Source of the DNA: Bacteroidia bacterium
GTDB lineage: Bacteria > Bacteroidota > Bacteroidia > Palsa-965
Assembly: GCA_038237845.1 (NCBI GenBank)
Contig: JBBRYH010000010.1
Coordinates: 25,692 to 89,691, forward strand
Reading direction: 5' to 3'
Length of the DNA: 64,000 bases
Of this stretch, positions 1-64,000 are shown one piece after another; position 1 is the stretch's first letter, and each line of letters begins with the position of its first letter. Both the position numbers and the translations under genes were made by a program. Below the pieces are notes generated by a model, which was not told where the DNA came from, made no database searches, and saw only the letters and a program-made list of their open reading frames with translations.

Positions 1-360
1 ATTTTTCTCAGGTGTTAATTTGTCATTGTATTCATTCAATTCAGGATCAGAAAATGTTTTGATAAAATCTGTTTTCGGTTCATCAATAACAATAACATAA
101 AGCTCTTTGTAGATATCTTGATATTGTAAAGAAGCATCATCATTTAATTCTGTAGAAACAGTCATGTGTTTTGGAATACTGATTTTGTATCCGCCACTGT
201 CGACTTTAATTTCATTGTTTTCTGCGATAGCTTTATCTAAAGCTTCTTTAATTGATGCCGAATCGGATCCGCCTTTGCCGAACATCCCTCCGCAGGACGA
301 TAGCATTACAAATGCTGACAAAGAAACGCCGACTAGAATTCCGGTAGTTTTGGATATCAT
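1..360 (-). CDS. Partial CDS running off the window start. N-terminal 120 aa of a lipoprotein, MISKTTGILVGVSLSAFVMLSSCGG... with lipobox LSSC.
   Basis: Manual reverse-complement translation of 1-360 is open throughout with ATG at 358-360. Signal peptide plus Cys lipobox. Not in the ORF track because it is open-ended. Confidence 0.5.
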   Translation of the reverse strand, partial: MISKTTGILVGVSLSAFVMLSSCGGMFGKGGSDSASIKEALDKAIAENNEIKVDSGGYKISIPKHMTVSTELNDDASLQYQDIYKELYVIVIDEPKTDFIKTFSDPELNEYNDKLTPEKN

Positions 361-454
361 GTTTTTGATTTTAGGTGTATGGTTATGGTTATTGGCAAAT
401 ATAGTGAAATACCCCAATGGCAATTATTAATTTATAGTTGCAAATTAGATTCGT

Positions 455-1048
455 TCAAAATTCAGGATGAATTCCAATCATAATTCCCGCTTTGAAACCA
501 AGTAGACCTGTTTTGTACATATAACTAACTCCAGCCTGAGGTGCTAAAAAGACATTTTGCTTCGGGAAAATCATGTATTTCAAACGAAACATTGCAGTTG
601 CACTTAAACTCCATTCTTCTAAATAAGGATCTTTTCGTTTCCAATATTCATAACCGAGCGGATTAAGAATAATATCTGCATTTAGTTTTTCACTCTGTTT
701 AATTTCATAGCCAATACCTTCGGGAATCAGCATACAGATTACTCCAACGACTGCCATCCCCCCGCCAATAATACGCTGCGTAGAATCTATTCTCGAAAAA
801 ATAAATCCAGCAGCAGCCATTCCTCCTGTTGCATGAACATAAATTCCACCTTCGAGATTAGGTCCAACACTGAGTTGATAATTTAAAGTGAAACGATCTA
901 TATGATAATATGCCTGCAGTCCAAATGACTCCATTGACCGGTTAGGTAATTGGTGATAATCTGCAATTATTCCAATATCAATTCCTTCTTCTTGTGACTT
1001 CAATGAAATAGAGAATGAAAGCAAAACAAAAAGCGATAAAAGTTTCAA
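455..1048 (-). CDS. Hypothetical secreted or outer-membrane protein (197 aa) with an N-terminal signal peptide, Gly/aromatic-rich. Encoded directly downstream of the type-B CTD adhesin gene.
   Basis: ORF with signal peptide MKLLSLFVLLSFSISLKSQ. Alternating hydrophobic pattern consistent with a beta-barrel. No recognised family. Confidence 0.5.
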   Translation of the reverse strand: MKLLSLFVLLSFSISLKSQEEGIDIGIIADYHQLPNRSMESFGLQAYYHIDRFTLNYQLSVGPNLEGGIYVHATGGMAAAGFIFSRIDSTQRIIGGGMAVVGVICMLIPEGIGYEIKQSEKLNADIILNPLGYEYWKRKDPYLEEWSLSATAMFRLKYMIFPKQNVFLAPQAGVSYMYKTGLLGFKAGIMIGIHPEF

Positions 1049-1081
1049 ATGATTGAGGAGAAAGGGTGTAAAAAACTCGAT

Positions 1082-4000
1082 TTAAAATTTGGCAGCCAGC
1101 ACACATGAACGTTTATAACTCTTCACTTTCCCATCGGCAGAAAAAACTTCAAAGTAAATAATGTAAGCACCGACTCTTGCTTTTGTGCGATCGTCCATGG
1201 TGCCATCCCAAGAGAGGGTTCCTTTTTCTGTACCGAGTAGTTCACTATGAACTATTGTTCTTACTAAGCGACCACGTGAATCATAAATCGTTACGCTAGC
1301 AACATAACCAGGAGAAGAAAAATTGTAATCAATATTTACCACATCATTAAATCCATCGCCATCCGGAGAAAAAATTGGTTCAGTAACAGTCACTTCTCCA
1401 TCGTCTGTGCCGCCTGGATTAAATTCTGAATTCTGTTGTGTCGGTGTTGCAAATCCTGCATTTTCAGCAGCAGAATGCCAGTTAGTTGCATCCTGTGTTG
1501 TACGATCAAAATCAATTCGCTCTAAAGAAACGCCCTTTGTGTTTTGTAACAATGGGAAATGCCAAGAACTTAAATAAATTAATTGATCAATGATATGAAA
1601 TCCAGTATCTGCTAACACTACAATATCTCCATCCACATTCATAGAAGGAATATTTGCCATATCTAAACATTTGTCGATGTCTGTAGTATTCGGATATTGC
1701 ATTTGAACAGTTGCTCCACTCTCACTTAAGACAAGATATTGTCCCGGAAAAAGTAAATATCCTTCAGGTGCAATTAGATTAAAATCATTTAAAGTATTAG
1801 TTAGCGTATCAAGTGTACACAAAACAAGATTTTTCAAATCAAGAACTTTTGTCGAACGATTATAAACTTCTACAAAATCAATACCGCCATTATTCGGATC
1901 AAACAAAACTTCATTGATAATAACATCATTGGGAAGAATTGCAGATGGCAAAGCAAATAGTGCTGTTCCAGGAGCAGCTAATTGATTCCCGACACAATCG
2001 GTCAATTGAAAATTAACAGTAATGGTGTAAATAATTCCGGTTGAAATGGCCGATGAAAGTTTCAAATCGCATTTTGAAAAGTCACTTCCAATTGGACGAA
2101 TGCTAATTGGATTGCCAATGCTATTGTCGATGGTATAAGAACTTAAACTTACCATCGTCAGACTGTCAAGTGATTCTGAAAACCACAAACGAATACTATC
2201 CGGAGCTAGAACAGAAACGCGAATAAAACGAGGTTTAATATTATCCGGATTCGATGCTGCAACACTGTTTCTATAACCCGGTGTTCCACCCGTTGTAGAA
2301 TTAGACGCAATCCAGTTTGAAGCGCCAGAGCAAGGGTTCAATGGATCAATCTGTTCAAGTGACCAGCCTCCGTTTTTTTTGGTTGTGTTTTGATACCACG
2401 TGTCGGAATAGGTTATGGAATGAATTACAATTCCGGTCGGCTCTCGCAGTGTAATCGTTCCTCCCGTATTGGTCAAAGTAGGAATGCTTGTAACCCCTAC
2501 AATATTGATTCCTGGATAAAGAGCAGCTGCGGTTGTCGATGTGAGCACAAGAAAACTATCAGCAGGAATTACTGCAGTTGGTATTACGCGCGTAGTAGTT
2601 CCAACACCAATCGTCCATCCTGTAACACTGATGGAATAGGACGTAGTATTATGCAATTCAAAATATTCTTCGTCCGGCAATTGAACAACTGGATTCGGAT
2701 CAGGCATGATTTCATTGATAACAATATCAAATTCCTGTAATTGATGATAAGAGAAATTTCCTGAGTTTGGACTCGTTGCGTTGCCTGCGCAATCAGTAAG
2801 TGCTGCAAAATTGATGGTATAGGAAGTGTTGTTGGCAAGTGAAGTTCCCAGTGTCAACGTTGCGCATTGAAGTGTGGCAGTATCGTAAGACATTGAAACA
2901 GGAATTCCAATAAGTGGTGAAATAGAATAATTCGAAAGGTTAGTTAAAGTGGAGGGATCGATTCCTTCATTAAAACAAATTTGTAAATGCAAACTATCTA
3001 TTGCAATGGCAGATAAAAGAATTGGCCCGGTAACATCAGGCGAATTATTAAAAACGGAATTTTGTGTTCCAGGAGTTCCTCCAGTTGGATTTATAGAAGC
3101 AATCCAATTTCCTGCTGGGGCACATCCAACATTTGTATTCGGATTAATTAATTCTAATGTCCAGCCTCCATTTTGTTTTGTAAGATCACGAAACCAGGTT
3201 AAATTATAATTGGCAGAATCAATTGGATTACTTCCCGCATCAAAAATTTTCAAATTGTCTCCAGCATTGTTTAGTGAGGGCCAAGATGAAAGTCCGATAG
3301 TCGGACCAAATGGAGAATACAAAGCTGTATCTGCGTTGGCGCAAAGAATAAGATAAGTACCAGCAGGAAGAACCTGTGCTCCAAAATTTCCTGTAGAAGT
3401 TCCGTCGGTAAATGACCAACCGCTCAAGTCAAAATTTGAGGTGCTGCGATTGAAAATTTCAACAAATTCAGAAGCGGGCAATCCTATAACAGGAGAAGGA
3501 TCTGCAAAAACTTCATTGATAATTACATCATGAAAAACAGCATTTGATATGGGAAGGTAAAGGAAGTTTGCAGTGGTAGAAGTAATTGCATTTGTATTTA
3601 AATCCTGAACATTTATTACGGTAAGAATGTAATTTGTTGCACTGATAAAATTCGAAGCAAAGGTAAGGTGAACGAGAGAGTGATTTGTTGCGTCACGTAC
3701 CGCTGAAGTCGGAATGCCGATGCTGTTATTGACGGAGTAGTTAGCAGCAACCTGTGAAGTAGTCAGATCAACATTTTCATCAAATGTTACATCGAGTTGT
3801 GTTGCTGAAATAGGAGTAGCAGATAAAATAGATGGAGCGGTTACGTCGACAATAATTGGCCCGACATAAAAATCGTCGTAATAAAATTTGGTGATATTGG
3901 ATACTGTGTATTTGCTGAAGATGCCGAAAAAATTACTCGTGGTATGTGTGTTATCAAATGTGGTCCCTTCGATTTGATAATTATAACCACCGAGTGTATC

Positions 4001-4525
4001 AGAATACATTGTGAAATTCCCCGTTGCATCTCTGATAACTTTTATTCTTAAAACATTATTGGTTGCAGCACAATGTGAATTTACACCATCTATGATTTTT
4101 GTTTGTGTGGCTCCGCTCTGTTCCCACAAATCAACACTGTCAAAAGAACCGTTTTCACCTAGACGAACATAATACCCATTAACTGCGCCAGTCAGCGTAG
4201 CAATGTCTGCAATGAGATAAACACGAACGTTATTATTATCTGAAGGAGCAAAATTTTCTCTAACCCAAAAATCCCATTCGGTATTTGCAACTGCTGTGCT
4301 TGGAGTAGAGAGATAGGCCGTATCCGAAACCGTTCCGTTCGATTGTAATTGAAAACCTGCATTCACAATATAATTTACTGCATCGCCTGTCCAAACTGTT
4401 CCGGTGGTGAAATTTCCATCGGAGAAATTATCGGTGAGTTGGGCATTGCTGTTTAATGAAAAACAAAACACTGAAACGAGAAAAAGTAGTATACGAGTTG
4501 ACAATTGTCCTTGATTTTTGGTCAC
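1082..4525 (-). CDS. Large secreted surface protein (1147 aa) with three lamin-tail-domain (LTD) repeats and a T9SS type-B (gliding-motility-associated, CHU_C-like) C-terminal domain.
   Basis: Signal peptide. Repeated LTD signature blocks VIINEVFADPSP, IVINEIMPDPNP, VIINEVLFDPNNGG. C-terminus FSPDGDGFNDVVNIDYNF...VTIYDSRGRLV matches the type-B CTD motif (F/SPNGDGxND ... YNRWG). Confidence 0.8.
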   Translation of the reverse strand: MTKNQGQLSTRILLFLVSVFCFSLNSNAQLTDNFSDGNFTTGTVWTGDAVNYIVNAGFQLQSNGTVSDTAYLSTPSTAVANTEWDFWVRENFAPSDNNNVRVYLIADIATLTGAVNGYYVRLGENGSFDSVDLWEQSGATQTKIIDGVNSHCAATNNVLRIKVIRDATGNFTMYSDTLGGYNYQIEGTTFDNTHTTSNFFGIFSKYTVSNITKFYYDDFYVGPIIVDVTAPSILSATPISATQLDVTFDENVDLTTSQVAANYSVNNSIGIPTSAVRDATNHSLVHLTFASNFISATNYILTVINVQDLNTNAITSTTANFLYLPISNAVFHDVIINEVFADPSPVIGLPASEFVEIFNRSTSNFDLSGWSFTDGTSTGNFGAQVLPAGTYLILCANADTALYSPFGPTIGLSSWPSLNNAGDNLKIFDAGSNPIDSANYNLTWFRDLTKQNGGWTLELINPNTNVGCAPAGNWIASINPTGGTPGTQNSVFNNSPDVTGPILLSAIAIDSLHLQICFNEGIDPSTLTNLSNYSISPLIGIPVSMSYDTATLQCATLTLGTSLANNTSYTINFAALTDCAGNATSPNSGNFSYHQLQEFDIVINEIMPDPNPVVQLPDEEYFELHNTTSYSISVTGWTIGVGTTTRVIPTAVIPADSFLVLTSTTAAALYPGINIVGVTSIPTLTNTGGTITLREPTGIVIHSITYSDTWYQNTTKKNGGWSLEQIDPLNPCSGASNWIASNSTTGGTPGYRNSVAASNPDNIKPRFIRVSVLAPDSIRLWFSESLDSLTMVSLSSYTIDNSIGNPISIRPIGSDFSKCDLKLSSAISTGIIYTITVNFQLTDCVGNQLAAPGTALFALPSAILPNDVIINEVLFDPNNGGIDFVEVYNRSTKVLDLKNLVLCTLDTLTNTLNDFNLIAPEGYLLFPGQYLVLSESGATVQMQYPNTTDIDKCLDMANIPSMNVDGDIVVLADTGFHIIDQLIYLSSWHFPLLQNTKGVSLERIDFDRTTQDATNWHSAAENAGFATPTQQNSEFNPGGTDDGEVTVTEPIFSPDGDGFNDVVNIDYNFSSPGYVASVTIYDSRGRLVRTIVHSELLGTEKGTLSWDGTMDDRTKARVGAYIIYFEVFSADGKVKSYKRSCVLAAKF

Positions 4526-4718
4526 CTGTAAAGATAAGTTATTCAGCTGTTCGAATTGTCAATTTCATGTGAACAAAGTTTCAATATTTGTATGGTCAGA
4601 AAGCGGAAAAGTAGCATCTTTGCATCCATGATAAACAAATGCATAAAACGTAAGTATAAGAAACCTACTCGATAGGGAAGGACTACTTGTGTATTATGTA
4701 AATAATCAAAAGCAGCGG

Positions 4719-4744
4719 CCTTTCCCAAATGGAAAGGTTTTTTT
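4719..4744 (+). terminator. Hairpin CCTTTCC-caaat-GGAAAGG followed by a T7 run, 25 nt upstream of the asd start. Plus-strand intrinsic-terminator-like element.
   Basis: Perfect 7-bp inverted repeat plus T-run, read directly. The orientation matches a plus-strand transcript even though the upstream gene is on the minus strand. Confidence 0.45.
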
Positions 4745-4768
4745 ATTAATTCAAATTAATTCACTTTT

Positions 4769-5761
4769 ATGAAAATTGCAGTTGTCGGTGCCACAGGTTT
4801 AGTGGGAACTAAAATGTTACAGATTCTGGAAGAGCGAAATTTTCCTGTCACAGAATTAATTCTTGTTGCCTCTGAAAAATCAGCAGGGAAAGAAATCACA
4901 TTTAAGGGCAAGAAGTATAAAGTGGTAACTGCACAAACGGCAATTGAGATGAAACCACAGATTGCATTATTTTCTGCTGGAGGAGGTACTTCATTGGAAT
5001 GGGCGCCAAAATTTGCTGCTGCAGGAATTACAGTTATTGATAATTCTTCTGCTTGGAGAATGGATCCGACAAAAAAATTAATTGTTCCAGAAATCAACGC
5101 AGATGCATTGACTAAGGAAGATAAAATTATTGCAAATCCCAATTGCTCCACGATTCAAATGGTTGTTGCATTAAATCCCTTGCACAAAAAATACAAAATA
5201 AAACGAATTGTAGTAAGCACGTATCAATCGGTAACAGGAACAGGTAAAAAAGCAGTTGATCAATTGATGAATGAACGCGCTGGAACAAAAGGTGAAATGG
5301 CTTATGCGTATCAAATTGACATGAATGCTATTCCGCATATTGATGTGTTTTTGGAAAATGGATACACAAAAGAAGAGATGAAGATGGTGAATGAAACGAA
5401 AAAAATTATGCGCGATGATTCAATTCGTTTGACAGCCACAACAGTTCGTATTCCTGTGATGGGTGGACATTCCGAAGCGGTGAATGTGGAATTTGAAAAT
5501 GAATTCGAATTATCGGATGTTCGGAAAATTCTTGAAGAGGCTGATGGTGTAATCGTTTTGGATGATGTGAAAAACCTACAATATCCAATGCCGCTTATTC
5601 ATGCTCATGATAAAGACGATGTATTTGTTGGGAGATTGCGTCGAGATGAAACACAAGCGAAAACATTAAATATGTGGGTGGTTTCTGATAATCTCAGAAA
5701 AGGTGCAGCTACTAATGCAATTCAGATTGCTGAATATTTATTAAAGGCTGGATTAGTTTAA
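4769..5761 (+). CDS. asd: Aspartate-semialdehyde dehydrogenase
   Basis: N-terminal MKIAVVGATGLVGTKMLQILEER NAD-binding Rossmann motif, active-site region NPNCSTIQMVVAL, 330 aa. Confidence 0.93.
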   Translation: MKIAVVGATGLVGTKMLQILEERNFPVTELILVASEKSAGKEITFKGKKYKVVTAQTAIEMKPQIALFSAGGGTSLEWAPKFAAAGITVIDNSSAWRMDPTKKLIVPEINADALTKEDKIIANPNCSTIQMVVALNPLHKKYKIKRIVVSTYQSVTGTGKKAVDQLMNERAGTKGEMAYAYQIDMNAIPHIDVFLENGYTKEEMKMVNETKKIMRDDSIRLTATTVRIPVMGGHSEAVNVEFENEFELSDVRKILEEADGVIVLDDVKNLQYPMPLIHAHDKDDVFVGRLRRDETQAKTLNMWVVSDNLRKGAATNAIQIAEYLLKAGLV

Positions 5762-6765
5762 TCTACGTGAGGAGGAACTTCATCAGCAGGTTTTTCTTCA
5801 CCTGGATTTTCATTTCCTTCAACAGAACTTTCGTTTTCGTCCTTTGGATTTTCAATTACGGGAATTTCATCAGGAACAAATTCTGGCCATCGACGCAACA
5901 TATCGAACATTCCAACACCTAATGCGCCAGAGAGTCCAAGTACTAACCATACTTTAACTGCTGGTAGAGGATGAATAGTTGAAAAAATTGTGAAGTAAGT
6001 CAGCAAAAGAAATACAGAAATCAGAAACACGATAACACCAAATAAAATATTTGTTCCTAAAACCTTTTTACGACTTAAAGAAACAAGTTGTTTTCCGAAG
6101 AGCCTTCTTTGAAAAAGAATTAATAAAAACACTCCAACAGAAATAGACGCGTCGGCGATATTAAAAACAGGACGAAAGAATTGAAAATCTTCTCCTGCCC
6201 AAATAGGAAATTTCTCAGGGAAGGTTCCGGATATTACGGGGAAGTAAAACATGTCAACCACTTGTCCATGAAGAACACCTGCATAACCACCTTCTTTTGG
6301 CATGAACTGCGCAACGTTTTGATCCCACGCATCGCTGGCATTAAATATTTTTCCATAAAATACGCTGTCAAGAATATTTCCAAGTGCACCGGCAAAAATT
6401 AGAGCCACACAAACGATTAAGAGTGGGCGTACATTTTTTTTGAAGAGCGTAAATAAATAGTAACCTATTCCTGCTACTGCAGCGAGACGGAAAAGACTTA
6501 AAACAACTTTTCCCCATGCACCTTCACTGATTTCCCAACCAAAAGCCATTCCTGGATTTTCAACAAAATGTAAATAGAACCAGTCGCCGGAAACTTTATG
6601 TGCTTGCCCGAGGTACATATGTGTTTTGACCCAGATCTTAATTGATTGGTCAATGAATAGTACGGAGAGAATAATGGCAAGTGCTTTTTTCACGGATGTA
6701 AAGATAGGATTCGAAATATGAAACAAAAGCGAAAAAGTGCGAAAAAAGAATGTTCTGTAAAACAA
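5758..6765 (-). CDS. lspA: Lipoprotein signal peptidase II with a Bacteroidota-type insertion and an extra C-terminal TM plus acidic tail. Overlaps asd convergently by 4 nt.
   Basis: Motifs NPGMAFG, GNILDSVFYG, FNIADASISVG. The ileS...lspA neighbourhood is conserved. Confidence 0.85.
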   Translation of the reverse strand: MFYRTFFFRTFSLLFHISNPIFTSVKKALAIILSVLFIDQSIKIWVKTHMYLGQAHKVSGDWFYLHFVENPGMAFGWEISEGAWGKVVLSLFRLAAVAGIGYYLFTLFKKNVRPLLIVCVALIFAGALGNILDSVFYGKIFNASDAWDQNVAQFMPKEGGYAGVLHGQVVDMFYFPVISGTFPEKFPIWAGEDFQFFRPVFNIADASISVGVFLLILFQRRLFGKQLVSLSRKKVLGTNILFGVIVFLISVFLLLTYFTIFSTIHPLPAVKVWLVLGLSGALGVGMFDMLRRWPEFVPDEIPVIENPKDENESSVEGNENPGEEKPADEVPPHVD

Positions 6766-6810
6766 AATAAACTTTCATTAGAAAAAGCAGTTTCAAATTG
6801 TTAGGAAGTG

Positions 6811-6848
6811 CCCAATAAAAAAGGCCTCCTGAAAAATACAAGAGGCCT
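6811..6848 (-). terminator. Intrinsic terminator for the ileS/H1-like/DksA-like operon: stem AGGCCTC/GAGGCCT followed on the minus strand by a T-run.
   Basis: 7-bp perfect stem at 6822-6828 and 6842-6848. Minus-strand downstream sequence is tttttattggg. Confidence 0.6.
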
Positions 6849-6867
6849 TAATAAATTTAAAATTCAC

Positions 6868-7569
6868 TTATCGATTTTGACCCAATTTGGCGTCAATACT
6901 AAGTGTTGCATGCGGAACACTACGTAAACGTTCTTTTGGAATTAGTTTTCCAGTAACGCGACAGATTCCGTAAGTTTTATTTGCGATTCGCATCAATGCA
7001 TTCTTGAGATTCTGAATGTATTTTTCTTGACGAGCAGCCAAGTGAGCGGTTTCTTCTTTGGAAAGAACATCAGATCCATCTTCGAGCAATTTGAAAGTGG
7101 GAGAAGTATCATCTGTTCCATGATCATCCTTATGAGAAAGTGTATTTTTGAGAAGTTCGTAATCACGACTCGCCTCATCCAATTTCTTTACGATAAGAAT
7201 TTTGAATTCTTTCAATTCTACCTCTGAATAACGTGTACGGTTATCAACAGGACCCGGTTTTGCTTTATGAGCAACTGGATTTGGTTTGGTGAAAGCAAAA
7301 GGTTTTGAAATCTCGACTTTCACAGGTGTAGTAGCTACAGGCTTCTTTACCGGAGCTTTAGCGACAACAACTTTTTTAGCGACTACTTTTTTAGCCACTG
7401 CTTTTTTGGCAACAACTTTTTTAGCAACAACTTTCTTTGCTACCACTTTTTTAGCTGCTGGTTTTTTAGCAACAACTTTTTTTGCTTTGGGTGCAGCTTT
7501 TTTAGCAGCTCCAGATTTTTTTGCTGGAGCTGCTTTTTTAGCTGACTTTGCTTTTACTTTCTTAGCCAT
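6868..7569 (-). CDS. Fusion protein: N-terminal histone-H1-like Lys/Ala-rich repeat region (about 100 aa of AKKVV repeats) plus a C-terminal DksA/TraR-family domain.
   Basis: Repeats AKKVVAKKVVAKKVV. C-terminal region YSEVELKEFKILIVKKLDEA...DDTSPTFKLLEDGS...LAARQEKYIQNLKNALMRIANKTYGICRVTGKLIPKERLRSVPHATLSIDAK matches Bacteroidota TraR/DksA proteins, which are typically encoded between ileS and lspA. Confidence 0.75.
   Translation of the reverse strand: MAKKVKAKSAKKAAPAKKSGAAKKAAPKAKKVVAKKPAAKKVVAKKVVAKKVVAKKAVAKKVVAKKVVVAKAPVKKPVATTPVKVEISKPFAFTKPNPVAHKAKPGPVDNRTRYSEVELKEFKILIVKKLDEASRDYELLKNTLSHKDDHGTDDTSPTFKLLEDGSDVLSKEETAHLAARQEKYIQNLKNALMRIANKTYGICRVTGKLIPKERLRSVPHATLSIDAKLGQNR
7290..7560. 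repeat. Imperfect ~15-nt tandem DNA repeats (gcaacaacttttttagc-like) encoding the KKVVA repeats.
   Basis: Read directly at 7360-7470. Slippage-prone. Confidence 0.6.
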
Positions 7570-7586
7570 TGTAGTTTTGGAATCAA

Positions 7587-8108
7587 TTAAAAATGATCGA
7601 ATGCGCCACGTGTGTCATTATCACTTGTGTGGTCGTTATCATCACTTATTTCTGGAGCATCTTCAGTAATTTCCATTGCCGGTTCGTCATCGGTCATGAT
7701 TTCTTCAAAAGCAGGAGGCGGAGGTGTGTGTACTACTTCAGGTTTTGGAGCAATCACGCTCGGAGCTGGTTTAGGCGCAACAACTTTTGGTGTCACCACT
7801 TTAGGCGCAACAACTTTAGGCATCACGACTTTAGGCGCTACTACTTTTTTTGCAGGAGCAACTTTTTTCGCGACAACTTTTTTAGGTGCTGCTTTTTTTA
7901 CTGTTTTTTTCTTTGCAACTTTTTTCACTGCTTTTTTCTTAGCAGGCTTTGCTTTCTTAGCTGCAACTTTTTTCTTAGGAGCCGGTTTTTTCTTAGCAAC
8001 TTTTTTAGCCGATTTTTTCACCGACTTCTTAGCTGCTTTTTTGGCGCCTTTTTTCTTTGCAGGTTTTGCTTTCTTAGAAGCTCCACCTTTTTTCGCCTTT
8101 TTAGCCAT
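7587..8108 (-). CDS. Histone H1-like basic protein (173 aa). The N-terminal Lys/Ala/Pro-rich region gives way to an acidic C-terminal tail.
   Basis: MAKKAKKGGASKKAKPAKKKGAKKAAKK...PKVVAPKVV then EEIMTDDEPAMEITEDAPEISDDNDHTSDND. The antisense poly-F ORFs on the plus strand are artefacts. Confidence 0.7.
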   Translation of the reverse strand: MAKKAKKGGASKKAKPAKKKGAKKAAKKSVKKSAKKVAKKKPAPKKKVAAKKAKPAKKKAVKKVAKKKTVKKAAPKKVVAKKVAPAKKVVAPKVVMPKVVAPKVVTPKVVAPKPAPSVIAPKPEVVHTPPPPAFEEIMTDDEPAMEITEDAPEISDDNDHTSDNDTRGAFDHF

Positions 8109-8119
8109 GAGTGTGTGTT

Positions 8120-11100
8120 TTAATTGTGTTTTGTAATGAGTATTAATGTTTTGATTTCGTCATCCACTTCTACTGTGACTGCTTCTTTTTCAAGAATTTC
8201 ACTCACAAGTTCGAGTGTAGTAGCAAGAGTTTCAGAGCAAATATAATTGAAATTGTTGCTCACAGCAGTAGCAAGTGCCTCGTGTGATTTAATCTTCACA
8301 TCAATACGGTCTGTGACTGCGAAATCATTGTCCTTTCTAAGGTTTTGGATGCGGTTTACCAGCTCCCTTGCCAGACCCTCTTCCTTCAATTCACGGCTTA
8401 ATATTACATCTAATGCAACCGTAAAACGACCATCAATCGCCACCAACATTCCCGGCAAATCGTCTACAAGTATCTCAACCTCAGCCCTTTCAATATTAAT
8501 TGTTTCTCCTTCCAAGGTTAAATCGAAGTTTCCGTTTAGTTCCATGGCAGCGATATCTGCTTGAGAAAAGTTTGAAAATGCTGCCGCCGCCGCCTTCATA
8601 TGCTTCCCAAGCTTCTTTCCCAATAATTTAAAATCAGGCTTGATTTTTTTTAAAAAAACACCTGATTCTGTGACATATTCTAGGGTTTTAACGTTGGTTT
8701 CAGCCAAAATAAGGTCTTTTACAAGCTCCAAACGGCCTTGAAACTGCTTGTCCAGCAGTGGAATCATGATACGATTTAAGGGCTGACGAACACGGATATT
8801 CACTTTTTTGCGCAAAGAAAGAACAAGAGAAGAAAATTTTTCTGCGAGTTCCATGCGTTCCTCTAATTCTTTATCAATTAGTTTTTCATTTGTTTTCTTA
8901 AGTAAAGTAAGATGAATTGATTCTGGTTTTGATGCTTTATTTTTTGCACCATCTTTCAGATTAGCATAAAGCCACTCTGCAAAAAACGGAGCGAATGGAC
9001 TCATCAATTGCGATACAGTATCGAGACACTCATATAATGTTTCATAAGCAGCTTGTTTGTCACGTGTCATTTCGCCTTTCCAGAAACGTCGACGCGAGAG
9101 ACGAACGTACCAATTGGATAAATGTTCATCTACGAAATTTTCAATTGCACGTGCAGCAGGAGTCGGATCATAATCATCCAAACGTTCAGTTACTAATTTA
9201 ACCAATGAATTTAAACGGGAAATTAACCAACGATCCAATTCCCCTCGTTCAGCAACAGGAACCATATTGTTTTCATCGAATTCGAAATCATCAATGTTCG
9301 CATAAAGAACAAAAAACCCATAGGTATTATATAGCGTTCCTAAAAATCCACGTTGCGATTGTACGATTCCTTCTGTATCAAATTTTAAATTGTCCCAAGG
9401 TGAAGCATTGGTAACCATGTACCATCGTGTTGCATCAGGGCCATATTTTTTTAAAGTTTCAAAAGGATCAACACCATTGCCCAAACGTTTGGACATTTTA
9501 TTTCCATTCTTATCCAATACAAGTCCGTTTGAAATAACGTTTTTGTAAGCGACAGAATCAAAACACATGGATGAAATAGCATGCAGCGTATAAAACCATC
9601 CGCGAGTTTGATCGACACCTTCTGCAATAAAATCAGCGGGGAAATATTTTTTCTGATCGATCAATTCTTTATTCTCGAACGGATAATGCAATTGAGCATA
9701 TGGCATCGATCCTGAGTCAAACCAAACGTCAATTAAATCGGGTTCGCGGAATAGTTTCTTTCCATTTCGCTCGAGAAAAATATCATCTGCATAAGGACGA
9801 TGCAAATCAAATGTCTTGTAATTCGTTGCAGAAAAATCTCCAGGATTAAAATTCTCCAATGGATTTTTTGACATGAAACCGGCTTTCATCGCGCGCTCAA
9901 TTTCATTTTTCAATTCTTCAGCAGATCCAATACAAACAATTTCTGTATGATCTTCACTTTTCCAAATCGGCAATGGAATTCCCCAAAAACGGGAACGCGA
10001 TAAATTCCAGTCCTGTAAATTATTCAACCATTCTCCGAAACGACCAGTTCCAGTTGATTCCGGTTTCCAGTTGATTGTTTTATTTAATTCCGCCATCCGC
10101 TCTTTTTTCGAAGAGGCTTTTACAAACCAAGAGTCAAGCGGATAATATAAAATCGGTTTGTCAGTTCTCCAGCAATGCGGATAATTATGCTCGTAAGTTT
10201 CTTTCTTGAATAATTTTCCTTCGTTCTGCAATTTCAAAACGATACGTTCATCTACACTCAGGTAATTCATCTTGGAAGTATCCTTGATGAGGAATTGCAT
10301 GTAGCCTTTTTGTTTCGCTAATTCTTCTACTTTTTCTTTTTCATTCAGGTAGTCTTCTTTTACAAATTCACCTGCTAAACCGAATTGCGCATCTTTTACT
10401 TCGGGACGAAATTTTCCACGAAGATCAACGAGCGGAACTGCTTTTTTATTTTCATCAAGCACGAGCATAGGAGGGATGTCTGCAATTTTCGCTACACGCA
10501 TATCATCCGCCCCGAAGGTTGGTGCAATATGTACAATACCTGTTCCGTCTTCTGTAGAAACAAAATCTCCAGCAATTACTTGAAATGCTTTATCTGCATT
10601 TTCATAGGGTAATGCATAAGGAAGAAGTTGCTCGTATTTTAATCCGACGAGGTCGGAACCCGACATTTCTCCGGCAATATGAAATGGAATTGCTTTATCT
10701 CCGGCTTTATAATCTTCAAATTTTAATTCAGCATTCTTCTCGGGAAAAAACTTTGAGCAAAGATCTTTTGCAAGAACAACTCTGATTTCCTGATGTGTAA
10801 ATGGATTGTAAGTTTTAACTTCAACATAACGGATATTATTTCCAACTGCAAGAGCAGTATTCGATGGCAAGGTCCACGGAGTCGTCGTCCAAGCTAAAAT
10901 GTAAAAATTATTTATTGGGTAATTAGTACGAGCACTATCAATTTTTTTTAAGAATGACTGAAAGATGTCGTTCTCTGTTATCTTAAACATCGCTGTCGCC
11001 GTGCGATCTTTCACCGAACGATAACATCCCGGTTGATTAATTTCATGTGAAGACAAACCAGTTCCTGCTGCAGGAGAATAGGGTTGAATGGTATATCCCT

Positions 11101-11623
11101 TGTACATCAAATTCTTTTTGTACAAATCCTGTAACAACCACCAAACACTTTCGATGTATGTGTTTTCATAGGTAACATACGGGTGTTGCATGTCTACCCA
11201 ATAACCCATCATACGCGTAAGTTCTTCCCATTTGTCGGTGTACTTCATTACTTCATTACGACAAGCAGTATTATATTCCTCAATAGAAATTTTCTTTCCA
11301 ATATCTTCTTTGGTAATGCCAAGTGTTTTTTCAACACTCAATTCGATTGGCAATCCGTGTGTATCCCAACCTGCTTTACGTTTAACTTGTTTTCCTTTTA
11401 AAGTTTGGTATCGACAGAAAATATCTTTCAGTGCGCGACCCATTACATGGTGAATGCCGGGCATTCCATTTGCAGAAGGAGGACCTTCATAAAACACAAA
11501 AGGTTCTGCTCCCTCACGTGAAGAAACACTTTTCTCAAAAATTTTATTTTTATCCCAGTCTGCTAAAACCTTTTCCGCTATTTCCGGAAGATTCAAAGAA
11601 GAGAATTCCTTGTACTTTTTCAT
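8120..11623 (-). CDS. ileS: Isoleucine--tRNA ligase (type 2 IleRS). Start taken at MKKYKEF, not at the upstream start reported in the ORF track.
   Basis: HIGH-region PSANGMPGIHHVMGRALKD, KMSKR motif (NGNKMSKRLGN), about 1167 aa, C-terminal type-2 extension. Confidence 0.95.
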   Translation of the reverse strand: MKKYKEFSSLNLPEIAEKVLADWDKNKIFEKSVSSREGAEPFVFYEGPPSANGMPGIHHVMGRALKDIFCRYQTLKGKQVKRKAGWDTHGLPIELSVEKTLGITKEDIGKKISIEEYNTACRNEVMKYTDKWEELTRMMGYWVDMQHPYVTYENTYIESVWWLLQDLYKKNLMYKGYTIQPYSPAAGTGLSSHEINQPGCYRSVKDRTATAMFKITENDIFQSFLKKIDSARTNYPINNFYILAWTTTPWTLPSNTALAVGNNIRYVEVKTYNPFTHQEIRVVLAKDLCSKFFPEKNAELKFEDYKAGDKAIPFHIAGEMSGSDLVGLKYEQLLPYALPYENADKAFQVIAGDFVSTEDGTGIVHIAPTFGADDMRVAKIADIPPMLVLDENKKAVPLVDLRGKFRPEVKDAQFGLAGEFVKEDYLNEKEKVEELAKQKGYMQFLIKDTSKMNYLSVDERIVLKLQNEGKLFKKETYEHNYPHCWRTDKPILYYPLDSWFVKASSKKERMAELNKTINWKPESTGTGRFGEWLNNLQDWNLSRSRFWGIPLPIWKSEDHTEIVCIGSAEELKNEIERAMKAGFMSKNPLENFNPGDFSATNYKTFDLHRPYADDIFLERNGKKLFREPDLIDVWFDSGSMPYAQLHYPFENKELIDQKKYFPADFIAEGVDQTRGWFYTLHAISSMCFDSVAYKNVISNGLVLDKNGNKMSKRLGNGVDPFETLKKYGPDATRWYMVTNASPWDNLKFDTEGIVQSQRGFLGTLYNTYGFFVLYANIDDFEFDENNMVPVAERGELDRWLISRLNSLVKLVTERLDDYDPTPAARAIENFVDEHLSNWYVRLSRRRFWKGEMTRDKQAAYETLYECLDTVSQLMSPFAPFFAEWLYANLKDGAKNKASKPESIHLTLLKKTNEKLIDKELEERMELAEKFSSLVLSLRKKVNIRVRQPLNRIMIPLLDKQFQGRLELVKDLILAETNVKTLEYVTESGVFLKKIKPDFKLLGKKLGKHMKAAAAAFSNFSQADIAAMELNGNFDLTLEGETINIERAEVEILVDDLPGMLVAIDGRFTVALDVILSRELKEEGLARELVNRIQNLRKDNDFAVTDRIDVKIKSHEALATAVSNNFNYICSETLATTLELVSEILEKEAVTVEVDDEIKTLILITKHN

Positions 11624-11745
11624 TGTATTGAGGTCTCCTTGTGGAGGACGGCAAAGATAACCATGTGTCTTGAGACCAATGACATACAAATGGAGATTTT
11701 AATTGCGGAAATTGGCTGAAAGGCTAATTCTAAACCTAAAAAGCG

Positions 11746-13158
11746 CTATGGAAACGCCTCGAATAGGTTGAATTTTGTCATTTGAGAAGATATCGGCATC
11801 CTCCTCAAATTTTTTGACGAAACGAAGTCTGATTTTGCAAATAGATGCCATTTAATAGCTTCGTTATCGTTTGTTGTTAAGCTTAAGCCATGATATCGAT
11901 TGGCATAATTAGTCAAAGACCAATTGGTATACAAAGTAGTACTTATTGTAATTTCTGAATTTTCGCCGGTGACGGATGCAACCATTGCCAACTCATTAAT
12001 TGTAGCCTCGTCGCGTTTAATGATGTGTTTATTTGAAATATAAATAACAGAAATAATGACAAAAAGAATTACAAAAAGCGAAATAATTCGTACCCCTATT
12101 TGGATTTTGGAAAATGTATAAATCAATTCTGTCATCCGCTTGGCGCCATGCTGAGCATATATGGAAAGTGCAAAAGCAAAAAAAGGCAGTGAAGTGGCAA
12201 GGTAAAATGGACGCTGCTCAAGTGTAATCATTAATGGGAATGAACCTGCAATTCCGCAGCAAAGGAAAAAGTTAGCAAATTCTATTTGTAGCAATGGACC
12301 TTTTTTTCGTCCTGACAAATAAAACAAGAAGGAAATAAGTGCTGCTGGTGCAAGATTAATAAGCAATTGATCTAACAAATATAAATGTGAAGAAGTGGTA
12401 TCATGGAAATGGGCAAACGTTACGGTCAATCGCGAATGAAAATATTCGACAAAACTATTTCTTGCCGGCTAGTAAAGGATTACAAAGAAAATAAAAAGTA
12501 GTAGCACAGAAGAAACGATAAAAGAAGTGATCATCATTTTAAAGAAGGAGTAATTTTTGAAAAATAACCAAAAGAAAAACGGGCTTGTTATCAGAAATAA
12601 ACCTTGTGGACCTTTTGTCATTCCGGTGCAGACCAGAAAAAATCCGGCGATCAGGAAATGATAATATTTTGAATTCGGTTTCTGAAAAGCAATAATCATG
12701 TGCAAGATTGTTGCTAATGTAAAAACAATCATTGTACATTCTTCCAGGTTATTGACGAATGAACTCAACGTTTGTGGAATTGCAAACCAAAGCAGAAAGG
12801 GTAACCAGAACAAATTGTTTTCTGGAAATATCCTTTTCCAAATCCTAGCCATTAAAAATGCTGAGAGAATTATAAGTACAGTGGAATAAATCCGTTCTGT
12901 AATAAATCCGTCACCAAAAATTCGAAAGAAAATTCCTTGAAGAAAAAACATTAAAGGAGGCTGCTCATGAAAATGGGGATGCATAAATGCACTGAAATGA
13001 GGGTCCCAAAAGTTTCCAATTCCGTGTGCAAGATTTTTGCTTACTGCAGCATACAATATGCCATCCGTAAACATACCATCCATAAAAAGGGTTGGAAGCA
13101 CCATTGCAGAAATAATGGCAATGACAAATAGCAAAATGGTGTAATTTGATTTTTGCAA
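11746..13158 (-). pseudogene. ArnT/PMT-family (GT-C, GT83/GT39-like) polyprenol-phosphate-dependent glycosyltransferase split by a single in-frame TAG at 12469-12471 (minus strand). Halves of 229 and 227 aa.
   Basis: Both ORFs share one frame. The N-terminal half has the first-loop motif DGMFTDGILYAAVSKNLAHG (compare ArnT DETRYAEISREM). The downstream half only begins at a TTG (+ strand 12427-12429 is caa). Read-through translation RARNSFVEYFHSRL joins the two halves. Confidence 0.5.
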
Positions 13159-13224
13159 AGCGATTAATTCTTAAAACACAACTTTATTCAGCCTGCAAAT
13201 AAATGCGATTGAAAATAATATTTA

Positions 13225-13641
13225 TCAAACAGTTGCAATAACCTTTAATTCAATGCCGATAGGAGTAGGCAAACAATTGATCTCAAGCGTAGTTCTGCAA
13301 GGAGGATTTTCTGAAAAATATTCGGCCCACAATTTATTATAGATTTGGAAATCGTCTTTCATATTCGTGAGGAATACAGTAACGTCAATAATTTTATCCC
13401 AACTGCTTCCCGCATCTTCAAGAATAAATTTCACATTTTGAAAAACACTTCTACACTGTTTTTCAATATCATAAGAAGTAATTTTTCCATTTGAATCTAA
13501 TTCAACACCAGGAATTATTTTTGTTCCTTTTTCTCTTGGGCCAACTCCCGACAAAAAAAGAAGATTCCCCACACGTTTTGCATGTGGGTAAAGTCCAACA
13601 GGCTCAGGAGCTTTAGAAGAATTAATAGAATTTTCAGACAT
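13225..13641 (-). CDS. ridA: RidA/YjgF-family reactive-intermediate deaminase
   Basis: 138 aa. Conserved C-terminal region DVTVFLTNMKDDFQIYNKLWAEYF...PCRTTLEI. Confidence 0.75.
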   Translation of the reverse strand: MSENSINSSKAPEPVGLYPHAKRVGNLLFLSGVGPREKGTKIIPGVELDSNGKITSYDIEKQCRSVFQNVKFILEDAGSSWDKIIDVTVFLTNMKDDFQIYNKLWAEYFSENPPCRTTLEINCLPTPIGIELKVIATV

Positions 13642-13714
13642 AAAGCAAATATACTATCCAGAAGTGAACAAGCAGATATTCAAATGAAGGAAATCTCAAT
13701 TTAATACGAGCTGC

Positions 13715-15454
13715 TTATTCCTGTTTTATAAACTTCGAACGTGAAACTATATTTCCGTTTTCAAACAATGAAACAAAGTAAACTCCTGAAGGAAGATTTG
13801 CAATATTCAGATTGATTTCTGAAACATTTTCTAACTGTTGTAATAAAACTTCCTGTCCAACAATAGAAGTGATTACAATTTTATCCCCGCTTTCTATGCC
13901 AGTGAGGTGTAATTCATCTTTTGCAGGATTTGGGAAAACATGAAGCGAACCTAAATTGTTTTCATCTATTCCTACATCAAGTGCCCAAGGATAGGACAGA
14001 AACGAACAGCCAAATGCATTTGTTACTTCCAAAGAATAAACGCCGTTTCCATTTGTAAGATAGTTAACCATATCGGATGTTTCTCCTGCTAAAGGATTTC
14101 CATTCAAATACCATTGCATTGTATTTCCCGTTGTGTCAATTGTAACAAATGAGTTTGATGTAATTGAAATTGCAGGATGCCATAGTGAATCACAGAAAAT
14201 GGCTGTGACGGTATCCGAAAAAGAAGTGCAACCAAAAGCGATAATTGCAATCACATAATAATCGCCAGAAATAAATACGGTGTCGGTTGGCGCATTCTGT
14301 CCGAGTTGCGGACTTCCATTTAAATACCACTGTAAACTATATTGAAGGGAATCTGTATGTAACGTGTGATTCAGAGAATCATAAACAATATTTGCAATAC
14401 CAGGATAACCATAAACGTGAATTGTATCATTCGTAATTACAGAAGGTACAGGGGGGACGACCGTATGATTTACCGTATAATTGACAACAGAAATATTTGC
14501 TGCGCATCCGGTACATCCATTCAATGACATGGTATGATTTCCAACAAAATCATCAGCACCAAAGCCAAATTCAAAATCATCTTCATCCCAAACTTCAAGT
14601 ACATATGTATTCAAAGGATTCATATTAATATTTAATCCGTACCAACCGACAGGAGGAAACTGATCGGCGAAATAACTGGATTGATAAACAGGAGTTCCGT
14701 TTTCTTTTACAATAACAAACAAATCTGGATTTCCATCAATAGGATAACCCCATACTGAAGCAGAGTTTTGAATGGATGTGATGTCAATAGATGTAAGTGT
14801 GTAAAAATTATTTGTTGTTGTGTCGGCATATGCTTCATAATGTACGACGTAATCACCAGGTACATTATATACTTGCGGCACCGGATTTTCTGCAGTCGTC
14901 TGATTCGTATTTCCGAAATCCCAATAATAACCTTGTAAGCCCGGATTATTATTGACGAAATTAACCGTGATAGGAGAACATCCTGTAAAACCTGCCATGC
15001 TAAATCCATTATTCGAAGTATTCGAAGTGGCAGGAAGTACATTAATATAAATCTGAAAATTTACTGGAATGCCGGTTGCAATGGTGAGATCAGCAATCAC
15101 GGTAACGTCGATTGCATAAAATCCCGCAAGCAATGGAGTTCCAGAAACATGAACACAACCGTATTGATTAACCCATGGATCGTAATTACATCCAGTTTGA
15201 TAATTACTGCATTGCCAGCTTAGTCCAACAGGAAGGGTGACAGTAAGAATTTGAAAATTTGTAAAATCATATCCTCCTGTATCCAACGGCATGACAAAAG
15301 TTGCATCGGTCGAGTAAGGAACACCGACAGTAGCTGTTGGAAGCGTATCAGGATATATTCCTGTTTGCGTATAAGTGAGATTTGGCGTGCAGGGCTGTGC
15401 GAAGAATTTGATTCCTAAAAACAGAAATACGATTGCCAGTGTAATTTTTTTCAT
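13715..15454 (-). CDS. Secreted T9SS cargo protein with a type-A C-terminal sorting domain. Start taken at MKKITLAIVF.
   Basis: Signal peptide. C-terminus LHVFPNPAKDELHLTG...IVITSIVGQEV...PSGVYFVSLFENGNIVSRSKFIKQE is a classic Por_Secre_tail. Confidence 0.75.
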   Translation of the reverse strand: MKKITLAIVFLFLGIKFFAQPCTPNLTYTQTGIYPDTLPTATVGVPYSTDATFVMPLDTGGYDFTNFQILTVTLPVGLSWQCSNYQTGCNYDPWVNQYGCVHVSGTPLLAGFYAIDVTVIADLTIATGIPVNFQIYINVLPATSNTSNNGFSMAGFTGCSPITVNFVNNNPGLQGYYWDFGNTNQTTAENPVPQVYNVPGDYVVHYEAYADTTTNNFYTLTSIDITSIQNSASVWGYPIDGNPDLFVIVKENGTPVYQSSYFADQFPPVGWYGLNINMNPLNTYVLEVWDEDDFEFGFGADDFVGNHTMSLNGCTGCAANISVVNYTVNHTVVPPVPSVITNDTIHVYGYPGIANIVYDSLNHTLHTDSLQYSLQWYLNGSPQLGQNAPTDTVFISGDYYVIAIIAFGCTSFSDTVTAIFCDSLWHPAISITSNSFVTIDTTGNTMQWYLNGNPLAGETSDMVNYLTNGNGVYSLEVTNAFGCSFLSYPWALDVGIDENNLGSLHVFPNPAKDELHLTGIESGDKIVITSIVGQEVLLQQLENVSEINLNIANLPSGVYFVSLFENGNIVSRSKFIKQE

Positions 15455-15520
15455 TGCGGTAGATTTCGGGTTATTCAAACATAGTGAATAATGGAGGATT
15501 GTAATATGATTTATACCCAA

Positions 15521-16435
15521 TCATCTATTTTTTCTGCCCTTAACCGCCAGGATAATAAATATAATTCCAAGAATTCCTACTGTGAGCAGGAGCGCAAAGA
15601 AGGCCCAGGAGTCATTATGTGTTTGATTGGTGATTTCAATCAAAATCGGGGATGCGTCCATCGTTAGGCCATAATGATCTTTGAAAAAAGATTTCTGACT
15701 GTTTGAAAGCCCTTCCCAAGCAATATTTCGAATAACTCCTAAGTGAGCTTCTGTATCAAATAGAGCGGAATATTCCTCATCATTCAATTTGTCAAAGGAT
15801 AAAACAACTTTAATCGGATCACCCTCTTTCCAGTTTTCATCTACCATTGGAATATATTCAGAGACGGTGGTTGTAGTGCTTCCGTGATTAGTTGTTTTTG
15901 TTGTTTCTTCCAATGACTTATCTAATAAGATTCCAGAAACAGAAACATTTCGAGAACCCGAATAATTCCCATTTATAATTTCACTGACATTAACTTTTGA
16001 AAATCCAAAATCAAAATAGTGACGAAGGCCCGGATAAAAAATGCCTGCCATGACAATCGTAATAAGGAGAAACGCAACAATCGGGGCCCATTTCTTTGGA
16101 TTGGCAACTTTCATTGCTTTAAAAGCATCTGCTTCGGAAAGGTGATTCAGACTTTTATCAGGAAAACGAATATGCAATTCTTTGATCATGTCGTCGAAAC
16201 CGGTTTCGGCTGGAGTAGCAAAAACCTGAACCTTCTTTGATTTTCCTTTGTTGTCGGTATAAAGGAAAAATACCGAACGGTAATCTTTATTATCAAAAAT
16301 GTAAAAATTTTGAAAGTTGGAAAGGGGAATTTCTTTTTTAATAAAAGGACCTGTCTTGGTTCGAATGGCGAACTCATCAACAGAAACCATGTTACTAGCT
16401 GTGAAATAGGAAAAATGAAATTCTTTCATGGGCAT
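15521..16435 (-). CDS. Hypothetical two-TM membrane protein (304 aa)
   Basis: ORF with an internal TM helix (WAPIVAFLLITIVMAGIFYP) and a C-terminal one. No recognised family. Confidence 0.45.
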   Translation of the reverse strand: MPMKEFHFSYFTASNMVSVDEFAIRTKTGPFIKKEIPLSNFQNFYIFDNKDYRSVFFLYTDNKGKSKKVQVFATPAETGFDDMIKELHIRFPDKSLNHLSEADAFKAMKVANPKKWAPIVAFLLITIVMAGIFYPGLRHYFDFGFSKVNVSEIINGNYSGSRNVSVSGILLDKSLEETTKTTNHGSTTTTVSEYIPMVDENWKEGDPIKVVLSFDKLNDEEYSALFDTEAHLGVIRNIAWEGLSNSQKSFFKDHYGLTMDASPILIEITNQTHNDSWAFFALLLTVGILGIIFIILAVKGRKNR

Positions 16436-16527
16436 AGGGGTTTAAAAGTAAATGTAATAAAAGGAACCCAAATTTGTAAGGTACTTCGTGTTATCTTTGA
16501 ATGCCCTTAACACTTAATCATTTTCAA

Positions 16528-17397
16528 ATGAAAAAAATATTTACCTGTATTTTCATTACTGTTTTTCTGATCAGTTTTGAATCAAAAGCACAGCTAGCAA
16601 TTGCAACTGATAGTATTCTGCAACTTTCAACATGTGCTGGGGGAAATATTATTGTGCCTTATACTGTTTCAGGCGGAAATTATGCTTTTGGAAATATTTT
16701 CACAGCACAACTTTCAAATTCATTCGGACAATGGACAGCGCCCATTAATATTGGAACTTTATTTTACTGGTCCAGCGGAATTATTTTTTGCACAATACCT
16801 GCTAATACCAATTTCGGATTCTTTTATAGAATTCGTGTAATAGCAAGTAATCCACAGGATACAGGAAGTCAATGCCCGAACACTTTAATTATTACTCAGA
16901 TTGCGCAGCTGAATCAGATTATTTCTAATCCAGGAGATACGATGTGTGTTGGAGATTCTATAACGCTTACATCCATTAATCTTGCAACGGCTTATTCCTG
17001 GTCTACTGGCGACACAACAATGGCGATAACTGTTGGTGCTCCCGGAATTTATAGTGTTACTACAACTGATTTTCTAGGATGTGAAAGCACAACAAGCGAT
17101 ACGATTGTTTCCAGTGCTTGTACAGGCGTTTTAGAAAATGATTTAGAAAATGCCTTATCGGTTTATCCGAATCCTGCTTCAGGAAAATTGAATTTGAAAT
17201 GGAATGCAAGCGGAACAAAGTTTCTGGATTTGCACATGTATAATGCGGAAGGCGTTGAAGTAATTCGTTCTGAAAAAATAAAGGTGAACAGTATTACAGA
17301 GGTTCAGCTCGACATTTCGCAATTAGCTCCTGGCATGTATATGTTGATAATTGATAACGGAGTTTCCCGTTCGATTAAGAAAATTGTGGTGGAGTAA
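16528..17397 (+). CDS. Secreted T9SS cargo protein with a type-A CTD. Start taken at MKKIFTCIFI.
   Basis: Signal peptide. C-terminus LSVYPNPASGKLNLKW...MYNAEGVEV...LAPGMYMLIIDNGVSRSIKKIVVE. Confidence 0.75.
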   Translation: MKKIFTCIFITVFLISFESKAQLAIATDSILQLSTCAGGNIIVPYTVSGGNYAFGNIFTAQLSNSFGQWTAPINIGTLFYWSSGIIFCTIPANTNFGFFYRIRVIASNPQDTGSQCPNTLIITQIAQLNQIISNPGDTMCVGDSITLTSINLATAYSWSTGDTTMAITVGAPGIYSVTTTDFLGCESTTSDTIVSSACTGVLENDLENALSVYPNPASGKLNLKWNASGTKFLDLHMYNAEGVEVIRSEKIKVNSITEVQLDISQLAPGMYMLIIDNGVSRSIKKIVVE

Positions 17398-17399
17398 TT

Positions 17400-18932
17400 T
17401 CACTCAACCTTTTTCTCCAACCATTCAGCAAAATCAAACTGTTTATTCAAAGCAGCCTCATTTGTTTTACGAAAATCTTTTCTTATTCGGGAAATGTATT
17501 TCAGAAAGTCGCCCTTTTTATTTTTCATTAGTTTAGGATCTGACAGCATTCGAATTCCTTCAAGGATAGAAAGTGAATTGTGAAATTGAGCATCCTGCGT
17601 GATAAAACGTTTGGTGGAATTGAATCGGGTTTCAAATAATCGATCATGCGATTCAAATAAAACAAGAAGGTACAAAAGGCGAACATTAATTTTTACTTCC
17701 ATTCTGATGTTCAACTTGCGTTCGGCATTCATGATTTGATTGAGGTACTTTATCGAATTCTTAAAATTATTTGCAAGGAACTCGCACACGGCAATCATAA
17801 ATAATAAATCAAAGATGATCGGATTAAAGTCCAATTCAATTCTTTTAACTATTTGTTCTATCTCCTTTATGAAATGAATCGCGTCATCATATTTGCCCGA
17901 TTTGTAAAAAAGGAATAGTTCACTTTCGGATGTATTGATGAAAACTATTTTTGAAAATACTTCTTTTTTGATTTGATAAATTTCAATAAATTTTTTCTGA
18001 TCCTGAACAATGGAACGCGCCTCCTCGTATTTTTCGAGAAAGCACATGACATTGACAAGGTTGTTTGAGTTTATGTGGTAAATGGAAGAAAGATCCTGAA
18101 TTAATTGAGGAGCATTGTCCATTATTATTTTTATTTTTTTAAAACAATTGTAACGTTTCTGATGCTGATTTTGTACTGCATAAATTAAAGCTTTCGAGGA
18201 TAAATAATAATAATTAATCCAGAAACTTCTTTTGAGAATCTGATTTGGATATGTTGCTTTTAATTTTTTTAATGACTCTTCTAAAAAGGCGTCAACTAGT
18301 TTGCCTTTATTTATTTCTGTTTGTATTTTAAAAGCAATTTGCATCATCTGCGTTTGAATACGCATGATTTCCATAATGTGTATTTCTTCCGCAATACTTT
18401 TATTTAGATTTAGTTCATCTTCATTATTAATGTGAACTAAGGTTTCCCATCGAATCATAATAACCAACAGTGATTGTTTCTCAAGCGCATAGGATTCCGC
18501 TTTTGCCTTCTTAATTATCTTAAGACATTGACGAAAAAGCCCTCGGTTAAACAGGAGCTCAATTGAAATCAGAAAATTAGCATGCCTTGCGAGAAAAGTT
18601 TTTTCTCTGTGATAAGCATTTAAACTTTCGAGTAAATAAGAATAGAGATAGTTTTTTTCTGCAGGAAGATGACGAACGAAAATAGCACCCTCAAATTCAT
18701 TTTTGATTTTGCTCTCATCGTAATTTTCCTGTTTGCTGATCGCATCAAACAAACGAAGAAAATTTTTCGAATCGCCTCCAACATGTCCCGACGCATAGAG
18801 CTTAAAATGCCTTTTTTCAGACATGTTCATGCTTTTGATCAGCTGATGTAAGTCGGAGGCGGCTTTCACGTTAATTTCAGAAGTACAAGAATAATGAGAA
18901 ATATGGTAATAAATATAGGGATTAAAGCACAA
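17400..18932 (-). CDS. Hypothetical all-helical cytoplasmic protein (about 475-510 aa; the true start may be MNMSEKRHF). Divergent from the SprB-like gene. Possible regulator.
   Basis: Long ORF, no TM segments, helical-repeat-like composition. No recognised motif. Confidence 0.45.
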   Translation of the reverse strand: MCFNPYIYYHISHYSCTSEINVKAASDLHQLIKSMNMSEKRHFKLYASGHVGGDSKNFLRLFDAISKQENYDESKIKNEFEGAIFVRHLPAEKNYLYSYLLESLNAYHREKTFLARHANFLISIELLFNRGLFRQCLKIIKKAKAESYALEKQSLLVIMIRWETLVHINNEDELNLNKSIAEEIHIMEIMRIQTQMMQIAFKIQTEINKGKLVDAFLEESLKKLKATYPNQILKRSFWINYYYLSSKALIYAVQNQHQKRYNCFKKIKIIMDNAPQLIQDLSSIYHINSNNLVNVMCFLEKYEEARSIVQDQKKFIEIYQIKKEVFSKIVFINTSESELFLFYKSGKYDDAIHFIKEIEQIVKRIELDFNPIIFDLLFMIAVCEFLANNFKNSIKYLNQIMNAERKLNIRMEVKINVRLLYLLVLFESHDRLFETRFNSTKRFITQDAQFHNSLSILEGIRMLSDPKLMKNKKGDFLKYISRIRKDFRKTNEAALNKQFDFAEWLEKKVE

Positions 18933-19054
18933 TAATGGTTAATCAGAAGTCCAATAATATAGGAATTTTGTACTTGCTCAAAGTGCATGGCGATCTATAT
19001 TTGGTCATCAAAAATTTCCCCGATTTCCAAAACCAAAACCAAAAGCATAATTCA

Positions 19055-22000
19055 ATGAAAAGGTTTCTACTTTCTCTATCCATCTTCACAGCATGTTTTT
19101 TATCTGGATCATTAGATGCACAGATGACCACCTTCCGTTTTACCTACGATGTGGGATTATTCGACATTTCAGGGGGTATGGTTCAAAATCCTGCTGGAGA
19201 ATTTGTTTTTGCAGGGATCAATAATTCCTTCGGACCCTATTATGGAGACGCAGTAAAAATTGATGCATCAGGAACTGTTGTTTGGGCGAAAGCTTACAAC
19301 GGAGGTTTTGCAACGAACATTTCAGATATAAAAAACGTGAGCACTGGGGGATATATTATGACCGGTCAGTCTTCGAGCGCAGGCGGTGGTGCTTTGCTTA
19401 TTCGCATTGACAACGCAGGAGCTGTTTTGTGGGCATTTAAATATCAACTCCCAGACAAACCCGCCGCAAATGCTTCCAATGAATATGGAAATGCAGTAAT
19501 AGAAACTTCTGACGGCGGTTTTCTTGTTGGTGGTGGCGTGGATTATTTCTGGGATGGTGTTAGTCCAACAACAACTGACACAACAAGTGCAATGGGCTTT
19601 AAGGTAAATTCTAGTGGTGTTTTACAATGGAGTAAAGTTTGGACGATTGCAACTGCAAATCCAGATGAACATTATATTAATGATGTTGCCGAATCTGCTG
19701 ATGGATATTTTTTCGTCGGACAATCTTCTGAGGGTACTGGAACATTAAGTAGTAATGGTGATTACCCTAGCAATGCTTTAATTATTAAAACCACAACTGC
19801 AGGTGCATTAACTTATATCCGTAGATGGGGAGCAGGAAATGCTACTTCACAAGGAATTAATGCCGCAACAAAATTAACAACAGGAAATATTTTACTGGGG
19901 GGATTTGATGATGTAAGTGGATTTCTGGTTTCAATTTCTGGTGTTGGTGCTGCGCCTGCAGTTATTTATAATCACCGACTCAATGGGGCACTTTTTGGAA
20001 GTACCTACCTCATTCAGGATATTATGGAATGTGCAGATGGAAATTATTCAATTATTGGAACACAATTGGTTTTTCTTTCAGTCCAATTAAATACCATGAT
20101 CGTTAAATTAAATAGTTCAACGGGCGCATTAATGTTTGGTAGAACTTATGCGCCTATTGGCCTATCCGCAATTTTACCTGAAGGAGGATTGTGCACCGAT
20201 CAAGGTTATTATGTAGTAATGACGGATCAACAGGTTGGTGGATTTAATGCAAATGTTATTCGAACAAATACAGTGGGACAAACAAATGACCCCGCTTCAG
20301 GATGTCCAGGAACAAGTATTAATCCAACTATTGGAACCATTACAGTAACCTTTACAACACCAACAAGTTCAAATTTTAATCTTGCTGTAGGCTCTTCTTT
20401 TTCTCCTGTAGTTACAAATCTTATCCCCGTACGTACGCAACATTGTTTTAATGCACCTTCTGCTCTTAGTGCAACCTCTACTTCAACAAACGTTACTTGC
20501 TTTGGAGGTTGTAATGGAACTGCGACCGCAACTCCTGCAAATGGAACTGCGCCATATACTTATTTGTGGGCTCCAAGTGGGGGGACTGCCGCTACAGCAA
20601 CAGGTCTTTGCGCAGGAACCTACACTTGCACTGTAACAGATGCCGCATCTGTTAGTACAACAACTTCTGTTACTATTACACAACCCGCCGCAACAGTCGC
20701 AACCATCTCTGCAACACCAATTGAATGTAGTACCGGTTGGGCTTATATAACTGTAAATGTTACAAGTGGTGTTGGGCCCTACACTTATGCATGGTCTCCC
20801 AGCGGTGGAAATACAAATGTAGGTCAGGTATTTGTTGCAGGAAATTATACTTGTACAATAACAAACGGAGCAGGTTGTACTAGTACACAAAGCATCACAG
20901 TTGTTCCAGGCCCAGCCCCAACTTGTAGTATTACATCGAGCAGTAACAATTTATGTTTCGGAAATACGAATGGAACAGCAACAGTAACTGCAAGTAGTGG
21001 AATGGGACCTTATACTTATTCCTGGTCGCCAAGTGGCGGAACGGGGGCTACGGCTTCCAATCTTGCTGCTGGAACCTATACAGTAACGGTTACAGATTTC
21101 TTGGGATGTCAAGCCACATCAACTATAGTTATTACTGCTCCATCACAATTGACTTCCACTTCATCCCAAACAAACGTTTTATGTAATGGTGGAAATAATG
21201 GAACTGCAACAGTAGCTCCAACGGGCGGAACTCCAGGTTATACTTATTCATGGGCCCCAAGTGGTGGAACTGCAGCAACTGCAAGTGGACTTGCACCAAA
21301 CACATACACTTGTACAATTACGGACGGAGCAGGTTGTACTACAACACAAAACTTTACAATAACACAGCCTACAGTAATTTCGGCAAGTGCAACATCAACA
21401 CCAACAGGATGTAGTACGAATACAGGCTCAGCAACCTGCACAGCAAATGGCGGAACAGGAATTTTAACCTATAGTTGGGCTCCGTCAGGAGGAACGGCTG
21501 CCACAGCAATTAATCTTGGTGTAGGAAATTATACGGTGACCGTTACGGATGCAAATGGATGTACGAGTACCGCTAATGCATCTATTATAACTGCAGGAGG
21601 ACCAACCGCATCATTACAATCGAGTTCGAATGTCAATTGTTTTGGCTCATCCACAGGAACTGCTTCCGTCACTGCATCTGGTAATTCTCCTTTTACTTAT
21701 TCATGGAGTCCTTCTGGTGGGAATGCTGCAACAGCAAATGGATTGATTGCCGGAGGATATACCTGTACGATCACAGACATTAATGGTTGTGCTTCAACAC
21801 AAAGTGTTTTGATTACAGAACCCACGGCAATTGTTGCAAGTGCGTCTTCAACGCCAACAGGATGTAGTGCAAGTACTGGTTCTGCAACATGTACTGCTAA
21901 TGGCGGAACAGGTTCCTTAACTTACAGTTGGTCGCCATCTGGCGGAACAAGCGCCACAGCAAATAATCTTGCGGCAGGACCCTATGTTGTGACAATTACA

Positions 22001-23461
22001 GATGCCAACGGATGTACAACAACTGCGAATACAACTGTAACTAGTGTTGGAGGCCCAACAACATCTGTACAGACAACAACTAACGTTGCTTGTTTCGGGA
22101 ACAACACTGGCGCGTCAACAATTACTGCTAGTGGTAATGGACCACTTACTTACAGTTGGGCACCAATTGGCGGAAATGCGGCAACAGGTGCAAATTTATC
22201 AGCAGGAACATATACAGTCACTGTTACGGATATCAATGGTTGTGTTTCAGCACAAACTGTAACAATTACTGAACCGACTGTTATCGCCCCTTTCACTTCT
22301 TCGAATCCTGCAACTTGTGGTAACACAAATGGTGATGCAACAGTTAGTGTTACAGGAGGCACAGGACCTTATACCTATTTATGGAACAATTCACAAACTA
22401 CCGCAACAATTTCAAATCTTGCAGGAGGTTCTTATAATGTAACTGTAACCGATGCAAACGGATGTACTTCAACTGCAACTGTAAACGTAACTAATACGGG
22501 CGCACCAACAGTAAGTTTGCAGTCATCTTCCAACGTTTCTTGTTTCGGTGGAACAACAGGATCAGCAACAGTCCTTGTAAGTGGCGGATCATCGCCTTAC
22601 ACATATGCATGGTCACCTAGTGGAGGAACAAGTGCAAGTGCAACAAATCTTGGAGCGGGTACTTACACCATTACAGTAACAGGAAGTGATGGTTGTACTC
22701 AAACACAAACAGTAACATTGACACAGCCAACAGCTATTGCATTAACTTCTAATGCCGTTGCTGAAAACTGTGGTTCAGCTGATGGAAGCGCAAGTGTTGC
22801 TGCAAGTGGAGGAACACCTGGCTATACTTATGTATGGAGTAATGCAGCAACAAATGATTCAATTTCAAATCTTTCTGCCGGATCTTATTCTGTAACCGCA
22901 ACAGATGCAAACGGATGTACAACTTCTTCAACAGTTGTTGTTACCAATAACAGCACAGCAGTTGCCAACGCAGGAGCATCCGTTACGATTACTTCTGGAC
23001 AAACAGTTCAATTACTTGGAACAGGTGGCGTAACGTATAGTTGGACACCATCAGGAACCTTATCCTGCAGTAATTGTCAGAATCCGGTTGCCTCGCCTAC
23101 TGCAACAACTATTTATATGCTAACTGTTACAGATTCAAACGGATGTACGGATACGGACACCATCACGGTCTATGTTGACATTGCGTGCGGTGAAGTTTAT
23201 GTTCCAAATGCGTTTTCCCCGAATGGAGATCATCAGAACGATATGTTTTATGTAAGAGGTAATTGTATAAAATATCTTGACTTCTCTATTTATAATCGTT
23301 GGGGCGAAAAAGTTTTCTACACTGCTGATCCGGCAATGGGATGGGACGGAACTTGGAGAAACGTTGCATGTGAAAATGCAGTCTTTACTTATTATTTAAA
23401 AGCCACACTATTGGATGGAACAGAAATCGATCGACAAGGAAATATTTCACTTGTAAAATAA
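19055..23461 (+). CDS. SprB-repeat cell-surface adhesin (about 1469 aa): N-terminal beta-propeller-like region, about 12 SprB repeats, and a T9SS type-B CTD.
   Basis: Signal peptide MKRFLLSLSIFTACFLSGSLDAQ. Repeating units CFGxxNGTATxxxxGGTxPYTYSWxPSGGTxATAxxLxAGTYTxTVTDxNGC. C-terminus VYVPNAFSPNGDHQNDMFYVRG...FSIYNRWGEKVFY. Confidence 0.85.
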   Translation: MKRFLLSLSIFTACFLSGSLDAQMTTFRFTYDVGLFDISGGMVQNPAGEFVFAGINNSFGPYYGDAVKIDASGTVVWAKAYNGGFATNISDIKNVSTGGYIMTGQSSSAGGGALLIRIDNAGAVLWAFKYQLPDKPAANASNEYGNAVIETSDGGFLVGGGVDYFWDGVSPTTTDTTSAMGFKVNSSGVLQWSKVWTIATANPDEHYINDVAESADGYFFVGQSSEGTGTLSSNGDYPSNALIIKTTTAGALTYIRRWGAGNATSQGINAATKLTTGNILLGGFDDVSGFLVSISGVGAAPAVIYNHRLNGALFGSTYLIQDIMECADGNYSIIGTQLVFLSVQLNTMIVKLNSSTGALMFGRTYAPIGLSAILPEGGLCTDQGYYVVMTDQQVGGFNANVIRTNTVGQTNDPASGCPGTSINPTIGTITVTFTTPTSSNFNLAVGSSFSPVVTNLIPVRTQHCFNAPSALSATSTSTNVTCFGGCNGTATATPANGTAPYTYLWAPSGGTAATATGLCAGTYTCTVTDAASVSTTTSVTITQPAATVATISATPIECSTGWAYITVNVTSGVGPYTYAWSPSGGNTNVGQVFVAGNYTCTITNGAGCTSTQSITVVPGPAPTCSITSSSNNLCFGNTNGTATVTASSGMGPYTYSWSPSGGTGATASNLAAGTYTVTVTDFLGCQATSTIVITAPSQLTSTSSQTNVLCNGGNNGTATVAPTGGTPGYTYSWAPSGGTAATASGLAPNTYTCTITDGAGCTTTQNFTITQPTVISASATSTPTGCSTNTGSATCTANGGTGILTYSWAPSGGTAATAINLGVGNYTVTVTDANGCTSTANASIITAGGPTASLQSSSNVNCFGSSTGTASVTASGNSPFTYSWSPSGGNAATANGLIAGGYTCTITDINGCASTQSVLITEPTAIVASASSTPTGCSASTGSATCTANGGTGSLTYSWSPSGGTSATANNLAAGPYVVTITDANGCTTTANTTVTSVGGPTTSVQTTTNVACFGNNTGASTITASGNGPLTYSWAPIGGNAATGANLSAGTYTVTVTDINGCVSAQTVTITEPTVIAPFTSSNPATCGNTNGDATVSVTGGTGPYTYLWNNSQTTATISNLAGGSYNVTVTDANGCTSTATVNVTNTGAPTVSLQSSSNVSCFGGTTGSATVLVSGGSSPYTYAWSPSGGTSASATNLGAGTYTITVTGSDGCTQTQTVTLTQPTAIALTSNAVAENCGSADGSASVAASGGTPGYTYVWSNAATNDSISNLSAGSYSVTATDANGCTTSSTVVVTNNSTAVANAGASVTITSGQTVQLLGTGGVTYSWTPSGTLSCSNCQNPVASPTATTIYMLTVTDSNGCTDTDTITVYVDIACGEVYVPNAFSPNGDHQNDMFYVRGNCIKYLDFSIYNRWGEKVFYTADPAMGWDGTWRNVACENAVFTYYLKATLLDGTEIDRQGNISLVK
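20440..22960 (+). repeat. Array of about 235-nt tandem repeats encoding SprB repeat units (GC-richer, Gly/Thr/Ala codons).
   Basis: Periodic protein repeats. They generate several spurious antisense and alternate-frame ORFs (20483-20890, 21244-21441, 22150-22362). Confidence 0.7.
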
Positions 23462-23494
23462 AGAATTCTAAAAACTTACGTTAAAATTTTTCAT

Positions 23495-24541
23495 ATGAAA
23501 TCGAACATAAATAATTTTCTTGCAGTTGGATTGTTTCTGATTCCTATTTTCAGTTTTGGGCAGGACATTCATTTTTCGCAACTCGACCAGACGCCATTGT
23601 TATTAAATCCTGCTCAAACAGCTTTGTCACATACGGCAATGGGCATTGTGAATTTTAAAGACCAATGGAATAGTGTTAGCAAGACACCTTATCGCACCTA
23701 TAATTTCTGCGGTGATTTGGCCTACGCAAAAAAATCAAATGGATCGCATCTTGGTGTTGGTCTAGATTTATTTTCTGATAAAGCTGGTGATGGAGCCATG
23801 GGCACCACAACAGGACAACTTCATTTGTCGGGTGTACTTGCTGCAAATGATCAGAATTTACTTTCGTTAGGAATTTATGGTGGTTTTGGTCAGCGCAGTT
23901 TAACGTATGATAAACTATTGTGGGATAATCAATATGATGGAAATGCATATAATGCAGCATTACCTTCAGGAGAACCAGGAACTTTTGGAAATCATACCTA
24001 TGCTGATTTCGGTGCAGGACTTGCATGGTTTTATGGGAAAGGTCACTCTACATTATCATCCAAAGACGCGTTGAACTTTAATGCAGGATTTGCATTGCAA
24101 CACATTAATCAACCTGTCTACAGTTTTTATGGAGCAGGCGATTTAAAATTACCGATGAAATTTGTTGCTCATGGAAATGCAGAAATTGGATTGAAAAATA
24201 AAAATATTGTACTCGAGCCATCTTACATCGTAATGTTGCAGGGCGGACATCATGAAATTAATGCAGGGCTCCTATTTAAATATGTTATGCAGGAAGCTTC
24301 ACATTATACAGGAAGAAAAAAGCCTGCCGCTTTTGTTTTAGGTGGATATTATCGTTTCGGCGATGCTGCAGTAATTGCAACCGGATATGAATTTTCAAAT
24401 TACCGAATCGGAATTAGTTATGATGTCAATTTATCCGATCTAAATACCGCAAGTAAATCAAAAGGCGGATTAGAAGTATCCTTACGATTTATGACACCGG
24501 ATCCATTCGGGAAAAGCAGCTCCTCAAAATTATTTGACTGA
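23495..24541 (+). CDS. sprF: Type IX secretion system membrane protein PorP/SprF family, cognate partner of the upstream type-B CTD adhesin.
   Basis: N-terminus FGQDIHFSQLDQTPLLLNPAQTA matches the PorP/SprF signature (QDxxFSQ...NPA). About 348 aa. 33-nt gap to the adhesin gene. Confidence 0.8.
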   Translation: MKSNINNFLAVGLFLIPIFSFGQDIHFSQLDQTPLLLNPAQTALSHTAMGIVNFKDQWNSVSKTPYRTYNFCGDLAYAKKSNGSHLGVGLDLFSDKAGDGAMGTTTGQLHLSGVLAANDQNLLSLGIYGGFGQRSLTYDKLLWDNQYDGNAYNAALPSGEPGTFGNHTYADFGAGLAWFYGKGHSTLSSKDALNFNAGFALQHINQPVYSFYGAGDLKLPMKFVAHGNAEIGLKNKNIVLEPSYIVMLQGGHHEINAGLLFKYVMQEASHYTGRKKPAAFVLGGYYRFGDAAVIATGYEFSNYRIGISYDVNLSDLNTASKSKGGLEVSLRFMTPDPFGKSSSSKLFD

Positions 24542-24556
24542 GATTTTTTTTATCTC

Positions 24557-24596
24557 CCGCGGGTGGTTTCTGAAAAGAGCCACCCGTTTTTTTTGT
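24557..24596. terminator. Bidirectional intrinsic terminator between convergent genes: CGGGTGG...CCACCCG stem flanked by T-runs on both strands.
   Basis: 7-bp perfect stem 24560-24566 / 24580-24586, T8 downstream, A/T run upstream. Confidence 0.65.
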
Positions 24597-24615
24597 TGAA
24601 GAAAACAGTTCTTAA

Positions 24616-26064
24616 TTATTTCGGGCAATCATCCACATTGCCGTTTTTTGTTTTTGACTTTTTCTTTTTCCCACTTCCTCCAGTAGGAAACAAGGGAACT
24701 TTTATTGCAAAATAAACATCTGCTGTATAGTTTACTTTTTTAGGAAGTAATATCCCTAACATATTCGTAGTACCAACAATAAATGGTCCCAAACGAAAAC
24801 CAGTTCCAACACAAAGATTTCCAAATCGTGAAAATGAAATTGGCGCCCAGATTCCGTACCATCTTTTTTCCCAACGTGGGGTTACAGAAATTCGGGTAAG
24901 TTCATGCACTTTTCGTCCGTCGTTATTTCTTAAGTACACACCTGAAATAACTGTAGCATTTACAAAAAAAGATTTTCCTACGAAATAATCATACTGTACA
25001 TTTAAGGCAAGCGGTAAGCGCATCCACATTCCATTTCCTTCTTTACTTCCTCCCGAACGAGAATTAAAAAGAGAGCTAAGCGGGCTAGGAGATGTTGAAT
25101 TCCAAACATTGTTATTATAATCCCAAAGATTGGATTGTAAAGAATAATGATCTGAAAATTCTCCATAATGAAAATGAACGAAACCTAAATCTGTGATTGA
25201 AACACCAATACGATATTTATAAACGGGGCGATCACGAAAACCGGGCCACTCTTTTTCTTTTTTCTTTTCTTTCTCATTCTTCTGCATCACGTCAGGACGA
25301 AACTCATAAATAATTCCTGCATCAACACCTAGCCCAGGGTTAAAACCAACTTTATAACTGGGTTGCATGGAAGAATTAAAACTGAAATTATCAGAAATGC
25401 CAAAATCTGCATCTGCACGAACTATAGATAAAACAGAATCATTTCTGAAGTTGTATCCCACATCATTAACAAAAGCATATCCTCCTGCAAGACCTAATAA
25501 AAATTTCGGACGAACACCAAAACTTACAAAATGTTCAGCGCCTGTCCAGATGGTTTTTGCATAGGTTCCACCCAATTCAAACCAGCTTAATGCTGTTACA
25601 CCAATGTGTCTATTATATAATGTTTGTTCGTAATGCGACGGATCAGCTAATTCATTTACAAAAATATGAGCGAGATCTCTTGAAATTCCTTCCACATTCC
25701 CATACGTGCGCACTTTCATATCCACACCCCAACCCACTTTCCCATTAGAAAACATAATGCTCGGAAGAAGAATTTCATTTCTTACGAAGGCTGCTTTTTT
25801 GGTATTCCTTTCACGCAAGATATATTTTTGTGGACCGAAAGTTCCATTCAAATCAGCTCTACGTACACCTGCATAATTATTTCCCACCTCAAGTCCAGCA
25901 CCACAAACGAGTATGTCCATGCTGCAAACATTATCTGCAAGAGACGCAGGATTATAGGAAGCGCCGACAATTCCGGAATAATTACTATGGGCGTAGCCAA
26001 GATAATCTTGCGCGTAAAAGTGGATGGATAATAGGGAAAGAATAGGGAGTAAAAGTCGCTTCAT
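24616..26064 (-). CDS. Putative outer-membrane beta-barrel protein (482 aa) with a Lys-rich C-terminal tail
   Basis: Signal peptide MKRLLLPILSLLSIHFYAQ, Gly/aromatic-rich alternating pattern, C-terminal GGSGKKKKSKTKNG. Confidence 0.5.
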   Translation of the reverse strand: MKRLLLPILSLLSIHFYAQDYLGYAHSNYSGIVGASYNPASLADNVCSMDILVCGAGLEVGNNYAGVRRADLNGTFGPQKYILRERNTKKAAFVRNEILLPSIMFSNGKVGWGVDMKVRTYGNVEGISRDLAHIFVNELADPSHYEQTLYNRHIGVTALSWFELGGTYAKTIWTGAEHFVSFGVRPKFLLGLAGGYAFVNDVGYNFRNDSVLSIVRADADFGISDNFSFNSSMQPSYKVGFNPGLGVDAGIIYEFRPDVMQKNEKEKKKEKEWPGFRDRPVYKYRIGVSITDLGFVHFHYGEFSDHYSLQSNLWDYNNNVWNSTSPSPLSSLFNSRSGGSKEGNGMWMRLPLALNVQYDYFVGKSFFVNATVISGVYLRNNDGRKVHELTRISVTPRWEKRWYGIWAPISFSRFGNLCVGTGFRLGPFIVGTTNMLGILLPKKVNYTADVYFAIKVPLFPTGGSGKKKKSKTKNGNVDDCPK

Positions 26065-26227
26065 TGGTGGGGTGAATAGGAAAGAAAGGTAAGGAAAAAT
26101 TTATAGTGTAATTAAGGAGCAAGCGGGTTTAAACAAATTACTGTGAGACTTACAAATACAAATCATAACTTCGGTGCTACACTTCATTGACTGAAAAATG
26201 ACGAATTTAAGGAGCAACATATATTAA

Positions 26228-26797
26228 ATGAATAAGAACAGTTGTTTGGTTTTACTTTTTACAACAGTATACGCAGTGCTACGTTACACTATTTTCGGCC
26301 CAGTGCCTTATGAAGAAATACCAACTCTTATTTTTAACAAGAGTATTTCCTTTGCTTTGATTATTCTATTAGGCTTATCATTTTTGGAAAAGAAAAAATC
26401 AGAAAAGCGATATGCCTATTTACGTGTTGTAAACATGTTTGTAATTATCCATGTATTATTATCGCTTGCACTTTTTACAAAAGGATATTTTCCAAAATTA
26501 TTTGAAAATGAAAAACTCACTTTATTCGGCAACTTATCACTTCTTGCGGGAGTATTGGCTACGGTTTTTATGATGTTTCGAAAATTCAACATTAAAAATA
26601 TTTATATCTATCTCTTAATAGAATTTCATCTTCTTTTTATCGGAATTAAAGGATGGTTTGATTATCACAAATGGTTCGGTATGATGCCCCCAATCACGCT
26701 CATTTGTTTTCTTATTCTACTTATTCCAATACTATTGGAAGGAGCAAAAGTAAAAAATGATTATTTTAAAATTGAGTCAGACGAAAAAGAAAGTTAG
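26228..26797 (+). CDS. Hypothetical polytopic membrane protein (189 aa)
   Basis: ORF with about five hydrophobic helices. Confidence 0.45.
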   Translation: MNKNSCLVLLFTTVYAVLRYTIFGPVPYEEIPTLIFNKSISFALIILLGLSFLEKKKSEKRYAYLRVVNMFVIIHVLLSLALFTKGYFPKLFENEKLTLFGNLSLLAGVLATVFMMFRKFNIKNIYIYLLIEFHLLFIGIKGWFDYHKWFGMMPPITLICFLILLIPILLEGAKVKNDYFKIESDEKES

Positions 26798-26801
26798 CCA
26801 A

Positions 26802-28268
26802 CTAACTTTTCTTAATAATAATTTTCTGACCTAAATGAAGAACGGATTTTGTGGTTAGTCCATTCCAATCGCATAAATTCTGTACAGAGACTCCGTATTG
26901 TTTTGCGATAATAGAAAGTGATTCATTCTTTTTTACCACGTGAATTTTTTCAGTATTCGTACTGGTGTTAATCGTTTGACTCACTGAAGTACCTCCCAAG
27001 TTTGAAATTTGTGTATTTATTTTTAATTGCAATGAATCGCAATAGGGCTGAATACTTTTTGAATCGAATTCATTAAAGGCATTCAGAAAAGCCAATGAAA
27101 ATAAATTTGCCTGGAGTTCGTATCCAATTTTTGTAAAATGCAATTTGTCTTTTCCTGCCAATCCATTATTTAACCAATAGATCATGGAATTGTTTCCCCC
27201 CATAATTTTATTCAGATCCCAGAATGCGGAACCGGTTTCCGTTGCAATAAGTTTTAGTTTTTCATTGATTGGAATTGTATTGGCAGGATATCTATTTCTG
27301 GAACGCGTATCGGGAGTGTCTGTAAAAATAATATTGATTCCCGGAAATTCTGTTTTGATGCGATTAATGAAGAGCGAAACTTTGGTGTAATAATCATCTA
27401 TGTTAAAATAAGTATCATACGATTCGTTAGAACCATAAGAGAAAATCAGCAGATCAGGATTTATCTGATGCAATTGTGCCAAAGTAAAATCTTGGTCATT
27501 GACCAATTGAAGAAAAGTTGCACCAACAGTTCCGCATCTATTGTATTCTAATCCATGTTGCGAAGGATTTTCAAATTTAATACCATGAAAATTAAAAATA
27601 GTGTCTTCCGATTTTCCATCAAATTGTAATTTGAGTTCCGTTCCAACATGATAGTTGGTGATGATGGTGCAATAAAATCCGGATTCATTTTTTAAAGTCT
27701 CTTCGTAAATAGCTTCCGCACTTCCATTATTGATTAAAATTAATTTGAAATTATTACCACTATGCCAGATCGTAACTTTTTCAATTATTTTCCCATCTTC
27801 ATATTGGACTTCATTCTTTGGATTGTAAATAAAATTAATTGTAGCATTTTTGTCATTAGTTACTATTGTGTGTCCAGTAATTCCGATCGGATATTTATTT
27901 GGATTCTTAACAAGATTAGCGCAATTCCATTCTCCGGTAATTGTTGTCGTCAGATTTTTCGGCCCATAACCTTTGCAAACAGAATAAGGGAAAAGAATTC
28001 CTTCTCCACCTGCTCTGAAATTAGATTGCAAATTCTTTCGGATTACGCCACTTAAAAAATCTCCTTCAATATGTGAATCACCAAAGTGCGCAATGACAAA
28101 TCCAGAATCAACTTTGTTTTTTGCAAATCCCAATTGCTGGAAAGATGACTTTAGATTTTCCGCCCCTTGAATCTCATTGTATCGGATATTAATTACAGTA
28201 TCCTTTTGTCCGAACGTGGGTAAAGAAATGAGTAAGCCAATAAAAAGGAAGACACAGTAATTTTTCAT
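26802..28268 (-). CDS. Secreted SGNH/GDSL-family hydrolase or acyl-transferase with a C-terminal LysM peptidoglycan-binding domain
   Basis: SGNH blocks AHFGDSHIEGD (I), FSYGSNES (III), DKLHFT (V). C-terminal LysM HVVKKNESLSIIAKQYGVSVQNLCDWNGL...LHLGQKIII. Confidence 0.7.
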   Translation of the reverse strand: MKNYCVFLFIGLLISLPTFGQKDTVINIRYNEIQGAENLKSSFQQLGFAKNKVDSGFVIAHFGDSHIEGDFLSGVIRKNLQSNFRAGGEGILFPYSVCKGYGPKNLTTTITGEWNCANLVKNPNKYPIGITGHTIVTNDKNATINFIYNPKNEVQYEDGKIIEKVTIWHSGNNFKLILINNGSAEAIYEETLKNESGFYCTIITNYHVGTELKLQFDGKSEDTIFNFHGIKFENPSQHGLEYNRCGTVGATFLQLVNDQDFTLAQLHQINPDLLIFSYGSNESYDTYFNIDDYYTKVSLFINRIKTEFPGINIIFTDTPDTRSRNRYPANTIPINEKLKLIATETGSAFWDLNKIMGGNNSMIYWLNNGLAGKDKLHFTKIGYELQANLFSLAFLNAFNEFDSKSIQPYCDSLQLKINTQISNLGGTSVSQTINTSTNTEKIHVVKKNESLSIIAKQYGVSVQNLCDWNGLTTKSVLHLGQKIIIKKS

Positions 28269-28271
28269 TTA

Positions 28272-29726
28272 TTAAAAATCAAAATATATAAATGGGTGAA
28301 CCTCTGCAGAACGCATTTGAATAATTAATTGAATAATAATCCCCATCACCATAATTTTAAATACAAAGGGTAGTTTGTCATAAAGGAATCGTATTCCTGA
28401 TTTAAGCTTTAATGGCATTAATGCTAATGCGAAACCTATGCCAAAGATAAGTACCAGCAGAGGATTATTCGCCACAATTAGTTTTATCATCTCCAAATTG
28501 AATCCATGAAATATTGATTTATACATGGTGAATGTGTCCGTCATACTTTTTGCTCTGAACGGCACCCAAAGCAATACAACACATGAAAATGTTAAAGCCC
28601 AATAGAAAAATATCATATAGGGAATTTTGAAATTTATATAGCGGACATACAACTTATGTAAGATCAGCAATACGCCATGGCCGGCGCCCCAGAATATAAA
28701 TCTCCAAAAAGCACCATGCCAGAAACCGCCAATCAACATAGTCACCAAAAGAAATAGCAGTTGAAGAAAAAGCCCTTTTTTATTTCCGCCCAAAGGAATA
28801 TAAATATAATCACGCAGCCAGGATGAAAGGGAGATATGCCATCTTCTCCAAAATTCTGTAATGCTTGTAGATTTATACGGCGAATTAAAATTTACACTTA
28901 ATCTGAATCCAAGCAACAATGCAATTCCAATTGCCATATCTGTGTATCCGCTAAAGTCAAAGAATATTTGAAAGGCATAACATAACGTAGCGAAAATACT
29001 TTCTGTCCCGCTGAATCCTAAAGGTTGTGAAAAAACAACATCGGAATATTGCGCAATAAAATCTCCGATGATCGCTTTTTTAATCAAACCTTTTGAAATT
29101 AAAAAAAATGCTTCATTAATATTATCTCTACTAATGGCAATTCTTTTTGAAGCTTGAGGAAGAAAATCGGCAGCACGAACAATAGGTCCTGCAATGAGAT
29201 GTGGGAAAAAGGACATGTACATCAGGTATTCCGAATAGCTTGGGAAAGCCATTTTTTTCTTGTAGGTATCCACTAAAAAACTGATGGATTGAAAAGTATA
29301 AAATGAAATTCCTATTGGGAGAATCAATTCAATTAAGGTAAAATGCGTCCCACAGATTTCATTACAATTAGAAAAGAAAAAATTCCTGTATTTGAAATAA
29401 AGCAAAAACGACAAACTGAAAAGAATACCGATCGTTAGGAATATTTTTCGTGCTATTTCGCTTTTACTTGTGCTGATTAAGTAGGAGAATAGGTAATCCA
29501 AAGAAATGGTACTGACCAAAAGCAAAAGGAATAATCCACTAGTGATGTAATAAAAATAGAAACTGAAAATAATGATGTAAATGTTTCGAGCTGTTTTCTT
29601 TTCAGCTACTAAAGCATATCCAATTAAAAAAAAACTAAAGATGAATAGAAAAAATCCCGAATGAAAAAGCAAAGGCTCTGTTGGGACGCGATAGAATAAA
29701 CTGCCAATATAGTCCCAGTTGATCAT
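28272..29726 (-). CDS. MBOAT-family membrane-bound O-acyltransferase (AlgI/PatA/DltB-like)
   Basis: 484 aa polytopic. Conserved MBOAT His region WRRWHISLSSWLRDYIYIPLGGNKKG. Confidence 0.85.
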   Translation of the reverse strand: MINWDYIGSLFYRVPTEPLLFHSGFFLFIFSFFLIGYALVAEKKTARNIYIIIFSFYFYYITSGLFLLLLVSTISLDYLFSYLISTSKSEIARKIFLTIGILFSLSFLLYFKYRNFFFSNCNEICGTHFTLIELILPIGISFYTFQSISFLVDTYKKKMAFPSYSEYLMYMSFFPHLIAGPIVRAADFLPQASKRIAISRDNINEAFFLISKGLIKKAIIGDFIAQYSDVVFSQPLGFSGTESIFATLCYAFQIFFDFSGYTDMAIGIALLLGFRLSVNFNSPYKSTSITEFWRRWHISLSSWLRDYIYIPLGGNKKGLFLQLLFLLVTMLIGGFWHGAFWRFIFWGAGHGVLLILHKLYVRYINFKIPYMIFFYWALTFSCVVLLWVPFRAKSMTDTFTMYKSIFHGFNLEMIKLIVANNPLLVLIFGIGFALALMPLKLKSGIRFLYDKLPFVFKIMVMGIIIQLIIQMRSAEVHPFIYFDF

Positions 29727-29727
29727 A

Positions 29728-30594
29728 CTATTTTTTTGCGCGGCCTAATGCAACAAATGGACTGTTCTCGGGTTTTTTATATTCCACAACCGGTTTTGTA
29801 AATGATATCGGCGTGTATTCTTCCATCGAAACTGAGACACTATCAAACCAAACCTTTGATGCTTCAAAAGAAGGATGTCGTTTGTCGGGAGCTCTGTCGA
29901 GGACCAACTTTTGTGATGGATAGAATAAAGTATCTAATTCCTCCTCCATCACTTTGCAAATTCCATAATCTTTTGTCCATGCTGCAGGACCAATCCAATA
30001 ATAAGGAATGTGTTTGTCAGTGAAAGATTTGACAATCGTTTGAATATATTTTCTTCGAGGCTCAACACTTGGTGTAAGCACTTCATTCAGTCCTAAAGCA
30101 CAAATCACAAAATCTGGTTTGTATGTTTCAAGATATCTAGTAATAGTGTCGTTAGAAGCCCAAGCTGCAGTTGTTGAACCATACCAAGCAATGGAAGCAA
30201 CTAATTCATAATTATTATTGACACAAAAATTATAAACAGAAGAGCGCAAAAATTCCACTTGTGAATCACCGATCAATAAAACTTTTTTGATGGAAGTATC
30301 TTTTGCACAAAATTGTTTTTTTACAATTCCAGTATCCAAATACATAAAGAGTGTCCCCTTTTTGAATTTGACTTTGGATTTGTTTTGTGCGTAGAACGAA
30401 TAATGGTCTTTAAAATCTTTATGCGATGGCCCGTAGGCGATACTTTTTGTATCCGCACATTTTAATCCGAAAGGCAGTGGAGTCTTTAAAAAATCGACGA
30501 AAAAGAAAAGACTGAAAAGAAGGAGGAAGGCACAACCGGCAGAAAAGGCATACAATTTCGTTCTGTCGGAATTCATACTTTGGGAGATGGGCAA
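29728..30594 (-). CDS. Membrane-anchored SGNH-family protein (AlgJ/PatB-like partner of the MBOAT)
   Basis: N-terminal TM. Blocks LLIGDSQVEF (GDS), GLNE, DKRHP. Reading frame adjoins the MBOAT gene with a 1-nt gap. Confidence 0.65.
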   Translation of the reverse strand: MPISQSMNSDRTKLYAFSAGCAFLLLFSLFFFVDFLKTPLPFGLKCADTKSIAYGPSHKDFKDHYSFYAQNKSKVKFKKGTLFMYLDTGIVKKQFCAKDTSIKKVLLIGDSQVEFLRSSVYNFCVNNNYELVASIAWYGSTTAAWASNDTITRYLETYKPDFVICALGLNEVLTPSVEPRRKYIQTIVKSFTDKHIPYYWIGPAAWTKDYGICKVMEEELDTLFYPSQKLVLDRAPDKRHPSFEASKVWFDSVSVSMEEYTPISFTKPVVEYKKPENSPFVALGRAKK

Positions 30595-30857
30595 ATGTTT
30601 AAGGGAAGGAAATTACTTTTTAATTATTTTTGTTTCGACATTACAAAGCTATTAATTCTCTTATAAACCACCCTATCAGATAAACGATACTTTGAGGCAC
30701 TTATACAAAATAGCCGACACTGGTGAAGCATACTCGCTATGAATTTTAGTCAAATAGAAAATGAATATTTTTTTGTTTTAATAAGCCCATACTATTATAA
30801 GGTAAGAATAGAATCAAAAAAGACGATAAAACTAATCCCCTAAGTGAACACGATGAA

Positions 30858-30934
30858 TGGTGGAGAATATCGGAGTCGAACCGATGACCTTCTACATGCC
30901 ATGCAGACGCTCTAGCCAGCTGAGCTAATCCCCC
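30858..30934 (-). tRNA. tRNA-Ala (anticodon GGC), 77 nt including the encoded CCA
   Basis: Manual fold: acceptor GGGGGAU/AUUCUCC with G3:U70, D-stem GCUC/GAGC, anticodon stem UCUGC/GUAGA, loop AUGGCAU, T-arm AUCGG-UUCGACU-CCGAU, 3' ACCA. ORF 30746-30937 overlapping it is spurious. Confidence 0.85.
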
Positions 30935-31036
30935 CATTTTGCAGGTTTCAAAAGTAGATATTATTAGTATACTACATATAGGTTATTGCCACAGCATTCA
31001 GGTTCTGTACTATTGTATAAACTAATAACCCTAAAT

Positions 31037-31294
31037 ATGTTTATCGCTGTAAAACACACCATCAGTAACCCCGCTGAATTCTGGTCTCGCGCACAAGCCT
31101 CCTTGCCAAATCTTCCTGCAGGAATTAAAATTCATTCCGTTATGCCGAATGCCGCAATGGATGATGCAGTTTGTTTGTGGGAAGCAAATTCACTTGAACA
31201 GTTGAACGAATATCTTGAAGGTAAAACAGGAGACGTTTCGCATAACCATTACATTCCAGTGGATGAAAAGAATGCAATGGGTTTGCCTAAATAG
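31037..31294 (+). CDS. Small hypothetical protein (about 86 aa from MFIAVKHT)
   Basis: ORF only. Followed by a weak hairpin ATTCCT...AGGAAT plus T-run (31345-31375). Confidence 0.4.
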   Translation: MFIAVKHTISNPAEFWSRAQASLPNLPAGIKIHSVMPNAAMDDAVCLWEANSLEQLNEYLEGKTGDVSHNHYIPVDEKNAMGLPK

Positions 31295-31418
31295 ATTTGT
31301 TTGTAATCCTGTTAAATTCCTTTCTTTGCTCGTATTCCTAGAGTAGAGATAAGGAATTTTTCTTTTATATAAATTTAGCTAGCTAAGAAGATTGTAGATT
31401 TGGAAAAAGAATTTTTAG

Positions 31419-31985
31419 GTGAAACGGATTTTGTTGCCAGTAATTATTTTATTTTCCATTCACTCCAATGCACAATGGTTTGTAGGAGTAAAACTTATGG
31501 GCATTTCTTTCCATCCTGGGAAAAATACGAATGGTGCATTGTTTAACTATACGCTGGGCCGGCATAATAGAATTGCGTTAAATTTCGGCTTGGCGATGGG
31601 CCTCGAATACAAATTCAATAATTATATTTCTATAAAACTTGATCAGGCTGCTTTTAAAGATTGTGCTGGAAAATTTGCAGGAATGACAATGTTCAATTTA
31701 CGTTACACTCAACAACTTGGAAAACTAGGTGACGGAAGCGTAGGGCTTGGACCATTTTTCTTTTATCGCAAAAACTGGAATGCAATAAATGGCTATGAAG
31801 ATGAAGGCTTTTTCAAAATCTCAAAAAACAATAAGTGGCAAACAAAATTTGTGTGGTATGGAGGAGAGCTCGAATATAACTATCCATTAAGAAAAGGACT
31901 CGATTTATCGACTAATATCTTGCCGGGAATTCCTGTTGTATTTGCAATAACTTCTGGAGTTCGATTTTCTGACCCTGAAAAATGA
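31419..31985 (+). CDS. Hypothetical small outer-membrane beta-barrel protein (188 aa)
   Basis: Signal peptide MKRILLPVIILFSIHSNAQ. Alternating aromatic pattern. Confidence 0.5.
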   Translation: MKRILLPVIILFSIHSNAQWFVGVKLMGISFHPGKNTNGALFNYTLGRHNRIALNFGLAMGLEYKFNNYISIKLDQAAFKDCAGKFAGMTMFNLRYTQQLGKLGDGSVGLGPFFFYRKNWNAINGYEDEGFFKISKNNKWQTKFVWYGGELEYNYPLRKGLDLSTNILPGIPVVFAITSGVRFSDPEK

Positions 31986-32044
31986 GCAAGCAACAATATT
32001 GATAATTTCTCTGCTTGTTAATTTTCACCTCTTTCATTAGCAAC

Positions 32045-32467
32045 TTAACCCTGAGATTTTCTTTTGTAGTAAATCTGTTCACCTTTCACTTTAATTACCA
32101 ATTGATCACCAATTACTTCGTAAATGAAACGGAAGGTCTTTCCATTATTTGCTGGATTGCTGCATCCCGAAAGCGTGCCGAATACAGTTGCACCATTTGA
32201 ATAGGCTAGAAAATAGCAATGGCCCGTTAATCCTTTGTCTGCATCGTTTTCAATAGCACCTACTGATAATGTATCATTAGGAGAAAATCGGATAAAAATA
32301 AAATCTGTTTCGAGAATCGGAGAATAGGGCGAACCTGTAGGATCTTTTACCCATTCCCATTCGCCAATCAAAGGATCTTTTGATGTCAATAATTTATATT
32401 TTGGAGCCTGTGCCGAAAGCGTTGTAGTGAAAAGGACGATGAACAATACCCAAAAGAAGTTTTTCAT
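32045..32467 (-). CDS. Hypothetical secreted protein (140 aa)
   Basis: Signal peptide MKNFFWVLFIVLFTTTLSAQA. Confidence 0.5.
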   Translation of the reverse strand: MKNFFWVLFIVLFTTTLSAQAPKYKLLTSKDPLIGEWEWVKDPTGSPYSPILETDFIFIRFSPNDTLSVGAIENDADKGLTGHCYFLAYSNGATVFGTLSGCSNPANNGKTFRFIYEVIGDQLVIKVKGEQIYYKRKSQG

Positions 32468-32603
32468 GGTATTAAATATAAGTAAAGAAATGGATTGTCC
32501 TTATTGGAAGATTCCTCCGACTGTAAATCACCTTCATTGGCAACTGAATACTAGGTATATTTACAGGCTTTTATGTCAATGAGCACATCAGCATGATTTT
32601 AAA

Positions 32604-33056
32604 ATGGCCTCTTTAAAGCACCGTCTCGACATTGAATACGATTATGATTTTTTCTTAGCGGGAATTTCCTGCCATGAAAAGCCATATCGCCTTTGTTGGG
32701 CACTCAATCGCGCAATAGGTCATGAATTAGTGCAGAAAGAACCACTTTCGATCGCCTTGAAAAAAAGCGATCCTGCAAGCGATTTTCCGATTTTCAAATT
32801 AGCCAATAAAGAAAATGACACTTCTTTTTGTCTGATGGCAAACAAAACAGAAACAACGGATGCCGAAGGTCATAGAGGAATTGGACTGCTGATTCCGGAA
32901 CAAAATCAAGCCGATTATTTTTTTATCGTTCAAGGTCCATTCACCGAACATGACCTGGAACAGATGATGAAAAGCATTCGGGAAATTCCATTCGTCCAAT
33001 TAATTTATCGCATCAACCCTTCTATACTCAAATCAAAAGAAAATTTATTATTCTGA
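32604..33056 (+). CDS. Hypothetical protein (150 aa), possibly the IPExxxVDY-like family that sits upstream of pyk in Bacteroidota
   Basis: Contains LIPEQNQADYFFIV. Tight 9-nt spacing to pyk. Confidence 0.45.
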   Translation: MASLKHRLDIEYDYDFFLAGISCHEKPYRLCWALNRAIGHELVQKEPLSIALKKSDPASDFPIFKLANKENDTSFCLMANKTETTDAEGHRGIGLLIPEQNQADYFFIVQGPFTEHDLEQMMKSIREIPFVQLIYRINPSILKSKENLLF

Positions 33057-33065
33057 AAATAAAAT

Positions 33066-34529
33066 ATGTCAGCTAGAGAAAATACAACCGAACGCGTACA
33101 ATATAATCGCACAAAAATTGTCGCAACACTTGGACCTGCTTCGTCTTCACCAGAAATGTTGGAAGAAATGGCAAATGCAGGGTGTGATGTTTTCCGTATA
33201 AATTTTTCTCATGGCGATTATTCTGCTGTAGAAGAACAAATTAAAAATATACGTGCAATTAACAGAAAACTGGGAACGCATGTTTCTCTATTAGGGGATT
33301 TGCAAGGCCCAAAATTGAGAGTTGGCGAAATGGAAAACAATGGGGTTGAATTAGTCGATGGTGCGGAATTTCTGTTCACCACGAATAAAATGATCGGTAC
33401 CGCACAAAAAGCGTTTATGACCTATCAGCAATTTCCAAAAGATGTGAAAGCCGGTGAAATGGTTTTAATTGACGATGGAAAATTAGTGTTGCGCGTCATC
33501 TCTACCAATGGAGTTGATGAAGTCAAAACAATTGTAGAACATGGAGGAATACTTTCTTCAAAAAAAGGAGTTAATCTTCCGAATACAAAAGTTTCTTTGC
33601 CATGCCTTACAGAAAAAGACATTAAAGATCTTGAATTTGCATTGAGTCATCAGTTTGATTGGATCGGACTTTCGTTTGTTCGTTCGGGTGCTGATATTAT
33701 TGAGCTCAAGCATCTCATTAAAAAGATGGACCCTAACAGTAAATCAAAGGTCATTGCGAAAATCGAAAAGCCAGAAGCTATTTTAGACATCGATAATATC
33801 ATTCGTGAAACAGATGCATTAATGGTTGCGCGCGGCGATTTAGGAGTAGAGGTTCCAATGCAACGTGTGCCTGTTTTGCAGAAAATGTTGGTGCGAAAAT
33901 GTTTGGAAGCTTCAAAGCCGGTCATTATCGCGACACAAATGATGGAGAGTATGATCACCAATATTTCTCCAACACGTGCGGAGGTAAGTGATGTTGCAAA
34001 TTCAGTAATGGATGGTGCAGATGCAGTAATGTTGAGCGGAGAAACTTCTGTGGGTAAACATCCAGCAAAAGTAATTGAAGCGATGTCAAAAATCATTACA
34101 CAAGTTGAGGAAGAACACAACATTTATTACCTGGATAGAAAACCCGTTTTTTCTATCAACGAACGTTATCTTTCTGAAAACATCTGCTATGCTTCAACCA
34201 CATTAGCAAAGCAAGTGGATGCAACCGCAATTGTAACAATGACACATTCGGGTTACACGGCATTTCGTGTGGCAAGTTATCGACCTAAGGCAAATATTTT
34301 TGTCTTCACTGATAATTATAGTATTCTTTCACAACTTAGCTTAGTCTGGGGTGTCCGTGGATTTTATTACGACAAAAATATTTCAACGGATCATACCATC
34401 GCTGATATTAAATTCATTCTGAAAAAGGATGGTTATATTGTTCAGAAAGATTTTATCATCAATATTGCCAGTATCCCTTTAAGTGAAAAAGGAACTACGA
34501 ATATGATTAAGTTGACGGAAGTAGAGTAG
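33066..34529 (+). CDS. pyk: Pyruvate kinase
   Basis: RTKIVATLGPAS, FRINFSHGDY, MVARGDLGVEVP, 487 aa. Confidence 0.95.
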   Translation: MSARENTTERVQYNRTKIVATLGPASSSPEMLEEMANAGCDVFRINFSHGDYSAVEEQIKNIRAINRKLGTHVSLLGDLQGPKLRVGEMENNGVELVDGAEFLFTTNKMIGTAQKAFMTYQQFPKDVKAGEMVLIDDGKLVLRVISTNGVDEVKTIVEHGGILSSKKGVNLPNTKVSLPCLTEKDIKDLEFALSHQFDWIGLSFVRSGADIIELKHLIKKMDPNSKSKVIAKIEKPEAILDIDNIIRETDALMVARGDLGVEVPMQRVPVLQKMLVRKCLEASKPVIIATQMMESMITNISPTRAEVSDVANSVMDGADAVMLSGETSVGKHPAKVIEAMSKIITQVEEEHNIYYLDRKPVFSINERYLSENICYASTTLAKQVDATAIVTMTHSGYTAFRVASYRPKANIFVFTDNYSILSQLSLVWGVRGFYYDKNISTDHTIADIKFILKKDGYIVQKDFIINIASIPLSEKGTTNMIKLTEVE

Positions 34530-34669
34530 GAGCGTTATTTTTTCTTTTCTATATATATATTTCCCGCTTTCACCTCGACGGCGCTCGGCTTTATCGGGGC
34601 TATTTATTGCATTGCCAATATCTATTTAAAAAAATTAGACTAAATTGCATTACAAACAAAAAAAACATC

Positions 34670-35623
34670 ATGAAAAAAATTTACTCTTTAATAGTATTTG
34701 CATCAATCGGTTTTACAGCGCATAGCCAGTCTTTCTGGACAGAAGATTTCGGAACAGGTTGCAACCAGGGAAATCTTGCTAGCGCATACGCTGGTTCAAA
34801 TGGATCCTGGACAATTGCAAGTACAGGTACAAATGACCCCGACGCAAATCCTTGGTTTGTAAGCGCAACAGAAGCAGGAACTGGCGTTGGCAATTGTGGC
34901 GCTGGTTGCGGTAGTAATTCAACACTTACAAATAGAACATTGCATGTCGGTAGTACTGCTATTCCTGCATTAGGTCTCCCTGCCGATCAAGGCGCATCTT
35001 ACAATGCTGGTGGTTTGTGCAGTAGCTTTGCTATTTGTGTAATTACAAATTCACGTGCAGAATCTCCTGTCATCAATTGTGCAAATAAAACGAACATCAC
35101 ATTAACATTCAATTATTTTGAAAATGGAGATCTTGCAAATGATGATGGCTCTGTTTGGTTTTACGATGGTACAACATGGGCATTATTACAGAATACAGCT
35201 AAAACAACACTCGGCAATTGTGCTCCTCAAGGAAAATGGACAGCAATTAGCATTGTGCTTCCTGCTAGTGCAAACAATAATCCAAATGTGAAAATCGGAT
35301 TTAACTGGACCAATAACGATGATGGTGTTGGAACAGATCCTTCCTTTGCGGTGGATGATATTGCACTTACTCAATCACCATCAGGTATTGCAACTATTAC
35401 AAATAATCAACTAAACGTTGTTGTATTAGCAAATGGCCAGATAACAATCATTCCGAATGGTCAGGCCTACAAAATGCTTGCGGTTTATGATATGGTTGGA
35501 AGAGAAATAAAATTCACACAAACAGAAAATACAATTTCACTCGGCAATACTGCTCCGGGAATTTATATTATCAATTTGGATGTGAACGGAACGCGTGTGG
35601 TGAAGAAAGTAGTTATGAATTAG
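34670..35623 (+). CDS. Secreted T9SS cargo protein with a type-A CTD. Start taken at MKKIYSLIVF.
   Basis: Signal peptide. C-terminus PGIYIINLDVNGTRVVKKVVMN. Confidence 0.7.
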   Translation: MKKIYSLIVFASIGFTAHSQSFWTEDFGTGCNQGNLASAYAGSNGSWTIASTGTNDPDANPWFVSATEAGTGVGNCGAGCGSNSTLTNRTLHVGSTAIPALGLPADQGASYNAGGLCSSFAICVITNSRAESPVINCANKTNITLTFNYFENGDLANDDGSVWFYDGTTWALLQNTAKTTLGNCAPQGKWTAISIVLPASANNNPNVKIGFNWTNNDDGVGTDPSFAVDDIALTQSPSGIATITNNQLNVVVLANGQITIIPNGQAYKMLAVYDMVGREIKFTQTENTISLGNTAPGIYIINLDVNGTRVVKKVVMN

Positions 35624-35640
35624 AAAATATTTCATTTAAT

Positions 35641-35676
35641 AAAAAGGCGTCTCAATAATTGGGGCGCCTTTTTTAT
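35641..35676 (+). terminator. Intrinsic terminator: AAAAGGCGtc...GGCGCCTTTT hairpin plus T-run
   Basis: Stem of about 9 bp (35644-35651 / 35663-35670) followed by tttttt. Confidence 0.6.
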
Positions 35677-35689
35677 TGGAACAGAGTGA

Positions 35690-35852
35690 ATAAGAAAAAA
35701 ATAAATCAACTGTGTTTCATCAAAAAGTTGAGGCCCTTCAGTACAACAAAGAAGGCGGCGCAGTTTGTCCGGAAAACTGGACCAAAGGCAAAACAGGTAT
35801 GTGCGCTACACATGATGGTGATGCAACGAATTTGGCAGACGCGAAGAATTAA
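35690..35852 (+). pseudogene. ahpC: Degenerate C-terminal remnant of a 2-Cys peroxiredoxin (AhpC-like), split across two frames
   Basis: Frame A (35721-35852): QKVEALQYNKEGGAVCPENWTKGKTG...* (compare AhpC [17 protein letters not shown]). Frame B just upstream: LRPFSTTKKAAQFVRK (compare [15 protein letters not shown]). No upstream catalytic region. Confidence 0.5.
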
Positions 35853-35960
35853 GAAGTTTCATCCTTTAAGGTACATTTCCAATAATATTCACTTGGTGCT
35901 GGATTCTCTATCCGGCACTTTTTTATATTTTCCACCAATTGGTTTTCTAACTTTACAGCA

Positions 35961-37283
35961 ATGAATAAGTTTAAAGCAATCGTCGCGAAATGGACGATCC
36001 CGTTTATTTTACTGATATCAGTATGGTATTCCTCGAATATTCATTGGGGAAAACAATGGAATTCCATCATCACCTCTGATGGTAAAGGATATTATGCCTA
36101 CTTGCCCGCTACGTTTATTTATCATGATCTCAACTTTGGATTTTTCGATTCGATAGAGACCAAATATTACACAGCACAATTGAAATATGATTTCCGGTCA
36201 AGTTCAAAAGAAGGGAAAATCATTGATAAATATTTCAGTGGTGTTGCTGTTTTGCAGTTGCCATTTTTTCTTGGCGGGCACGCAGTTGCAAAACTTTCAG
36301 GTGCTGAAGCTGACGGTTATTCAAAACCCTATGCCATCGCTTTAAATATAGGAGCATGCTTCTGGCTACTTATCGGATTAATCTTTCTGCGGCGGCTGTT
36401 GATCTCTTTTGGCGCCAGCCACTTAAAGGCTGCTTTGGTTTTGTTGACATTTGTTTTTGGCACTAATCTTTTTTATTATGTCATTAGTGAACCGGCGATG
36501 TCGCATGTTTATTCTTTCTCGCTGATCAGTATTTTTCTTGTTTACAGTAAAAAATGGCTGGACACGCTGCGGAATAAATATTTTCTGTTGATGTGTCTTC
36601 TCCTAGGAATTATCACCCTGGTGCGACCTGTCAATTTACTTATCGTATTATGGATTCCATTCGCTGCGGGTTCCTCCAAAATATTCTTTTCAGTCATTCA
36701 AGCAAACTTCAGAAAACCACTGTGCCTTGTAACCGGAATATTGCTTTTCTTCTTTCCCATCCTAATCCAGCTTGTCATTTATAAAACTTCTACTGGACAT
36801 TGGTACATTTATGCCTATGGCATCGAACATTTCTATTTCTGGAAGCCCGAGTTGATCAATTTTTTGTTCAGTTATAAAAAAGGTCTATTCATTTATACTC
36901 CTTTGACCTTTTTAGCACTTTTCGGACTGATTCCATTATGGAAAAAAGACCGCTTCCGTGCAATCTGGATGGGCTTTACGATTTTTTTTATTATGTATGT
37001 CCTTTCCTGTTGGTGGATGTGGTATTACGGAGGAAGTTTTGGTATGCGTCCGATGGTGGATTTTTTCAGCCTTTTCGCCTTGCTTTGGTATTTTCTTTTC
37101 GAATCGATGAACTCAAAAACTAAAAAGCTGGTTTTATTGACGATTACTTTTTTTCTAATTGCTTTTTGCCAATTTCAGACGCTTCAATACCGATATGAAA
37201 TCATTCACTGGTCAGAAATGACAAAAGAATCATATTGGCATGCTTTCCTGAATTTTGATTTTCTGCTGAAGAAGTTTCATTAG
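35961..37283 (+). CDS. Polytopic membrane protein (440 aa), candidate GT-C-fold glycosyltransferase. Paralog of the frameshifted gene at 56100-57897.
   Basis: First-loop motif SDGKGYYAYLPATFIYHD (ArnT/PMT-like D-x-x-x-Y-A). At least 10 TM helices. Clear homology to 56100-57897 (DGRGYYSYLPA, GTNLFYY...SEPAMSHVYSFS). Confidence 0.6.
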   Translation: MNKFKAIVAKWTIPFILLISVWYSSNIHWGKQWNSIITSDGKGYYAYLPATFIYHDLNFGFFDSIETKYYTAQLKYDFRSSSKEGKIIDKYFSGVAVLQLPFFLGGHAVAKLSGAEADGYSKPYAIALNIGACFWLLIGLIFLRRLLISFGASHLKAALVLLTFVFGTNLFYYVISEPAMSHVYSFSLISIFLVYSKKWLDTLRNKYFLLMCLLLGIITLVRPVNLLIVLWIPFAAGSSKIFFSVIQANFRKPLCLVTGILLFFFPILIQLVIYKTSTGHWYIYAYGIEHFYFWKPELINFLFSYKKGLFIYTPLTFLALFGLIPLWKKDRFRAIWMGFTIFFIMYVLSCWWMWYYGGSFGMRPMVDFFSLFALLWYFLFESMNSKTKKLVLLTITFFLIAFCQFQTLQYRYEIIHWSEMTKESYWHAFLNFDFLLKKFH

Positions 37284-37473
37284 CCAGCATTCTTACTTAG
37301 TAAATTGACAGAGCAAATAAAAATTTATTGCTCGAATATTCCTACCGAAATGTCTAGTTCGAAAATAAAGATGGAGGTAAATGTAAACTGGATGGCGAAT
37401 GGTTTATTTACTTCAAAGAAAAAGCGTTGATCAAGGAACTTCCCTCAGCGTTTATTATGAATTTGTTTTTTAT

Positions 37474-37821
37474 TTAATCTTCAATTTGCTGCAACGCTTC
37501 TCTTAATTCTCTTAACGTTTTCTGATCACCTAGCTTTTGAGCAAGCATAATTCCCTTTTTGTAAATATCAATCGCTTCTTCGTTATTATCCTCCACTTCG
37601 TAATATTGTCCAAGCTGATAATATGCACCGAGATAATCCGGCTTTTCTGAAAGTAACTTTTCTATTCGCGCAATTGCTTCTGGCACATTTCCCATTTTTG
37701 CATATTCTAATGCAATGCCATACTGCAAAAAAGAATCCTGCGGATCTTCAGTGAGTAGTTCTTCGAGTTGGGAAAGTCTATTGGTTGACATAACGCTGCG
37801 TTCTTTGCGCCTCTGCGGCAA
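37474..37821 (-). CDS. Small TPR-repeat protein (start probably MSTNRLSQ)
   Basis: TPR-like helices ...AIARIEKLLSEKPDYLGAYYQLGQYYEVEDNNEEAIDIYKKGI. Confidence 0.6.
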   Translation of the reverse strand: MPQRRKERSVMSTNRLSQLEELLTEDPQDSFLQYGIALEYAKMGNVPEAIARIEKLLSEKPDYLGAYYQLGQYYEVEDNNEEAIDIYKKGIMLAQKLGDQKTLRELREALQQIED

Positions 37822-37823
37822 AT

Positions 37824-38834
37824 TTAAAATGCAGATTTAAACTGTGTAAGAAAACGAACATCATTCTCAGAAAACAAACGCAAATCATTCACGCCATATT
37901 TCAACATCGTGATTCTTTCGATTCCCATTCCAAAAGCAAATCCTGAAAACACATTCGGATCTACTTTGCAGTTTTGTAAAACAGTAGGATCTACCATTCC
38001 ACATCCGAGAATTTCTACCCAACCAGAATATTTACAAACGTTACAGCCTGTTCCGCCGCAAATAGTACAACTGATATCCATCTCAGCACTTGGTTCTGTA
38101 AATGGAAAGTAAGAAGGGCGCAAACGAATTTCTGTTTTTTCTCCAAACATTTCTCTGGCAAAATATAAAAGCACTTGTTTCATATCAGCAAACGAAACTC
38201 CCTTGTCGACATACAAACCTTCTACCTGATGAAAGAAACAATGCGCACGAGCAGAAATTGCCTCATTGCGATATACTCTTCCAGGCATTACAATACGAAC
38301 AGGAGGAGCAGTTTTTTCTAATACACGAACCTGGACACTGGAAGTGTGTGTACGTAAAGCAATGTTTTTATCAATGAAAAAAGTATCCTGCATATCACGA
38401 GCAGGATGTTCTTCTGGAAAATTTAATGCGGAAAAATTATGCCAGTCGTCTTCTACCTCTGGTCCATCTGCAACCGTAAAACCAACACGAGAAAAAATGT
38501 CAATGATTTCCTGACGGACAATCATTAAGGGATGACGACTTCCAACAAAACCATTTGCAGGAAGTGAAAGATCAGCAGTTGATTTTTGATCACTTCCTTC
38601 TGAGGAGCTGTCCTTAACAGCATCCAATTTTTCCTGCGCAATTGTTTTTAATTTATTCAACAACTGACCAACTTCTCTTTTCAACTCAGGAGAAACGGTT
38701 TTGAATTCATCAAATAAAATAGAAATCTGTCCTTTGCGACTCATGTATTTCAAACGGAATTGCTCCGCCTGTTCTGCATTTGTTGCTGCAAACTTTTCTA
38801 CTTCGTCTAATAAGGTTTCAATTCTGCTTTTCAT
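37824..38834 (-). CDS. pheS: Phenylalanine--tRNA ligase alpha subunit
   Basis: FPFTEPSAEMDISC...GWVEILGCGMVDP...GFAFGMGIERITM, 336 aa. Confidence 0.95.
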   Translation of the reverse strand: MKSRIETLLDEVEKFAATNAEQAEQFRLKYMSRKGQISILFDEFKTVSPELKREVGQLLNKLKTIAQEKLDAVKDSSSEGSDQKSTADLSLPANGFVGSRHPLMIVRQEIIDIFSRVGFTVADGPEVEDDWHNFSALNFPEEHPARDMQDTFFIDKNIALRTHTSSVQVRVLEKTAPPVRIVMPGRVYRNEAISARAHCFFHQVEGLYVDKGVSFADMKQVLLYFAREMFGEKTEIRLRPSYFPFTEPSAEMDISCTICGGTGCNVCKYSGWVEILGCGMVDPTVLQNCKVDPNVFSGFAFGMGIERITMLKYGVNDLRLFSENDVRFLTQFKSAF

Positions 38835-38859
38835 AGTTGATACTTTTCAAGCGATAAAG

Positions 38860-39576
38860 TTATTCAATTCGTTGCTTGTTGTGAAAGACAATTTTAGTAA
38901 CGGGATGAATTTCCCAAGCGCTGAATACTTTATAACTATCGACTTTAGAATGGGCTCCATAATGATGATTGTCAAAAAACAGCGATCCTGAGATATAATC
39001 GAGATGAATTGGAGGATTTTTTTTGGAAGCGACAAAGACTAATTCTTTTGATATGTCTGTTCCAATCCAATTTTTAAAATGATGTCGGACTGCAGCTAAA
39101 ATTGCAAAGAAAGGGCTTGTTGAATCGGGAAGACCTGAAATTTCTGCAGTAAGAAAAGGTTGACTTTTTTCCAATGATTTTGATGAACCAAGAATAACAT
39201 GAAAGTCATTATCATCTTCTCTTTTTATTCCAAAAATATAAACGTCGGCCAAACAAATAGAATGATTTTCCTCTTTTGTTCTCGGCGCCGTATTTGTTTT
39301 TGCTTCTGTTGATTTGTGCATGTATTCATCATCCGGCAACCAATTTCTTAATTCTTTTATGCTTTGAAAAGTGTCGGTAGGAAGATTTACAAATGATGTT
39401 TTTACACTGGCACGAATACTTCCACGAAAAACATCCTGCAAACCCGGATCGTGTTTTAGGGTAGTATCTATTTCACTTTCAATGGATGGATTTTCCGTTC
39501 CAATTACCGTCTTCTGCGGAGTCGAACCACAAGAGAAAACCAGAAAAGAGAATAATGCGAAGGATAAAAATTTCAA
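38860..39576 (-). CDS. Hypothetical lipoprotein (238 aa)
   Basis: Signal peptide plus lipobox LVFSCGS. Confidence 0.5.
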   Translation of the reverse strand: MKFLSFALFSFLVFSCGSTPQKTVIGTENPSIESEIDTTLKHDPGLQDVFRGSIRASVKTSFVNLPTDTFQSIKELRNWLPDDEYMHKSTEAKTNTAPRTKEENHSICLADVYIFGIKREDDNDFHVILGSSKSLEKSQPFLTAEISGLPDSTSPFFAILAAVRHHFKNWIGTDISKELVFVASKKNPPIHLDYISGSLFFDNHHYGAHSKVDSYKVFSAWEIHPVTKIVFHNKQRIE

Positions 39577-39593
39577 CTTATACTTTATAAATA

Positions 39594-40439
39594 TTATTTC
39601 ACAACTTTCATCGTCATGCGAATATCCACCACTGGACGAGCATTTTTGTCGACTTGTTGCGCAGCAATTTTGTCAATGGTTTCCATACCACTTACCACTT
39701 CACCAAAAACAGTATAATTTCCATCTAGATGAGGTGTTCCTCCTGTTGTACGATAAACTTTTCTTTGCTCTTCTGTAATTACACGATGTGGTGTTTTTTC
39801 AAATAAAGAATCAATTTTCGGATTTATAATCGTAGAGAAAAAATTCAAACTATCAGGATTTCCTTGTGTTTGATATCGCGATTGCGCCCGAATAAAAGCC
39901 GTTTTGATAGGCAGGTTTGCTGGAATTTCCATTAAACTGTTAAACAGTTTTTGTTTTACTTGTTGATCCATATTCGATTGAAGAACATTTAATACAGAAT
40001 CAGTAAAAGTGCGTCCTTGTACAATATAGAATTGACAGCTCGATGATTCTTTCTTTGGATTTACATCATCACCTTGTCTGGCAGCAGCCAAAGCTCCTTT
40101 TTTGTGAAATAATGAAGGATTAAATTCTGCAGGAATAGTGTATCCAAGTTCACCATTTCCCAACATTGTACCAGGTTTAGCCCTTTTGGAGTCCACATCA
40201 CCCCCTTGAATCATGAATTGAGCTATGACCCGATGGAATAGGGTACTATCAAGCGTTCCGTCCTTTACAAGCTTTAGAAAGTTATCACGATGCTTTGGTG
40301 TTTCATCATAAAGCACAATTTTAATATCACCTAAGTCTGTGTGTATCAATACTTTCGCTCGTTTATCGGCGGAAATATACGAGGTGAAAAAAGGAAGGGC
40401 GGCTAAAGCCAAAAAAGGAAGTAATCTTCTCGTGACCAT
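39594..40439 (-). CDS. ppiB: Cyclophilin-type peptidyl-prolyl cis-trans isomerase, secreted (start at MVTRRLLPF)
   Basis: FHRVIAQFMIQGGD, YTVFGEVVSGMETIDKIA. Confidence 0.85.
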   Translation of the reverse strand: MVTRRLLPFLALAALPFFTSYISADKRAKVLIHTDLGDIKIVLYDETPKHRDNFLKLVKDGTLDSTLFHRVIAQFMIQGGDVDSKRAKPGTMLGNGELGYTIPAEFNPSLFHKKGALAAARQGDDVNPKKESSSCQFYIVQGRTFTDSVLNVLQSNMDQQVKQKLFNSLMEIPANLPIKTAFIRAQSRYQTQGNPDSLNFFSTIINPKIDSLFEKTPHRVITEEQRKVYRTTGGTPHLDGNYTVFGEVVSGMETIDKIAAQQVDKNARPVVDIRMTMKVVK

Positions 40440-40538
40440 GTTGAAAACTTTTTTATATTTGTATAATGCAAAGATAGGCAAACATCTACTTTGCGGCAAG
40501 AAATGGGTCTTTCCCATTTAGGCAACCTCGGCAACAAA

Positions 40539-40886
40539 ATGAACAAAGTGATAAATCGTTTCTCAATCAGTGGAATCCTTATTATGGTTCTGTTTACTGT
40601 CGTCCTCAATTCTGGATGTGCAAAGGACAAGCCGTGTAAAGCAATTATTACTGTACTTGATGCAAGCAACAATCCCGTAAGTGGTGCTCAGGTTCATTTA
40701 ATTGCACCTGCCCCTTCTACAGTAGATATTGTCGTTTCAACCGATGCTTCTGGAAAAGCTAGTTTTGAAGTAAATCTTCCTCAGATTCTTGATATTTCAG
40801 TTGTAATCGGAACAACAACTTATCCTACAGGAAAAGTTGTTCGATTCGAACAAGGAAAAACTGACGAGGTAACTGTAAATATTTAA
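40539..40886 (+). CDS. Small lipoprotein with a carboxypeptidase-regulatory-like (Ig-like) beta-sandwich
   Basis: Lipobox VLNSGC. VSGAQVHLIA...TDASGKASFEV. Confidence 0.45.
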   Translation: MNKVINRFSISGILIMVLFTVVLNSGCAKDKPCKAIITVLDASNNPVSGAQVHLIAPAPSTVDIVVSTDASGKASFEVNLPQILDISVVIGTTTYPTGKVVRFEQGKTDEVTVNI

Positions 40887-40907
40887 AAGAACTTTCTCTG
40901 AAATAAT

Positions 40908-40942
40908 AAAGCCCTCACTTAACAGTGGGGGCTTTTCTTTTA
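40908..40942. terminator. Bidirectional terminator GCCCTCAC...GTGGGGGC plus T-run between convergent genes
   Basis: 8-bp stem with one mismatch. ttttctttt follows. Confidence 0.5.
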
Positions 40943-40962
40943 ATATATATATGCTTAGAAAA

Positions 40963-41307
40963 TCAAATCACTTCACCTTTTTCAAAATATTCAATAATCG
41001 TTTCCTGCATAAAACGCTGCTGTTGCCCCGGTTTTAAATTAGGAAGTTTTGAAGTTGGTTTCCAATGCGGCCATTTATCGGCGTCCAATCCTTCATATTC
41101 ATAAAAACCATAAGGTTCAAGCAAAGAACAAATAGCAACATGCATAATGTCCATTTTCTCATCCTTCTTATATTCTTTATATCCATGACCCAATTCCTGA
41201 AGTCCTATAATAAAAAGAATTGCTTGCACATCCAGATCTCCACCGAAGCGAGGTTCAAGTGCCACTAAAAGGGTTTCCCACTGTTTTTTGAAATGTTCGT
41301 CTTGCAC
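40963..41307 (-). CDS. Hypothetical protein (114 aa, GTG start). Preceded by a copy of the GC-rich upstream element.
   Basis: ORF. Element copy at 41331-41344, 24 nt upstream of the start. Confidence 0.45.
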   Translation of the reverse strand: MQDEHFKKQWETLLVALEPRFGGDLDVQAILFIIGLQELGHGYKEYKKDEKMDIMHVAICSLLEPYGFYEYEGLDADKWPHWKPTSKLPNLKPGQQQRFMQETIIEYFEKGEVI

Positions 41308-41330
41308 AGTATAAAGGTAGTGATTGGTAT

Positions 41331-41364
41331 CCGCTTAGGCGGAGTTGATTAGAGATTAGTGATT
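41331..41364 (-). repeat. Copy A of the GC-rich element (read on the minus strand as AATCACTAATCTCTAATCAACTCCGCCTAAGCGG), facing gene 40963-41307
   Basis: 21/25 identity to copy B over AATCAMCTCCGCCTARGCRGAYACC. Confidence 0.6.
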
Positions 41365-41730
41365 TGTTTGTTTTTTTAAATAGTTGATATAACCGTTTAA
41401 TAGCCGAATGCAATTTCCATATTTCATTTTTTGTTTCTGAAATTCCTCCTCTACAATGTAACCTTCATCAAGTGCAACAATCAAATGCTCAAGCGTTTCT
41501 TTTAATGACCCTGCTGACATACGAAGGAATCGGGTATTGTCCTTGAATCCGTATCTGCCATGACCTTCCGCAATGTTTGCAGTGACCGATCGTGAAGATC
41601 GCTTAATCTGTCGAATCAGCTCAAACTTTTCATGTGCAGGAAATTTTTGTGTTAAGATTGAAATCTGTATCCTGAATTCTCTACACAACTTCCAAACCTC
41701 TAATTCTTCAAAGCTATTATATTCTTTCAT
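41356..41730 (-). CDS. Four-helix-bundle protein (23S rRNA intervening-sequence protein / Avd-like family)
   Basis: FPAHEKFELIRQIKRSSRSVTANIAEGHGRY and ...TLEHLIVALDEGYI are diagnostic of TIGR02436-type 4HB proteins. Confidence 0.8.
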   Translation of the reverse strand: MKEYNSFEELEVWKLCREFRIQISILTQKFPAHEKFELIRQIKRSSRSVTANIAEGHGRYGFKDNTRFLRMSAGSLKETLEHLIVALDEGYIVEEEFQKQKMKYGNCIRLLNGYINYLKKQTNH

Positions 41731-41806
41731 ATTTATTATTTTAAAAAGGGCGGCAAAGATGTAGGAAATAATTAATTTTCCAAATTATCCCCAAAAAATT
41801 ATTTTT

Positions 41807-41841
41807 TCACTAATCACCTCCGCCTAGGCAGACACCAATCA
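41807..41841 (+). repeat. Copy B of the GC-rich element (TCACTAATCACCTCCGCCTAGGCAGACACCAATCACC), 20 nt upstream of the cvpA ATG. Forms an inverted pair with copy A around the 4HB gene.
   Basis: Reverse complement is 19/22 identical to copy A. Core contains the palindrome GCCTAGGC. Confidence 0.6.
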
Positions 41842-41851
41842 CCAATCACCA

Positions 41852-42382
41852 ATGAACGCAATCGACATCGTTATTCTAATTCCTGTCCTTTGGGGATTCT
41901 GGCGCGGATTTATGAAAGGCGCTATTATGGAGGCAGCTACACTCATCGCTTTTTTTCTTGGCGTTTGGGGTGGAATGCATTTGTCGCATGGCATGGCCGA
42001 TCTTATTCATAAATGGACCGATTCTACTTCACCCTATATACCCTTGATTTCTTTTGCGCTAGTTTTTGTTGGAATTCTTGCGGCGGTTTTTGGAGTTGCA
42101 AAACTGGTAGAGAAAATGATAGAGAAAATGGCGCTTTCTTTTATCAATAAACTTTTAGGCGGTTGTATTGGAACCATCAAATTTTTAATGATCCTGAGCG
42201 TATTGTTTTTTGTTACCGATCGATTGGAAAAAAATATTGAGATTATTCCGGTGAAGATGAAAGACAATTCATTGCTTTATCGACCTGTTGCAAAAGTAGC
42301 GCCGATGATTATTCCAGGATTAGCCTCAAGTAATTTTGGAAAGGATACTTTGAAAGTTCCACAACTCCCAATAGAAAAGTAA
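41852..42382 (+). CDS. cvpA: CvpA-family membrane protein (colicin V production protein homolog)
   Basis: MNAIDIVILIPVLWGFWRGFMKG... four TM helices, 176 aa. Confidence 0.75.
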   Translation: MNAIDIVILIPVLWGFWRGFMKGAIMEAATLIAFFLGVWGGMHLSHGMADLIHKWTDSTSPYIPLISFALVFVGILAAVFGVAKLVEKMIEKMALSFINKLLGGCIGTIKFLMILSVLFFVTDRLEKNIEIIPVKMKDNSLLYRPVAKVAPMIIPGLASSNFGKDTLKVPQLPIEK

Positions 42383-42387
42383 AAAAC

Positions 42388-42927
42388 TTATTTCCCCTTT
42401 TTCAATTTGAACGATTCCATGAATTGTCGAATTTCATGATTTTCCAATTTCATGTTTTCTGTCACCACAAGTAGCGTGTAAAGATGTTTTCCAATTGCGA
42501 ATTTTCGAATGGTAGAAATGCCACGGTTTCCTGCAATAATCACTTTGTATTCTCTTCCTACTATCTCACCACTTTTTACAACTCTTCCCGTATCTGTCAA
42601 TGTTCCGCCAATCGACCATGCATAAACTTGCACATCGGTTTCAAAAAGATCTTTCATGTTTTCTTTTACTAAGGAAATCGTATCAGGCAAAGAATACATG
42701 GAAACGGCATAATACATATTGGAGTCAAGCGAACCTGGAACAGGTTCATAAAAACTTCTTGAACCTGCATATTCTCCTTCCATTGAAACAGTATCGCGTG
42801 CTATTCCCGGAAACTGTACTGAGAATTCTGAAGTCTCATACACTTTCCAATCTCCCGCACCACAAGAAGTTAATAGCGGGATGAAAAACAGAAGAAGACC
42901 AAGTGTTTTGTAAAAAATTATTTTCAT
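42388..42927 (-). CDS. Hypothetical lipoprotein (179 aa)
   Basis: Lipobox LLTSCGA. Confidence 0.5.
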   Translation of the reverse strand: MKIIFYKTLGLLLFFIPLLTSCGAGDWKVYETSEFSVQFPGIARDTVSMEGEYAGSRSFYEPVPGSLDSNMYYAVSMYSLPDTISLVKENMKDLFETDVQVYAWSIGGTLTDTGRVVKSGEIVGREYKVIIAGNRGISTIRKFAIGKHLYTLLVVTENMKLENHEIRQFMESFKLKKGK

Positions 42928-42943
42928 TATTCTTTATTTCTAG

Positions 42944-44137
42944 CTACTGATTTATTGCTTCAATGCCTGGTAAAGTTCCGGCTTCAATATATTCCAATAA
43001 AGCACCACCGCCTGTTGAAACGTAACTTACTTTTTCAGACAAATTATATTTATTAATTGCGGCTACTGAATCACCACCGCCAATTAATGAGAAAGCTCCT
43101 TTAGCGGTTGCAGCTACAATAGCATCCGCAACTGATTTTGTTCCGCTTGCAAAATTCTCCATTTCAAAAACCCCCATCGGACCATTCCACAAAATTGTTT
43201 TTGAATTTGAAATTACTTCTGCATAAATCTTTTCTGTTACAGGTCCAATATCCAATCCCATCCATCCATCTGGAATTGATTTCACATCGCAAGTCTGAAT
43301 ATTCGCATCATTTGAAAAATTATCTGCACAAACAGCATCAACAGGAATATAAATATTGACACCACGCTTTTTTGCAATTTCTAAAATGTTCAACGCATTC
43401 GGAATTCGATCTTCTTCTACCAATGATTTTCCGACTTTGCCACCTTGCGCTTTCACAAAAGTAAATGCCATTCCTCCACCGATAATTATGTTGTCCGCTT
43501 TATTTATAAGCTGTTCAAGTATTAAAATTTTATCCGAAACTTTCGCACCACCCATAATTGCAGTGAATGGTTTTGTCGCTCCATGTAAAACTTTTTCTAC
43601 ACTCGAAAGTTCTCCCGACATCACAAATCCAAAACATTTATTTGCCGGAAAAAATTTAGCAATTACAGCGGTAGAAGCATGTGCACGATGAGCGGTTCCA
43701 AATGCATCATTCACATAAAAGTCACCAAGTGTTGAAAGCTGCTTTGCAAATGTTTCATCGCCCTTTTCTTCTTGCTTGTGAAAGCGAAGATTCTCCAACA
43801 ATAAAACCTCACCAGCTTTTAAATTATTCGAAGCAATGGTTGCCGGACCGCCGATACAATCACTTGAAAAATGAACAGTTATTCCTCCCAGTAATTCTGA
43901 AAGGTGATTCACTAAATGTTTTAAAGAATATTTTTCTTCCGGACCTTCTTTGGGTCGACCTAAGTGCGACATGAGAATACAGGATCCACCATCACCAAGA
44001 ATTTTTTTAATTGTTGGAATCGCAGCACGCATACGTGTATCATCTGCAATGTGAAACGATTTATCAAGAGGAACATTAAAGTCCACACGAATTAATACTT
44101 TTTTACCTGCGAAATTAAAATCGGCAACTGTTTTCAT
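42944..44137 (-). CDS. pgk: Phosphoglycerate kinase
   Basis: [14 protein letters not shown], 397 aa, Gly-rich nucleotide-binding loops. Confidence 0.95.
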
Positions 44138-44293
44138 TTTGAAAGACTGGAAGTGAATAGTGGAGGCAAAAATACGGTTTTGAAGTCTGAAAAGTGAAAC
44201 GAAAGAAGTAGAAATTCAGAAAAAATTTACAAAAATGCGATCCTGGAAATAAAAATAAGAGACTGATAGGCAAGGAGATGTAATAAATAATAT

Positions 44294-44309
44294 TTAGACA
44301 TTTGTCTAA
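44294..44309. promoter_or_regulatory. Perfect inverted repeat TTAGACA-tt-TGTCTAA, 30 nt upstream of the sdpR-like gene. Candidate operator overlapping the promoter; a TAtcTTTG -7-like box lies at 44320-44327.
   Basis: Read directly. ArsR/SdpR autorepressors bind such dyads. Confidence 0.55.
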
Positions 44310-44338
44310 TTATACAATTATATTATATCTTTGACCCA

Positions 44339-44623
44339 ATGAACGCATTATTTAAAGCTTTAGACGATCCGACGAGACGCCAGATTCTGGAACTGCTCAG
44401 AGAAAAAGATAGGACTGCAGGGGATATTGCAGATGCTTTCACAATTAGCAAACCAAGCATCTCACACCATCTCGATTTATTACGTCAAGCGAATCTTGTG
44501 ATTTCGATTAAGGAAGGCCAATTCGTCCGCTATTCTTTAAATACAACCGTTTTTGATGAACTGATCGGATGGGTTATGAATTTATCAGATAAGAAAAACA
44601 CAAAACGAAAAAATAAAAAGTAA
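44339..44623 (+). CDS. sdpR: ArsR/SmtB-family winged-helix autorepressor, SdpR-like
   Basis: LDDPTRRQILELL...AGDIADAFTISKPSISHHLDLLRQANLV. 1-nt overlap (TAATG) with the downstream SdpI-like gene. Confidence 0.8.
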   Translation: MNALFKALDDPTRRQILELLREKDRTAGDIADAFTISKPSISHHLDLLRQANLVISIKEGQFVRYSLNTTVFDELIGWVMNLSDKKNTKRKNKK

Positions 44624-45291
44624 TGAAAACAAAAGACTTTATTAAACGAGAATGGTCGATGTGGTTGTTGATTTTAATTCCAACCGTTTTTGCAATAATC
44701 AACTGGAATAATTTTCCTGATAAAATTCCTACCCATTGGGATATTAATGGAGACGTAAATGATTACGGTGGAAAATGGGCGGTCTTCCTTGGACCAATGA
44801 TCGGAACGGCAATGTATTTTCTGATGATCGTTCTGCCGAAAATAGATCCGCGCAAAAAAAATTATGATTTGTTTAGCGGCGCATATTGGATGATCAGAAT
44901 TGGAATAATTCTTTTAATGTCCATTATCGGAATTGTAACTGAACTGGTTTCGCTGGGCTATAAATTGGATGTGGGCATGATCGTTCAATTGGCGGTACTT
45001 GGCCTTTTCCTTTTAATCGGAAATCAAATGGGAAGAATCCGTCCGAATTATTTTGTTGGAATCAGAACTCCTTGGACCATTGACAATGAAGAAGTGTGGA
45101 CCAAAACACATCGTTTGGCGGGAAGAATTTGGGTCGGAACATGTTTGGTTTTAATGCTTGTTTTGTTTTTTATTCCGGTAAAAATATTTGCAATAATTTT
45201 CTTTGTTTCAATTATTACGATGTCTGTTATTCCGTTGGTCTATTCCTATTTGTTGTACAAAAAAATAAAAGCGCAACATACTTCAAATTAA
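44623..45291 (+). CDS. sdpI: SdpI/YhfL-family membrane immunity protein (DUF1648 + SdpI domains)
   Basis: IRPNYFVGIRTPWTIDNEEVWTKTHRLAGRIWV is the SdpI signature. Six TM helices. Confidence 0.75.
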   Translation: MKTKDFIKREWSMWLLILIPTVFAIINWNNFPDKIPTHWDINGDVNDYGGKWAVFLGPMIGTAMYFLMIVLPKIDPRKKNYDLFSGAYWMIRIGIILLMSIIGIVTELVSLGYKLDVGMIVQLAVLGLFLLIGNQMGRIRPNYFVGIRTPWTIDNEEVWTKTHRLAGRIWVGTCLVLMLVLFFIPVKIFAIIFFVSIITMSVIPLVYSYLLYKKIKAQHTSN

Positions 45292-45323
45292 TAGTTCACT
45301 AGAGGGTTATTGCCACAAAGACA

Positions 45324-45339
45324 CTCCGCCGCGGCGGAG
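45324..45339. repeat. Perfect 16-bp GC palindrome CTCCGCCGCGGCGGAG, flanked by direct CACAAAG repeats. Shares the TCCGCC core with the GC-rich element.
   Basis: Read directly. Unusual in an AT-rich intergenic region. Confidence 0.6.
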
Positions 45340-45442
45340 GCACAAAGAAAGGGAGACTCTTTAGAAAATACCATAGCCCAATAACATGAATCTAAGAGTT
45401 GACTAATCACCAAAACTAATCATCAATCACTATCTTTATAAT

Positions 45443-46579
45443 ATGCTTTTCCGCAATATAATTGGCCAATCAGAAATAAAACATCGCTTGATTTCAAGTG
45501 TGGCTTCTAATCGTATTTCACATGCTCAATTAATTTTCGGGCCTGAAGGTTGTGGTTCTTTACCGATTGCAGTTGCTTATGCAAGATTTATTCATTGTAC
45601 GAATCGTGGAGAAAATGATTCTTGTGACGAATGCCCTTCTTGTCAGAAATACAATAAACTTGTTCATCCCGATTTGCATTTTGCATTTCCGATAAAAAGT
45701 ATGAAAGACACTCCTGTAAGTGATTCTTTTATTGCTGAATGGAGAGATGCATTTCTTGACAATCCCTATTTAAGTATTGACGAGTGGACCGAAAAAATTG
45801 AAGCGGATAACAAACAATTAATTATTCCTGAAAAAGAAAGCGGAGAAATTTTAAGAAAATTAAATCTCACCACCTTCGAAGCGGAATATAAAATCATGAT
45901 CATCTGGATGCCGGAGAAAATGAATCTTACCTCCGCGAATAAATTATTGAAAATTCTGGAAGAGCCACCTGCAAAAACTTTATTTCTGCTCGTAACCGAA
46001 AGTGAAGATCAACTGTTGCGCACGATAGTTTCTCGAACACAATTAGTTCGTATGCGTAAAATTTCGGATGAAGAATTGCGTGATGCATTGGTTTCCCGAC
46101 ATGAACTTGCAGTAGCCGACGCAGAAAAAATTGCTTTTCAAGCAGATGGAAATTATGCTTTTGCAAGATCATTACTCAGTCGCACGGAACAAGCGGCTTA
46201 CAATCTTGCCACTTTCCAAAAATTAATGCGCTCGAGTTTAAAATTCGATCCTGCAAAAGTTTTGTCTGTTGTGGATGACTTAGCAGGAATTGGACGTGAA
46301 CGACAAAAACAATTTTTCAGTTATTCTCTTGACCTTGTCCGCGAATGTTTTCTTTTAGGCTACGCCGATCAGTCGATGGTGCGTATGGCCGGAGAAGAAT
46401 TGGAATTCATAACCAAGTTTTCAAAGTTCATTCACGCAGCAAACGGCGAAAAATTAATTGAGGAATTTAACCTCGCCATGAAACATATTGAAAGGAATGG
46501 CTCACCAAAAATCATTTTGTTGGATCTAGCTTTTAAGATTAATGAGCTGATTAATGTGCCGAGGCCTGTGATGAGTTAG
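45443..46579 (+). CDS. holB: DNA polymerase III subunit delta prime
   Basis: GPEGCGSLPIAVAYARFIHC...CDECPSCQKYNKLVHPDLHF, AAA+ clamp-loader, 378 aa. Confidence 0.85.
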   Translation: MLFRNIIGQSEIKHRLISSVASNRISHAQLIFGPEGCGSLPIAVAYARFIHCTNRGENDSCDECPSCQKYNKLVHPDLHFAFPIKSMKDTPVSDSFIAEWRDAFLDNPYLSIDEWTEKIEADNKQLIIPEKESGEILRKLNLTTFEAEYKIMIIWMPEKMNLTSANKLLKILEEPPAKTLFLLVTESEDQLLRTIVSRTQLVRMRKISDEELRDALVSRHELAVADAEKIAFQADGNYAFARSLLSRTEQAAYNLATFQKLMRSSLKFDPAKVLSVVDDLAGIGRERQKQFFSYSLDLVRECFLLGYADQSMVRMAGEELEFITKFSKFIHAANGEKLIEEFNLAMKHIERNGSPKIILLDLAFKINELINVPRPVMS

Positions 46580-46856
46580 AAACATCCACATCATTGAATT
46601 TCCTCAAAGGGTTAGCTAAACCCCGAATTATTAACATATCCCTGTGTAAATCAGGATTTTGGACATTGTAATCCCAGTCCTAAAAACCCGTATTTTTGTT
46701 ATTGCTCGGAACACCCTGATTTTTAAGGATATCGCCGGGCGAATTCACTAAACGATTCATTTCGTAGTTAATAGTTCGGAGATGTTGGTTCGGAGAAATC
46801 CAGAGAACTAATTTTATCTCCAAACGAAGAACTCCGAACAAAGAACTTATATATAA

Positions 46857-48281
46857 ATGGGATGTGGTAGTTGTTCGACTAACGGCCGAGGCTGTAGTAC
46901 AGAAGTAAATGGTGTCCCTGGCGGATGCAAAAGCAATGGTTCCTGCGGTTCAGGAGGTTGTAACAAACTCAATGTTTTCGATTGGTTAGCCAATATGGAA
47001 TTACCAAACGGACAAAAACCTTTTGATTTGGTTGAAGTCCGTTTTAAAAACTCAAGAAAAGAATTTTTCAGAAACGTGAACGATCTTCCCCTTCAAATGG
47101 GAGAAGTAATTGCTGTGGAAGGTTCTCCTGGGCATGATATAGGAACCGTTTCCTTAACAGGAGAATTGGTAAAAACCCAACTCATTCGCAAAAACGTTAA
47201 AGCGGAAGATCCTGCCATCAAAAAAGTATATCGTAAAGTGCGTTCGTTGGATGTTGAAAAATGGTTGGAAGCACAAGGACTGGAGCAAGACACGATGATG
47301 CGTTCACGAAAAATTGCATCGGATATGGGCTTGCGCATGAAAATTTCCGATGTAGAATATCAAGGAGATAAAACAAAAGCAATATTTTTTTACACCGCAG
47401 AAGAGCGAGTTGATTTCCGTGAATTAATTAAAGTGCTTGCTGAACAATTCAAAGTAAGAATTGAAATGCGTCAGATCGGTTCTCGTCAGGAAGCTGCACG
47501 TTTAGGCGGAATAGGTTCTTGTGGTCGTGAGCTTTGTTGTTCAACATGGCTTTCAGATTTCCGTTCAGTTACAACTGGCGCCGCACGTTATCAGCAACTT
47601 TCCTTGAATCCATTAAAGCTTGCTGGGCAATGCGGAAAATTAAAATGTTGTTTGAATTATGAATTGGATGCGTATCTCGATGCGTTAAAAGAATTTCCAG
47701 AACCACAAGATGTAGAAACTGTTCGAGGGAAAGCACGCCATCAGAAAACAGATATTTTTAAAGGAGTTATGTTTTTCACTTTTGCAGATGAACCAGATCA
47801 GTTTCTTCCTGTACCTGCTCGTCGCGTGAAAGAAATTATTGAAATGAATAAGCGCGGTGAAAAACCGGATGAGTTAGGTGTTCTTAAAACACAAAAAGAA
47901 ATTGAAGCAGTAGATGAACCCGATTTTGAAAATGTTGTTGGACAGGATTCATTGACGCGTTTTGATCAGGCAAAACGCAGCAAGAAAAAGAAGAAGAAAA
48001 AAGGGCCTGCCGGAGAAAATTCAAATCCGAACGCACAACAAACAGGAACTCAACAACGTTCTCCTCAACAGAGACCACAAGGACAAAATCCGCAAGGACC
48101 GAACGCGAATCCAAATCAGAATCGCCCACGTCCAAATCCGAATCAACAAAATAAACCGGCGAATCCGAATCAAAAACCGAATCCAAATCAAAACAGGAAT
48201 CGACCGCCACACAGAAAAGATAACAGTGGACCGCCAGCACCACAAGCACCACCGCACAATACACCGCCACCAACTGTTTAG
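46857..48281 (+). CDS. ricT: PSP1 C-terminal-domain protein (RicT/YaaT-like) with a Cys-rich N-terminus and a long Q/P/N-rich C-terminal tail
   Basis: FDLVEVRFKNSRKEFFRN...GEVIAVEGSPGHDIGTV is the PSP1 domain. holB-yaaT synteny as in Bacillus. N-terminus MGCGSCSTNGRGCST...GGCKSNGSCGSGGC. Confidence 0.8.
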   Translation: MGCGSCSTNGRGCSTEVNGVPGGCKSNGSCGSGGCNKLNVFDWLANMELPNGQKPFDLVEVRFKNSRKEFFRNVNDLPLQMGEVIAVEGSPGHDIGTVSLTGELVKTQLIRKNVKAEDPAIKKVYRKVRSLDVEKWLEAQGLEQDTMMRSRKIASDMGLRMKISDVEYQGDKTKAIFFYTAEERVDFRELIKVLAEQFKVRIEMRQIGSRQEAARLGGIGSCGRELCCSTWLSDFRSVTTGAARYQQLSLNPLKLAGQCGKLKCCLNYELDAYLDALKEFPEPQDVETVRGKARHQKTDIFKGVMFFTFADEPDQFLPVPARRVKEIIEMNKRGEKPDELGVLKTQKEIEAVDEPDFENVVGQDSLTRFDQAKRSKKKKKKKGPAGENSNPNAQQTGTQQRSPQQRPQGQNPQGPNANPNQNRPRPNPNQQNKPANPNQKPNPNQNRNRPPHRKDNSGPPAPQAPPHNTPPPTV

Positions 48282-48282
48282 T

Positions 48283-48759
48283 ATGTACAGGTTTCTCATT
48301 TTTGTTGGATTGATTTTTTCATTGGTAAATTTTTCATCATGCGATAAAAATCGTTTGTATGATGAAAATCGTGATGTGAAAGATGGTGTTTGGGATATTA
48401 AACAACAATTGGTTTTTGATTTTGATGTTCCCGATTCGGTAACGAAATACAATTTCTATTTCAACATTCGCAATACCGATGATTATCCTTACAGCAACAT
48501 TTATGTTTTTTTCAAAACAACTTTTCCTAATGGAAAAACCGGAATTGACACCGTTGAATTTCCACTAGCAGATGAAAATGGAAGATGGTATGGAAAAGGA
48601 CAAGGAGATGTACATGATTGTCGCTTAGTTTTCCGACAGGGCGTTCGTTTTCCATTAGCAGGAAAATATCACATGGAAATTCAACAAGCCATGCGAATGG
48701 AACAATTGCCCGGTGTCATTAATGCAGGAGTCCGCATCGAAGAAGCAGAGAAAAAGTAG
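48283..48759 (+). CDS. gldH: Gliding motility lipoprotein GldH
   Basis: MYRFLIFVGLIFSLVNFSSCDKNRLYDENRDV...YPYSNIYVFF, 158 aa, lipobox FSSC. ATG lies 2 nt after the ricT-like stop. The listed 265-aa ORF is an alternate-frame artefact upstream of 48283. Confidence 0.8.
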   Translation: MYRFLIFVGLIFSLVNFSSCDKNRLYDENRDVKDGVWDIKQQLVFDFDVPDSVTKYNFYFNIRNTDDYPYSNIYVFFKTTFPNGKTGIDTVEFPLADENGRWYGKGQGDVHDCRLVFRQGVRFPLAGKYHMEIQQAMRMEQLPGVINAGVRIEEAEKK

Positions 48760-48797
48760 TCGGAATTGCACTTCCTTTTACTTAACTTTGAGTTAAC

Positions 48798-49742
48798 ATG
48801 AAAAAATTTCCCCGAATTATTTTCTTTCTATTTCCCATTTTGTTTTTCTGCATTACCTGTAGAGTTGATGAAATAAAAAAAACATACAAGACCAAACATG
48901 TTATTGTGATTGTTGTAGATGGAGTTCGCTATTCTGAAAACTGGGGCGATTCAACTCATTCGAGAATTCCATTTCAATACACAACACTATTTCCTCAAGG
49001 CGTTATGCTTACCAATTTCAGAAATAACGGATATACTTGGACAAATGCCGGTCATGATGCGCTGACAACTGGTGTATATGAACCCTTAGATAATGGCGGA
49101 AATCAGTTTCCTTCAGAGCCATCGATGTTTCAATATTGGAGAAAATTTACAGGATCTCCTGCAGAAAAAGCATGGGTGATTACTTCAAAAGATAAATTGT
49201 ATGTGCTTGCAAATACTGCTGATCAGGAATATCAATCGAAGTTTATGCCGCGCTATGATTGTGGAATTAATGGCCCATTTTCAGGGTACAGAGATGATCA
49301 AACTACAAAAGATCATGTCATCGCAACACTTTCTCAATATCATCCAGATTTGATGTTGGTAAATTTTCGTGAACCAGATTATAGTGGTCATACAGGTGTC
49401 TGGAATAATTATCTCACAGGAATTGCGAGCACCGATCATTATTGCTCTTTAATCTGGGATGCATTGCAAAGTGATCCCTATTATGCCGGCACTACCACAA
49501 TGATTATTACGAATGATCATGGCCGTCACTTGGATAATGTTTATGATGGCTTTGTAAGTCATGGTGATAATTGCGAAGGTTGCCGTCATATTGCTTTCTG
49601 TGCAGCGGGTCCTGATTTCAAAAGGAATTTCAGCAGTTCAGTAGCTTATGAACAGGTTGATATTCCAAGAACCATTGCAGAATTGATGGGCTTTCCGATG
49701 CCAACGGCTCCTGGAAAAGTGATGCGCGAAATTCTTCGCTAA
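48798..49742 (+). CDS. Secreted alkaline-phosphatase-superfamily protein (phosphodiesterase or sulfatase-like)
   Basis: HVIVIVVDGVRYSENWGD metal-site-like motif. Signal peptide. Confidence 0.4.
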   Translation: MKKFPRIIFFLFPILFFCITCRVDEIKKTYKTKHVIVIVVDGVRYSENWGDSTHSRIPFQYTTLFPQGVMLTNFRNNGYTWTNAGHDALTTGVYEPLDNGGNQFPSEPSMFQYWRKFTGSPAEKAWVITSKDKLYVLANTADQEYQSKFMPRYDCGINGPFSGYRDDQTTKDHVIATLSQYHPDLMLVNFREPDYSGHTGVWNNYLTGIASTDHYCSLIWDALQSDPYYAGTTTMIITNDHGRHLDNVYDGFVSHGDNCEGCRHIAFCAAGPDFKRNFSSSVAYEQVDIPRTIAELMGFPMPTAPGKVMREILR

Positions 49743-49828
49743 ATCTTCACATCATTTATTCATTTTCCTCAAACACTTATCCTTTTCACTCTTAGCGGGG
49801 ACCATTTTTCATTACTTTTGATTCCGAA

Positions 49829-52168
49829 ATGGCAGACGAAAAACCTATAGAAAAAGCAGCAAAGAATTCTAAAAATTCAAGCTCAGCAAAACCAAGTCAT
49901 AAACGTTGGATTCGATTTTTCTGGATTCTATTATTGACTCCTGTTGCTGGAATTGTATCGCTTGTTTTGGGAATCGCCATGTTCGCCGATCTTCCAGACA
50001 TTGAGCAATTAACAAATCCCGAAAGTAATCTTGCAACGGTTTGTTATTCTGCAGATGGAAAAGAATTAGGAAGATTTTATCTCGAAAATCGGGTTTCAGT
50101 TCAGTATAAGGATATTGATCCTGATGTTATTCATGCATTAGTTGCAACAGAGGATGAACGTTATTACGAACATTCAGGTATTGACGGAAGAAGTTTGGGT
50201 CGTGTTTTTATTAAAACATTTGCTGGTGGAGATCGTAGCTCTGGAGGAGGATCAACCATTACACAACAGCTTGCAAAAATGCAGTTTCACGCAAAAGAAG
50301 CTGAACACGCAACAAAAACACAACGTGCTTTCCAAAAATTAAAAGAGTGGATCATTGCAGTTCGACTTGAGCGCTTGTTTACGAAAGATGAGATCGTCGC
50401 ACTTTATTTAAATAAATACGATTTTAATTATAATGCGGTTGGTATTAATTCTGCAGCGAAAGTTTATTTCTCCACTACTTCCGATTCATTGAAAATTGAA
50501 GAAGCAGCAGTGCTGGTAGGAATGTGTCAGAATCCTTCACGATGGAATCCATTAATTTTTCCTGACAGCGCAATGAAGCGTAGAAATCTTGTGATGTACC
50601 AAATGGAACGCAATGGATTTATCACAAAACACCAATACGATTCTTTAAAAGCGCTTCCAATTGTTACACACTTCAATCCCGAATCACATAACGAAGGACT
50701 GGCTCCTTATTTCCGAGAATATCTGAGAGAAAATTTCATGAAGAAATGGTGTTCGGAACATTTGAAACCGAATGGCAAGCCTTACGACATGTATCGCGAC
50801 GGTTTAAAAGTTTATACGACGATTGATACACGAATGCAAACGTATGGTGAACAAGCAGTGGCTGAACACATGGCCGACTTGCAGAAGAATTTTGATATTG
50901 AATTAAAAGACAAAAGAAATCGTCCCTTCAGTTGGAAGGTGAAAAAAGAAGAGATCGATCAGATTTTAAATTCAGGGAAAGTTCGTTCCGATCGTTATCA
51001 TCATATGAAAAAAGGCGGTTCCTCTGATGCAGAAATTGAAAAGGCCTTCAATACAAAAGTGAAGATGAATGTGTTTTCATGGCATGGTGATATTGATACG
51101 ATGTTGTCGCCAATGGATTCTATTCGATATTACAAATCATTTTTACAAACAGGATTTATGGCAATGGAACCACAGACAGGATATATCCGTGCCTGGGTGG
51201 GAGGAATTAATTTCAGACATTTTCAATACGATCACGTAAAAGTTAGTAAGCGTCAAGTAGGTTCGACTTTCAAACCATTTATTTATGCGCTTGCTATTCA
51301 AGAAGGATATTCGCCTTGCGATCAGGTGCCATGTATTCGCACTTGTATTCCGAATGAAGATGGAAAAACAGAATGGTGTCCGAATAATTCATGGTCGAAA
51401 CAGGAAGAAGCAAAATACAGTGGTAAAATGATCACGTTGAAAAAAGCATTAGCGCTTTCTATCAATTATGTTTCTGCTTACATCATGAAACAATTCGGTC
51501 CGCATGCTGTTGTTGATTTTGCACGCAACGTAGGAATCACCTCGCCATTGGAAGCTGTTCCTTCATTATGTTTGGGTACTGCAGATATTAGCTTATACGA
51601 AATGGTTGGTGCGAATAGCACATTTGTAAATAAAGGAACATGGATTGAACCAACTTTTATCACGCGCATTGAAGATAAAAACGGAAAAGTGTTGGAAGAA
51701 TTTATTCCGAAATCAAAAGAAGCATTGAGTGAAGAGAAAGCTTATTTGATGATTAATCTAATGCGCGGAGTTGTTGATATTGGAACAGGAGGACGATTAC
51801 GAAGTACTTACAAAATTTTAAATCCTGTGGCAGGAAAAACAGGAACAACACAAAACAATTCCGACGGATGGTTTATGGGATTAACTCCTGATTTAGTTGC
51901 AGGTGTGTGGGTAGGAGGCGAAGATCGTAGTGTGCATTTTGATAGAACAGCGGAAGGACAAGGTGCTTCCATGGCACTTCCGATATGGGCAAAATTTTTC
52001 AAGCGGGTTTATGCAGATAAATCTTTAAAAATTTCTCAAGGAGAATTTCCGAAACCAAAAGGAAAAATAATGATGGATTTAGATTGTTCTAAATTCGATA
52101 AAGATGATGGTCCGATTTTCGATGATCCGAATTCTGGAATTTTTGGAGATGATGGTAGTTATCCTTAG
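49829..52168 (+). CDS. mrcA: Penicillin-binding protein 1A (bifunctional transglycosylase/transpeptidase)
   Basis: GT51 motifs ATEDERYYEHSGID, GGSTITQQLAK, RKxxE. Transpeptidase STFKP and KTGTT. 779 aa. Confidence 0.9.
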   Translation: MADEKPIEKAAKNSKNSSSAKPSHKRWIRFFWILLLTPVAGIVSLVLGIAMFADLPDIEQLTNPESNLATVCYSADGKELGRFYLENRVSVQYKDIDPDVIHALVATEDERYYEHSGIDGRSLGRVFIKTFAGGDRSSGGGSTITQQLAKMQFHAKEAEHATKTQRAFQKLKEWIIAVRLERLFTKDEIVALYLNKYDFNYNAVGINSAAKVYFSTTSDSLKIEEAAVLVGMCQNPSRWNPLIFPDSAMKRRNLVMYQMERNGFITKHQYDSLKALPIVTHFNPESHNEGLAPYFREYLRENFMKKWCSEHLKPNGKPYDMYRDGLKVYTTIDTRMQTYGEQAVAEHMADLQKNFDIELKDKRNRPFSWKVKKEEIDQILNSGKVRSDRYHHMKKGGSSDAEIEKAFNTKVKMNVFSWHGDIDTMLSPMDSIRYYKSFLQTGFMAMEPQTGYIRAWVGGINFRHFQYDHVKVSKRQVGSTFKPFIYALAIQEGYSPCDQVPCIRTCIPNEDGKTEWCPNNSWSKQEEAKYSGKMITLKKALALSINYVSAYIMKQFGPHAVVDFARNVGITSPLEAVPSLCLGTADISLYEMVGANSTFVNKGTWIEPTFITRIEDKNGKVLEEFIPKSKEALSEEKAYLMINLMRGVVDIGTGGRLRSTYKILNPVAGKTGTTQNNSDGWFMGLTPDLVAGVWVGGEDRSVHFDRTAEGQGASMALPIWAKFFKRVYADKSLKISQGEFPKPKGKIMMDLDCSKFDKDDGPIFDDPNSGIFGDDGSYP

Positions 52169-52215
52169 AGGGAATTATAAAATGAAAAACTTTATTAATC
52201 AGAATCGATAATTCA

Positions 52216-52914
52216 ATGAACAAAGTAGTTTCAAACGCCGAAGAAGCAATCAGCGATATAAAAGACGGAGCGACCATCATGCTCGGTGGTTTCGGATTGT
52301 GTGGCATTCCCGAAAATTCAATCGCAGCATTGGTAAAGAGTGGCGTAAGAAATCTCACCTGCATTTCTAATAATGCGGGAGTGGATGATTTTGGAATTGG
52401 CCTTCTCTTAAAAACGCGTCAGGTGAAAAAAATGATTTCATCTTATGTGGGTGAAAATGCAGAATTCGAAAGACAATTACTAAGCGGCGAATTGGAAGTT
52501 GATTTAATTCCGCAGGGAACACTTGCAACACGTTGTATGGCGGCAGCCTACGGAATGCCGGCTGTATTTGTACGTGCAGGAGTAGGGACAGAAGTTGCCA
52601 TTGGGAAAGAAACAAGGAATTTCAACGGAATAGAATACTTAATGGAATATGCATTTGATGCAGAATTCTCCATTGTAAAAGCATGGAAAGCTGATACGCA
52701 CGGAAATTTAATGTTCCGGAAAACAACGAGAAACTTTAACGTGCCAATGGCAATGGGTGGAAAAATTACGATTGCCGAAGTGGAAGAAATTGTTCCGGCA
52801 GGTGAACTTGATCCCGATTGTATTCACGTTCCCGGGATTTATGTGCATCGCGTGTTCAAAGGAGAGAAATTTGAAAAGCGAATTGAGCAAAGAACAGTAA
52901 GGAAGAAGTCATAA
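52216..52914 (+). CDS. scoA: 3-oxoacid CoA-transferase subunit A
   Basis: IMLGGFGLCGIPE, 232 aa. Confidence 0.9.
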   Translation: MNKVVSNAEEAISDIKDGATIMLGGFGLCGIPENSIAALVKSGVRNLTCISNNAGVDDFGIGLLLKTRQVKKMISSYVGENAEFERQLLSGELEVDLIPQGTLATRCMAAAYGMPAVFVRAGVGTEVAIGKETRNFNGIEYLMEYAFDAEFSIVKAWKADTHGNLMFRKTTRNFNVPMAMGGKITIAEVEEIVPAGELDPDCIHVPGIYVHRVFKGEKFEKRIEQRTVRKKS

Positions 52915-52936
52915 TTTATAATTGAATTTTTTTACA

Positions 52937-52968
52937 AATCACTTCCGCCCAGGCGCACACTAATTATT
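52937..52968 (+). repeat. Copy D of the GC-rich element (AATCACTTCCGCCCAGGCGCACACTAATTATT), 13 nt upstream of ORF 52969
   Basis: About 26/33 identity to copy B. Confidence 0.6.
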
Positions 52969-53265
52969 ATGAAACCATACATCGACTTAGAAGGAAAAAA
53001 AATCTACCTACCACAATCTGTAGATGCACACAATTTTGAAATTTGTGTAATGGGAGATTTTTTCCTGTTGTGTAAAAAAGTAACTCAACGTTATTCACAG
53101 GCAACAGGTGTTTTGATGGAACGATCAGGAAAAGAATTAATTTTCCATAAATCAGTAAGCTCTTATTTTCTTAGAACGTTCCCGCTAAACAAAAGTGAAT
53201 TTTATAAAATCAATATCGACTATCAAGCCAACAATGGTCCAATTTCAATTGTTCACGAGGAATAA
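52969..53265 (+). CDS. Hypothetical 98-aa protein inserted between scoA and scoB
   Basis: ORF only. No recognised motif. Confidence 0.4.
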   Translation: MKPYIDLEGKKIYLPQSVDAHNFEICVMGDFFLLCKKVTQRYSQATGVLMERSGKELIFHKSVSSYFLRTFPLNKSEFYKINIDYQANNGPISIVHEE

Positions 53266-53372
53266 GTTATTAGTTATTTGCGAGTAGTTATTAGAAAATA
53301 GTTTAGAAGACTCATTTTAATTAATAATCAATTGCTGATAACCAATCGCTAATCACTAATAACTCAACAACC

Positions 53373-54032
53373 ATGCTAGACAAAAACGGAATTGCAAAAC
53401 GGATTGCCAAAGAAGTAAAAGACGGGAATTACGTAAATCTCGGAATCGGAATCCCAACTTTGGTTGCAAATTATATTCCCAAAGGAATTGAAGTAACCTT
53501 GCAATCTGAAAATGGAATGTTAGGCATGGGACCTTTTCCTTTTGAAGGTGATGAAGATCCTGATTTGATAAATGCTGGAAAACAAACCATCACTGAAGTT
53601 CCTGGCACATCGTATTTTGATTCTGCATTAAGCTTTGGAATGATACGTGCAGGAAAAGTTGATCTTACTATTCTTGGTGCAATGGAAGTAAGCGAAGAAG
53701 GCGATATTGCTAATTGGAAAATTCCGGGTAAAATGGTGAAGGGAATGGGCGGTGCGATGGATCTTGTTGCTGCAGCGAAAAATATTATTGTAGCCATGCA
53801 GCATGTGAACAAAGCCGGAGAATCCAAATTACTTCCGAAATGTTCGCTCCCATTGACAGGAGTAAAATGCGTTCGTAAAATTGTAACAGAGTTAGCGGTA
53901 GTAGAAGTAATTCCAGGAAAGGGATTTAAACTACTTGAGCGCGCACCAGGAGTGAGTGTAGAAGAAATCATTAAAGCCACAGCAGGAAAACTAATTGTTG
54001 AGGGAGAAATTCCTGAAATGAATCTGGATTAA
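53373..54032 (+). CDS. scoB: 3-oxoacid CoA-transferase subunit B
   Basis: Conserved GxGGAMDL region (MVKGMGGAMDLVAAAK), 219 aa. Confidence 0.9.
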   Translation: MLDKNGIAKRIAKEVKDGNYVNLGIGIPTLVANYIPKGIEVTLQSENGMLGMGPFPFEGDEDPDLINAGKQTITEVPGTSYFDSALSFGMIRAGKVDLTILGAMEVSEEGDIANWKIPGKMVKGMGGAMDLVAAAKNIIVAMQHVNKAGESKLLPKCSLPLTGVKCVRKIVTELAVVEVIPGKGFKLLERAPGVSVEEIIKATAGKLIVEGEIPEMNLD

Positions 54033-54054
54033 TCGAGTCAACCTTCGATACGAC

Positions 54055-56016
54055 TTGTCGAAAGAATATTTTCATATGAATTCAATTCGCAATTTGACAA
54101 ATCTACGCAGTCTTGTAAAAACAACTTTCAGAAAAATAATTAGTCGCTGGTATTTAATTGTACCGGCGATTTTACTTTTTATTTATGTAGCAATTCGTGC
54201 ATCTCGACTTTCTATCACTTGGGATGAAGCCAATACTTTTTTCGAATATGTACGTACTCCGCGCTGGCTGCCGGAAAGCTACAATTACATCTCTGCCAAC
54301 AATCACCTGCTGAACACGTGGCTGATGAAAGGCTCCGTTTTCCTGTTCGACGAAAGTGAATTTGCTTTACGTCTTCCGAATGTTATCGCGGGTGGATTTT
54401 ATTTTTACGCGGCTGCCCTGCTCGCAAAATGTATTGCGGAGAAGCGCTGGCAGATCTTTATCGCTTTTATTTTATTATGCGCGAATCCTTTTGTGCTGGA
54501 TTTTTTCAGCGTCGCGCGCGGCTATGGAATTTCAATCGCACTGCTGATGCTTGGAATTGTGCAGATCACAAAATATGTTTTCAGAAATCAGCAAATCAGC
54601 AATGGAATTTATGCACAGCTTTTCTTAGCACTCGCCGTTATCGCCAACCTTACACTGCTCCACGCGATGCTGGCCGTTTCTTTTATATTGATGCTGCACC
54701 GTTTTATTTTTCATCGCACGGAGCATCCTACACGCACAATAATGCTCTTTTCAATTATTCCTTTCTCAACGCTGCTCCTGCTTGTTCCTTACTTCATCAA
54801 GCTGAAGAACGCCGGGGCCTTTTTTTACGGCGAAGAAGTAAAATCTCTTGGCGATACATTCCTGTCCTTATCCAAAGCTTCGGCATATTACACTTCCTAC
54901 AGTTATATCCTGGCTCCTGTAATGACGGTGCTTGTTGCCGCCATTCCGCTGATCACGGTAATTCATGTCATGCGAAATCCTTTGACCGTGATGAAAGACA
55001 CGCGGGGAAAATGGCTGGTGTTTATCACGCTCTTGTTATTTTTTACCATCGCCGGACCAATGTTGCAGCACTTGTTTTTCGGAACCAACTTTCTTTCCGG
55101 GCGCACAGCTTTATTTTACATTCCACTGATCAGCCTGAATTTTTTAGGAGTGCTGATGCTGCTTCCCAATCGGTTGAAAAATATTCTGCTGATGCTGGCA
55201 GGAACATTTTCAATCACCCATTTATGTTTCGCGGCTAACACCCGTTTTACGTACGACTGGAAAGAGCAGGCTGATGTAAAAGATGCGATGATGGAATTAA
55301 AAAAGAGGAACATCCCGGTTGCGGAAAATTGCTTCGCTGATATTCTTTCGACCGACCTTCCTTATGAAAAGCAGGTCAATTATTACCGGATGCGATTTGA
55401 AATGAATAACTATTCGCATGCAGCAAGAAATGAAAGTGTGCCCATGTGCAGCAGCTATTATCTGGACAAAAACGGGTACCGCAATCGCGAACAGGAAACA
55501 AAACACGCAGAACCGATCTGTAGTTTTTCGATGAGCAGCACCTGGCTCTTTTATTTTCCTCTTGAAAGGATGAAGCTAAAATTACACTCCGTGAAAGAAG
55601 TCTGGCAGGATTTTGAACATGAAGACCCTTATCTTGAATTAAAAACGGACACTATTTATTTCGGCGACAAGGGAACATTTGCAAATGCAGAACATCCATA
55701 CAGCATCAGTGTGCCGATAGAAGTTCCCGATTCGGTAAAAGGAAATCTCGTGGCGACAATGAATTGCAGATTATATTATTACACGAGAAATACTTCAGCG
55801 CTGTTGGTTTTCGGATTTGATGATGGCGGGACAGAGACTTGGGAAGCAATGCATATTACAGAATTGCCTGAAAAACCCGGAACATGGTCCATTACTTCAT
55901 GGACGCGCCCTGTGCCTGCAGGAACAAAAAAAGTGCGGGTTTATATTTGGAATTATGATAAAATTCCGGTGCTGATGGATAATGTGACGGTGCGATTGCT
56001 TGCTTATGGACAGTAA
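54055..56016 (+). CDS. ArnT/PMT-like GT-C-fold glycosyltransferase (653 aa): N-terminal polytopic membrane domain with a DE first-loop motif plus a C-terminal periplasmic beta-rich domain. Compositionally GC-rich.
   Basis: LSITWDEANTFFEYV (DE motif), FALRLPNVIAGG (GT39/83-like). Paralog of 58278-59954. Confidence 0.65.
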   Translation: MSKEYFHMNSIRNLTNLRSLVKTTFRKIISRWYLIVPAILLFIYVAIRASRLSITWDEANTFFEYVRTPRWLPESYNYISANNHLLNTWLMKGSVFLFDESEFALRLPNVIAGGFYFYAAALLAKCIAEKRWQIFIAFILLCANPFVLDFFSVARGYGISIALLMLGIVQITKYVFRNQQISNGIYAQLFLALAVIANLTLLHAMLAVSFILMLHRFIFHRTEHPTRTIMLFSIIPFSTLLLLVPYFIKLKNAGAFFYGEEVKSLGDTFLSLSKASAYYTSYSYILAPVMTVLVAAIPLITVIHVMRNPLTVMKDTRGKWLVFITLLLFFTIAGPMLQHLFFGTNFLSGRTALFYIPLISLNFLGVLMLLPNRLKNILLMLAGTFSITHLCFAANTRFTYDWKEQADVKDAMMELKKRNIPVAENCFADILSTDLPYEKQVNYYRMRFEMNNYSHAARNESVPMCSSYYLDKNGYRNREQETKHAEPICSFSMSSTWLFYFPLERMKLKLHSVKEVWQDFEHEDPYLELKTDTIYFGDKGTFANAEHPYSISVPIEVPDSVKGNLVATMNCRLYYYTRNTSALLVFGFDDGGTETWEAMHITELPEKPGTWSITSWTRPVPAGTKKVRVYIWNYDKIPVLMDNVTVRLLAYGQ

Positions 56017-56099
56017 GCATTAGTTATCTAAAGCCTCACTCAGAATATTGAGAAAAGTCTGGTGATATTGCTATTACCCATCTTATATTCGCATTTGAA

Positions 56100-57897
56100 A
56101 TGAATAAACGAATGCGAAATTTTAAGCAGTTAGTGGTCAGGAATCTGATGGTAATTTTTTTATTGGCAACTGCTTTCGTAGCGTTTTGTGCTTCGTTTGA
56201 TAGAATGGGAGTGAATGAAGGATGGAGACGAACAGTTTTCATGGATGGTCGTGGTTACTATTCTTATCTGCCGGCACTTTGTATTTATAACGACCCTTCC
56301 TGTTCGTTTTATTCCAAGCAATCAGCAGCACAGCCCGACTCCGCGAATTTCATGAATAAAGTTGATGGGAAAACTTGTCAATAAATATTTTGTAGGTGAA
56401 GCATTGTGTCAGGTCCCTTTTTTTACACTTTCCCATTTGTATGCAAAGTTATTTGATGAAGAAACAAACGGCTATTCGAAGCCATACCAATATGGTGTTG
56501 GAATCGCTGCTGTGTTTTATTTTTTGCTGGGATTGTTTTTCCTCTGGAAATTTTTGAAATCCTTTGAATTCAGGATTGGTGTAATTCTGTTCGTATGTGT
56601 GTGTGTAGCCTTTGGGACGAATCTTTTTTATTATGCGGTTTATGAACCATCCATGGCACATGTTTACTCCTTTTCTTTTATCACAGGATTTTTATTCTTT
56701 ACCCGCTCATTTCTCTTATCACCATCAGGAAAGGGAATAATTATTATCGCAGCGTTTACGGGAATGATTACATTGATCAGGCCGGTTGATATAATGATTG
56801 TTTTTGCTTTTCCTTTTCTTGCAGGAAATTTTGAAAATTTAAAAAATGCAATGGGTTGGATGAAGAAACATTTACTCTTTCTTGTTCCCGCACTTGCGCT
56901 TTTTCTTTTAATTGTATCCCTTCAGCTTTTGCTTTATTATTGGCAAACAGGTCATTTCTTCCTATGGAGTTATCAAAGTGAAGGATTTGATTTTGCTCAC
57001 CCGCATATTTATAGAACGCTTTTCAGCTATGAGAAAGGCCTTTTTATTTATACTCCGATTGCATTTGTTTCGCTTTTCGGATTGTTAGTAATGCCTTTTC
57101 GTTCACGCTATTTATTCCTCACATTACTTCCTGTACTTGGGATCATTGTTTTTGTCGTTTCTTCATGGCACGACTGGAGATATGGATTTTCTTTTGGATT
57201 GCGGGCATATATCGAATTTTACGCATTATCTGCTTTTACTTTGGCCTACCTGATTGATTTTGCTTCAAAGCGAAGAATTATTTTCGCTTTTACAGGATTG
57301 ATTTTTTCAGCACTGATTAGTTTCTATTTAATCCAGCAATATCAATTTAACCATCGGATCTTGCACCCGGGGTCAATGAATAAAGAACGGTATTACCTTG
57401 TTTTTCTTCACACTGAAAAAAAGTACGAAGATACTTTATCGCGAATTCCTTATGTGATGGAATCCGAAGGGGATTTTAATGACATGGAAGGCTCTGTTGA
57501 TTGGCCGGGACTTGAAACCATTAAAAAGGGCCTTTCTCATTCCGGGGAGGCTGCTTCACGCATTGATTCCGCTTCACCCTACTCGGCTGGTTTTTGTCGT
57601 AGCATGTCGGATGACGATTTTAATACACCTTCAACAATCAAGATCTCAGCCTGGGTCTTAAGAAAAAACGAGAACGATAATGGAAGTATAGGGATTTACC
57701 TAACAAGTAATGATAGTGTTTTGTTCTCGAAAGATATTGATCTCAACGAGCTTACCAAAACAGGTGCATGGACCAATGTGAAGCAAGAAATAATTATTCC
57801 GGCAAGAAAAACGGAGCGTGAATATTTAAGGGTTCTTTTTTTTCACAGCAGCGGAACAACTTATATTGATGACTTTTCTGTAGAAATTGTGAAATAA
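56100..57897 (+). pseudogene. GT-C-like polytopic membrane protein (paralog of 35961-37283) disrupted by a +1 frameshift in an A4 run at 56370-56373
   Basis: Frame 1 ...DGRGYYSYLPA...NFMNKVDGKTCQ*. Frame 2 resumes GKLVNKYFVGEALCQVPFF, homologous to GKIIDKYFSGVAVLQLPFF of the intact paralog. Deleting one A restores DGKLVNKYF. Confidence 0.55.
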
Positions 57898-57964
57898 AGA
57901 AGCCAAAATTGACTGGACTTCTTTATTTCACAATCCGAGTAGTTATCCGAAGACCTAAGCCTGT

Positions 57965-58255
57965 TTATTGATTAATGTACTTTGAAATTTTAATGTTCCC
58001 ATTAACATTGCTTCTTATAAAATAAATCCCTTTGTTTTCTGTAGTGATATCCACATCTATTTCTGACGATGATGTAGTTGCTTCGTAGACAATTCTGCCA
58101 GCTATATCAAATACTGTGATGGAATTTATTTCTTCTCCACTGTTAGAAACAATTTTGAATTGTCCCGAACCGGGATTGGGATAGATTGTTACATCGTTTT
58201 GTACAATTGAATTTGTTTCCGGGGGAATAACATTTGCAGGTTCTGGATTTGCCAT
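57965..58255 (-). pseudogene. Orphan T9SS type-A C-terminal sorting-domain fragment with no cargo or signal peptide
   Basis: ...TIYPNPGSGQFKIVSNSGEEINSITVFDIAGRIVYE...GIYFIRSNVNGNIKISK is a complete Por_Secre_tail, but nothing precedes it. Confidence 0.5.
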
Positions 58256-58277
58256 ACGGTACAAGTATGCACCACAT

Positions 58278-59954
58278 TTCGGTGAAAGTGAATTTGCTTT
58301 GCGCTTACCGAATGTTTTGGCAAGTGGTATTTATTTTTATGCCTCCGCCGCTTTAGCAGAAAAACTGACCAAGAAGAAATGGCAGGTCATGATTATTTTT
58401 CTCTTATTGAGTTTGAATCCTTATGTGCTTGATTTTTTCAGCCTCGCACGGGGATATGGTATTTCTATTGCGATGATGATGCTCGGCATTTTACAAATTA
58501 CAAAGTACATTCTAGGGAATCACGAAATCAAAAATGGAATGTATGCGCAACTCTTTTTTTCTGCCGCCGTCTTCGCAAACCTGACGATGATTCATGTTTT
58601 GCTGGCATTCTCATTCTTATTGGTGATCAATCGTTTTGTTTTTCATCGTAATAACAAAATGCTACGTGCAGGACTCCTTTTTTCTGCAATTCCATTGAGC
58701 ACCCTGCTCATTTTGATTCCTTACCTGAATCATATGAAAGCTGCCGGAGCATTTTTTTATGGAGAAGAAGCAAAATCATTAGCCGATACTTTTTTATCGC
58801 TGTCGAAAGCAATGTCGTATGACCGCTTCTATGACAAACAGCTAACCCCTCTGCTAACGATTTTGTTTTCGGCTATTCCTCTCATTTCAGTGACTTATGC
58901 CATGCGTAATGTAAGTACGGTAATGAAAAGCGGGCAGGGGAGATGGTTGGTGTTTATTACGTCGGCCTTGTTTTTTACCATCGCCGGACCGATGTTACAG
59001 CATCTGCTTTTCAAAACAAATTTTCTTTCCGGAAGAACAGCTTTGTTTTATATTCCGTTGATCGGATTGAATTTGATCGGATTGATGATTTTATCTCCCA
59101 TGAAATTGAAAAATGGCTTGTTGATGCTCACGGGATTATTTTCTATCATTCACTTTTCTTTTTCGAATAATTACTACTTCAGTTATGATTGGAAAGAACA
59201 GGCTGATGTGAAACAAGCTATGATTGATTTGAAAAAGGAAAATATCCGTTTGACGGACAACTGCTTCGCGAATATCCTTTCAACAGATTTACCTTTCGAA
59301 AAACAAATTAATTATTATCGGATGAGATTGAATCTGGCCAATTTCTCTCATGCTGCTAGGAGAGAAGAAGTGGCTGCCTGTAGTAGTTATTATCTGGACG
59401 TCGACGGACATGACAGAGTGAAGGCCGCAAATAAAAGTCGGTACTTAAAAAACATTCACGACTATTCTGTGAGTGGGACATGGCTGTTTAATTTTCCTGT
59501 ATTGAAAAGTTCTCCGACATTGAACCTTGTCACCGAAGTCTGGCAGGATTTCGAACACGAAGATCCTTATCTCGAATTAAAAACAGACACGATTTATTTT
59601 GGTAATAAAGGAACATATGCGAATAACATTCATCCATTCAGTATTGGTGTTCCGCTCAATATTCCGGATTCCGTAACAGGAAATTTGGTGGCGACAGTTA
59701 ATTGCCGATTGTATTATTACACAAGAAATACATCTGCATTGCTAGTTTTCGGGTTTGACAATGGGAATGCTGAAACTTGGGAGGCCATGCACATTACGGA
59801 ATTGCCTGAAGGACCAAAAACCTGGAGTATTACTTCATGGACCAGACCTGTTCCTTCTGGCACTAAGAAGATCAGAGTTTACCTATGGAATACAGACAAA
59901 ACTCTGGTGTTAATGGATAATGTAGCCTTACGATTGCTTGTAGATGCAAATTGA
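58278..59954 (+). pseudogene. 5'-truncated, AT-rich paralog of GT-C gene 54055-56016. Homology begins at FGESEFALRLPNV; the N-terminal ~100 aa including the DE-motif loop are absent.
   Basis: Alignment with paralog A. Upstream sequence is the antisense of the CTD remnant. The only in-frame start is a TTG at 58299. Confidence 0.5.
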
Positions 59955-60013
59955 AAATATTTGAGGCAATTTCCCCCTCTCAAAATCGTATATTTGCTCA
60001 ATATTATTATCCA

Positions 60014-60742
60014 ATGAAAAAACTCTCCATCGTAATACCGGCCTACAATGAAGCCAGGACAATCCATCTTATCCTCAACAAAGTACTCGCAGTGGAATTA
60101 CTCGGCGGTTTTGAAAAGGAAATTATGATCGTCAATGATTTTTCATCGGATGCTACGAAAGAAGTAATTGAAAAATATATTGCGGAACATCCTGCTGCGA
60201 ATATTCGTTTGTTCAATCAGCCGAAGAACATGGGTAAAGGCGCTGCACTTCACAAAGGAATTGAAATTGCAAGTGGCGATTATATTGTTATTCAGGATGC
60301 CGATCTCGAATATGATCCGGAAGAATTTAATGTCCTGCTTAAGCCGGTTCTTTCAGGATTTGCTGATGTTGTTTTCGGTTCTCGTTTTATGGGCGGAAAA
60401 CCGCATCGCATTTTATTTTTCTGGCATACCATTGGAAATAAATTCCTCACCAAACTTTCCAACATGTTTACCAATCTGAATCTTTCAGATATGGAAACCT
60501 GTTACAAATTGTTCGATGCAAAAATGGTTCAATCACTTTTGCTGAAAGAAAATCGTTTCGGATTTGAACCAGAAGTCACTGCAAAAATTTCAAGAATAAA
60601 AGATGTCCGCATTTACGAAGTAGGAATTTCATACTACGGTCGTACCTATGAAGAAGGAAAAAAAATCGGATGGAAAGATGGCTTCCGCGCGATCTGGTGC
60701 ATTTTACGTTACAATCTTTTTGACACCCGCCACCTGAAATAA
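60014..60742 (+). CDS. GT2 polyprenol-phosphate sugar synthase (DPM1/ArnC/GtrB-like)
   Basis: [44 protein letters not shown] (DxD). Confidence 0.85.
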
Positions 60743-60746
60743 GGGG

Positions 60747-63065
60747 ATGAATTTCAAACACACATTTGTAAGAGTTTTCAGCGACAAAGGATTGTTGCTC
60801 ACACTCTTTTTGAGTTTACTCATGATGTTATTGTTTTATGGAAAACTCTTATTGCATCCGGGTCATACTTATTTTGGAGCGCAAGGCGATGGCATGCAAA
60901 TTTATTACGAGACACTTTTTCATATTAAATTTGATACGGCTTGGTGGTCACAAAACAGTGTAAATTATCCTTACGGTGAAAGTATTTTCTTTACCGGCGC
61001 AATGCCTTTCGTAAATAACCTGGCAAAACTTTTCGGAACTTCAGCCGGCCCACTTGGTGTAGCAATCATTAATTTGATGATGATTTTTTCGCCGGTGATT
61101 GGGGCGCTTTTTATTTACGCCATCTTTCGTCATTTGCGTTTGCCTTGGCATTATGGCGGAGTGTGTGCTACTTTCATCGCTTATCTTTCTCCGCAATTGT
61201 TGCGGATGTATGGACACTATTCTTTGCAATGGGTTTTTCTCATTCCTGCAATGTTTTATTTATTACTTCGGTTTTATGATCAGCCGAGTGTACTAAAAAG
61301 TTTTACAATTGCATTTCTTGTTTTTTTAGGCGCTTCTACACATTTATATTTTCTGGCATTCTTTGGCGCAATCGGCGGAGCTTATTGGGCGATTTTGTTT
61401 TTAACCCGAGACAGAGGCTTTGGAAGATTTACTTATGTACTCAAACATGCAGGAATTCAATTTGTCTTGCCAGTTCTGATCCTGCAAACTTTAGTAATTA
61501 TGTCGGACCATGTTGCAGACAGAACCATCGCTCCTTGGGGATTCCTTTTTTATCATTCTAATTTTAGCGGCGTATTTTTCCCTTCAGGAAAAATATATGA
61601 AGAATTTTTTAGATTATTCAGCACTCCTGAGAATGTCGATTTAGAAGGAATTGCTTATGTAGGAATTGCCGCAATTATTGGATTCATTACCATTATTATT
61701 ATCCAACTAGTCCGCTTGTTCCGTGGGCGTGTTAAACTCTTTTTAGAAGTAAGCGATAATAAAGTTCTCAATATATTTTTCTGGACTTCACTTGTTATGT
61801 TATGGTTTTCATTTGGACATCCGTTCGTTGGATCGCATGAGGACTGGTTGCCTTATCTTGGTCCGATACGACAGTTTCGTTCTGTTGGTCGCTTTACTTG
61901 GGTCTTTTTTTATATCATAAATATTATTGCAGTATATCGATTGTATAAAATTGTACAGCAACGAAAGGTAATTTCTTATGCAATTATGTTACTAATATCT
62001 TCTCTTCTTTTTATTGATGCTTATTCACTTAATAAAGAAATGCAGGATAAATTCAATAATCATATTTCTGCTTTGGATGATGAAATGAATTTGTTGCCTG
62101 AAAATGCTTGGATGAAAAATTTCAATGCTAAAGAGTATCAAGCCATTTTACCTTTGCCATACTTTCATATTGGTTCAGAAAATCTCTGTCGCCCTTCTCC
62201 GGATGCGAAAATTGTTCAATGGAGTTATGTCGTCTCATTAAAAACAGGACTTCCTTTAATGGGAGTTGCTTCTGCTAGAGTTTCATTGGGACAAACAGCC
62301 AATATGGTGCCACTAGTTTTGGATCCGATTTTACCGATACCGGTTTTAAAAGATATTAAAGATACACGTCCATTATTGATTGTAGTAAGAGAAGAATTAT
62401 TGGATGAATTCGAAAGAAAAATACTTTCATTTGCAAAGCCTATTGGTACTTCGACTAATTATAAAATCTATTCCTTAGACCCTGCTGCATTGCGAAGTTT
62501 GCCTGAAATGCGTTACAATGAAATCAAATCGAGTTATGTGGCCTCTAAACATTTCTCATCAGGAGTTTTTTCAACAACGGATTCAGCAGCTTTTTTCATT
62601 TATCATTCTTTTGATCATTCGAAAAATAAAAATGCCTATAGAGGAGATGGAGCATACGAAGGAAAAATAATAGACAACAATGTCATATTTGATAGTACAA
62701 TTTCTATTCCTGGAAATTACGTAGGTTCTTTCTGGTTTAATAATATGGACGGTGATATTTATCCGAGAATGACCATTGAGGTTTTTTCAACTGATCCAAG
62801 TGATAAAGTAAAACCATTTTACTTTTATTCGAATGCAAGTGTGCAAACAAAAGCAATGGATGGACATTGGGGCCTGATAGAATTCCCACTGACTGTAGTG
62901 GCTCCGAATGGACATGTCAAAGTAACCGTGTGGAACCGAGAAATGAAAAAGATAGACGTTTTTCAAATTGATGAATTATTAATTCGCCCTGCAACAACTG
63001 ATTTATATTTACTAATAGGTGATACTATTATCAGAAACACAAGAACATATTTTCCACACAAATGA
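60747..63065 (+). CDS. Large polytopic membrane protein (772 aa) with a periplasmic C-terminal domain. Candidate GT-C glycosyltransferase playing a YfhO/ArnT-like role.
   Basis: N-terminal motif GAQGDGMQIYYETLFHI. About 12 TM helices. Soluble C-terminal half ending ...IDVFQIDELLIRP, like other cluster members. 4-nt gap to the upstream GT2 and ATGA overlap with the downstream GT2. Confidence 0.55.
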   Translation: MNFKHTFVRVFSDKGLLLTLFLSLLMMLLFYGKLLLHPGHTYFGAQGDGMQIYYETLFHIKFDTAWWSQNSVNYPYGESIFFTGAMPFVNNLAKLFGTSAGPLGVAIINLMMIFSPVIGALFIYAIFRHLRLPWHYGGVCATFIAYLSPQLLRMYGHYSLQWVFLIPAMFYLLLRFYDQPSVLKSFTIAFLVFLGASTHLYFLAFFGAIGGAYWAILFLTRDRGFGRFTYVLKHAGIQFVLPVLILQTLVIMSDHVADRTIAPWGFLFYHSNFSGVFFPSGKIYEEFFRLFSTPENVDLEGIAYVGIAAIIGFITIIIIQLVRLFRGRVKLFLEVSDNKVLNIFFWTSLVMLWFSFGHPFVGSHEDWLPYLGPIRQFRSVGRFTWVFFYIINIIAVYRLYKIVQQRKVISYAIMLLISSLLFIDAYSLNKEMQDKFNNHISALDDEMNLLPENAWMKNFNAKEYQAILPLPYFHIGSENLCRPSPDAKIVQWSYVVSLKTGLPLMGVASARVSLGQTANMVPLVLDPILPIPVLKDIKDTRPLLIVVREELLDEFERKILSFAKPIGTSTNYKIYSLDPAALRSLPEMRYNEIKSSYVASKHFSSGVFSTTDSAAFFIYHSFDHSKNKNAYRGDGAYEGKIIDNNVIFDSTISIPGNYVGSFWFNNMDGDIYPRMTIEVFSTDPSDKVKPFYFYSNASVQTKAMDGHWGLIEFPLTVVAPNGHVKVTVWNREMKKIDVFQIDELLIRPATTDLYLLIGDTIIRNTRTYFPHK

Positions 63066-63787
63066 ACCTGAGCATTATTCTTCCTTCTTATAAAAGTGCC
63101 GATATATTGCGTGAGCAATTACCGCCTTTTATGGCTTGGCTGAAAATGAAATCATGGACAACAGAAATAATTATTGTTGATGATGGTTCTGATGATAGTG
63201 GTGCAACTGGAAAAGTTGCGGCAGAAAATGGCTGCATATTTTTTCAACAGGAAGTAAATAAAGGGAAGGGTGCTGCAGTAAGAAGAGGAATGCTTGCCGC
63301 AAAAGGAGAATACAGAATTTTTACAGATGCAGATATTCCTTTTGAGTATGAAGCTATTGAACTATTTTTTCATTATGTAAAAGAAAAGGAATTTGATATT
63401 GCGATTGGTGATCGACGTCTTCCTGAATCAAAATATTTCAGCGAAATAAAAGGTGCGAGAAAAATGGGAAGTAATATTTTTACATTTTTTGTTGGACGAT
63501 TTATAACTACCGGATTTTCGGATACACAGTGCGGCATCAAAGCATTCAAAGGAAAAGTTGCAGACGATTTGTTTTCAGTTGCAACTGTAGATGGATTTGC
63601 ATTTGATGTGGAACTACTTTACATCGCCCTTAAAAGAAACTACGACATCAAACGTCTACCCGTTCATTTCCGAAGCTCTCACGACGGCTCCTCTGTAAGT
63701 TTATTGAAACACGCTCCTGGAATGCTCATGGATCTTTTTCAAGTGAAATTGAATCATATACGAGGGAGATACTTGAAAAAAAATTAA
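63062..63787 (+). CDS. GT2 polyprenol-phosphate sugar synthase (DPM1/Alg5-like), second copy
   Basis: LSIILPSYKSADIL, IIIVDDGSDDSG, NKGKGAAVRRG, FTDADIPFE. Confidence 0.85.
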   Translation: MNLSIILPSYKSADILREQLPPFMAWLKMKSWTTEIIIVDDGSDDSGATGKVAAENGCIFFQQEVNKGKGAAVRRGMLAAKGEYRIFTDADIPFEYEAIELFFHYVKEKEFDIAIGDRRLPESKYFSEIKGARKMGSNIFTFFVGRFITTGFSDTQCGIKAFKGKVADDLFSVATVDGFAFDVELLYIALKRNYDIKRLPVHFRSSHDGSSVSLLKHAPGMLMDLFQVKLNHIRGRYLKKN

Positions 63788-63873
63788 ATTTTGAGTTCTG
63801 AATTTTGAATCAATCAAGATATTTCGAATAATTAAAATTAGCATTACCTTCACCTTCAATTCAAAATTATTTC

Positions 63874-64000
63874 ATGAACAGAGACATCACCAACGTAATA
63901 CGCTATTTCATGGATGAGTGGATTCCACCCGTTATCCGTGATAGTCGCTGGTTTATGTATCCGTTTTTTATGTTTGCCTATCGCGGAAAAAATATCCGTG
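63874..64000 (+). CDS. Partial CDS at the window end (N-terminus MNRDITNVIRYFMDEWIPPVIRDSRWFMYPFFMFAY), probably another membrane component of the glycosylation cluster
   Basis: Open frame from the ATG at 63874 to the window end. Confidence 0.35.
   Translation, partial: MNRDITNVIRYFMDEWIPPVIRDSRWFMYPFFMFAYRGKNIR

Follow-up and report, generated by a model that had tools for sequence, protein, structure and literature searches.

A DksA-like protein with a lysine-rich, histone H1-like extension behind ileS in uncultured Bacteroidota

Introduction

What might a DksA-like protein do with a long, lysine-rich arm of histone H1-like composition, and does such an arm belong to a single genome or to a whole lineage? 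The question is raised by a locus in a 64-kb window (the whole stretch of Bacteroidia DNA analysed here), in which two lysine-rich genes on the same strand are flanked by ileS and lspA. In Streptomyces coelicolor, the protein DdbA (SCO2075) consists of an N-terminal H1-like domain, shown in vitro to bind DNA and condense it, and a C-terminal domain that is DksA-like (Aldridge et al. 2013, PMC3643593). The length of the DdbA basic region differs between species; orthologues were found only in streptomycetes and the architecture was called streptomycete-specific (PMC3643593). In the literature searched we found no earlier description of an H1-like/DksA fusion from Bacteroidota, nor any experimental work on DksA-type regulators in these bacteria.

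Results

Positions 6868-8108 of the window hold exactly two adjoining minus-strand open reading frames (ORFs), as judged from the ORF list and from Pfam analysis of the flanks (Table 1). Read along the minus strand, the order is ileS, a stand-alone H1-like gene, a fusion gene, a hairpin and lspA. We discounted three ORFs on the plus strand (7286-7669, 7593-8123 and 7612-8136) as artefacts that mirror the low complexity of the coding strand. The window contains no rRNA genes. Only 11 nt separate the ileS stop from the H1-like gene and 17 nt the H1-like stop from the fusion gene, and the terminator-like hairpin, which begins 19 nt past the fusion-gene stop, sets these three genes apart from lspA. 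Therefore, ileS, the H1-like gene and the fusion gene probably share one transcript, with ileS as the probable first gene of the operon. The real start of ileS is probably the ATG near 11623 (MKKYKEF), ahead of which a -7-like element, TATCTTTG, is found at 11659. The lspA product ends in an extension of some 100 aa, and the gene, which is conserved as the neighbour on the downstream side, likely has its real start at the GTG at 6618 (286 aa).

No full -33/-7 promoter of the Bacteroidota type was identified between the genes on the coding strand. Matches to the pattern TTTG N17-23 TAnnTTTG were at chance level, with none on the coding strand near the two lysine-rich genes, and sigma-70-type promoter scans likewise gave chance-level matches only. 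A further -7-like element at 8245, within the 3′ end of ileS, could be an internal promoter, and as such a candidate it counts against the explanation that we favour below.

Table 1. Features of the ileS-lspA locus, in window coordinates
Feature	Position	Strand	Evidence
ileS (isoleucyl-tRNA synthetase)	8120..11689	-	Pfam tRNA-synt_1 (2.5e-114), Anticodon_1, DUF5915; ORF; public gene call of 1158 aa
Stand-alone H1-like gene, 173 aa	7587..8108	-	ORF; 173-aa call on an independent assembly; syntenic homologues in 22 related loci
Polycationic part, aa 1-115	7764..8108	-	Composition; tandem repeats
Pro-rich linker and acidic tail, aa 116-173	7590..7763	-	Composition; alignment of 18 tails
C-terminal motif GAFDHF, last six residues of the H1-like protein	7590..7607	-	Motif scan of 23 copies
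Fusion gene, 233 aa	6868..7569	-	ORF; Pfam; identical protein P0001 in public data
Lys/Ala/Val/Pro-rich extension, aa 1-110	7240..7569	-	Composition; pLDDT; tandem repeats; in-frame equivalents in 76/80 relatives
DksA-like domain, aa 111-233	6871..7239	-	AlphaFold2 model; Foldseek; PDB sequence matches; TIGR02420 and TIGR02890 partial matches
Tip region S145-T174 (SHKDDHGTDDTSPTFKLLEDGSDVLSKEET)	7048..7137	-	Conservation in 42 sequences; alignment to 4ijj; modelled loop
Degenerate zinc-finger region C203-x2-T206 ... S224-x2-A227	6889..6963	-	Sequence
Terminator-like hairpin	6811..6849	-	Pattern scan and sequence; 11-bp stem with 6 G-C pairs, then TTTTATT
lspA (signal peptidase II)	5758..6765	-	Peptidase_A8 (5.8e-35); NF011369 (263 bits); 286-aa public gene call

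The fusion ORF is continuous and contains no internal stop. Its first 110 residues are polycationic, with a net charge of +33, and within them aa 1-88 consist of 35% Lys, 26% Ala and 22% Val (net charge +30). The AlphaFold2 model predicts this N-terminus to be disordered, pLDDT being below 50 across most of aa 6-102. A first-pass annotation of the locus had described the extension as about 100 aa of AKKVV repeats. The lysine-rich stretch is indeed of that size, but true AKKVV-type repeats occupy only some 40 aa of it, namely eight pentapeptide units at residues 30-69 that are encoded by a 15-nt array at 7365-7482 (Tandem Repeats Finder: period 15, 7.9 copies, 76% matches); outside this block the extension is rich in Lys, Ala and Pro and follows no strict period. 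Among ORFs of at least 60 aa in the 64-kb window, the H1-like gene and the fusion gene are the only two that exceed 20% Lys. When 80-aa stretches of long reading frames were sampled across the window, only 7 of 834 reached at least 30% Lys. The fusion combines, in one polypeptide, a basic Lys/Ala-rich pentapeptide region and, directly behind it, a DksA-like domain, as is characteristic of the DdbA type.

Assignment of the C-terminal part to DksA/TraR is borne out by a Pfam profile, by matches to solved DksA structures and by the predicted fold, all of which agree. The profile zf-dskA_traR (PF01258) matches aa 199-227 with 31.2 bits, above its curated cut-off of 24.9, and sequence matches in the PDB are to DksA of Chlamydia (6ptg, 8.8e-8), DksA2 of Pseudomonas aeruginosa (4ijj, 6.9e-6) and DksA of Escherichia coli (1tjl, 0.008). 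In the AlphaFold2 model two long helices (116-144 and 171-196, both with pLDDT of about 90) are followed by a beta hairpin (200-211) and short C-terminal helices, so that the predicted structure has both the coiled coil and the globular domain of DksA. The best six Foldseek matches to the model are all DksA, with probabilities of 0.90-1.00 and E-values of only 0.01-0.1, which are modest because half of the model is disordered. The DksA and YteA family models gave partial matches, and the curated thresholds for DksA equivalogs were not reached (TIGR02420, 44.3 vs 115.5 bits; NF033459, 38.5 vs 105 bits).

The two long helices are joined by the tip region, which is modelled as a loop with moderate confidence. 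Across 42 homologous sequences, this region does not vary at 27 of 30 positions and is at least 90% conserved at the remaining three. The tip of the coiled coil is a 26-residue invariant acidic loop, in which D164-x-x-D167-x-L169 (D164-G-S-D167-V-L169) is invariant and lines up with DEADLA in P. aeruginosa DksA2 (4ijj); compared with the canonical DxxDxA, the fusion has DxxDxL, the last position being Leu. The four-cysteine finger CxxC-N17-CxxC was not found in the fusion, in which one Cys of the four is left. This one-Cys pattern recurs in Bacteroidota-type homologues with or without the extension, and the best PDB match, 6ptg, also has a single Cys in the aligned stretch. Given the non-conserved four-Cys finger and the 26-residue DxxDxL loop, the function of the domain in the secondary channel of RNA polymerase could differ from that of E. 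coli DksA.

In the stand-alone H1-like protein, aa 1-115 comprise 42% Lys and not one acidic residue (net charge +48), and include five PKVVx pentapeptide units encoded by a 15-nt array at 7770-7848 (Tandem Repeats Finder: period 15, 5.2 copies, 71% matches). Tandem DNA repeats of about 15 nt had been proposed to encode both lysine-rich genes; period-15 arrays are indeed present in each, although in neither are the units perfect, and no exact repeat is longer than 18 nt. The acidic tail that had been noted in this protein is equally real, aa 116-173 being 28% Asp+Glu with a net charge of -14, and in an alignment of 18 such tails hydrophobic anchors are conserved within the acidic background. 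The motif G[AQ]FDHF, followed by the stop, terminates 23 of 23 copies (22 loci and the window) and is absent elsewhere in those loci. The gene appears to be restricted to one clade of 24 species and is additional relative to the sister clades, in keeping with its earlier description as an insertion.

The label "H1-like" denotes composition only. Against HC2 (PF07382; cut-off 40 bits) the fusion scored 32.3 and the stand-alone protein 16.8 bits, and against NF038053 (Burkholderia H1-like; cut-off 80 bits) they scored 26.7 and 33.1 bits, and membership in both families was rejected on these profile scores. AlgP, PhaF, Chlamydia Hc2 and the Burkholderia-type H1-like proteins have Lys/Ala/Pro-rich disordered repeats as well, but none of them has the GAFDHF-ending acidic tail or a DksA-fusion partner. 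Since the scores fall below the family cut-offs, the resemblance is one of composition and not of family membership. A search of a large protein database with the whole H1-like protein was overwhelmed by low-complexity words and gave two weak matches, and a profile built on the acidic tail retrieved only seven "hypothetical proteins" of 27-76 aa; by this insensitive search the family appears to be limited to its clade.

The DksA/TraR protein had been thought to have acquired its extension here, and the fusion to be unusual. Neither view fits the distribution that we observe. Of 80 genomes from related species, all of them uncultured Bacteroidota, 76 encode a Lys-rich extension in frame that starts with MAKK, measures 75-236 aa and has a Lys content of about 27-38%. 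It is thus common to the whole lineage and was not gained in this genome. A Lys-rich extension also occurs in 62 of the 141 nearest 50%-identity clusters and, with the same architecture known from Streptomyces DdbA (PMC3643593), the fusion is less unusual than had been supposed. That it is a real fusion and not the product of a missed stop codon, as the single unbroken ORF indicates, is confirmed by retention of the frame in the 76 species. The arrangement ileS - DksA-like - lspA, which had been described as conserved, holds among the relatives, where the fusion lies directly behind ileS in at least 69 of the 76 extension-bearing species; more distant fusions (51-65% identity) also sit behind ileS. 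Short homologues of about 126 aa, without the extension, have the same degenerate finger.

Repeat number had been expected to vary, and it does. Within a sister population, near-identical strains have fusions of 229 to 251 aa that differ mostly by whole pentapeptide (5-aa, 15-nt) steps, and the DksA domain is identical throughout. The tails evolve through gain and loss of such 15-nt units, and selection appears to keep their composition and charge, not the sequence itself.

By locus numbering only, SCO2075 (DdbA) lies between lsp (SCO2074) and IleRS (SCO2076), the same position as here. However, DdbA has a four-Cys zinc finger where the fusion has one Cys, and (S/T)(A/T)AKK repeats in place of the AKKVV type; it comes from another phylum, the extensions of relatives here reach up to 236 aa, and the fusion here is paired with a further H1-like gene, which stands alone and whose product has an acidic tail. 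From a comparison with DdbA by its description, we infer that the Bacteroidota fusion arose independently, since the degenerate finger is also seen in the short (about 126 aa) homologues. The predicted coiled coil and globular fold and the acidic DxxD tip are shared with DksA of E. coli (1tjl, 7khi), DksA2 of P. aeruginosa (4ijj) and DksA of C. trachomatis (6ptg), whereas none of these structures has a polycationic N-terminal extension, and the 26-residue invariant tip loop belongs to the fusion. In Bacillus subtilis, a DksA-like gene, ylyA, lies directly beside ileS (PMC5282499). YlyA is among the closest DksA homologues there, and its knock-out left rrn P1 regulation unchanged (PMC3113569). 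The ileS-adjacent location of ylyA points to an old ileS-linked position. We take lspA to be the next gene after ylyA in B. subtilis; YlyA presumably lacks a Lys-rich extension and has a role in sporulation or germination.

Discussion

We think it probable that this locus is a DdbA-type module in Bacteroidota. The C-terminal 123 residues of the fusion would adopt the DksA fold, in which an antiparallel coiled coil with an invariant acidic tip is followed by a one-Cys globular domain, and by homology this domain would bind RNA polymerase and enter its secondary channel. The N-terminal 88-110 residues (+30 to +33) would form a disordered polycation like the C-terminal tail of histone H1. By analogy, DNA is the most likely ligand of the polycationic regions, and the arm of the fusion most likely binds it non-specifically via charge. 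Once bound to DNA, it would keep the regulator on the nucleoid near transcribing polymerase and would thereby couple DNA compaction with transcription, in line with the proposal made for DdbA of Streptomyces. The 173-aa H1-like protein (+48) is a second polycation and probably a nucleoid-associated protein, whose acidic, GAFDHF-ending tail would moderate its own DNA binding or dock onto a partner.

Lys-rich tails bind polyphosphate and RNA as well (AlgP; PMC9239181), and there is an appreciable, if minor, chance that the Lys-rich regions mainly bind a non-DNA polyanion (polyphosphate granules, RNA or ribosomes) and tether no transcription factor to the nucleoid. The module would then organise granules or condensates, like AlgP and PhaF of Pseudomonas, or serve translation alongside ileS. 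AlgP, which has KPAA repeats and an H1-like composition, is located at polyphosphate granules, governs their spacing and also differs in repeat number between clones (PMC9239181); moreover, the genes here apparently share an operon with a tRNA synthetase gene, and a charge-driven tail has no intrinsic DNA specificity. Yet KPAA-type peptides bind DNA too (PMC9239181), and DdbA, the one protein of this domain combination to have been tested, binds and condenses DNA via its Lys-rich half, while the fused partner has an RNA-polymerase-binding fold, which argues for a location at the nucleoid. An unlikely alternative on the side of the other domain is that it no longer regulates through the secondary channel and acts mainly as a nucleoid-associated protein or with another partner, as suspected for some TraR/DksA-like paralogues. 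In its favour, only one of four cysteines is kept, the 26-residue tip loop is modelled at moderate confidence and the threshold of the DksA equivalog model is not reached; in B. subtilis, knock-outs of DksA-like genes, including the ileS-adjacent ylyA, had no effect on rrn P1 (PMC3113569). However, no other part of the protein is as conserved as the tip (27/30 invariant, 42 sequences), its two aspartates align with the DEADLA stretch of DksA2, and solved DksA-family structures include incomplete cysteine sets (over the aligned stretches, C-x2-T and C-x2-A in 4ijj and one Cys in 6ptg).

It is hardly credible that the extension is an annotation artefact, in which translation would begin internally to yield about 130 aa and only low complexity would keep the Lys-rich frame open. 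NCBI annotations of three close relatives do give 128-148 aa (P0024, P0090, P0111), and the low-complexity DNA is open in opposite-strand frames too. Against this, no further ATG occurs between the first codon and the DksA-like domain, the MAKK start and the frame are kept in 76/80 species despite a length range of 75-236 aa and turnover of the sequence, strain variants differ mostly by whole codon-multiple units, and other gene callers predict the long form.

For the pair of genes we also entertain a speculative scenario, to which we give a slim chance: that they are charge-complementary products of a partial tandem duplication of an ancestral long fusion, with the acidic tail and its invariant GAFDHF end as a docking peptide, much like the acidic C-terminal tip of SSB. 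The tail would have as its partner either RNA polymerase or the fusion's Lys-rich arm, and would set the share of the secondary-channel regulator that is free, DNA-bound or in a condensate. If so, this would be a two-component chromatin/transcription switch particular to one uncultured Bacteroidota clade. When the H1-like tail was compared with the acidic patch and linker of long single-gene fusions (segments DD-x-P-M-[IV]-V-E-Y and NTDTRTRYSD), local alignments scored at most 3.3 SD above shuffles, and a gene split or duplication is therefore put forward here as hypothetical.

Returning to the DdbA-type module, a large uncultured Bacteroidota lineage routinely joins an H1-like polycation to its only ileS-linked DksA-like protein, and Streptomyces has the same fusion at the same chromosomal position. 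By analogy, this parallel suggests that nucleoid tethering of a secondary-channel factor may be a recurrent, selectable solution. The natural length variants, from 75 to 236 aa between species and with copy-number alleles at strain level, allow the relationship of tail length to function to be studied. Lastly, the locus poses a problem for annotation: public pipelines sometimes drop the Lys-rich part of the fusion, or reduce the H1-like gene to its acidic tail, annotated as a very small hypothetical protein.

Results

The minus strand carries ileS, a 173-aa ORF, a 233-aa ORF and lspA in that order, with gaps of 11 nt after ileS, 17 nt between the two ORFs and ~100–250 nt before lspA, varying with the lspA start chosen. 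Identical genes, with calls of 173 and 233 aa, occur in an independent public assembly. The 233-aa gene, which encodes a Lys-rich arm fused to a DksA-like domain, is probably expressed together with ileS and, in the window's clade, with the 173-aa gene for a stand-alone polycation. One match to the Bacteroidota -7-like element TAnnTTTG, inside the ileS 3′ end, is a candidate internal promoter; the chance expectation for that stretch is ~0.1 matches. Long plus-strand frames opposite the two Lys-rich genes (7286-7669, 7593-8123 and 7612-8136) were rejected as genes: they have Phe/Leu/Cys-rich translations and are artefacts that mirror the low complexity of the coding strand. The lspA product is long (286–335 aa by start choice); Peptidase_A8 spans only aa 31–217 of the 335-aa ORF and is followed by a C-terminal extension with an additional hydrophobic segment and an acidic tail (...ENPKDENESSVEGNENPGEEKPADEVPPHVD). 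The window also encodes a 1147-aa protein that is possibly a type IX secretion substrate, judging by its CHU_C match; its gene adjoins that for aspartate-semialdehyde dehydrogenase.

Features of the ileS–lspA region and its neighbours (window positions)
Feature	Position	Strand	Details
ileS	8120-11689	-	tRNA-synt_1, Anticodon_1, DUF5915
-7-like element TAnnTTTG	11652-11659	-	~30 nt upstream of likely ileS ATG
-7-like element TAnnTTTG	8238-8245	-	inside ileS 3′ end, 137 nt upstream of H1-like gene; candidate internal promoter
Stand-alone ORF, 173 aa	7587-8108	-
15-nt array, stand-alone ORF	7770-7848		five PKVVx units
Fusion ORF, 233 aa	6868-7569	-
15-nt array, fusion ORF	7365-7482		7.9 copies, 76% matches
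Terminator-like hairpin	6849-6821	-	11-bp stem, then T-run; in fusion ORF/lspA gap
lspA	5758-6765	-	Peptidase_A8; NF011369 263 bits
Aspartate-semialdehyde dehydrogenase gene	4769-5761	+
1147-aa protein gene	1082-4525	-	LTD, Big_5, weak CHU_C match

Lys (35%), Ala (26%) and Val (22%) dominate the first 88 residues of the fusion (net charge +30, pI 11.2), which include eight AKKVV-type pentapeptides at aa 30–69; most of aa 6–102 is predicted to be disordered (AlphaFold2 pLDDT <50). In the stand-alone protein, aa 1–115, within which the PKVVx units fall, are 42% Lys with zero acidic residues (net charge +48), and aa 116–173 are Pro-rich, then acidic (Asp+Glu 28%, net charge -14), ending in GAFDHF. 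The motif G[AQ]FDHF forms the C-terminal end in 23/23 copies. Both proteins score below cut-off for the H1-like profiles HC2 and NF038053, and hence 'H1-like' describes composition and not family membership.

Four lines of evidence show that aa 111–233 of the fusion are DksA-like. The Pfam model zf-dskA_traR matches at 31.2 bits (cut-off 24.9), and the NCBIfam DksA and YteA models match partially. Among solved structures, sequence matches were found to Chlamydia DksA (6ptg, 8.8e-8), P. aeruginosa DksA2 (4ijj, 6.9e-6) and E. coli DksA (1tjl, 0.008). Lastly, an AlphaFold2 model based on 42 sequences shows two long helices (116–144 and 171–196, pLDDT ~90) joined by a 26-residue loop, as well as a beta hairpin. 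When Foldseek compared this model with the PDB, each of the six best matches was a DksA protein (probability 0.90–1.00); the E-values reach only 0.01–0.1, as disorder affects half the model. Two features are non-canonical: a degenerate zinc finger (C203xxT206 ... S224xxA227) and the tip motif, D164xxD167xL169 where canonical DksA has DxxDxA. The first-pass annotation had proposed H1-like genes between ileS and lspA, one of them fused to DksA; both observation and interpretation are borne out.

Scanning one genome per species gave 179 related loci, of which the best 80 were kept, all from uncultured Bacteroidota MAGs. An in-frame, MAKK-started extension of 75–236 aa (~27–38% Lys) precedes the DksA domain in 76/80, and the fusion is therefore neither artefactual nor an isolated case. 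Two of the four exceptions are truncated by contig ends. In the third (L014, ~2850-3830) a stop at codon 4 (MAK*) interrupts the gene, the remainder being intact and in frame, reflecting either a sequencing error or a downstream-shifted start. In the fourth (L078, JAJTCJ010000034.1, 119-4381) ileS has no stop and reads in frame into a GTG-started Lys-rich DksA gene; this 1420-aa ORF could reflect misassembly or a genuine IleRS–H1-like–DksA fusion. In at least 69 of the 76 extended loci ileS immediately precedes the fusion gene, the ileS 3′ end not being captured in the rest, and lspA is the next gene in most related loci.

A search with the DksA domain alone gave best 120 matches at 81–100% identity, nearly all of 212–251 aa. 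Three short ones (128–148 aa; P0024, P0090 and P0111) are NCBI annotations and probably internal start calls that drop the arm. A profile of the stand-alone protein's acidic tail found only 27–76-aa 'hypothetical proteins' (P0279-P0285), apparently this tail called by itself; public annotation is inconsistent. Among 50%-identity representatives of the 141 nearest clusters, 62 have a Lys-rich extension (67–274 aa, median 185) and 50 have none; the share with an extension is overestimated, since rapid evolution of the tails divides clusters. Three distant fusions (51–65% identity) also lie 3′ of ileS, two of them preceding lspA, and an extension-free 126-aa version likewise follows ileS.

Discussion

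The sole earlier description of this architecture is DdbA (SCO2075) of Streptomyces coelicolor, whose N-terminal 93 aa, H1-like and bearing lysine pentapeptide repeats, bind and condense DNA, and whose orthologues its authors found only in streptomycetes (PMC3643593). By locus numbering, DdbA too lies between lsp (SCO2074) and the IleRS gene (SCO2076). By its published description, the DksA-like domain of DdbA retains the four cysteines and the two tip aspartates (PMC3643593); the finger of the window's fusion is degenerate. In B. subtilis the DksA-like gene ylyA adjoins ileS (PMC5282499, PMC3113569). Given such genes in Streptomyces, B. subtilis and Bacteroidota, the ileS linkage is old, and an H1-like arm was gained at this gene in both Streptomyces and Bacteroidota. 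These gains were probably independent, since the same degenerate finger occurs in Bacteroidota homologues whether or not they carry the arm. The fusion is less unusual than initially supposed. Our literature search found no description of the Bacteroidota form. It represents a phylum-level new instance of the DdbA architecture, to which the undescribed partner gene and strain-level repeat alleles are new additions.

The evidence best fits a bifunctional protein like DdbA: the polycationic arm would bind DNA and the DksA-like domain RNA polymerase, with the stand-alone protein, in the window's clade, a putative second nucleoid-type polycation with an acidic, motif-tipped tail. The Lys-rich arms may instead have polyphosphate or RNA as their ligand, in the manner of AlgP, which is found on polyphosphate granules (PMC9239181). 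Alternatively, the DksA-like domain may have lost its secondary-channel function, consistent with the degenerate finger, the long tip loop, a sub-threshold equivalog score and B. subtilis DksA-like knock-outs that lack an rrn phenotype (PMC3113569); the tip region (S145–T174) is invariant at 27/30 positions in 42 homologues, a pattern that would be expected of a polymerase-contacting part. That the extension is untranslated is very unlikely in view of its conservation.

A neighbour-joining tree of the ileS C-terminus and DksA domain places the 24 species with the stand-alone gene, the window's included, in a single clade. Elsewhere in the tree there is a single long fusion gene; its extension measures ~104–236 aa and in most cases closes with a short acidic patch (DLDDDG...DEVPMVVEY) right before the DksA domain. 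This suggests, as a hypothesis only, partial duplication or splitting of an ancestral long fusion; similarity between the stand-alone tail and this acidic linker is, however, not significant.

In a sister population, whose DksA domains are identical or differ at 1–2 of 125 positions, the fusion has allele lengths of 229, 231, 236, 241, 246 and 251 aa, separated by whole xAKKx units in every case but the 229-aa allele. However, the repeat units in the window are 63–80% identical, with longest exact repeats of 18 nt, and so the array is not a perfect slippage substrate. In the closest species (domain 95% identical) the Lys-rich sequence is unrelated past roughly the first 30 residues; charge and composition seem to be under selection while arm sequence turns over. 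Many relatives share a short motif near the arm start (PAKKSGAAKK, or ARPAGGK/PARNSGGK), seen at aa 14–24 in the window, in loci L048, L061, L066, L071 and L072 and in the public homologue P0121, which is better conserved than the remainder of the arm.

Follow-up and report, generated by a model that had tools for sequence, protein, structure and literature searches.

The amber codon that divides a membrane glycosyltransferase gene in this Bacteroidia contig, from an uncultured bacterium of soil type, is a private and very recent change of GAG to TAG, and nothing about it is programmed, whether the change lies in the DNA or only in the consensus. The window, i.e. the entire 64,000-nucleotide stretch of contig JBBRYH010000010.1 that was analysed, and the features discussed here are laid out in Table 1. 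The finding is an ordinary single-base premature stop in an uncharacterised GT-C gene; ordinary nonsense-mutation pseudogenes and MAG consensus errors show the same pattern, and the GT-C case has no feature that distinguishes it from them. It is on balance probable, though not strongly so, that the change is a genuine loss-of-function allele specific to one strain, and that the intact allele occurs in the same natural population.

The gene reads as one minus-strand frame of 470 codons from TTG 13158 to its terminal TAG in the ORF listing, the sequence and the translation, and its sole interruption is the TAG at 12469-12471. The coding strand across the premature stop is ...TTT GTA ATC CTT TAC TAG CCG GCA AGA..., which translates as ...FFVILY*PARNSFVEYFHSRLTVTF..., and in the joined protein codon 230 is flanked as FVILY-x-PARNSFVEYFHSR. 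Sequence and translation bear out the first-pass annotation, which had read ORFs 12469-13158 and 11746-12429 as sharing a frame and split only by TAG, and the N-terminal motif that it singled out, DGMFTDGILYAAVSKNLAHG, is found at residues 27-46. It also holds, as was pointed out there, that the downstream half has no ATG and a listed start of TTG, at 12429, which 13 more sense codons separate from the stop; the upstream half likewise opens without an ATG, on TTG 13158. The joined length of about 456 aa proposed at that stage is corrected to 470 codons from TTG 13158, or 452 from ATG 13104. Scanned in all six frames, the window has no other pair of stop-to-stop segments, each of at least 80 codons, with a single TAG between them.

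TTG 13158 is probably the true start of the gene. The first transmembrane helix comprises residues 3-24 in the homologs and in the AlphaFold2 model and requires the TTG start; the ATG at 13104 is probably a false start, because most of this helix (TM1) would be lost with it.

Table 1. Positions of the features discussed, and of the Logan alignments, in window coordinates
Feature	Position	Strand	Basis or extent
Whole GT-C glycosyltransferase gene (PMT_2, ArnT-like fold), 470 codons including internal TAG	11746-13158	-	translation, homologs, family profile, AlphaFold2 model
N-terminal half, 229 codons: TM1, invariant DGMFxDG loop (D32), PMT_2 domain (residues 66-223)	12472-13158	-	Pfam, alignment, profile
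ATG taken as start by both gene callers (NCBI record, Logan)	13104-13106	-	gene calls
Premature amber codon TAG, codon 230 (first base at 12471)	12469-12471	-	sequence and Logan comparison
C-terminal half, 240 codons: further membrane helices and C-terminal alpha/beta domain	11749-12468	-	alignment, profile, AlphaFold2 model
Normal stop of the GT-C gene, TAG	11746-11748	-	sequence
ridA (Ribonuc_L-PSP), upstream neighbour of the GT-C gene	13225-13641	-	conserved gene order
ileS, downstream neighbour (start is the ATG giving MKKYKEF)	8120-11623	-	conserved gene order
Logan alignment	1746-30887		29,142 bases, 9 mismatches
Logan alignment	30861-37301		6,441 bases, 0 mismatches
Logan alignment	39829-57525		17,697 bases, 0 mismatches
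Logan alignment	57496-64000		6,505 bases, 2 mismatches

Sequence comparison confirms, far beyond chance, that the two halves are one gene. A search with the joined sequence retrieved 85 proteins, nearly all of them 465-485 aa long and aligned at 30-40% identity over 85-100% of the query; their source labels are [quoted passage not shown] or "glycosyltransferase family 39 protein". The nearest relative besides the sister allele described below is only 40% identical. Against a family profile (HMMER) built from an alignment of 28 full-length relatives, the N-half matches positions 3-229 (E 3.5e-99) and the C-half positions 233-469 (E 3e-70), i.e. consecutive positions of a single profile, and the possibility, raised at first pass, that the halves come from unrelated families is thereby removed. 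In the 28-sequence alignment the window protein crosses the junction without a gap and keeps all 31 family-invariant residues, including 11 beyond the stop (Y239, R243, P308, L309, Q315, R316, F318, Y319, D383, Y418 and R421). Since all 31 are retained, the 11 downstream ones included, the lesion is young. Codon 230 itself falls in a variable column, where the multiple alignment has mainly Thr and pairwise tblastn shows Pro, Glu or Asp, and in a three-residue turn between helices 205-228 and 232-248 of the AlphaFold2 model. No further GT-C relative was detected in the window with the family profile or by tblastn with full-length homologs.

A scan of GTDB species representatives yielded 274 loci encoding a GT-C relative, the best 80 of which were kept; these are nearly all labelled as Bacteroidota MAGs, with a few under other phylum names. 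Each of the best 80 of the 274 loci is covered by one single tblastn HSP, and none has a stop at residues 200-260.

The designation ArnT-like GT-C given at first pass finds support at the level of the fold, in a PMT_2 match above threshold and in ArnT as the best structural match. Pfam PF13231 (PMT_2) scores 44 bits with the N-half and 39.4 bits with the joined protein, against a gathering cut-off of 26.1. The AlphaFold2 model of the joined protein, computed with the family alignment as input (pLDDT 90.1, pTM 0.90), comprises a membrane domain of many helices and, starting near residue 384, a C-terminal alpha/beta domain. When this model was compared with the PDB by Foldseek, ArnT 5F15 was the best match (E 2.9e-8, query-normalised TM 0.69), and the top 22 matches were all GT-C enzymes: ArnT 5F15/5EZM, followed by AglB, ALG12, ALG9, AftB, DPY19, PMTs and Emb proteins. 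The structural alignment with ArnT (GT83; PDB 5F15/5EZM) spans both halves, and the likeness includes the order of a membrane multi-helix domain and a small C-terminal soluble domain as well as an acidic residue in the loop after TM1. In the window protein this residue is D32 of the DGMFxDG motif, which directly follows helix 3-24, in the first loop past TM1, and is invariant in 28 of 28 sequences; its role is presumably catalytic.

Other features differ from ArnT: identity with the window protein is just 10-11%, the latter is about 70 residues shorter, and its gene lies between ridA and ileS and not in an arn operon. The ArnT equivalog model (NCBIfam NF009784) gives 24.7 bits, under its cut-off of 567, and no PDB sequence matches the family profile at E<=1. 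With regard to PF13231 and the family 39 annotations in Bacteroidota, the N-half passes the Pfam threshold and the annotated homologs are uncharacterised environmental proteins. "ArnT-like GT-C" is correct for the predicted fold and the superfamily, and not for orthology; the gene is no ArnT ortholog.

An unsplit allele is present in the Logan assembly of run SRR19962011. By exact-sequence look-up, one 90% protein cluster holds both half-proteins of the NCBI record and a 452-aa Logan protein. The half-proteins, from the same 90,468-bp contig, are of 211 aa (N-half, from ATG 13104) and 227 aa (C-half); the Logan protein consists of both halves joined, with Glu replacing the stop, and is otherwise identical. 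On the coding strand, position 12471 is T in the window versus G in Logan, giving TAG versus GAG (Glu). The gene thus has what marks a null allele: one premature stop, a frame colinear with that of the homologs, and an intact allele in a near-identical genome. A third copy of the amber site was sought with exact DNA patterns (N at the variant base) among GTDB species representatives and JGI metagenomes, and none was found.

Over the 59,728 distinct bases compared, the Logan contigs and the window agree at 59,717 (99.98%), leaving 11 differences and no indels. Two tight clusters account for eight of the 11, with six packed into 71 bp and the other two into 14 bp; of the eight, five are synonymous. 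The first cluster, at 14204-14274, places six differences in the T9SS cargo gene 13715-15520 (minus strand), four synonymous and two not (F/S and I/N), as would fit a second haplotype or recombination over a short tract; the second comprises two differences 13 bp apart in a 772-aa gene, one of them synonymous. Clustered and mostly synonymous differences of this kind suggest real co-existing haplotypes rather than random error. Two coding differences are isolated, 12471 and 8653. The latter, in ileS (minus strand), is also a G-to-T difference, the window having TTA (Leu) and Logan GTA (Val); since related IleRS proteins have Val in 10 of 11 cases and Ile in the other, the Leu of the window is derived. 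Both isolated differences are thus window-specific, derived, non-synonymous and G-to-T on the coding strand.

A further difference lies at window 19028, where CAA in the window corresponds to TAA in Logan at codon 32 of a long SprB-like ORF, 18935-23461 (plus strand). Logan's call of this gene begins at about 19055, which removes 40 codons and leaves 1468 aa. This later start is probably correct, and the difference probably intergenic, because only 2 bp separate ATG 18935 from the start of the divergent gene 17400-18932.

Under the preferred reading of a real null allele, we infer that the T at 12471 is truly in the DNA and not just in the consensus. A single recent G-to-T transversion at codon 230 would have converted GAG (Glu) to TAG in an otherwise intact GT-C gene; ribosomes would halt at the TAG and release a 229-residue N-terminal fragment containing TM1, the DGMFxDG loop and the PMT_2 region, without the later membrane helices, the C-terminal domain and the 11 downstream invariant residues. 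In cells with the TAG allele this fragment would most likely be inactive, because the later helices and the C-terminal domain are missing.

The explanation that survives best beside this one is an assembly or base-call artefact, by which the DNA has GAG, the T is a consensus error of one assembly, and the gene is intact and functional. Such an error could arise from low coverage, from reads with G-to-T oxidative damage or from a polishing mistake, and we regard it as a serious possibility, somewhat short of an even chance. It agrees with the GAG and identical flanks of the independent SRR19962011 assembly, with the recording of TAG-split proteins from the NCBI record only and from no Logan assembly, and with the lack of decay in the downstream half. 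At other places, however, the two assemblies clearly draw on different haplotypes, so that a real variant is equally natural, and the site (CTTTAC[T/G]AGCCGG) has no homopolymer or repeat. The pair of isolated differences at 12471 and 8653 bears on both readings: that both are derived, non-synonymous G-to-T changes, unlike the clustered and mostly synonymous ones, favours error and also fits oxidative-damage-type consensus errors at low coverage, but two consensus errors per ~60 kb would be high for short-read assemblies at normal depth.

Of the three origins offered at first pass for the stop, nonsense mutation and base-call or assembly error both remain, and read-through falls, there being a sense codon in the sister assembly and in the relatives. 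It is very unlikely that a real TAG allele still gives active enzyme, by way of a suppressor tRNA elsewhere in the genome or assembly of a split GT-C, or, in a milder version, that it represents the on/off state of a fast-diversifying surface-glycan gene. Phase variation at the amber site was considered and rejected, as no repeat or homopolymer occurs there.

Slighter still is the probability that a suppressor tRNA, or a sequence context that favours read-through, allows TAG to be decoded efficiently enough to give the full-length enzyme. The downstream half is perfectly preserved and the base after the TAG is C, and TAG followed by C is not the strongest termination context; yet TAG-C also forms the regular end of this gene and of several others in the window. 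The first pass had named a sense codon at 12469-12471 in reads or orthologs as a refutation, and the stop is indeed not conserved: Logan has GAG, and the best 80 of the 274 related loci are open, which counts against programmed read-through. Moreover, the window encodes a single tRNA, tRNA-Ala(GGC), and no suppressor tRNA, and the predicted folding of the 121 nt that surround and follow the stop is no more stable than that of shuffled sequences (z = -0.36).

Just as improbable is a functional split gene, whose halves would be translated separately, the second from TTG 12429, and assemble in the membrane as an active enzyme. The break does fall in a short inter-helix turn and in a variable column, with the TTG 13 codons downstream of the stop, but no start signal is evident, and initiation at 12429 would leave out the invariant Y239 and R243; the sister allele is in one piece, and all relatives are single-chain, both the 85 proteins and the best 80 of the 274 loci. 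The least probable reading of all, that this organism reads TAG as a sense codon (through reassignment of the stop codon or as pyrrolysine), has the in-frame TAG in its favour and nothing more, and is refuted because neighbouring conserved genes terminate normally at TAG: of the 48 large non-overlapping ORFs in the window, 12 end in TAG (both GT-C halves counted; about 11 other genes), pyruvate kinase ends in TAG at 487 aa exactly as do all 11 members of its cluster, and one single long ORF pair in the window is split by TAG. For practical purposes, both codon reassignment and programmed read-through can be dismissed.

The first pass had also described the amber-split gene as the third damaged member of one enzyme family in the window. 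This is not supported at the sequence level, as the two other damaged genes, 56100-57897 and 58299-59954, match neither PMT_2 nor the GT-C family profile; profile comparison of the GT-C family with them showed no relationship, and Pfam gave no matches. Both damaged genes are reproduced by both assemblies. The first is listed as two overlapping plus-strand ORFs in different frames, 56100-56384 (94 aa) and 56362-57897 (511 aa), which appear to form a single gene for a membrane protein, with its frame shifted by +1 near GATGGGAAAACTTG (about 56365-56378); the frameshift is reproduced independently, because the Logan contig is 100% identical there. The 511-aa part has a weak match to NCBIfam NF047440 (LA_3751/LA_3752 putative glycosyltransferase) that begins only at profile position 103. 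The second, 58299-59954 (551 aa), is an N-terminally truncated paralog of 54055-56016, beginning at about residue 105 of the latter, and is preceded by an opposite-strand ORF of 99 aa, 57965-58264, for which the Logan gene call (96 aa) has a T9SS Por_Secre_tail sorting domain and no cargo domain. Logan has the same 57965-59954 arrangement, and its contig break at 57496-57525 is as expected at a repeat. The damaged membrane-protein genes lie within a glycosylation cluster that includes the plus-strand GT2 genes 59951-60742 and 63062-63787 and, at 60747-63065 (plus strand), a 772-aa DUF6311-type membrane protein.

The order ridA / GT-C / ileS is kept in all 14 loci that also carry ileS among the best 80 of the 274. 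The locus 11746-13641 of the window was compared with that of relatives designated L004-L013, L035 and L044. Relative to L005 and L007 the window has 87% identity in IleRS and 92-95% in RidA, and only 38-39% in the GT-C protein, while L005 and L007 share 59% GT-C identity with each other. Similarity of the GT-C protein does not track that of IleRS: L012 and L005 have 74% IleRS and 57% GT-C identity, L044 and L005 80% and 38%. These identities suggest divergent GT-C allelic types at a single ridA/ileS locus.

For annotation, the region is best entered as one 470-codon gene from TTG 13158, flagged as disrupted or a possible error, and not as two hypothetical proteins. The gene represents a GT-C family with an ArnT-like fold that is widespread in Bacteroidia MAGs and has no characterised member. 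That the GT-C gene at the conserved ridA/ileS locus evolves far faster than its neighbours is of mild interest for cell-surface biology, and the amber allele, if real, would be a minor case of one strain within an uncultured Bacteroidota population losing a membrane glycosyltransferase.

Follow-up and report, generated by a model that had tools for sequence, protein, structure and literature searches.

A three-gene locus of a Bacteroidota bacterium, lying within the 64,000-nt stretch of DNA analysed here (the window), was proposed in a first-pass annotation to be a candidate operon for O-acetylation of peptidoglycan or of another polysaccharide. This raises the questions of which polymer would be modified and what each of two SGNH proteins, encoded on either side of a single MBOAT gene, would contribute. 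The three genes, here called g1, g2 and g3, probably constitute an operon of the O-acetylpeptidoglycan (OAP) type, with g1 and g2 as the writer and g3 as the eraser, a division made because the LysM-bearing SGNH protein (g3) is a homologue of the esterase Ape1.

Organisation of the locus

All three ORFs are on the minus strand, at the coordinates given in the first-pass annotation and, as described there, are co-directional and nearly abutting: g1 (29728–30594; 288 aa) is separated by 1 nt (TAG-T-ATG) from g2 (28272–29726; 484 aa), which is separated by 3 nt (TAA-TAA-ATG) from g3 (26802–28268; 488 aa). Alignment of homologues indicates that the true start of g1 is likely the ATG at 30576 (M7 of the ORF), giving a predicted protein of 282 aa. 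The public gene call for g1 (P0001, 205 aa; annotated as hypothetical) is truncated here and does not include the transmembrane helix.

The -7 promoter consensus of Bacteroidota is TAnnTTTG, and a match to it (TAGCTTTG; 30644–30651, minus strand), 68 nt upstream of the ATG at 30576, is a weak promoter candidate; no complete -33/-7 pattern with the 19-nt spacing was found at this site. At the 3′ end of the operon a hairpin (26787–26813) extends over the stop codons of g3 and of a convergent gene (26228–26797) and is likely a bidirectional terminator. The 61-nt stretch 26770–26830, which takes in the outer stem too, has a minimum free energy of -13.9 kcal/mol (z -3.05), and none of 200 shuffled sequences was as stable; a simple terminator scan missed this hairpin. 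A tRNA-Ala(GGC) gene (30858–30934) does lie upstream of the operon, as first annotated, and is on the same strand; it is not conserved beside related clusters and is incidental. The neighbourhood of g1-g2-g3 in the window otherwise consists of type IX secretion, gliding and housekeeping genes. The source bacterium is uncultured.

g2, a PatA/AlgI/DltB-type MBOAT

The MBOAT call was borne out by Pfam PF03062, which scored g2 at 95.7 bits (cut-off 27), and DltB structures 6bug and 8jem match g2 at E ~1e-25. Identity with DltB itself was rejected because the score against the NCBIfam DltB model (TIGR04091; 159.7 bits) is below the cut-off of 375; there are also no dlt genes nearby. His297 (codon 28836–28838, minus strand), part of a WRRWHIS segment, aligns with NRWHMS of DltB, and either WR[RK]WHIS or WHRWHIS is present in all 50 complete g2 homologues. 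From this alignment the segment is read as holding the universally conserved MBOAT catalytic His, a residue required in PatA (PMC12148441).

g2 ends in HPFIYFDF, directly followed by the stop codon, and PFIYF[QED]F is found at the C-terminus of every complete homologue (50/50); the tail of the Prevotella MBOAT is FIYSQF. Read from the sequence, the terminal hexapeptide F479-I-Y481-F-D-F484 (28275–28292, minus strand) corresponds to the FxYxxF acyl-shuttle motif, the Tyr of which is auto-acetylated in PatA and gives acetyl to PatB (PMC12148441).

g1, a predicted membrane-anchored SGNH protein

By profile search the SGNH calls of the first-pass annotation stood for g3 (Lipase_GDSL_2, 36.7 bits, cut-off 32.9) but failed for g1, which falls below every Pfam and NCBIfam threshold (Lipase_GDSL_2, 17 bits versus 32.9; DUF459, 15.2 versus 27.2) and for which a search of PDB sequences gave no relative at E ≤0.5. 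Assignment of g1 as an SGNH domain protein is nevertheless supported, and was accepted because the predicted fold and the invariant catalytic residues outweigh the failed thresholds. The AlphaFold2 model of g1 has an N-terminal transmembrane helix (residues 9–35; 30490–30570, minus strand; pLDDT >90 over most of the helix), a low-confidence linker of ~65 residues (~36–100) and an SGNH domain (100–288; pLDDT >90), and its Foldseek matches are SGNH hydrolases (TesA, E 2e-6). The hydrophobic N-terminal segment is kept in homologues (G20 and F30 at ≥90%), in keeping with the membrane anchor originally proposed. G109-D110-S111, N170, D237 and H240 are invariant in an alignment of 46 homologues and invariant or nearly so across the family; Ser111 (codon 30262–30264, minus strand), the predicted block I GDS nucleophile, is present in 46/46 homologues and in 133/134 members of the wider family.

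Clustering at 50% identity divides this family into at least 844 clusters; its range extends to Prevotella, and neither Pfam nor NCBIfam has a model for it. DUF459/PatB is the commonest Pfam match (59/134 representatives at a whole-protein E ≤0.01), with weak similarity (best E 3e-7), while the best PDB match of the family profile, to the SGNH domain of the LPS-modification acyltransferase 6se1, is marginal (E 0.009). At the block II position 79 of the 134 proteins have Ser, 47 Gly and three Asn; g1 of the window has the canonical Gly (Gly139).

PatB consists of a membrane helix, a linker of ~80–100 residues and a C-terminal SGNH domain in which the block II Gly is changed to Ser or Asn (type I turn) and from which two wing-like β-hairpins extend. 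g1 differs in its sub-threshold DUF459 score, its block II Gly and its more compact form: the SGNH domain is ~40 residues shorter than that of NgPatB between blocks III and V, and the secondary-structure string of the AlphaFold2 model contains no wing-like hairpins. Nor is PatB its nearest structural relative, as no solved PatB structure is among the best 50 Foldseek matches. The succession of helix, linker and SGNH domain, which g1 homologues also have, is, however, as described for PatB (PMC12148441), and g1 is proposed to be a divergent PatB-like protein serving as acetyl acceptor and transferase partner of the MBOAT.

g3, an Ape1 homologue with a LysM domain

Two SGNH proteins are present, as first annotated, but they are not equivalent: g3 is clearly homologous to Ape1, which de-O-acetylates peptidoglycan, and sequence and model both predict an esterase and not a transferase. 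In phmmer searches g3 matched Neisseria meningitidis Ape1 (4k3u) at E 5.7e-23 over two stretches (56–143 and 229–390) flanking an insert, with ~21% identity to Neisseria Ape1. Foldseek searches with the AlphaFold2 model (mean pLDDT 89.7) gave 4k3u (E 1.2e-25; target TM 0.80) and Campylobacter jejuni Ape1 (8gkd; E 2e-21), with the first non-Ape1 match at E 4e-8, and the alignments to Ape1 cover 372–378 columns, inserted β-sandwich region included. The insert (~residues 100–235; 27564–27971, minus strand), modelled as all-β over 106–233, separates SGNH block I from the rest of the domain and is the counterpart of the CBM35-type module of Ape1, which is known to carry an inserted CBM (PMC9487903, PMC12148441). 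The G, D and S of GDSH (63–66) and the D and H of D374-K-L-H377 are invariant in 52 homologues, as is N281.

The LysM domain (residues 443–486; 26811–26942, minus strand) is not spurious, scoring 50.4 bits against PF01476 (cut-off 20.9; E 2e-13), matching the LysM of an autolysin (2mkx; E 2e-7) and being modelled with the β-α-α-β arrangement (strand 440–444, helices 451–457 and 462–469, strand 482–486). A short hydrophobic helix at the N-terminus of the model (residues 4–14) is read as a probable cleavable signal peptide. No peptidoglycan-binding module was found in either g1 or g2.

Conservation of the cluster

In all 53 related loci, distributed over several Bacteroidota orders, the MBOAT gene is immediately preceded by g1, so their adjacency is not due to chance. 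An Ape1-like gene then follows the MBOAT gene in 35 of 44 loci; the other nine, and also locus L062, have g1 and the MBOAT gene but no Ape1-like esterase, and because the pair stands alone in those nine g1 plus g2 is taken to be the minimal unit. The Prevotella cluster has a CE2-type esterase in place of the Ape1-like gene and adjoins a phosphohexomutase-family gene with four PGM_PMM domains, read as GlmM-like, and a glucosaminidase gene neighbours the Aquirufa cluster; both neighbours are wall-related. The gene order of the window also occurs in Aquirufa lenticrescens, a cultivable species. A Flavobacterium locus lacks a g1 homologue; its MBOAT is accompanied by two Ape1-like proteins as sole SGNH partners, one of which has a membrane anchor, and the Ape1-type scaffold may therefore be a transferase there. 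One database ORF fuses the C-terminal half of an Ape1-like protein to an MBOAT.

Comparison with known systems

The patA-patB-ape1 clusters of Neisseria and Campylobacter, which serve to O-acetylate peptidoglycan and to de-O-acetylate it, contain the same three parts in a tight operon: an MBOAT ending in an FxYxxF acetyl-Tyr shuttle; its SGNH partner, tethered to the membrane and equipped with a Ser/His/Asp triad; and an esterase, Ape1, with the SGNH domain interrupted by a β-sandwich. The order here is SGNH-MBOAT-Ape1, however, and the C-terminal LysM of g3 is additional to the domains of Neisseria Ape1. Within the same phylum, ape1b-ape1c-pat OAP clusters have been known from Bacteroides and Porphyromonas since 2005 (PMC1199599; also PMC11382707), and Bacteroides peptidoglycan is 27–69% O-acetylated (PMC1199599, PMC11382707). 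These clusters likewise encode an MBOAT and a pair of SGNH proteins, of which one carries ~100 additional residues after block I and the other does not, but, compared by description, both SGNH genes are upstream of pat instead of one on each side of the MBOAT gene, and LysM is not reported, unlike in g3. Ape families have GDS(H/F) as motif I and DxxH as motif VII, matched in g3 by GDSH and D374-K-L-H377; motif I of g1 is GDSQ.

The DltB-DltD-DltX system, which D-alanylates teichoic acids, follows the route proposed for this locus, from the MBOAT via the Tyr of a C-terminal hexapeptide and an anchored SGNH protein to a polymer, and DltB is the nearest solved relative of g2. Genes for DltA, DltC and DltX are missing here, however, and the hexapeptide is part of the MBOAT itself; to our knowledge, Bacteroidota make no teichoic acids. 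The alginate (AlgI-AlgJ-AlgF-AlgX) and cellulose (WssH-WssI) systems also combine a periplasmic SGNH-like transferase with an MBOAT that ends in this motif, but the locus has neither AlgX/AlgJ domains nor AlgF, WssF or WssG, and is not part of a polysaccharide synthase operon. The AlgI/J/X-type alternative of the first-pass annotation was accordingly not sustained.

Proposed pathway and alternative explanations

In the OAP-type reading, g2 would draw acetyl from cytoplasmic acetyl-CoA and, using His297 as catalytic base, acetylate its own Tyr481 in the periplasmic C-terminal FIYFDF tail. Ser111 of g1 (putative triad Ser111/Asp237/His240, oxyanion Asn170), in an SGNH domain that would be held at the inner membrane by the N-terminal helix and the flexible ~65-residue linker, would receive the acetyl group and hand it to a glycan-strand hydroxyl, most likely the C6-OH of MurNAc. 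g3, presumably exported via its signal peptide, would bind peptidoglycan through the LysM and the inserted β-sandwich and strip O-acetyl groups with Ser65/Asp374/His377, with the result that lytic transglycosylases and wall turnover could proceed. What the analysis shows is the structure of the genes, their domain and fold assignments, the conservation of catalytic residues, the C-terminal motif and the synteny; the acetyl-CoA donor, the Tyr-to-Ser relay, the peptidoglycan substrate and the transferase/esterase split are what we infer. The first-pass annotation invoked PatA/PatB-type logic and argued that the substrate is peptidoglycan; the FIYFDF tail of the MBOAT and the strict g1-MBOAT synteny lend further weight to both.

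It is unlikely that g1 and g2 instead acetylate, or otherwise acylate, a different extracytoplasmic glycan (exopolysaccharide, capsule, LPS or a surface glycan) and that the esterase serves that polymer or is separate. AlgI/AlgJ/AlgX, WssH/WssI and PatA1/PatB1 (secondary wall polysaccharide) would be the precedents, and several polymers are indeed served by MBOAT-SGNH pairs in which this C-terminal motif recurs (PMC12148441). The domain content of g1 and g2, with no peptidoglycan-binding module in either, would fit such a role, and the peptidoglycan link of the pair rests on a neighbouring esterase that varies, being missing in the 9/44 loci and of CE2 type in Prevotella. On the other hand, the gene most often found beside the pair encodes an Ape1 homologue, which in this locus bears a LysM, and no AlgX/AlgJ-type family match was obtained. 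Alginate and cellulose acetylation genes lie within their biosynthetic operons; no glycosyltransferase, polysaccharide synthase or export genes adjoin the cluster in the window, and none are conserved in related loci.

An exchange or sharing of roles, with g3 as a transferase held on the wall by its LysM and g1 either as an esterase or as a protein that regulates the MBOAT, is considerably less probable. The Flavobacterium MBOAT paired only with Ape1-like proteins, the esterase-type block II Gly retained by g1 of the window and the database fusion of an Ape1-like half to an MBOAT would all fit such an arrangement, but persistence of g1 and the MBOAT without an Ape1-like gene (nine loci plus L062) would be odd if g1 were a mere esterase. 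g1 moreover has a PatB-like membrane tether, and most of its family has a PatB-like block II Ser and weak DUF459 similarity, while g3 closely matches proven esterases and its N-terminal helix is read as cleavable. That three functionally unrelated genes simply came to lie side by side is refuted by synteny and barely credible: neither the flanking genes nor the tRNA are conserved among related loci, as that explanation would have it, but spacers of 1 and 3 nt and the recurrence of g1-MBOAT (53/53) and of the Ape1-like gene (35/44) across several orders speak against it.

Beyond the OAP-type assignment of this one locus, we see about an even chance that g1-type proteins are the unrecognised functional PatB of Bacteroidota. 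They would then form a compact DUF459-related family, always immediately upstream of a PatA-like MBOAT, with lineages swapping the eraser (Ape1-LysM, plain Ape1, CE2-type or none) and, in Flavobacterium, with the writer partner replaced by a membrane-anchored Ape1 paralogue.

Implications

MurNAc O-acetylation blocks the action of lysozyme and governs that of lytic transglycosylases, and few known walls are as heavily O-acetylated as those of Bacteroides; we found no report in the literature of a characterised Bacteroidota enzyme responsible for the modification. The consequences of the present assignment are modest: systems of this type have been described before and no new mechanism is revealed, while the helper enzyme, g1, belongs to a divergent, unnamed family. 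Together with its relatives, the locus singles out a specific and widespread candidate pair, a small anchored SGNH protein and a PatA-like MBOAT with the acetyl-Tyr tail, accompanied by a dedicated eraser. It thereby assigns genes, in a form open to testing, to a modification already known from an important phylum, and exemplifies modular eraser swapping.

Organisation of the cluster and its surroundings

The three ORFs all lie on the minus strand: g1, encoding a membrane-anchored SGNH protein (29728-30594, 288 aa), g2, encoding an MBOAT (28272-29726, 484 aa), and g3, encoding an SGNH protein with LysM (26802-28268, 488 aa). Spacers are 1 nt at the g1/g2 junction (...AAA TAG T ATG...) and 3 nt at the g2/g3 junction (...TTT TAA TAA ATG...), bearing out the co-directional, nearly abutting arrangement described in the first-pass annotation. 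The g1 ORF is TTG-initiated; the true start is likely the ATG at 30576 (M7), as homologues begin at the equivalent position. In the public annotation the protein (P0001, 205 aa) begins at M84 and is missing the conserved membrane helix and linker. tRNA-Ala(GGC) (30858-30934), also on the minus strand, is 263 nt upstream of g1 and was the sole Rfam match when riboswitches or other RNAs were sought in the 5′ region. The full Bacteroidota -33/-7 pattern is absent upstream of g1, and a sigma-70 promoter and terminator scan of the region gave no result above shuffles.

A convergent ORF encoding a 189-aa membrane protein (26228-26797) lies 4 nt from the 3′ end of g3, and an AT-rich hairpin (26787-26813) covers the stop codons of both. 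The 61-nt stretch 26770-26830 has a folding energy of -13.9 kcal/mol (z -3.05), beating 200/200 shuffles; the hairpin, which a simple terminator scan did not call, may be a bidirectional terminator. Genes around the cluster encode pyruvate kinase, PheS, and type IX secretion and gliding proteins, the latter at 18935-26064 (a SprB-repeat protein of 1508 aa that bears a CHU_C sorting domain; PorP/SprF, 23495-24541; a DUF5723 protein, 24616-26064), with no polysaccharide synthesis genes among those around the cluster in the window. Further ORFs with Por_Secre_tail domains are found at 13715-17397 and 34607-35623. G+C content of the cluster is ~32-36% and the closest relatives are from uncultured Bacteroidia.

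The MBOAT and the LysM-bearing SGNH protein

Profile searches agreed with the AlgI/PatA-like MBOAT call for g2 (Pfam MBOAT, 95.7 bits vs cut-off 27) and with the SGNH plus C-terminal LysM architecture called for g3 (LysM, 50.4 bits, residues 443-486; Lipase_GDSL_2, 36.7 vs 32.9, match limited to residues 243-385). The nearest solved structures to g2 by sequence are of DltB (6bug, 8jem; E ~1e-25), with WRRWH297IS aligned with NRWHMS of DltB. g2 is not DltB, as it scores 159.7 against the NCBIfam DltB equivalog cut-off of 375. The g2 C-terminus (...HPFIYFDF) is a PatA-type FxYxxF hexapeptide, common to MBOATs of the AlgI, WssH and PatA1 type and to DltX, and the Tyr of this motif is auto-acetylated in Campylobacter jejuni PatA and is the acetyl donor to PatB (PMC12148441). 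All 50 complete g2 homologues from related loci end in PFIYF[Q/E/D]F and keep the His motif.

The top PDB sequence match of g3 is Neisseria meningitidis Ape1, a peptidoglycan O-acetylesterase (4k3u, E 5.7e-23), aligned in two stretches (56-143 and 229-390) on either side of an insert. The AlphaFold2 model (pLDDT 89.7, pTM 0.82) starts with a hydrophobic helix, which we read as a putative signal peptide. An all-beta module (~106-233) interrupts the SGNH domain that comes next, and a helical linker leads on to the LysM, which has a beta-alpha-alpha-beta fold. Foldseek against the PDB ranked N. meningitidis Ape1 first (E 1.2e-25, target TM 0.80), with C. jejuni Ape1 (8gkd, 8gld) at E ~1e-21 and a CE2 esterase as the first non-Ape1 match (E 4e-8). 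Among 52 homologues, G63-D64-S65, N281, D374 and H377 are invariant, and conservation is 90% or higher at the glycines of the CGTVGA segment, which pairs with MGINGA in the Ape1 alignment. Sequence match, Foldseek ranking and invariant residues identify g3, by homology of sequence and predicted fold, as an Ape1-type esterase plus LysM rather than a PatB-type transferase. Literature searches returned no LysM-Ape1 fusions and, for Bacteroidota-specific work, unrelated papers only.

The anchored SGNH protein and its family

The first-pass reading of g1 as a membrane-anchored SGNH protein stands as regards helix, fold and catalytic residues, but not Pfam thresholds: all matches are sub-threshold (Lipase_GDSL_2, 17 bits; DUF459, 15.2 bits), and NCBIfam gave none. 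Residues invariant among 46 homologues (GDS109-111, W137-Y138, S140, G168-L-N170-E, D237-x-x-H240-P) correspond to a complete SGNH block I/II/III/V set. In the model (pLDDT 83), a helix (9-35) is joined through a low-confidence linker (to ~100) to a compact alpha/beta domain (pLDDT >90). Foldseek matches are SGNH hydrolases (TesA, E 2e-6; GDSL lipases; acetyl-xylan esterase); the SGNH domain of OatA ranks 12th, and solved PatB is absent from the top 50. Against PDB sequences, phmmer with g1 found nothing better than E 0.7 and a close-family profile had no match. A broad family profile gave marginal matches, PatB not among them, the best being the SGNH domain of an LPS-modification acyltransferase (6se1, E 0.009). 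Profile-profile comparison of g1 and g3 aligned just 49 columns near block III at 40% probability, so the two are not closely paralogous.

An exhaustive g1 profile search identified 844 clusters (50% identity; E ≤1e-3) among 1.84 billion representatives, and a second search 1623 proteins, with Prevotella and Bacteroidales among the sources; distant relatives are named nothing beyond ‘hypothetical’ or ‘SGNH/GDSL hydrolase’. The most frequent Pfam match among 134 diverse representatives was DUF459 (59/134, best E 3e-7), the PatB family (PMC9487903), followed by Lipase_GDSL_2 (40/134). At the block II Gly position these 134 carry Ser (79), Gly (47) or Asn (3), and g1 itself has Gly139; Ser/Asn here reportedly sets PatB and Streptococcus pneumoniae OatA transferases apart from esterases (PMC12148441). 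Taken together, the DUF459 matches, block II counts, 6se1 match and non-paralogy with g3 suggest that g1 belongs to a divergent, PatB-related, formally unassigned SGNH family. The PatA/PatB logic proposed earlier for the three genes holds for the MBOAT with g1, and g3 is an Ape1 homologue.

Synteny in related genomes

The g1 profile was used to fetch 56 genome loci from Crocinitomicaceae, Cryomorphaceae, Lishizhenia, Lentimicrobiaceae, Saprospiraceae, Cytophagales and unclassified Bacteroidia. An MBOAT gene immediately follows g1 wherever the contig is long enough (53/53). Where at least 1.2 kb of further sequence is available, an Ape1-like gene comes next in 35/44 loci, 14-15 of the 35 carrying LysM and ~20 lacking it (~360-410 aa), and the remaining 9/44 have the pair without a third gene. 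The 189-aa membrane protein, DUF5723, PorP, tRNA-Ala and downstream ORFs are found in none of 58 loci (L001-L058) and are therefore not considered cluster parts; the tRNA-Ala is where the first-pass annotation placed it, but is incidental to the operon.

In cultured Aquirufa lenticrescens (L058, 3241-7191) the order is glucosaminidase, g1-like, MBOAT, Ape1-like; the glucosaminidase-domain gene is small and directly upstream of the g1-like gene, and the Ape1-like gene lacks LysM. On a Prevotella sp. metagenome contig (L060, 3594-8433), a g1-like gene (263 aa) and an MBOAT with the C-terminus FIYSQF come after a phosphohexomutase-family gene, which has four PGM_PMM domains and which we read as GlmM-like. 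Next comes an esterase of the CE2 type (CE2_N+GDSL) in place of the Ape1 type; the esterase module appears interchangeable. L062 has g1-like and MBOAT genes only. From the counts and these individual loci, the conserved core is g1+MBOAT, with a lineage-specific esterase added.

A Flavobacterium-like genome (CP158863.1; L057, 4526-9106) has no g1 homologue. Here, a membrane-anchored Ape1-like protein (492 aa) and a second with internal LysM (residues ~202-248) precede an MBOAT (560 aa, ending FIYFQF), which suggests that an Ape1 paralogue may be the transferase partner in this genome. The MBOATs of L062 (5787-7481) and L057 (7424-9106) have ~80 extra residues (560-564 aa) and carry a hydrophilic insert ahead of the last helices. 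In P0155 (815 aa; 6.3 kb JGI metagenome contig), one ORF runs from the C-terminal half of an Ape1-like SGNH domain, lacking the GDS block, into a complete MBOAT with the C-terminus FIYFRF; it is a genuine fusion or else the product of a frameshift or miscall in two neighbouring genes. The sole Verrucomicrobiota-attributed locus (L050, labelled Terrimicrobiaceae) is a contig of just 3.9 kb whose g1/MBOAT/Ape1-like cluster looks like those typical of Bacteroidota, making a binning error more likely than true presence outside Bacteroidota.

Proposed function

The best-supported model, by analogy, is a PatA/PatB relay followed by Ape1 removal. g2 would take acetyl from acetyl-CoA, His297 catalysing transfer onto Tyr481 in the FIYFDF tail; acetyl would then move to Ser111 of g1, which would hand it to a glycan hydroxyl, and g3, wall-bound via LysM and the beta-sandwich, would strip it off. 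From Ape1 homology, LysM, wall-related neighbours in relatives and the lack of polysaccharide synthesis context, we infer that the substrate is peptidoglycan; action of g1-g2 on another glycan is unlikely. Peptidoglycan as substrate also agrees with MurNAc O-acetylation of 27-69% measured in Bacteroides (PMC1199599, PMC11382707) and with the 2005 description of O-acetylpeptidoglycan (OAP) clusters from Bacteroides and Porphyromonas (PMC1199599). An exchange of roles, with g1 as esterase and g3 as transferase, is prompted by the Flavobacterium-like architecture and by Gly139 of g1; we regard it as improbable. Chance adjacency of the three genes is excluded by synteny.

Content and logic match those of known OAP clusters (MBOAT, SGNH and Ape1), but here the order is SGNH-MBOAT-Ape1, the proposed transferase partner is compact, PatB-related and below threshold, Ape1 is fused to LysM, and the esterase is swapped modularly among relatives. 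As to a possible counterpart in the Ape1c of Weadge et al., g1 has GDSQ (mostly GDSM in the wider family) where their motif I is GDS(H/F). The analysis corrects the public gene model of g1 and puts forward specific genes, open to experimental test, for O-acetylation of peptidoglycan in Bacteroidota.

Follow-up and report, generated by a model that had tools for sequence, protein, structure and literature searches.

Inverted arrays of short tandem units bound a four-helix-bundle gene cassette in a Bacteroidia bacterium and homologous genes of Bacteroidota and cyanobacterial plasmids

In a Bacteroidia bacterium (Palsa-965), a gene for a four-helix-bundle (4HB) protein lies within a cassette of about 535 bp (41320-41853) that is bounded by inverted heptamer arrays and interrupts an ancestral divergent gene pair, and most 4HB homologues of Bacteroidota and of cyanobacterial plasmids are framed in the same way. 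The window, that is, the whole stretch of DNA that was analyzed, comprises 64,000 nt (GCA_038237845.1, JBBRYH010000010.1, positions 25,692-89,691 of the forward strand), and coordinates are given in it. We are confident of the architecture and the history of the cassette as described here. As an explanation of the whole, a resident 4HB cassette of the intervening-sequence (IVS) type is the best one that we have, with about an even chance of being right. 4HB genes of this family rank with the most frequent small genes of Bacteroidota and Cyanobacteria that await an explanation; to our knowledge, the family is otherwise known in only two settings, carried by rRNA intervening sequences and in DGRs, where Avd is the cofactor.

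The 4HB gene occupies 41356-41730 on the minus strand and encodes a basic protein of 124 aa (pI 9.25), the cargo of the cassette. The protein scored 108.8 bits with PF05635 (2e-31; cutoff, 33.8), covering the complete profile (1-106 of 106), and 103 bits with TIGR02436 (9.5e-30; cutoff, 24), and the closest PDB entry by sequence match was 2GSC_A (Xanthomonas XCC0516; E = 9.4e-12, residues 7-119), a solved relative described as a toroidal homopentamer (PMC4990558). Both the full-length HMM score above the cutoff and the sequence relation to a solved pentamer place it in the PF05635/TIGR02436 family. A PADLOC search gave no defence-system match for the 4HB protein or for the 114-aa and 98-aa proteins that are discussed below.

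On the two sides of the gene, the segments 41320-41352 and 41810-41842 are inverted relative to each other and match at 29 of 33 bases, with 4 mismatches; a repeat search lengthened these arms to 51 nt at 76% complementarity. Their local-alignment score was 23.5, while shuffled sequences averaged 8.9 and reached at most 11.5, and none of 100 shuffles matched a 27-nt arm pattern when up to 3 mismatches were allowed. Read in the 4HB sense, the upstream arm (41792-41853) consists of (GGTGATT)3, a GC palindrome and GGTGATTAGTGA, and the downstream arm (41320-41370) of AATCACTAATCTCTAATCAAC, a GC palindrome and ACCAATCAC. The palindromes are thus embedded in inverted tandem arrays, of GGTGATT upstream of the gene and of AATCACC downstream. 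On the plus strand, the upstream arm reads CTAATCAC, palindrome and (CACCAAT)3, the last of which (41833-41853) runs into the ATG of cvpA at 41852. The downstream arm overlaps the 4HB stop codon with GATTAG-type units at 41345-41366, and its outer end lies 13 nt before the GTG of a 114-aa gene. In the predicted fold of the minus-strand RNA 41300-41860, both arms pair around the ORF (-138 kcal/mol, z = -2.87), and none of 100 shuffles was equally stable. The window holds a single 4HB gene and a single such arm pair. The initial annotation had described a 4HB gene within inverted repeats as a discrete cassette whose repeat copies face outward toward the neighboring genes, and both points held: the arms flank a PF05635/TIGR02436 member, and their C/A-rich readings run into the start codons of cvpA and the 114-aa gene.

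The flanking genes point apart. cvpA, of the Colicin_V family, occupies 41852-42382 on the plus strand, and the heptamer array ends with the triplet that forms its ATG. The 114-aa hypothetical gene (hyp114, 40963-41307, minus strand) starts with a GTG 48 nt after the 4HB stop codon, and its product had no Pfam match. In five more distant, syntenic relatives (L082-L086), the hyp114|cvpA spacer contains neither the cassette nor the arrays at cvpA and hyp114, and the 114-aa gene is found there without a 4HB gene. In four close relatives (L087, L088, L089, and L101), the cassette sits at the same site, the closest 4HB proteins being 82%, 79%, and 73% identical to that of the window. Comparison with orthologues gave pN values of 0.12-0.19 and pS values of 0.82-0.85, which indicates that purifying selection acts on the protein and that synonymous sites have reached saturation. 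The closest relatives share the arrangement and the locus, with a conserved protein and saturated synonymous sites, and the window copy is therefore an old insertion inherited vertically, as opposed to a recently active MITE. Sister cassettes of 72-74% identity and the same anatomy were found at three other loci in other bacteria (L090, L102, and L103), where the inner junction and the promoter blocks are invariant; the GGTGATT array of the upstream arm also occurs in these three and in the four orthologous cassettes. Target-site duplications were seen neither at the window junctions nor at the two presence/absence junctions described below. The proposed mobility stood in part: the empty sites sought in relatives exist, as do the three other loci and presence/absence pairs on plasmids, but relatives with an identical arrangement at the same locus, which the initial annotation had named as evidence against it, exist as well, and the copy in the window is a resident one.

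The GC palindrome turned out to be a secondary feature. Its copies in the window arms are located at 41329-41344 (ATCCGC-TTAG-GCGGAG, downstream) and 41818-41833 (CTCCGCC-TA-GGCAGAC, upstream). A third copy lies at 45324-45339 (CTCCGCCGCGGCGGAG) in the SdpI|holB spacer, and a fourth at 52943-52958 (TTCCGCC-CA-GGCGCAC), which has AATCAC and CACTAAT on its flanks and lies 10 nt before the ATG of a 98-aa ORF. Four copies compare with 0.33 expected and a maximum of 2 in 200 shuffles. The upstream copy is homologous to GTCCGCCGCGGCGGAG at the same heptamer position in L088 and L089. Among the orthologous cassettes, however, the element is confined to the upstream arm in L088 (two copies) and L089 (one copy), and it is missing from the downstream arms of all four, only the window having a downstream copy; sister copies at other loci have no GC palindrome or a different one. 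The palindrome is nearly self-complementary, so that it is the heptamers that set the inverted orientation of the copies. Thus, it is a dispersed element of 14-16 nt inserted secondarily within the arrays and present in both arms only in the lineage of the window, and the conserved ends of the cassette are the heptamer arrays rather than the GC-rich element, which had been taken for the bracketing repeat. In its size, its dispersal (four copies in 64 kb) and its nesting in heptamer arrays, it resembles REP-like small palindromic elements, and cyanobacterial 'small dispersed repeats' are likewise said to insert into heptamer arrays. Palindrome content also differs between strains, as a comparison of L088 with L089 shows. 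An Rfam scan of the whole window, arms and palindromes included, matched no family to either.

In the 4HB sense, the cassette runs from the G/T-rich GGTGATT array through its own promoter and the 4HB gene to the C/A-rich AATCACC array. The putative promoter, a Bacteroidetes-type motif TTTG-N19-CATCTTTG (41754-41784, minus strand), is situated within the inverted repeat, with 23 nt between its end and the 4HB ATG. Matches to TTTG-N17-21-YANNTTTG are not enriched in the window (7 against 9 expected), and the promoter call therefore rests on conservation: the CATCTTTGC block is invariant in 7 of 7 clade copies despite saturated synonymous sites. Just 17 of 76 cassettes (the 75 homologue loci of the survey below and the window) had a -7-like box no more than 90 nt from the start codon, and the internal promoter would accordingly be a feature of the clade of the window. 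Judging from its conservation, this promoter would drive the 4HB gene and the 114-aa gene, which are probably co-transcribed, and transcription would probably extend to a terminator-like hairpin at 40908-40935. The 3' ends of a 131-aa Ig-like gene and of the 114-aa gene converge on the 76-nt gap that holds this hairpin, the sole one of the region. It was called on the plus strand; its use by the minus-strand 4HB unit is suggested by the A-run that precedes the stem.

We examined 75 loci with 4HB homologues in Bacteroidota, using 84 similar-sized ORFs in the same loci as controls. Arms with a score of at least 15 were present at 54 of the 75 homologue loci (72%) and around 2 of the 84 controls (2.4%; Mann-Whitney p = 7e-24), and they are built of tandem units of 7, 8, or 9 nt. 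When these 54 loci and the window were counted together (n = 55), the sense strand upstream of the gene was not C/A-rich in 53 cassettes, of which 43 had a G+T content above 0.6, and the two remaining cassettes were reversed. The arms lie close to the neighboring genes, at a median of about 8 nt from a stop codon and about 10 nt from a start codon, the arm on the start-codon side being, across the family, the C/A-rich array. Such cassettes usually fill the spacer between co-directional genes. Both neighbors had the direction of the 4HB gene at 57 of 72 loci (79%) against a background of 66% (p = 0.013); this is slightly above background, and we therefore base no claim of targeting on it. The mildness of the excess counts against the IVS-type explanation.

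The arm sequence itself varies widely from cassette to cassette. Units of other cassettes, such as GTTAATTG, GTTGTAAAG, and GTTTATAGA, are unrelated to GGTGAT, and because this holds for most of them we dropped the idea that GGTGAT-type units mimic Shine-Dalgarno or anti-Shine-Dalgarno sequences. At locus L047, which carries two cassettes with proteins of 39% identity, the units are unrelated to each other. The median score of arms within an element was 23.5, compared with 18.9 for arms across related elements, a gap inflated by the selection of loci on the within-element score. What has been conserved thus appears to be the unit type and its orientation rather than exact base pairing.

Outside Bacteroidota, inverted heptamer arrays flank the 4HB gene at 6 of 7 loci on cyanobacterial plasmids, and two pairs of related replicons differ by the presence or absence of the cassette. 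In one pair, Picosynechococcus PCC 7003 and PCC 7002, the flanks are 93% identical, and the cassette of PCC 7003 (exactly 428 bp; 35 + 357 + 36) lies inside an operon in the order cas10|4HB|cmr3. In the other, Nostoc and Calothrix, the flanks are 85% identical. We propose 4HB genes with inverted tandem-unit arrays as a class. Its polarity was observed in the window, at 72% of the Bacteroidota loci and at 6 of 7 plasmid loci, and ends that abut the neighboring genes together with absence from relatives were found for the window, with L082-L086 empty, and for the plasmid pairs. We found no paper in which members of PF05635/TIGR02436 outside rRNA are connected with inverted repeat arrays on their flanks.

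The nearest known systems are the ORF-bearing IVSs in the 23S rRNA of Coxiella burnetii, Leptospira, Xanthomonas, and Brucella, whose S23p cargo belongs to the same family. Like the cassette, they carry terminal complementary sequences around the ORF. The Coxiella IVS, 428 nt long compared with about 535 bp in the window, has a 28-bp terminal inverted-repeat stem that is cut by RNase III, and tandem heptamers (GACAGAT) that vary in copy number by strain adjoin its S23p ORF on the upstream side (PMC4990558). In contrast, the window cassette lies between protein-coding genes with a promoter of its own, its flanks being cvpA and the 114-aa gene rather than helix 25 or helix 45 of a 23S rRNA gene; the whole-window Rfam scan detected one tRNA and no rRNA. 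Its arms (29 of 33 positions complementary, in a fold with z = -2.87) are long tandem-unit arrays, whereas the 23S IVS has a unique 28-bp stem, and its ORF is clearly selected, whereas that of Coxiella is reported to be decaying. The other known relative, the DGR cofactor Avd, has a homologous four-helix-bundle fold, and no family occurs near DGR reverse transcriptases more often than PF05635 (PMC10053308). As the initial annotation had stated for reverse transcriptase, template repeat and rRNA, DGR components are missing as well: called genes within 6 kb include no RVT family (L001 and L088; Pfam), and there is no direct repeat longer than 25 nt within 40500-42700 that could form a template/variable repeat pair.

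If the cassette is of the IVS type, its arms would be the counterpart of the terminal complementary sequences in RNase III-cleaved 23S rRNA IVSs. In an RNA or single-stranded DNA spanning the cassette, the arrays would pair into a stem of at least 30 bp with the cargo looped out, the cassette could thereby sit between genes without fusing the flanking transcripts, and the outward-reading, G-poor arrays would become leaders of the flanking genes. The RNA-stem function of the arms is a tentative part of this explanation, and we would sooner doubt it than rely on it. In the clade of the window, where the promoter is internal to the inverted repeat and the upstream neighbor is divergent, the main 4HB transcript would include the downstream arm alone, and still the unit of both arrays is kept across lineages with saturated synonymous sites; it is thus doubtful that this transcript, the candidate for RNase III excision, contains both arms. 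Changes between the arms that retain G·U pairs were not in excess (107 transitions compatible with the sense RNA against 114 with the antisense RNA), which leaves selection for pairing in the sense RNA unsupported. The modest excess of within-element over across-element similarity and the unequal arms of L088 (about 100 nt upstream and 40 nt downstream) also speak against the stem.

Alternatively, the arrays may be binding sites, on RNA or single-stranded DNA, for the cassette's own basic, ring-shaped 4HB pentamer, in the way that TRAP wraps GAG repeats or that En/Spm TnpA binds subterminal repeats at both transposon ends. Such binding would either control the cassette or keep its two ends together so that it can be maintained or relocated. 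This is an unlikely reading on the whole, but it is consistent with several observations that trouble the stem: clade-mates at four loci keep the unit type despite saturated synonymous sites, conservation is stronger for the type and orientation of the unit than for precise complementarity of the arms, and arrays persist where no transcript spans both arms. The unit also differs between 4HB clades, as in the two cassettes of L047, although such covariation of unit and protein may reflect joint inheritance only. Avd, the DGR relative, binds nucleic acids and a reverse transcriptase, but as far as we know its binding is reported not to be sequence-specific. The basic charge of the protein and the toroidal shape of its solved relative 2GSC (PMC4990558) would suit such binding. 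Against it, arrays without any 4HB gene between them also occur.

The window itself contains such a case: at 53265-53364, two 33-nt arms of 82% complementarity enclose a 34-nt loop with no ORF, filling the whole spacer from the stop codon of the 98-aa ORF to the ATG of scoB (RNA fold z-score, -3.2). This pair is the window's equivalent of arrays described elsewhere, namely hepta- and octanucleotide arrays such as GGGAATC in Xanthomonas, paired or convergent (PMC4692102), the paired 'global regulator sites' of Geobacter metallireducens (PMC2700814), and TAACTGA heptamers that directly precede start codons in Beggiatoaceae, Cyanobacteria, and five Bacteroidetes (PMC4679880). They too are intergenic tandem arrays of 7-9-nt units, often paired on opposite strands beside start codons, and they also occur between operon genes, e.g., nifD|nifK and proB|proA (PMC4692102, PMC2700814, PMC4679880). 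The difference is that these papers name no 4HB gene, whereas arrays of the window type flank a 4HB cargo and move with it. One joint reading is that PF05635 genes and their arrays constitute cross-phylum selfish cassettes whose pentamer binds its own flanking repeats, and that ORF-less arrays, perhaps including the heptamers of Cyanobacteria, Xanthomonas, Geobacter, and Bacteroidota, are non-autonomous derivatives; we offer it as a conjecture that is decidedly unlikely to hold in full. The spacers named as colonized in that reading are cas10|cmr3, cas6|cas4, nrdA|nrdB, and scoA|scoB.

A further, quite improbable explanation is that two independent leader modules, both composed of C/A-rich heptamers and a GC hairpin before a start codon, give rise to the inverted repeat incidentally. 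Since cvpA and the 114-aa gene point apart, their modules would form an inverted repeat with the 4HB gene merely between them. Indeed, cvpA, the 114-aa gene, and the 98-aa ORF each have one of the four window palindromes, in the same C/A-rich context, 10-25 nt ahead of their start codons, a C/A-rich array at 45402-45437, after the third palindrome, directly precedes the holB ATG (45443), and both the family-wide spacing of C/A-rich arrays and the TAACTGA arrays upstream of start codons in other bacteria (PMC4679880) fit this scheme. However, the upstream neighbor is co-directional at most loci, where the G/T-rich arm comes after a stop codon and has no gene to lead but is still present; the arrays travel to new loci with the 4HB gene; the five relatives that have no 4HB gene also have no arrays at cvpA and hyp114; and in L088 the array lies about 80 nt from the cvpA start codon. 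Least probable by far is the minimal MITE-like cassette of the initial annotation, taken here as a DNA transposon with the GC-rich elements as terminal inverted repeats and a transposase encoded elsewhere that acts in trans: the cassette is small and intergenic with a genuine inverted repeat, the palindrome is dispersed and cassettes of the family come and go between related genomes, but the element encodes a selected protein with its own promoter, shows no target-site duplication at any examined junction, lacks the GC core in one arm of its orthologues and in sister copies, has arrays as ends that differ widely between copies, belongs to no set of near-identical copies in the 64-kb window, and stayed at one locus while synonymous sites became saturated.

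Taken alone, the window gives a modest result, one old fixed copy. Together with the survey, it means that 4HB genes outside rRNA form a defined unit with inverted short-tandem arrays, which is intergenic and shows clean presence/absence differences between related replicons. This unit links three loose ends, i.e., the origin of the rRNA IVS, unexplained heptamer repeats, and the '23S rRNA IVP' genes that recur inside CRISPR-cas operons, and Picosynechococcus PCC 7003 and PCC 7002 provide a concrete test system. If the joint reading of selfish cassettes were true, it would give a function to the non-DGR IVS/Avd-like proteins and to the heptamer repeats of bacteria.

The four-helix-bundle (4HB) gene (41356-41730, minus strand) encodes a 124-aa protein that is a full-length member of PF05635 and TIGR02436, and it is the only gene of these families in the window. 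Its nearest solved structure is that of the Xanthomonas protein 2GSC. The initial annotation had placed the gene between inverted repeats, and this observation was confirmed: two 33-nt arms (41320-41352 and 41810-41842) pair with four mismatches, can be extended to 51 nt at 76% complementarity, and score 23.5, far above chance (maximum in shuffles, 11.5). In both arms, tandem heptamers, overlooked at first reading, enclose a GC palindrome of the form CTCCGCC-NN-GGCGGAG. On the 4HB-sense strand, the upstream arm consists of (GGTGATT)3, the palindrome, and GGTGATTAGTGA, and the downstream arm of AATCACTAATCTCTAATCAAC, the palindrome, and ACCAATCAC; on the plus strand, the array continues into the cvpA ATG at 41852. 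Between the upstream array and the 4HB ATG lies a CATCTTTGC block, which is invariant in all members of the clade and, in the window and in the same-site orthologues L087 and L088, has a TTTG 19 nt ahead of it, an arrangement that follows the Bacteroidetes -33/-7 promoter pattern. Because a 114-aa gene (hyp114) starts 48 nt past the 4HB stop and the sole terminator-like hairpin (40908-40935) follows hyp114, the cassette probably drives a joint 4HB-hyp114 transcript.

The GC-rich element exists and is dispersed, as four palindromes were observed in the window against 0.33 expected, the further two at 45324-45339 and 52943-52958. The inverted copies that had been read as bracketing the 4HB gene proved to be a lineage-specific detail. 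All same-site orthologues retain GGTGATT arrays ahead of the 4HB gene and arrays of the AATCACC type behind it (AATTACC and GATTACC units in L088). The palindrome occurs twice in the upstream arm of L088, once in that of L089 (the same 4HB protein from another sample), and in none of the downstream arms of L087, L088, L089, and L101. Since it varies among orthologues and occupies both arms only in the window, the palindrome is a secondary insert into the arrays. The upstream arrays of L088 (3830-3925) and L089 (2455-2500) differ by one 46-nt block, composed of the palindrome and four heptamers, and thus arrays change at the strain level. In a sister cassette elsewhere (L102, ~380-400), the GGTGATT array is bordered on its outer side by a GC palindrome of another sequence (TCCCGATAGCTATCGGGA), and small GC palindromes seem to have been repeatedly inserted into arrays of this type. 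The palindrome/heptamer junction (window 41812-41826; L088 3850-3865) reads GGAGGTGAT on the 4HB-sense strand, a perfect Shine-Dalgarno sequence whose complement, ATCACCTCC, is identical to the 3' tail of 16S rRNA. This match is probably coincidental because other cassettes use unrelated units.

The history of the site was traced through a metagenome scan with CvpA as the query, which gave L082-L086, five loci syntenic with the window (identities of 76-78% for PheS and 82-86% for Pgk), with the gene order pheS, PPIase, Ig-like gene, hyp114, cvpA, hyp179, and pgk. At each of these loci, hyp114 and cvpA are divergent neighbours separated by 90-257 nt, and a 4HB gene is absent. The closest 4HB proteins are encoded at the very site of the window's gene, between cvpA and hyp114, and are 82% (L087), 79% (L101), and 73% (L088 and L089) identical to its product. 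Comparison with these orthologues gave pS of 0.82-0.85, at which synonymous sites are saturated, pN of 0.12-0.19, and constant length. The cassette was therefore either acquired a single time or lost from the other branch, and has since been vertically inherited as a functional gene. In relatives lacking the 4HB gene, the hyp114|cvpA spacer carries other repeat elements, namely an ORF-less inverted pair of GTGCTGAT units (L086 3560-3728), a long GC-rich hairpin (L082 3744-4000), and a 14-nt tandem repeat (L083 3359-3448), and it seems to be a hot spot or a holder of remnants. A 238-aa hypothetical gene between pheS and PPIase (38860-39576) is present in L087 and L088 and absent from the five distant loci.

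Three loci elsewhere encode 4HB proteins 72-74% identical to that of the window, as near to it as the L088 orthologue: L090, beside a SpoIIE/TPR gene; L102, ahead of pth; and L103, ahead of a PP-binding/AMP-binding pair. All three share the order of GGTGATT array, GGTGAAAA junction, promoter block, ORF, and CCAATCAC array, so that the whole unit, with its arrays and promoter, has moved between loci over evolutionary time. The same array pattern accompanies homologues (30-40% identical) on cyanobacterial plasmids, with GGGAGTA versus TCCCTAC in Nostoc edaphicum, AGTCAGG-type units in Aulosira and N. punctiforme, and GGAGATA versus TATCTCC in Picosynechococcus, and a Riemerella plasmid homologue is likewise patterned. 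The plasmid cassettes lie between cas10 and cmr3, cas6 and cas4, or nrdB and nrdA, with gaps of ~35 nt in several. PCC 7003 has cas10|4HB|cmr3 where plasmid pAQ6 of PCC 7002 has a 12-nt spacer (flanks 93% identical), and N. edaphicum has a cassette between nrdB and nrdA, a site occupied in Calothrix NIES-4105 by a 40-nt spacer (85% identical). Each of these two differences starts and stops at the outer edges of the arrays, and no target-site duplication is visible at the junctions. The empty PCC 7002 spacer, TCGGTAATCATT (L099 646-657), is similar to the final C/A-rich unit in the cassette of PCC 7003, TCTCCTAATCCT (L094 1546-1581), and could be either a trace of cassette loss or a seed from which the array grew. 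Cassettes within CRISPR-cas operons (cas6|cas4 on a Pseudanabaena plasmid, L092; cas10|cmr3 on a plasmid of Picosynechococcus PCC 7003, L094) and their tandem-repeat arms may explain the '23S rRNA IVP' among CRISPR-linked proteins (PMC10910872).

Scanning one genome per species gave 80 homologue loci (49-64% identity), almost all from Bacteroidota. The arm score between the flanks was at least 15 at 54 of 75 homologue loci (72%) versus 2.4% of control ORFs of similar size from the same loci (n = 84), with medians of 20 and 9 (p = 7e-24). The arms consist of degenerate 7-, 8-, or 9-nt units repeated in tandem, for example GGTGATT, GTTAATTG, and GTTGTAAAG, and they adjoin the neighbouring ORFs (median gaps ~8 and ~10 nt). 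Among the 55 cassettes scoring at least 15 (these 54 loci and the window), 53 are not C/A-rich on the upstream sense strand and 43 exceed 0.6 G+T there; only two have reversed polarity. Variant loci have a G-then-C array pair on either side of the 4HB gene. Both neighbours are co-directional with the gene at 57 of 72 loci, only modestly above the 66% background. The window's form, in which the upstream neighbour is divergent and the promoter internal, is in the minority; a -7-like box was found in only 17 of 76 cassettes (75 loci and the window). A Saprospiraceae locus (L047) holds two cassettes 1 kb apart (2989-3384 and 4468-4857), whose proteins are 39% identical and whose arm units are unrelated, GGTGATT versus a perfect 24-nt CCCGAAACCAAAAACCAAAAACCA with reversed polarity.

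Other spacers of the window also bear repeats. Between the CoA-transferase subunit genes scoA (52216-52914) and scoB (53373-54032), the spacer (52915-53372) holds a 98-aa ORF (52969-53265) with no Pfam, PADLOC, or other match, a C/A-rich heptamer and GC palindrome ahead of it (52935-52966), and an ORF-less inverted array pair past it (53265-53297 and 53332-53364; 82% complementary; fold z = -3.2); apart from its cargo, this stretch shares the anatomy of the 4HB cassette. The SdpI|holB spacer (45292-45442) contains the palindrome at 45324-45339 and a C/A-rich array (45402-45437) that stops 5 nt short of the holB ATG. L088 shares the adjoining HTH-SdpI pair (44339-45291), which the distant relatives L084 and L085 lack. 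At 7365-8042, TRF reported a repeat block of CAACAACTTTTTTAG-like units with periods of 15, 18, and 30 nt.

The anatomy of the window cassette is that of ORF-bearing intervening sequences (IVSs) of 23S rRNA. In Coxiella, RNase III cuts the 28-bp terminal stem of the IVS, and tandem heptamers in variable number precede the S23p ORF (PMC4990558). The window contains no rRNA, and the cassette therefore lacks the defining location of that class. Nor does the cassette belong to the diversity-generating retroelements: the called genes within 6 kb include no reverse transcriptase, and no template/variable repeat pair was seen at 40500-42700. In the fold of the minus-strand RNA (z = -2.87), the two arms pair on either side of the ORF. 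Because the 4HB gene of most family members has no visible promoter, read-through transcripts must contain both arms, and with the IVS precedent, the most economical model would be RNase III processing of the paired arms in these transcripts. Against this model as the whole story stand the internal promoter and divergent neighbour in the window's clade, arm mismatches without a G.U-compatible bias (107 vs 114), an only modestly higher arm similarity within than between elements, and the unequal arm lengths of L088. We are confident of the architecture and history of the cassette and tentative about an RNA function of its arms, and an IVS-type cassette whose arms pair has, overall, an even chance of being the right description.

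The conserved features of the arms are unit type and orientation. These features fit protein recognition of the arrays, most simply by the basic, ring-forming 4HB protein (pI 9.25), and arrays serving as binding sites for the cassette's own product are a possible, if rather unlikely, alternative. Two independent leader modules are improbable. A GC-terminated MITE is very hard to sustain: the cassette departs from MITEs in coding content, target-site duplication, and conservation of ends. The initial interpretation was partly supported.

Published examples of paired hepta- and octanucleotide arrays between genes, from Xanthomonas, Geobacter, and others, were not linked to the 4HB family, and no published description of an association between 4HB genes and flanking arrays was found in the literature searched. 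The window copy is an old, fixed member of a widespread class, undescribed in that literature, of IVS-like 4HB elements that have tandem-repeat arms and lie outside rRNA.
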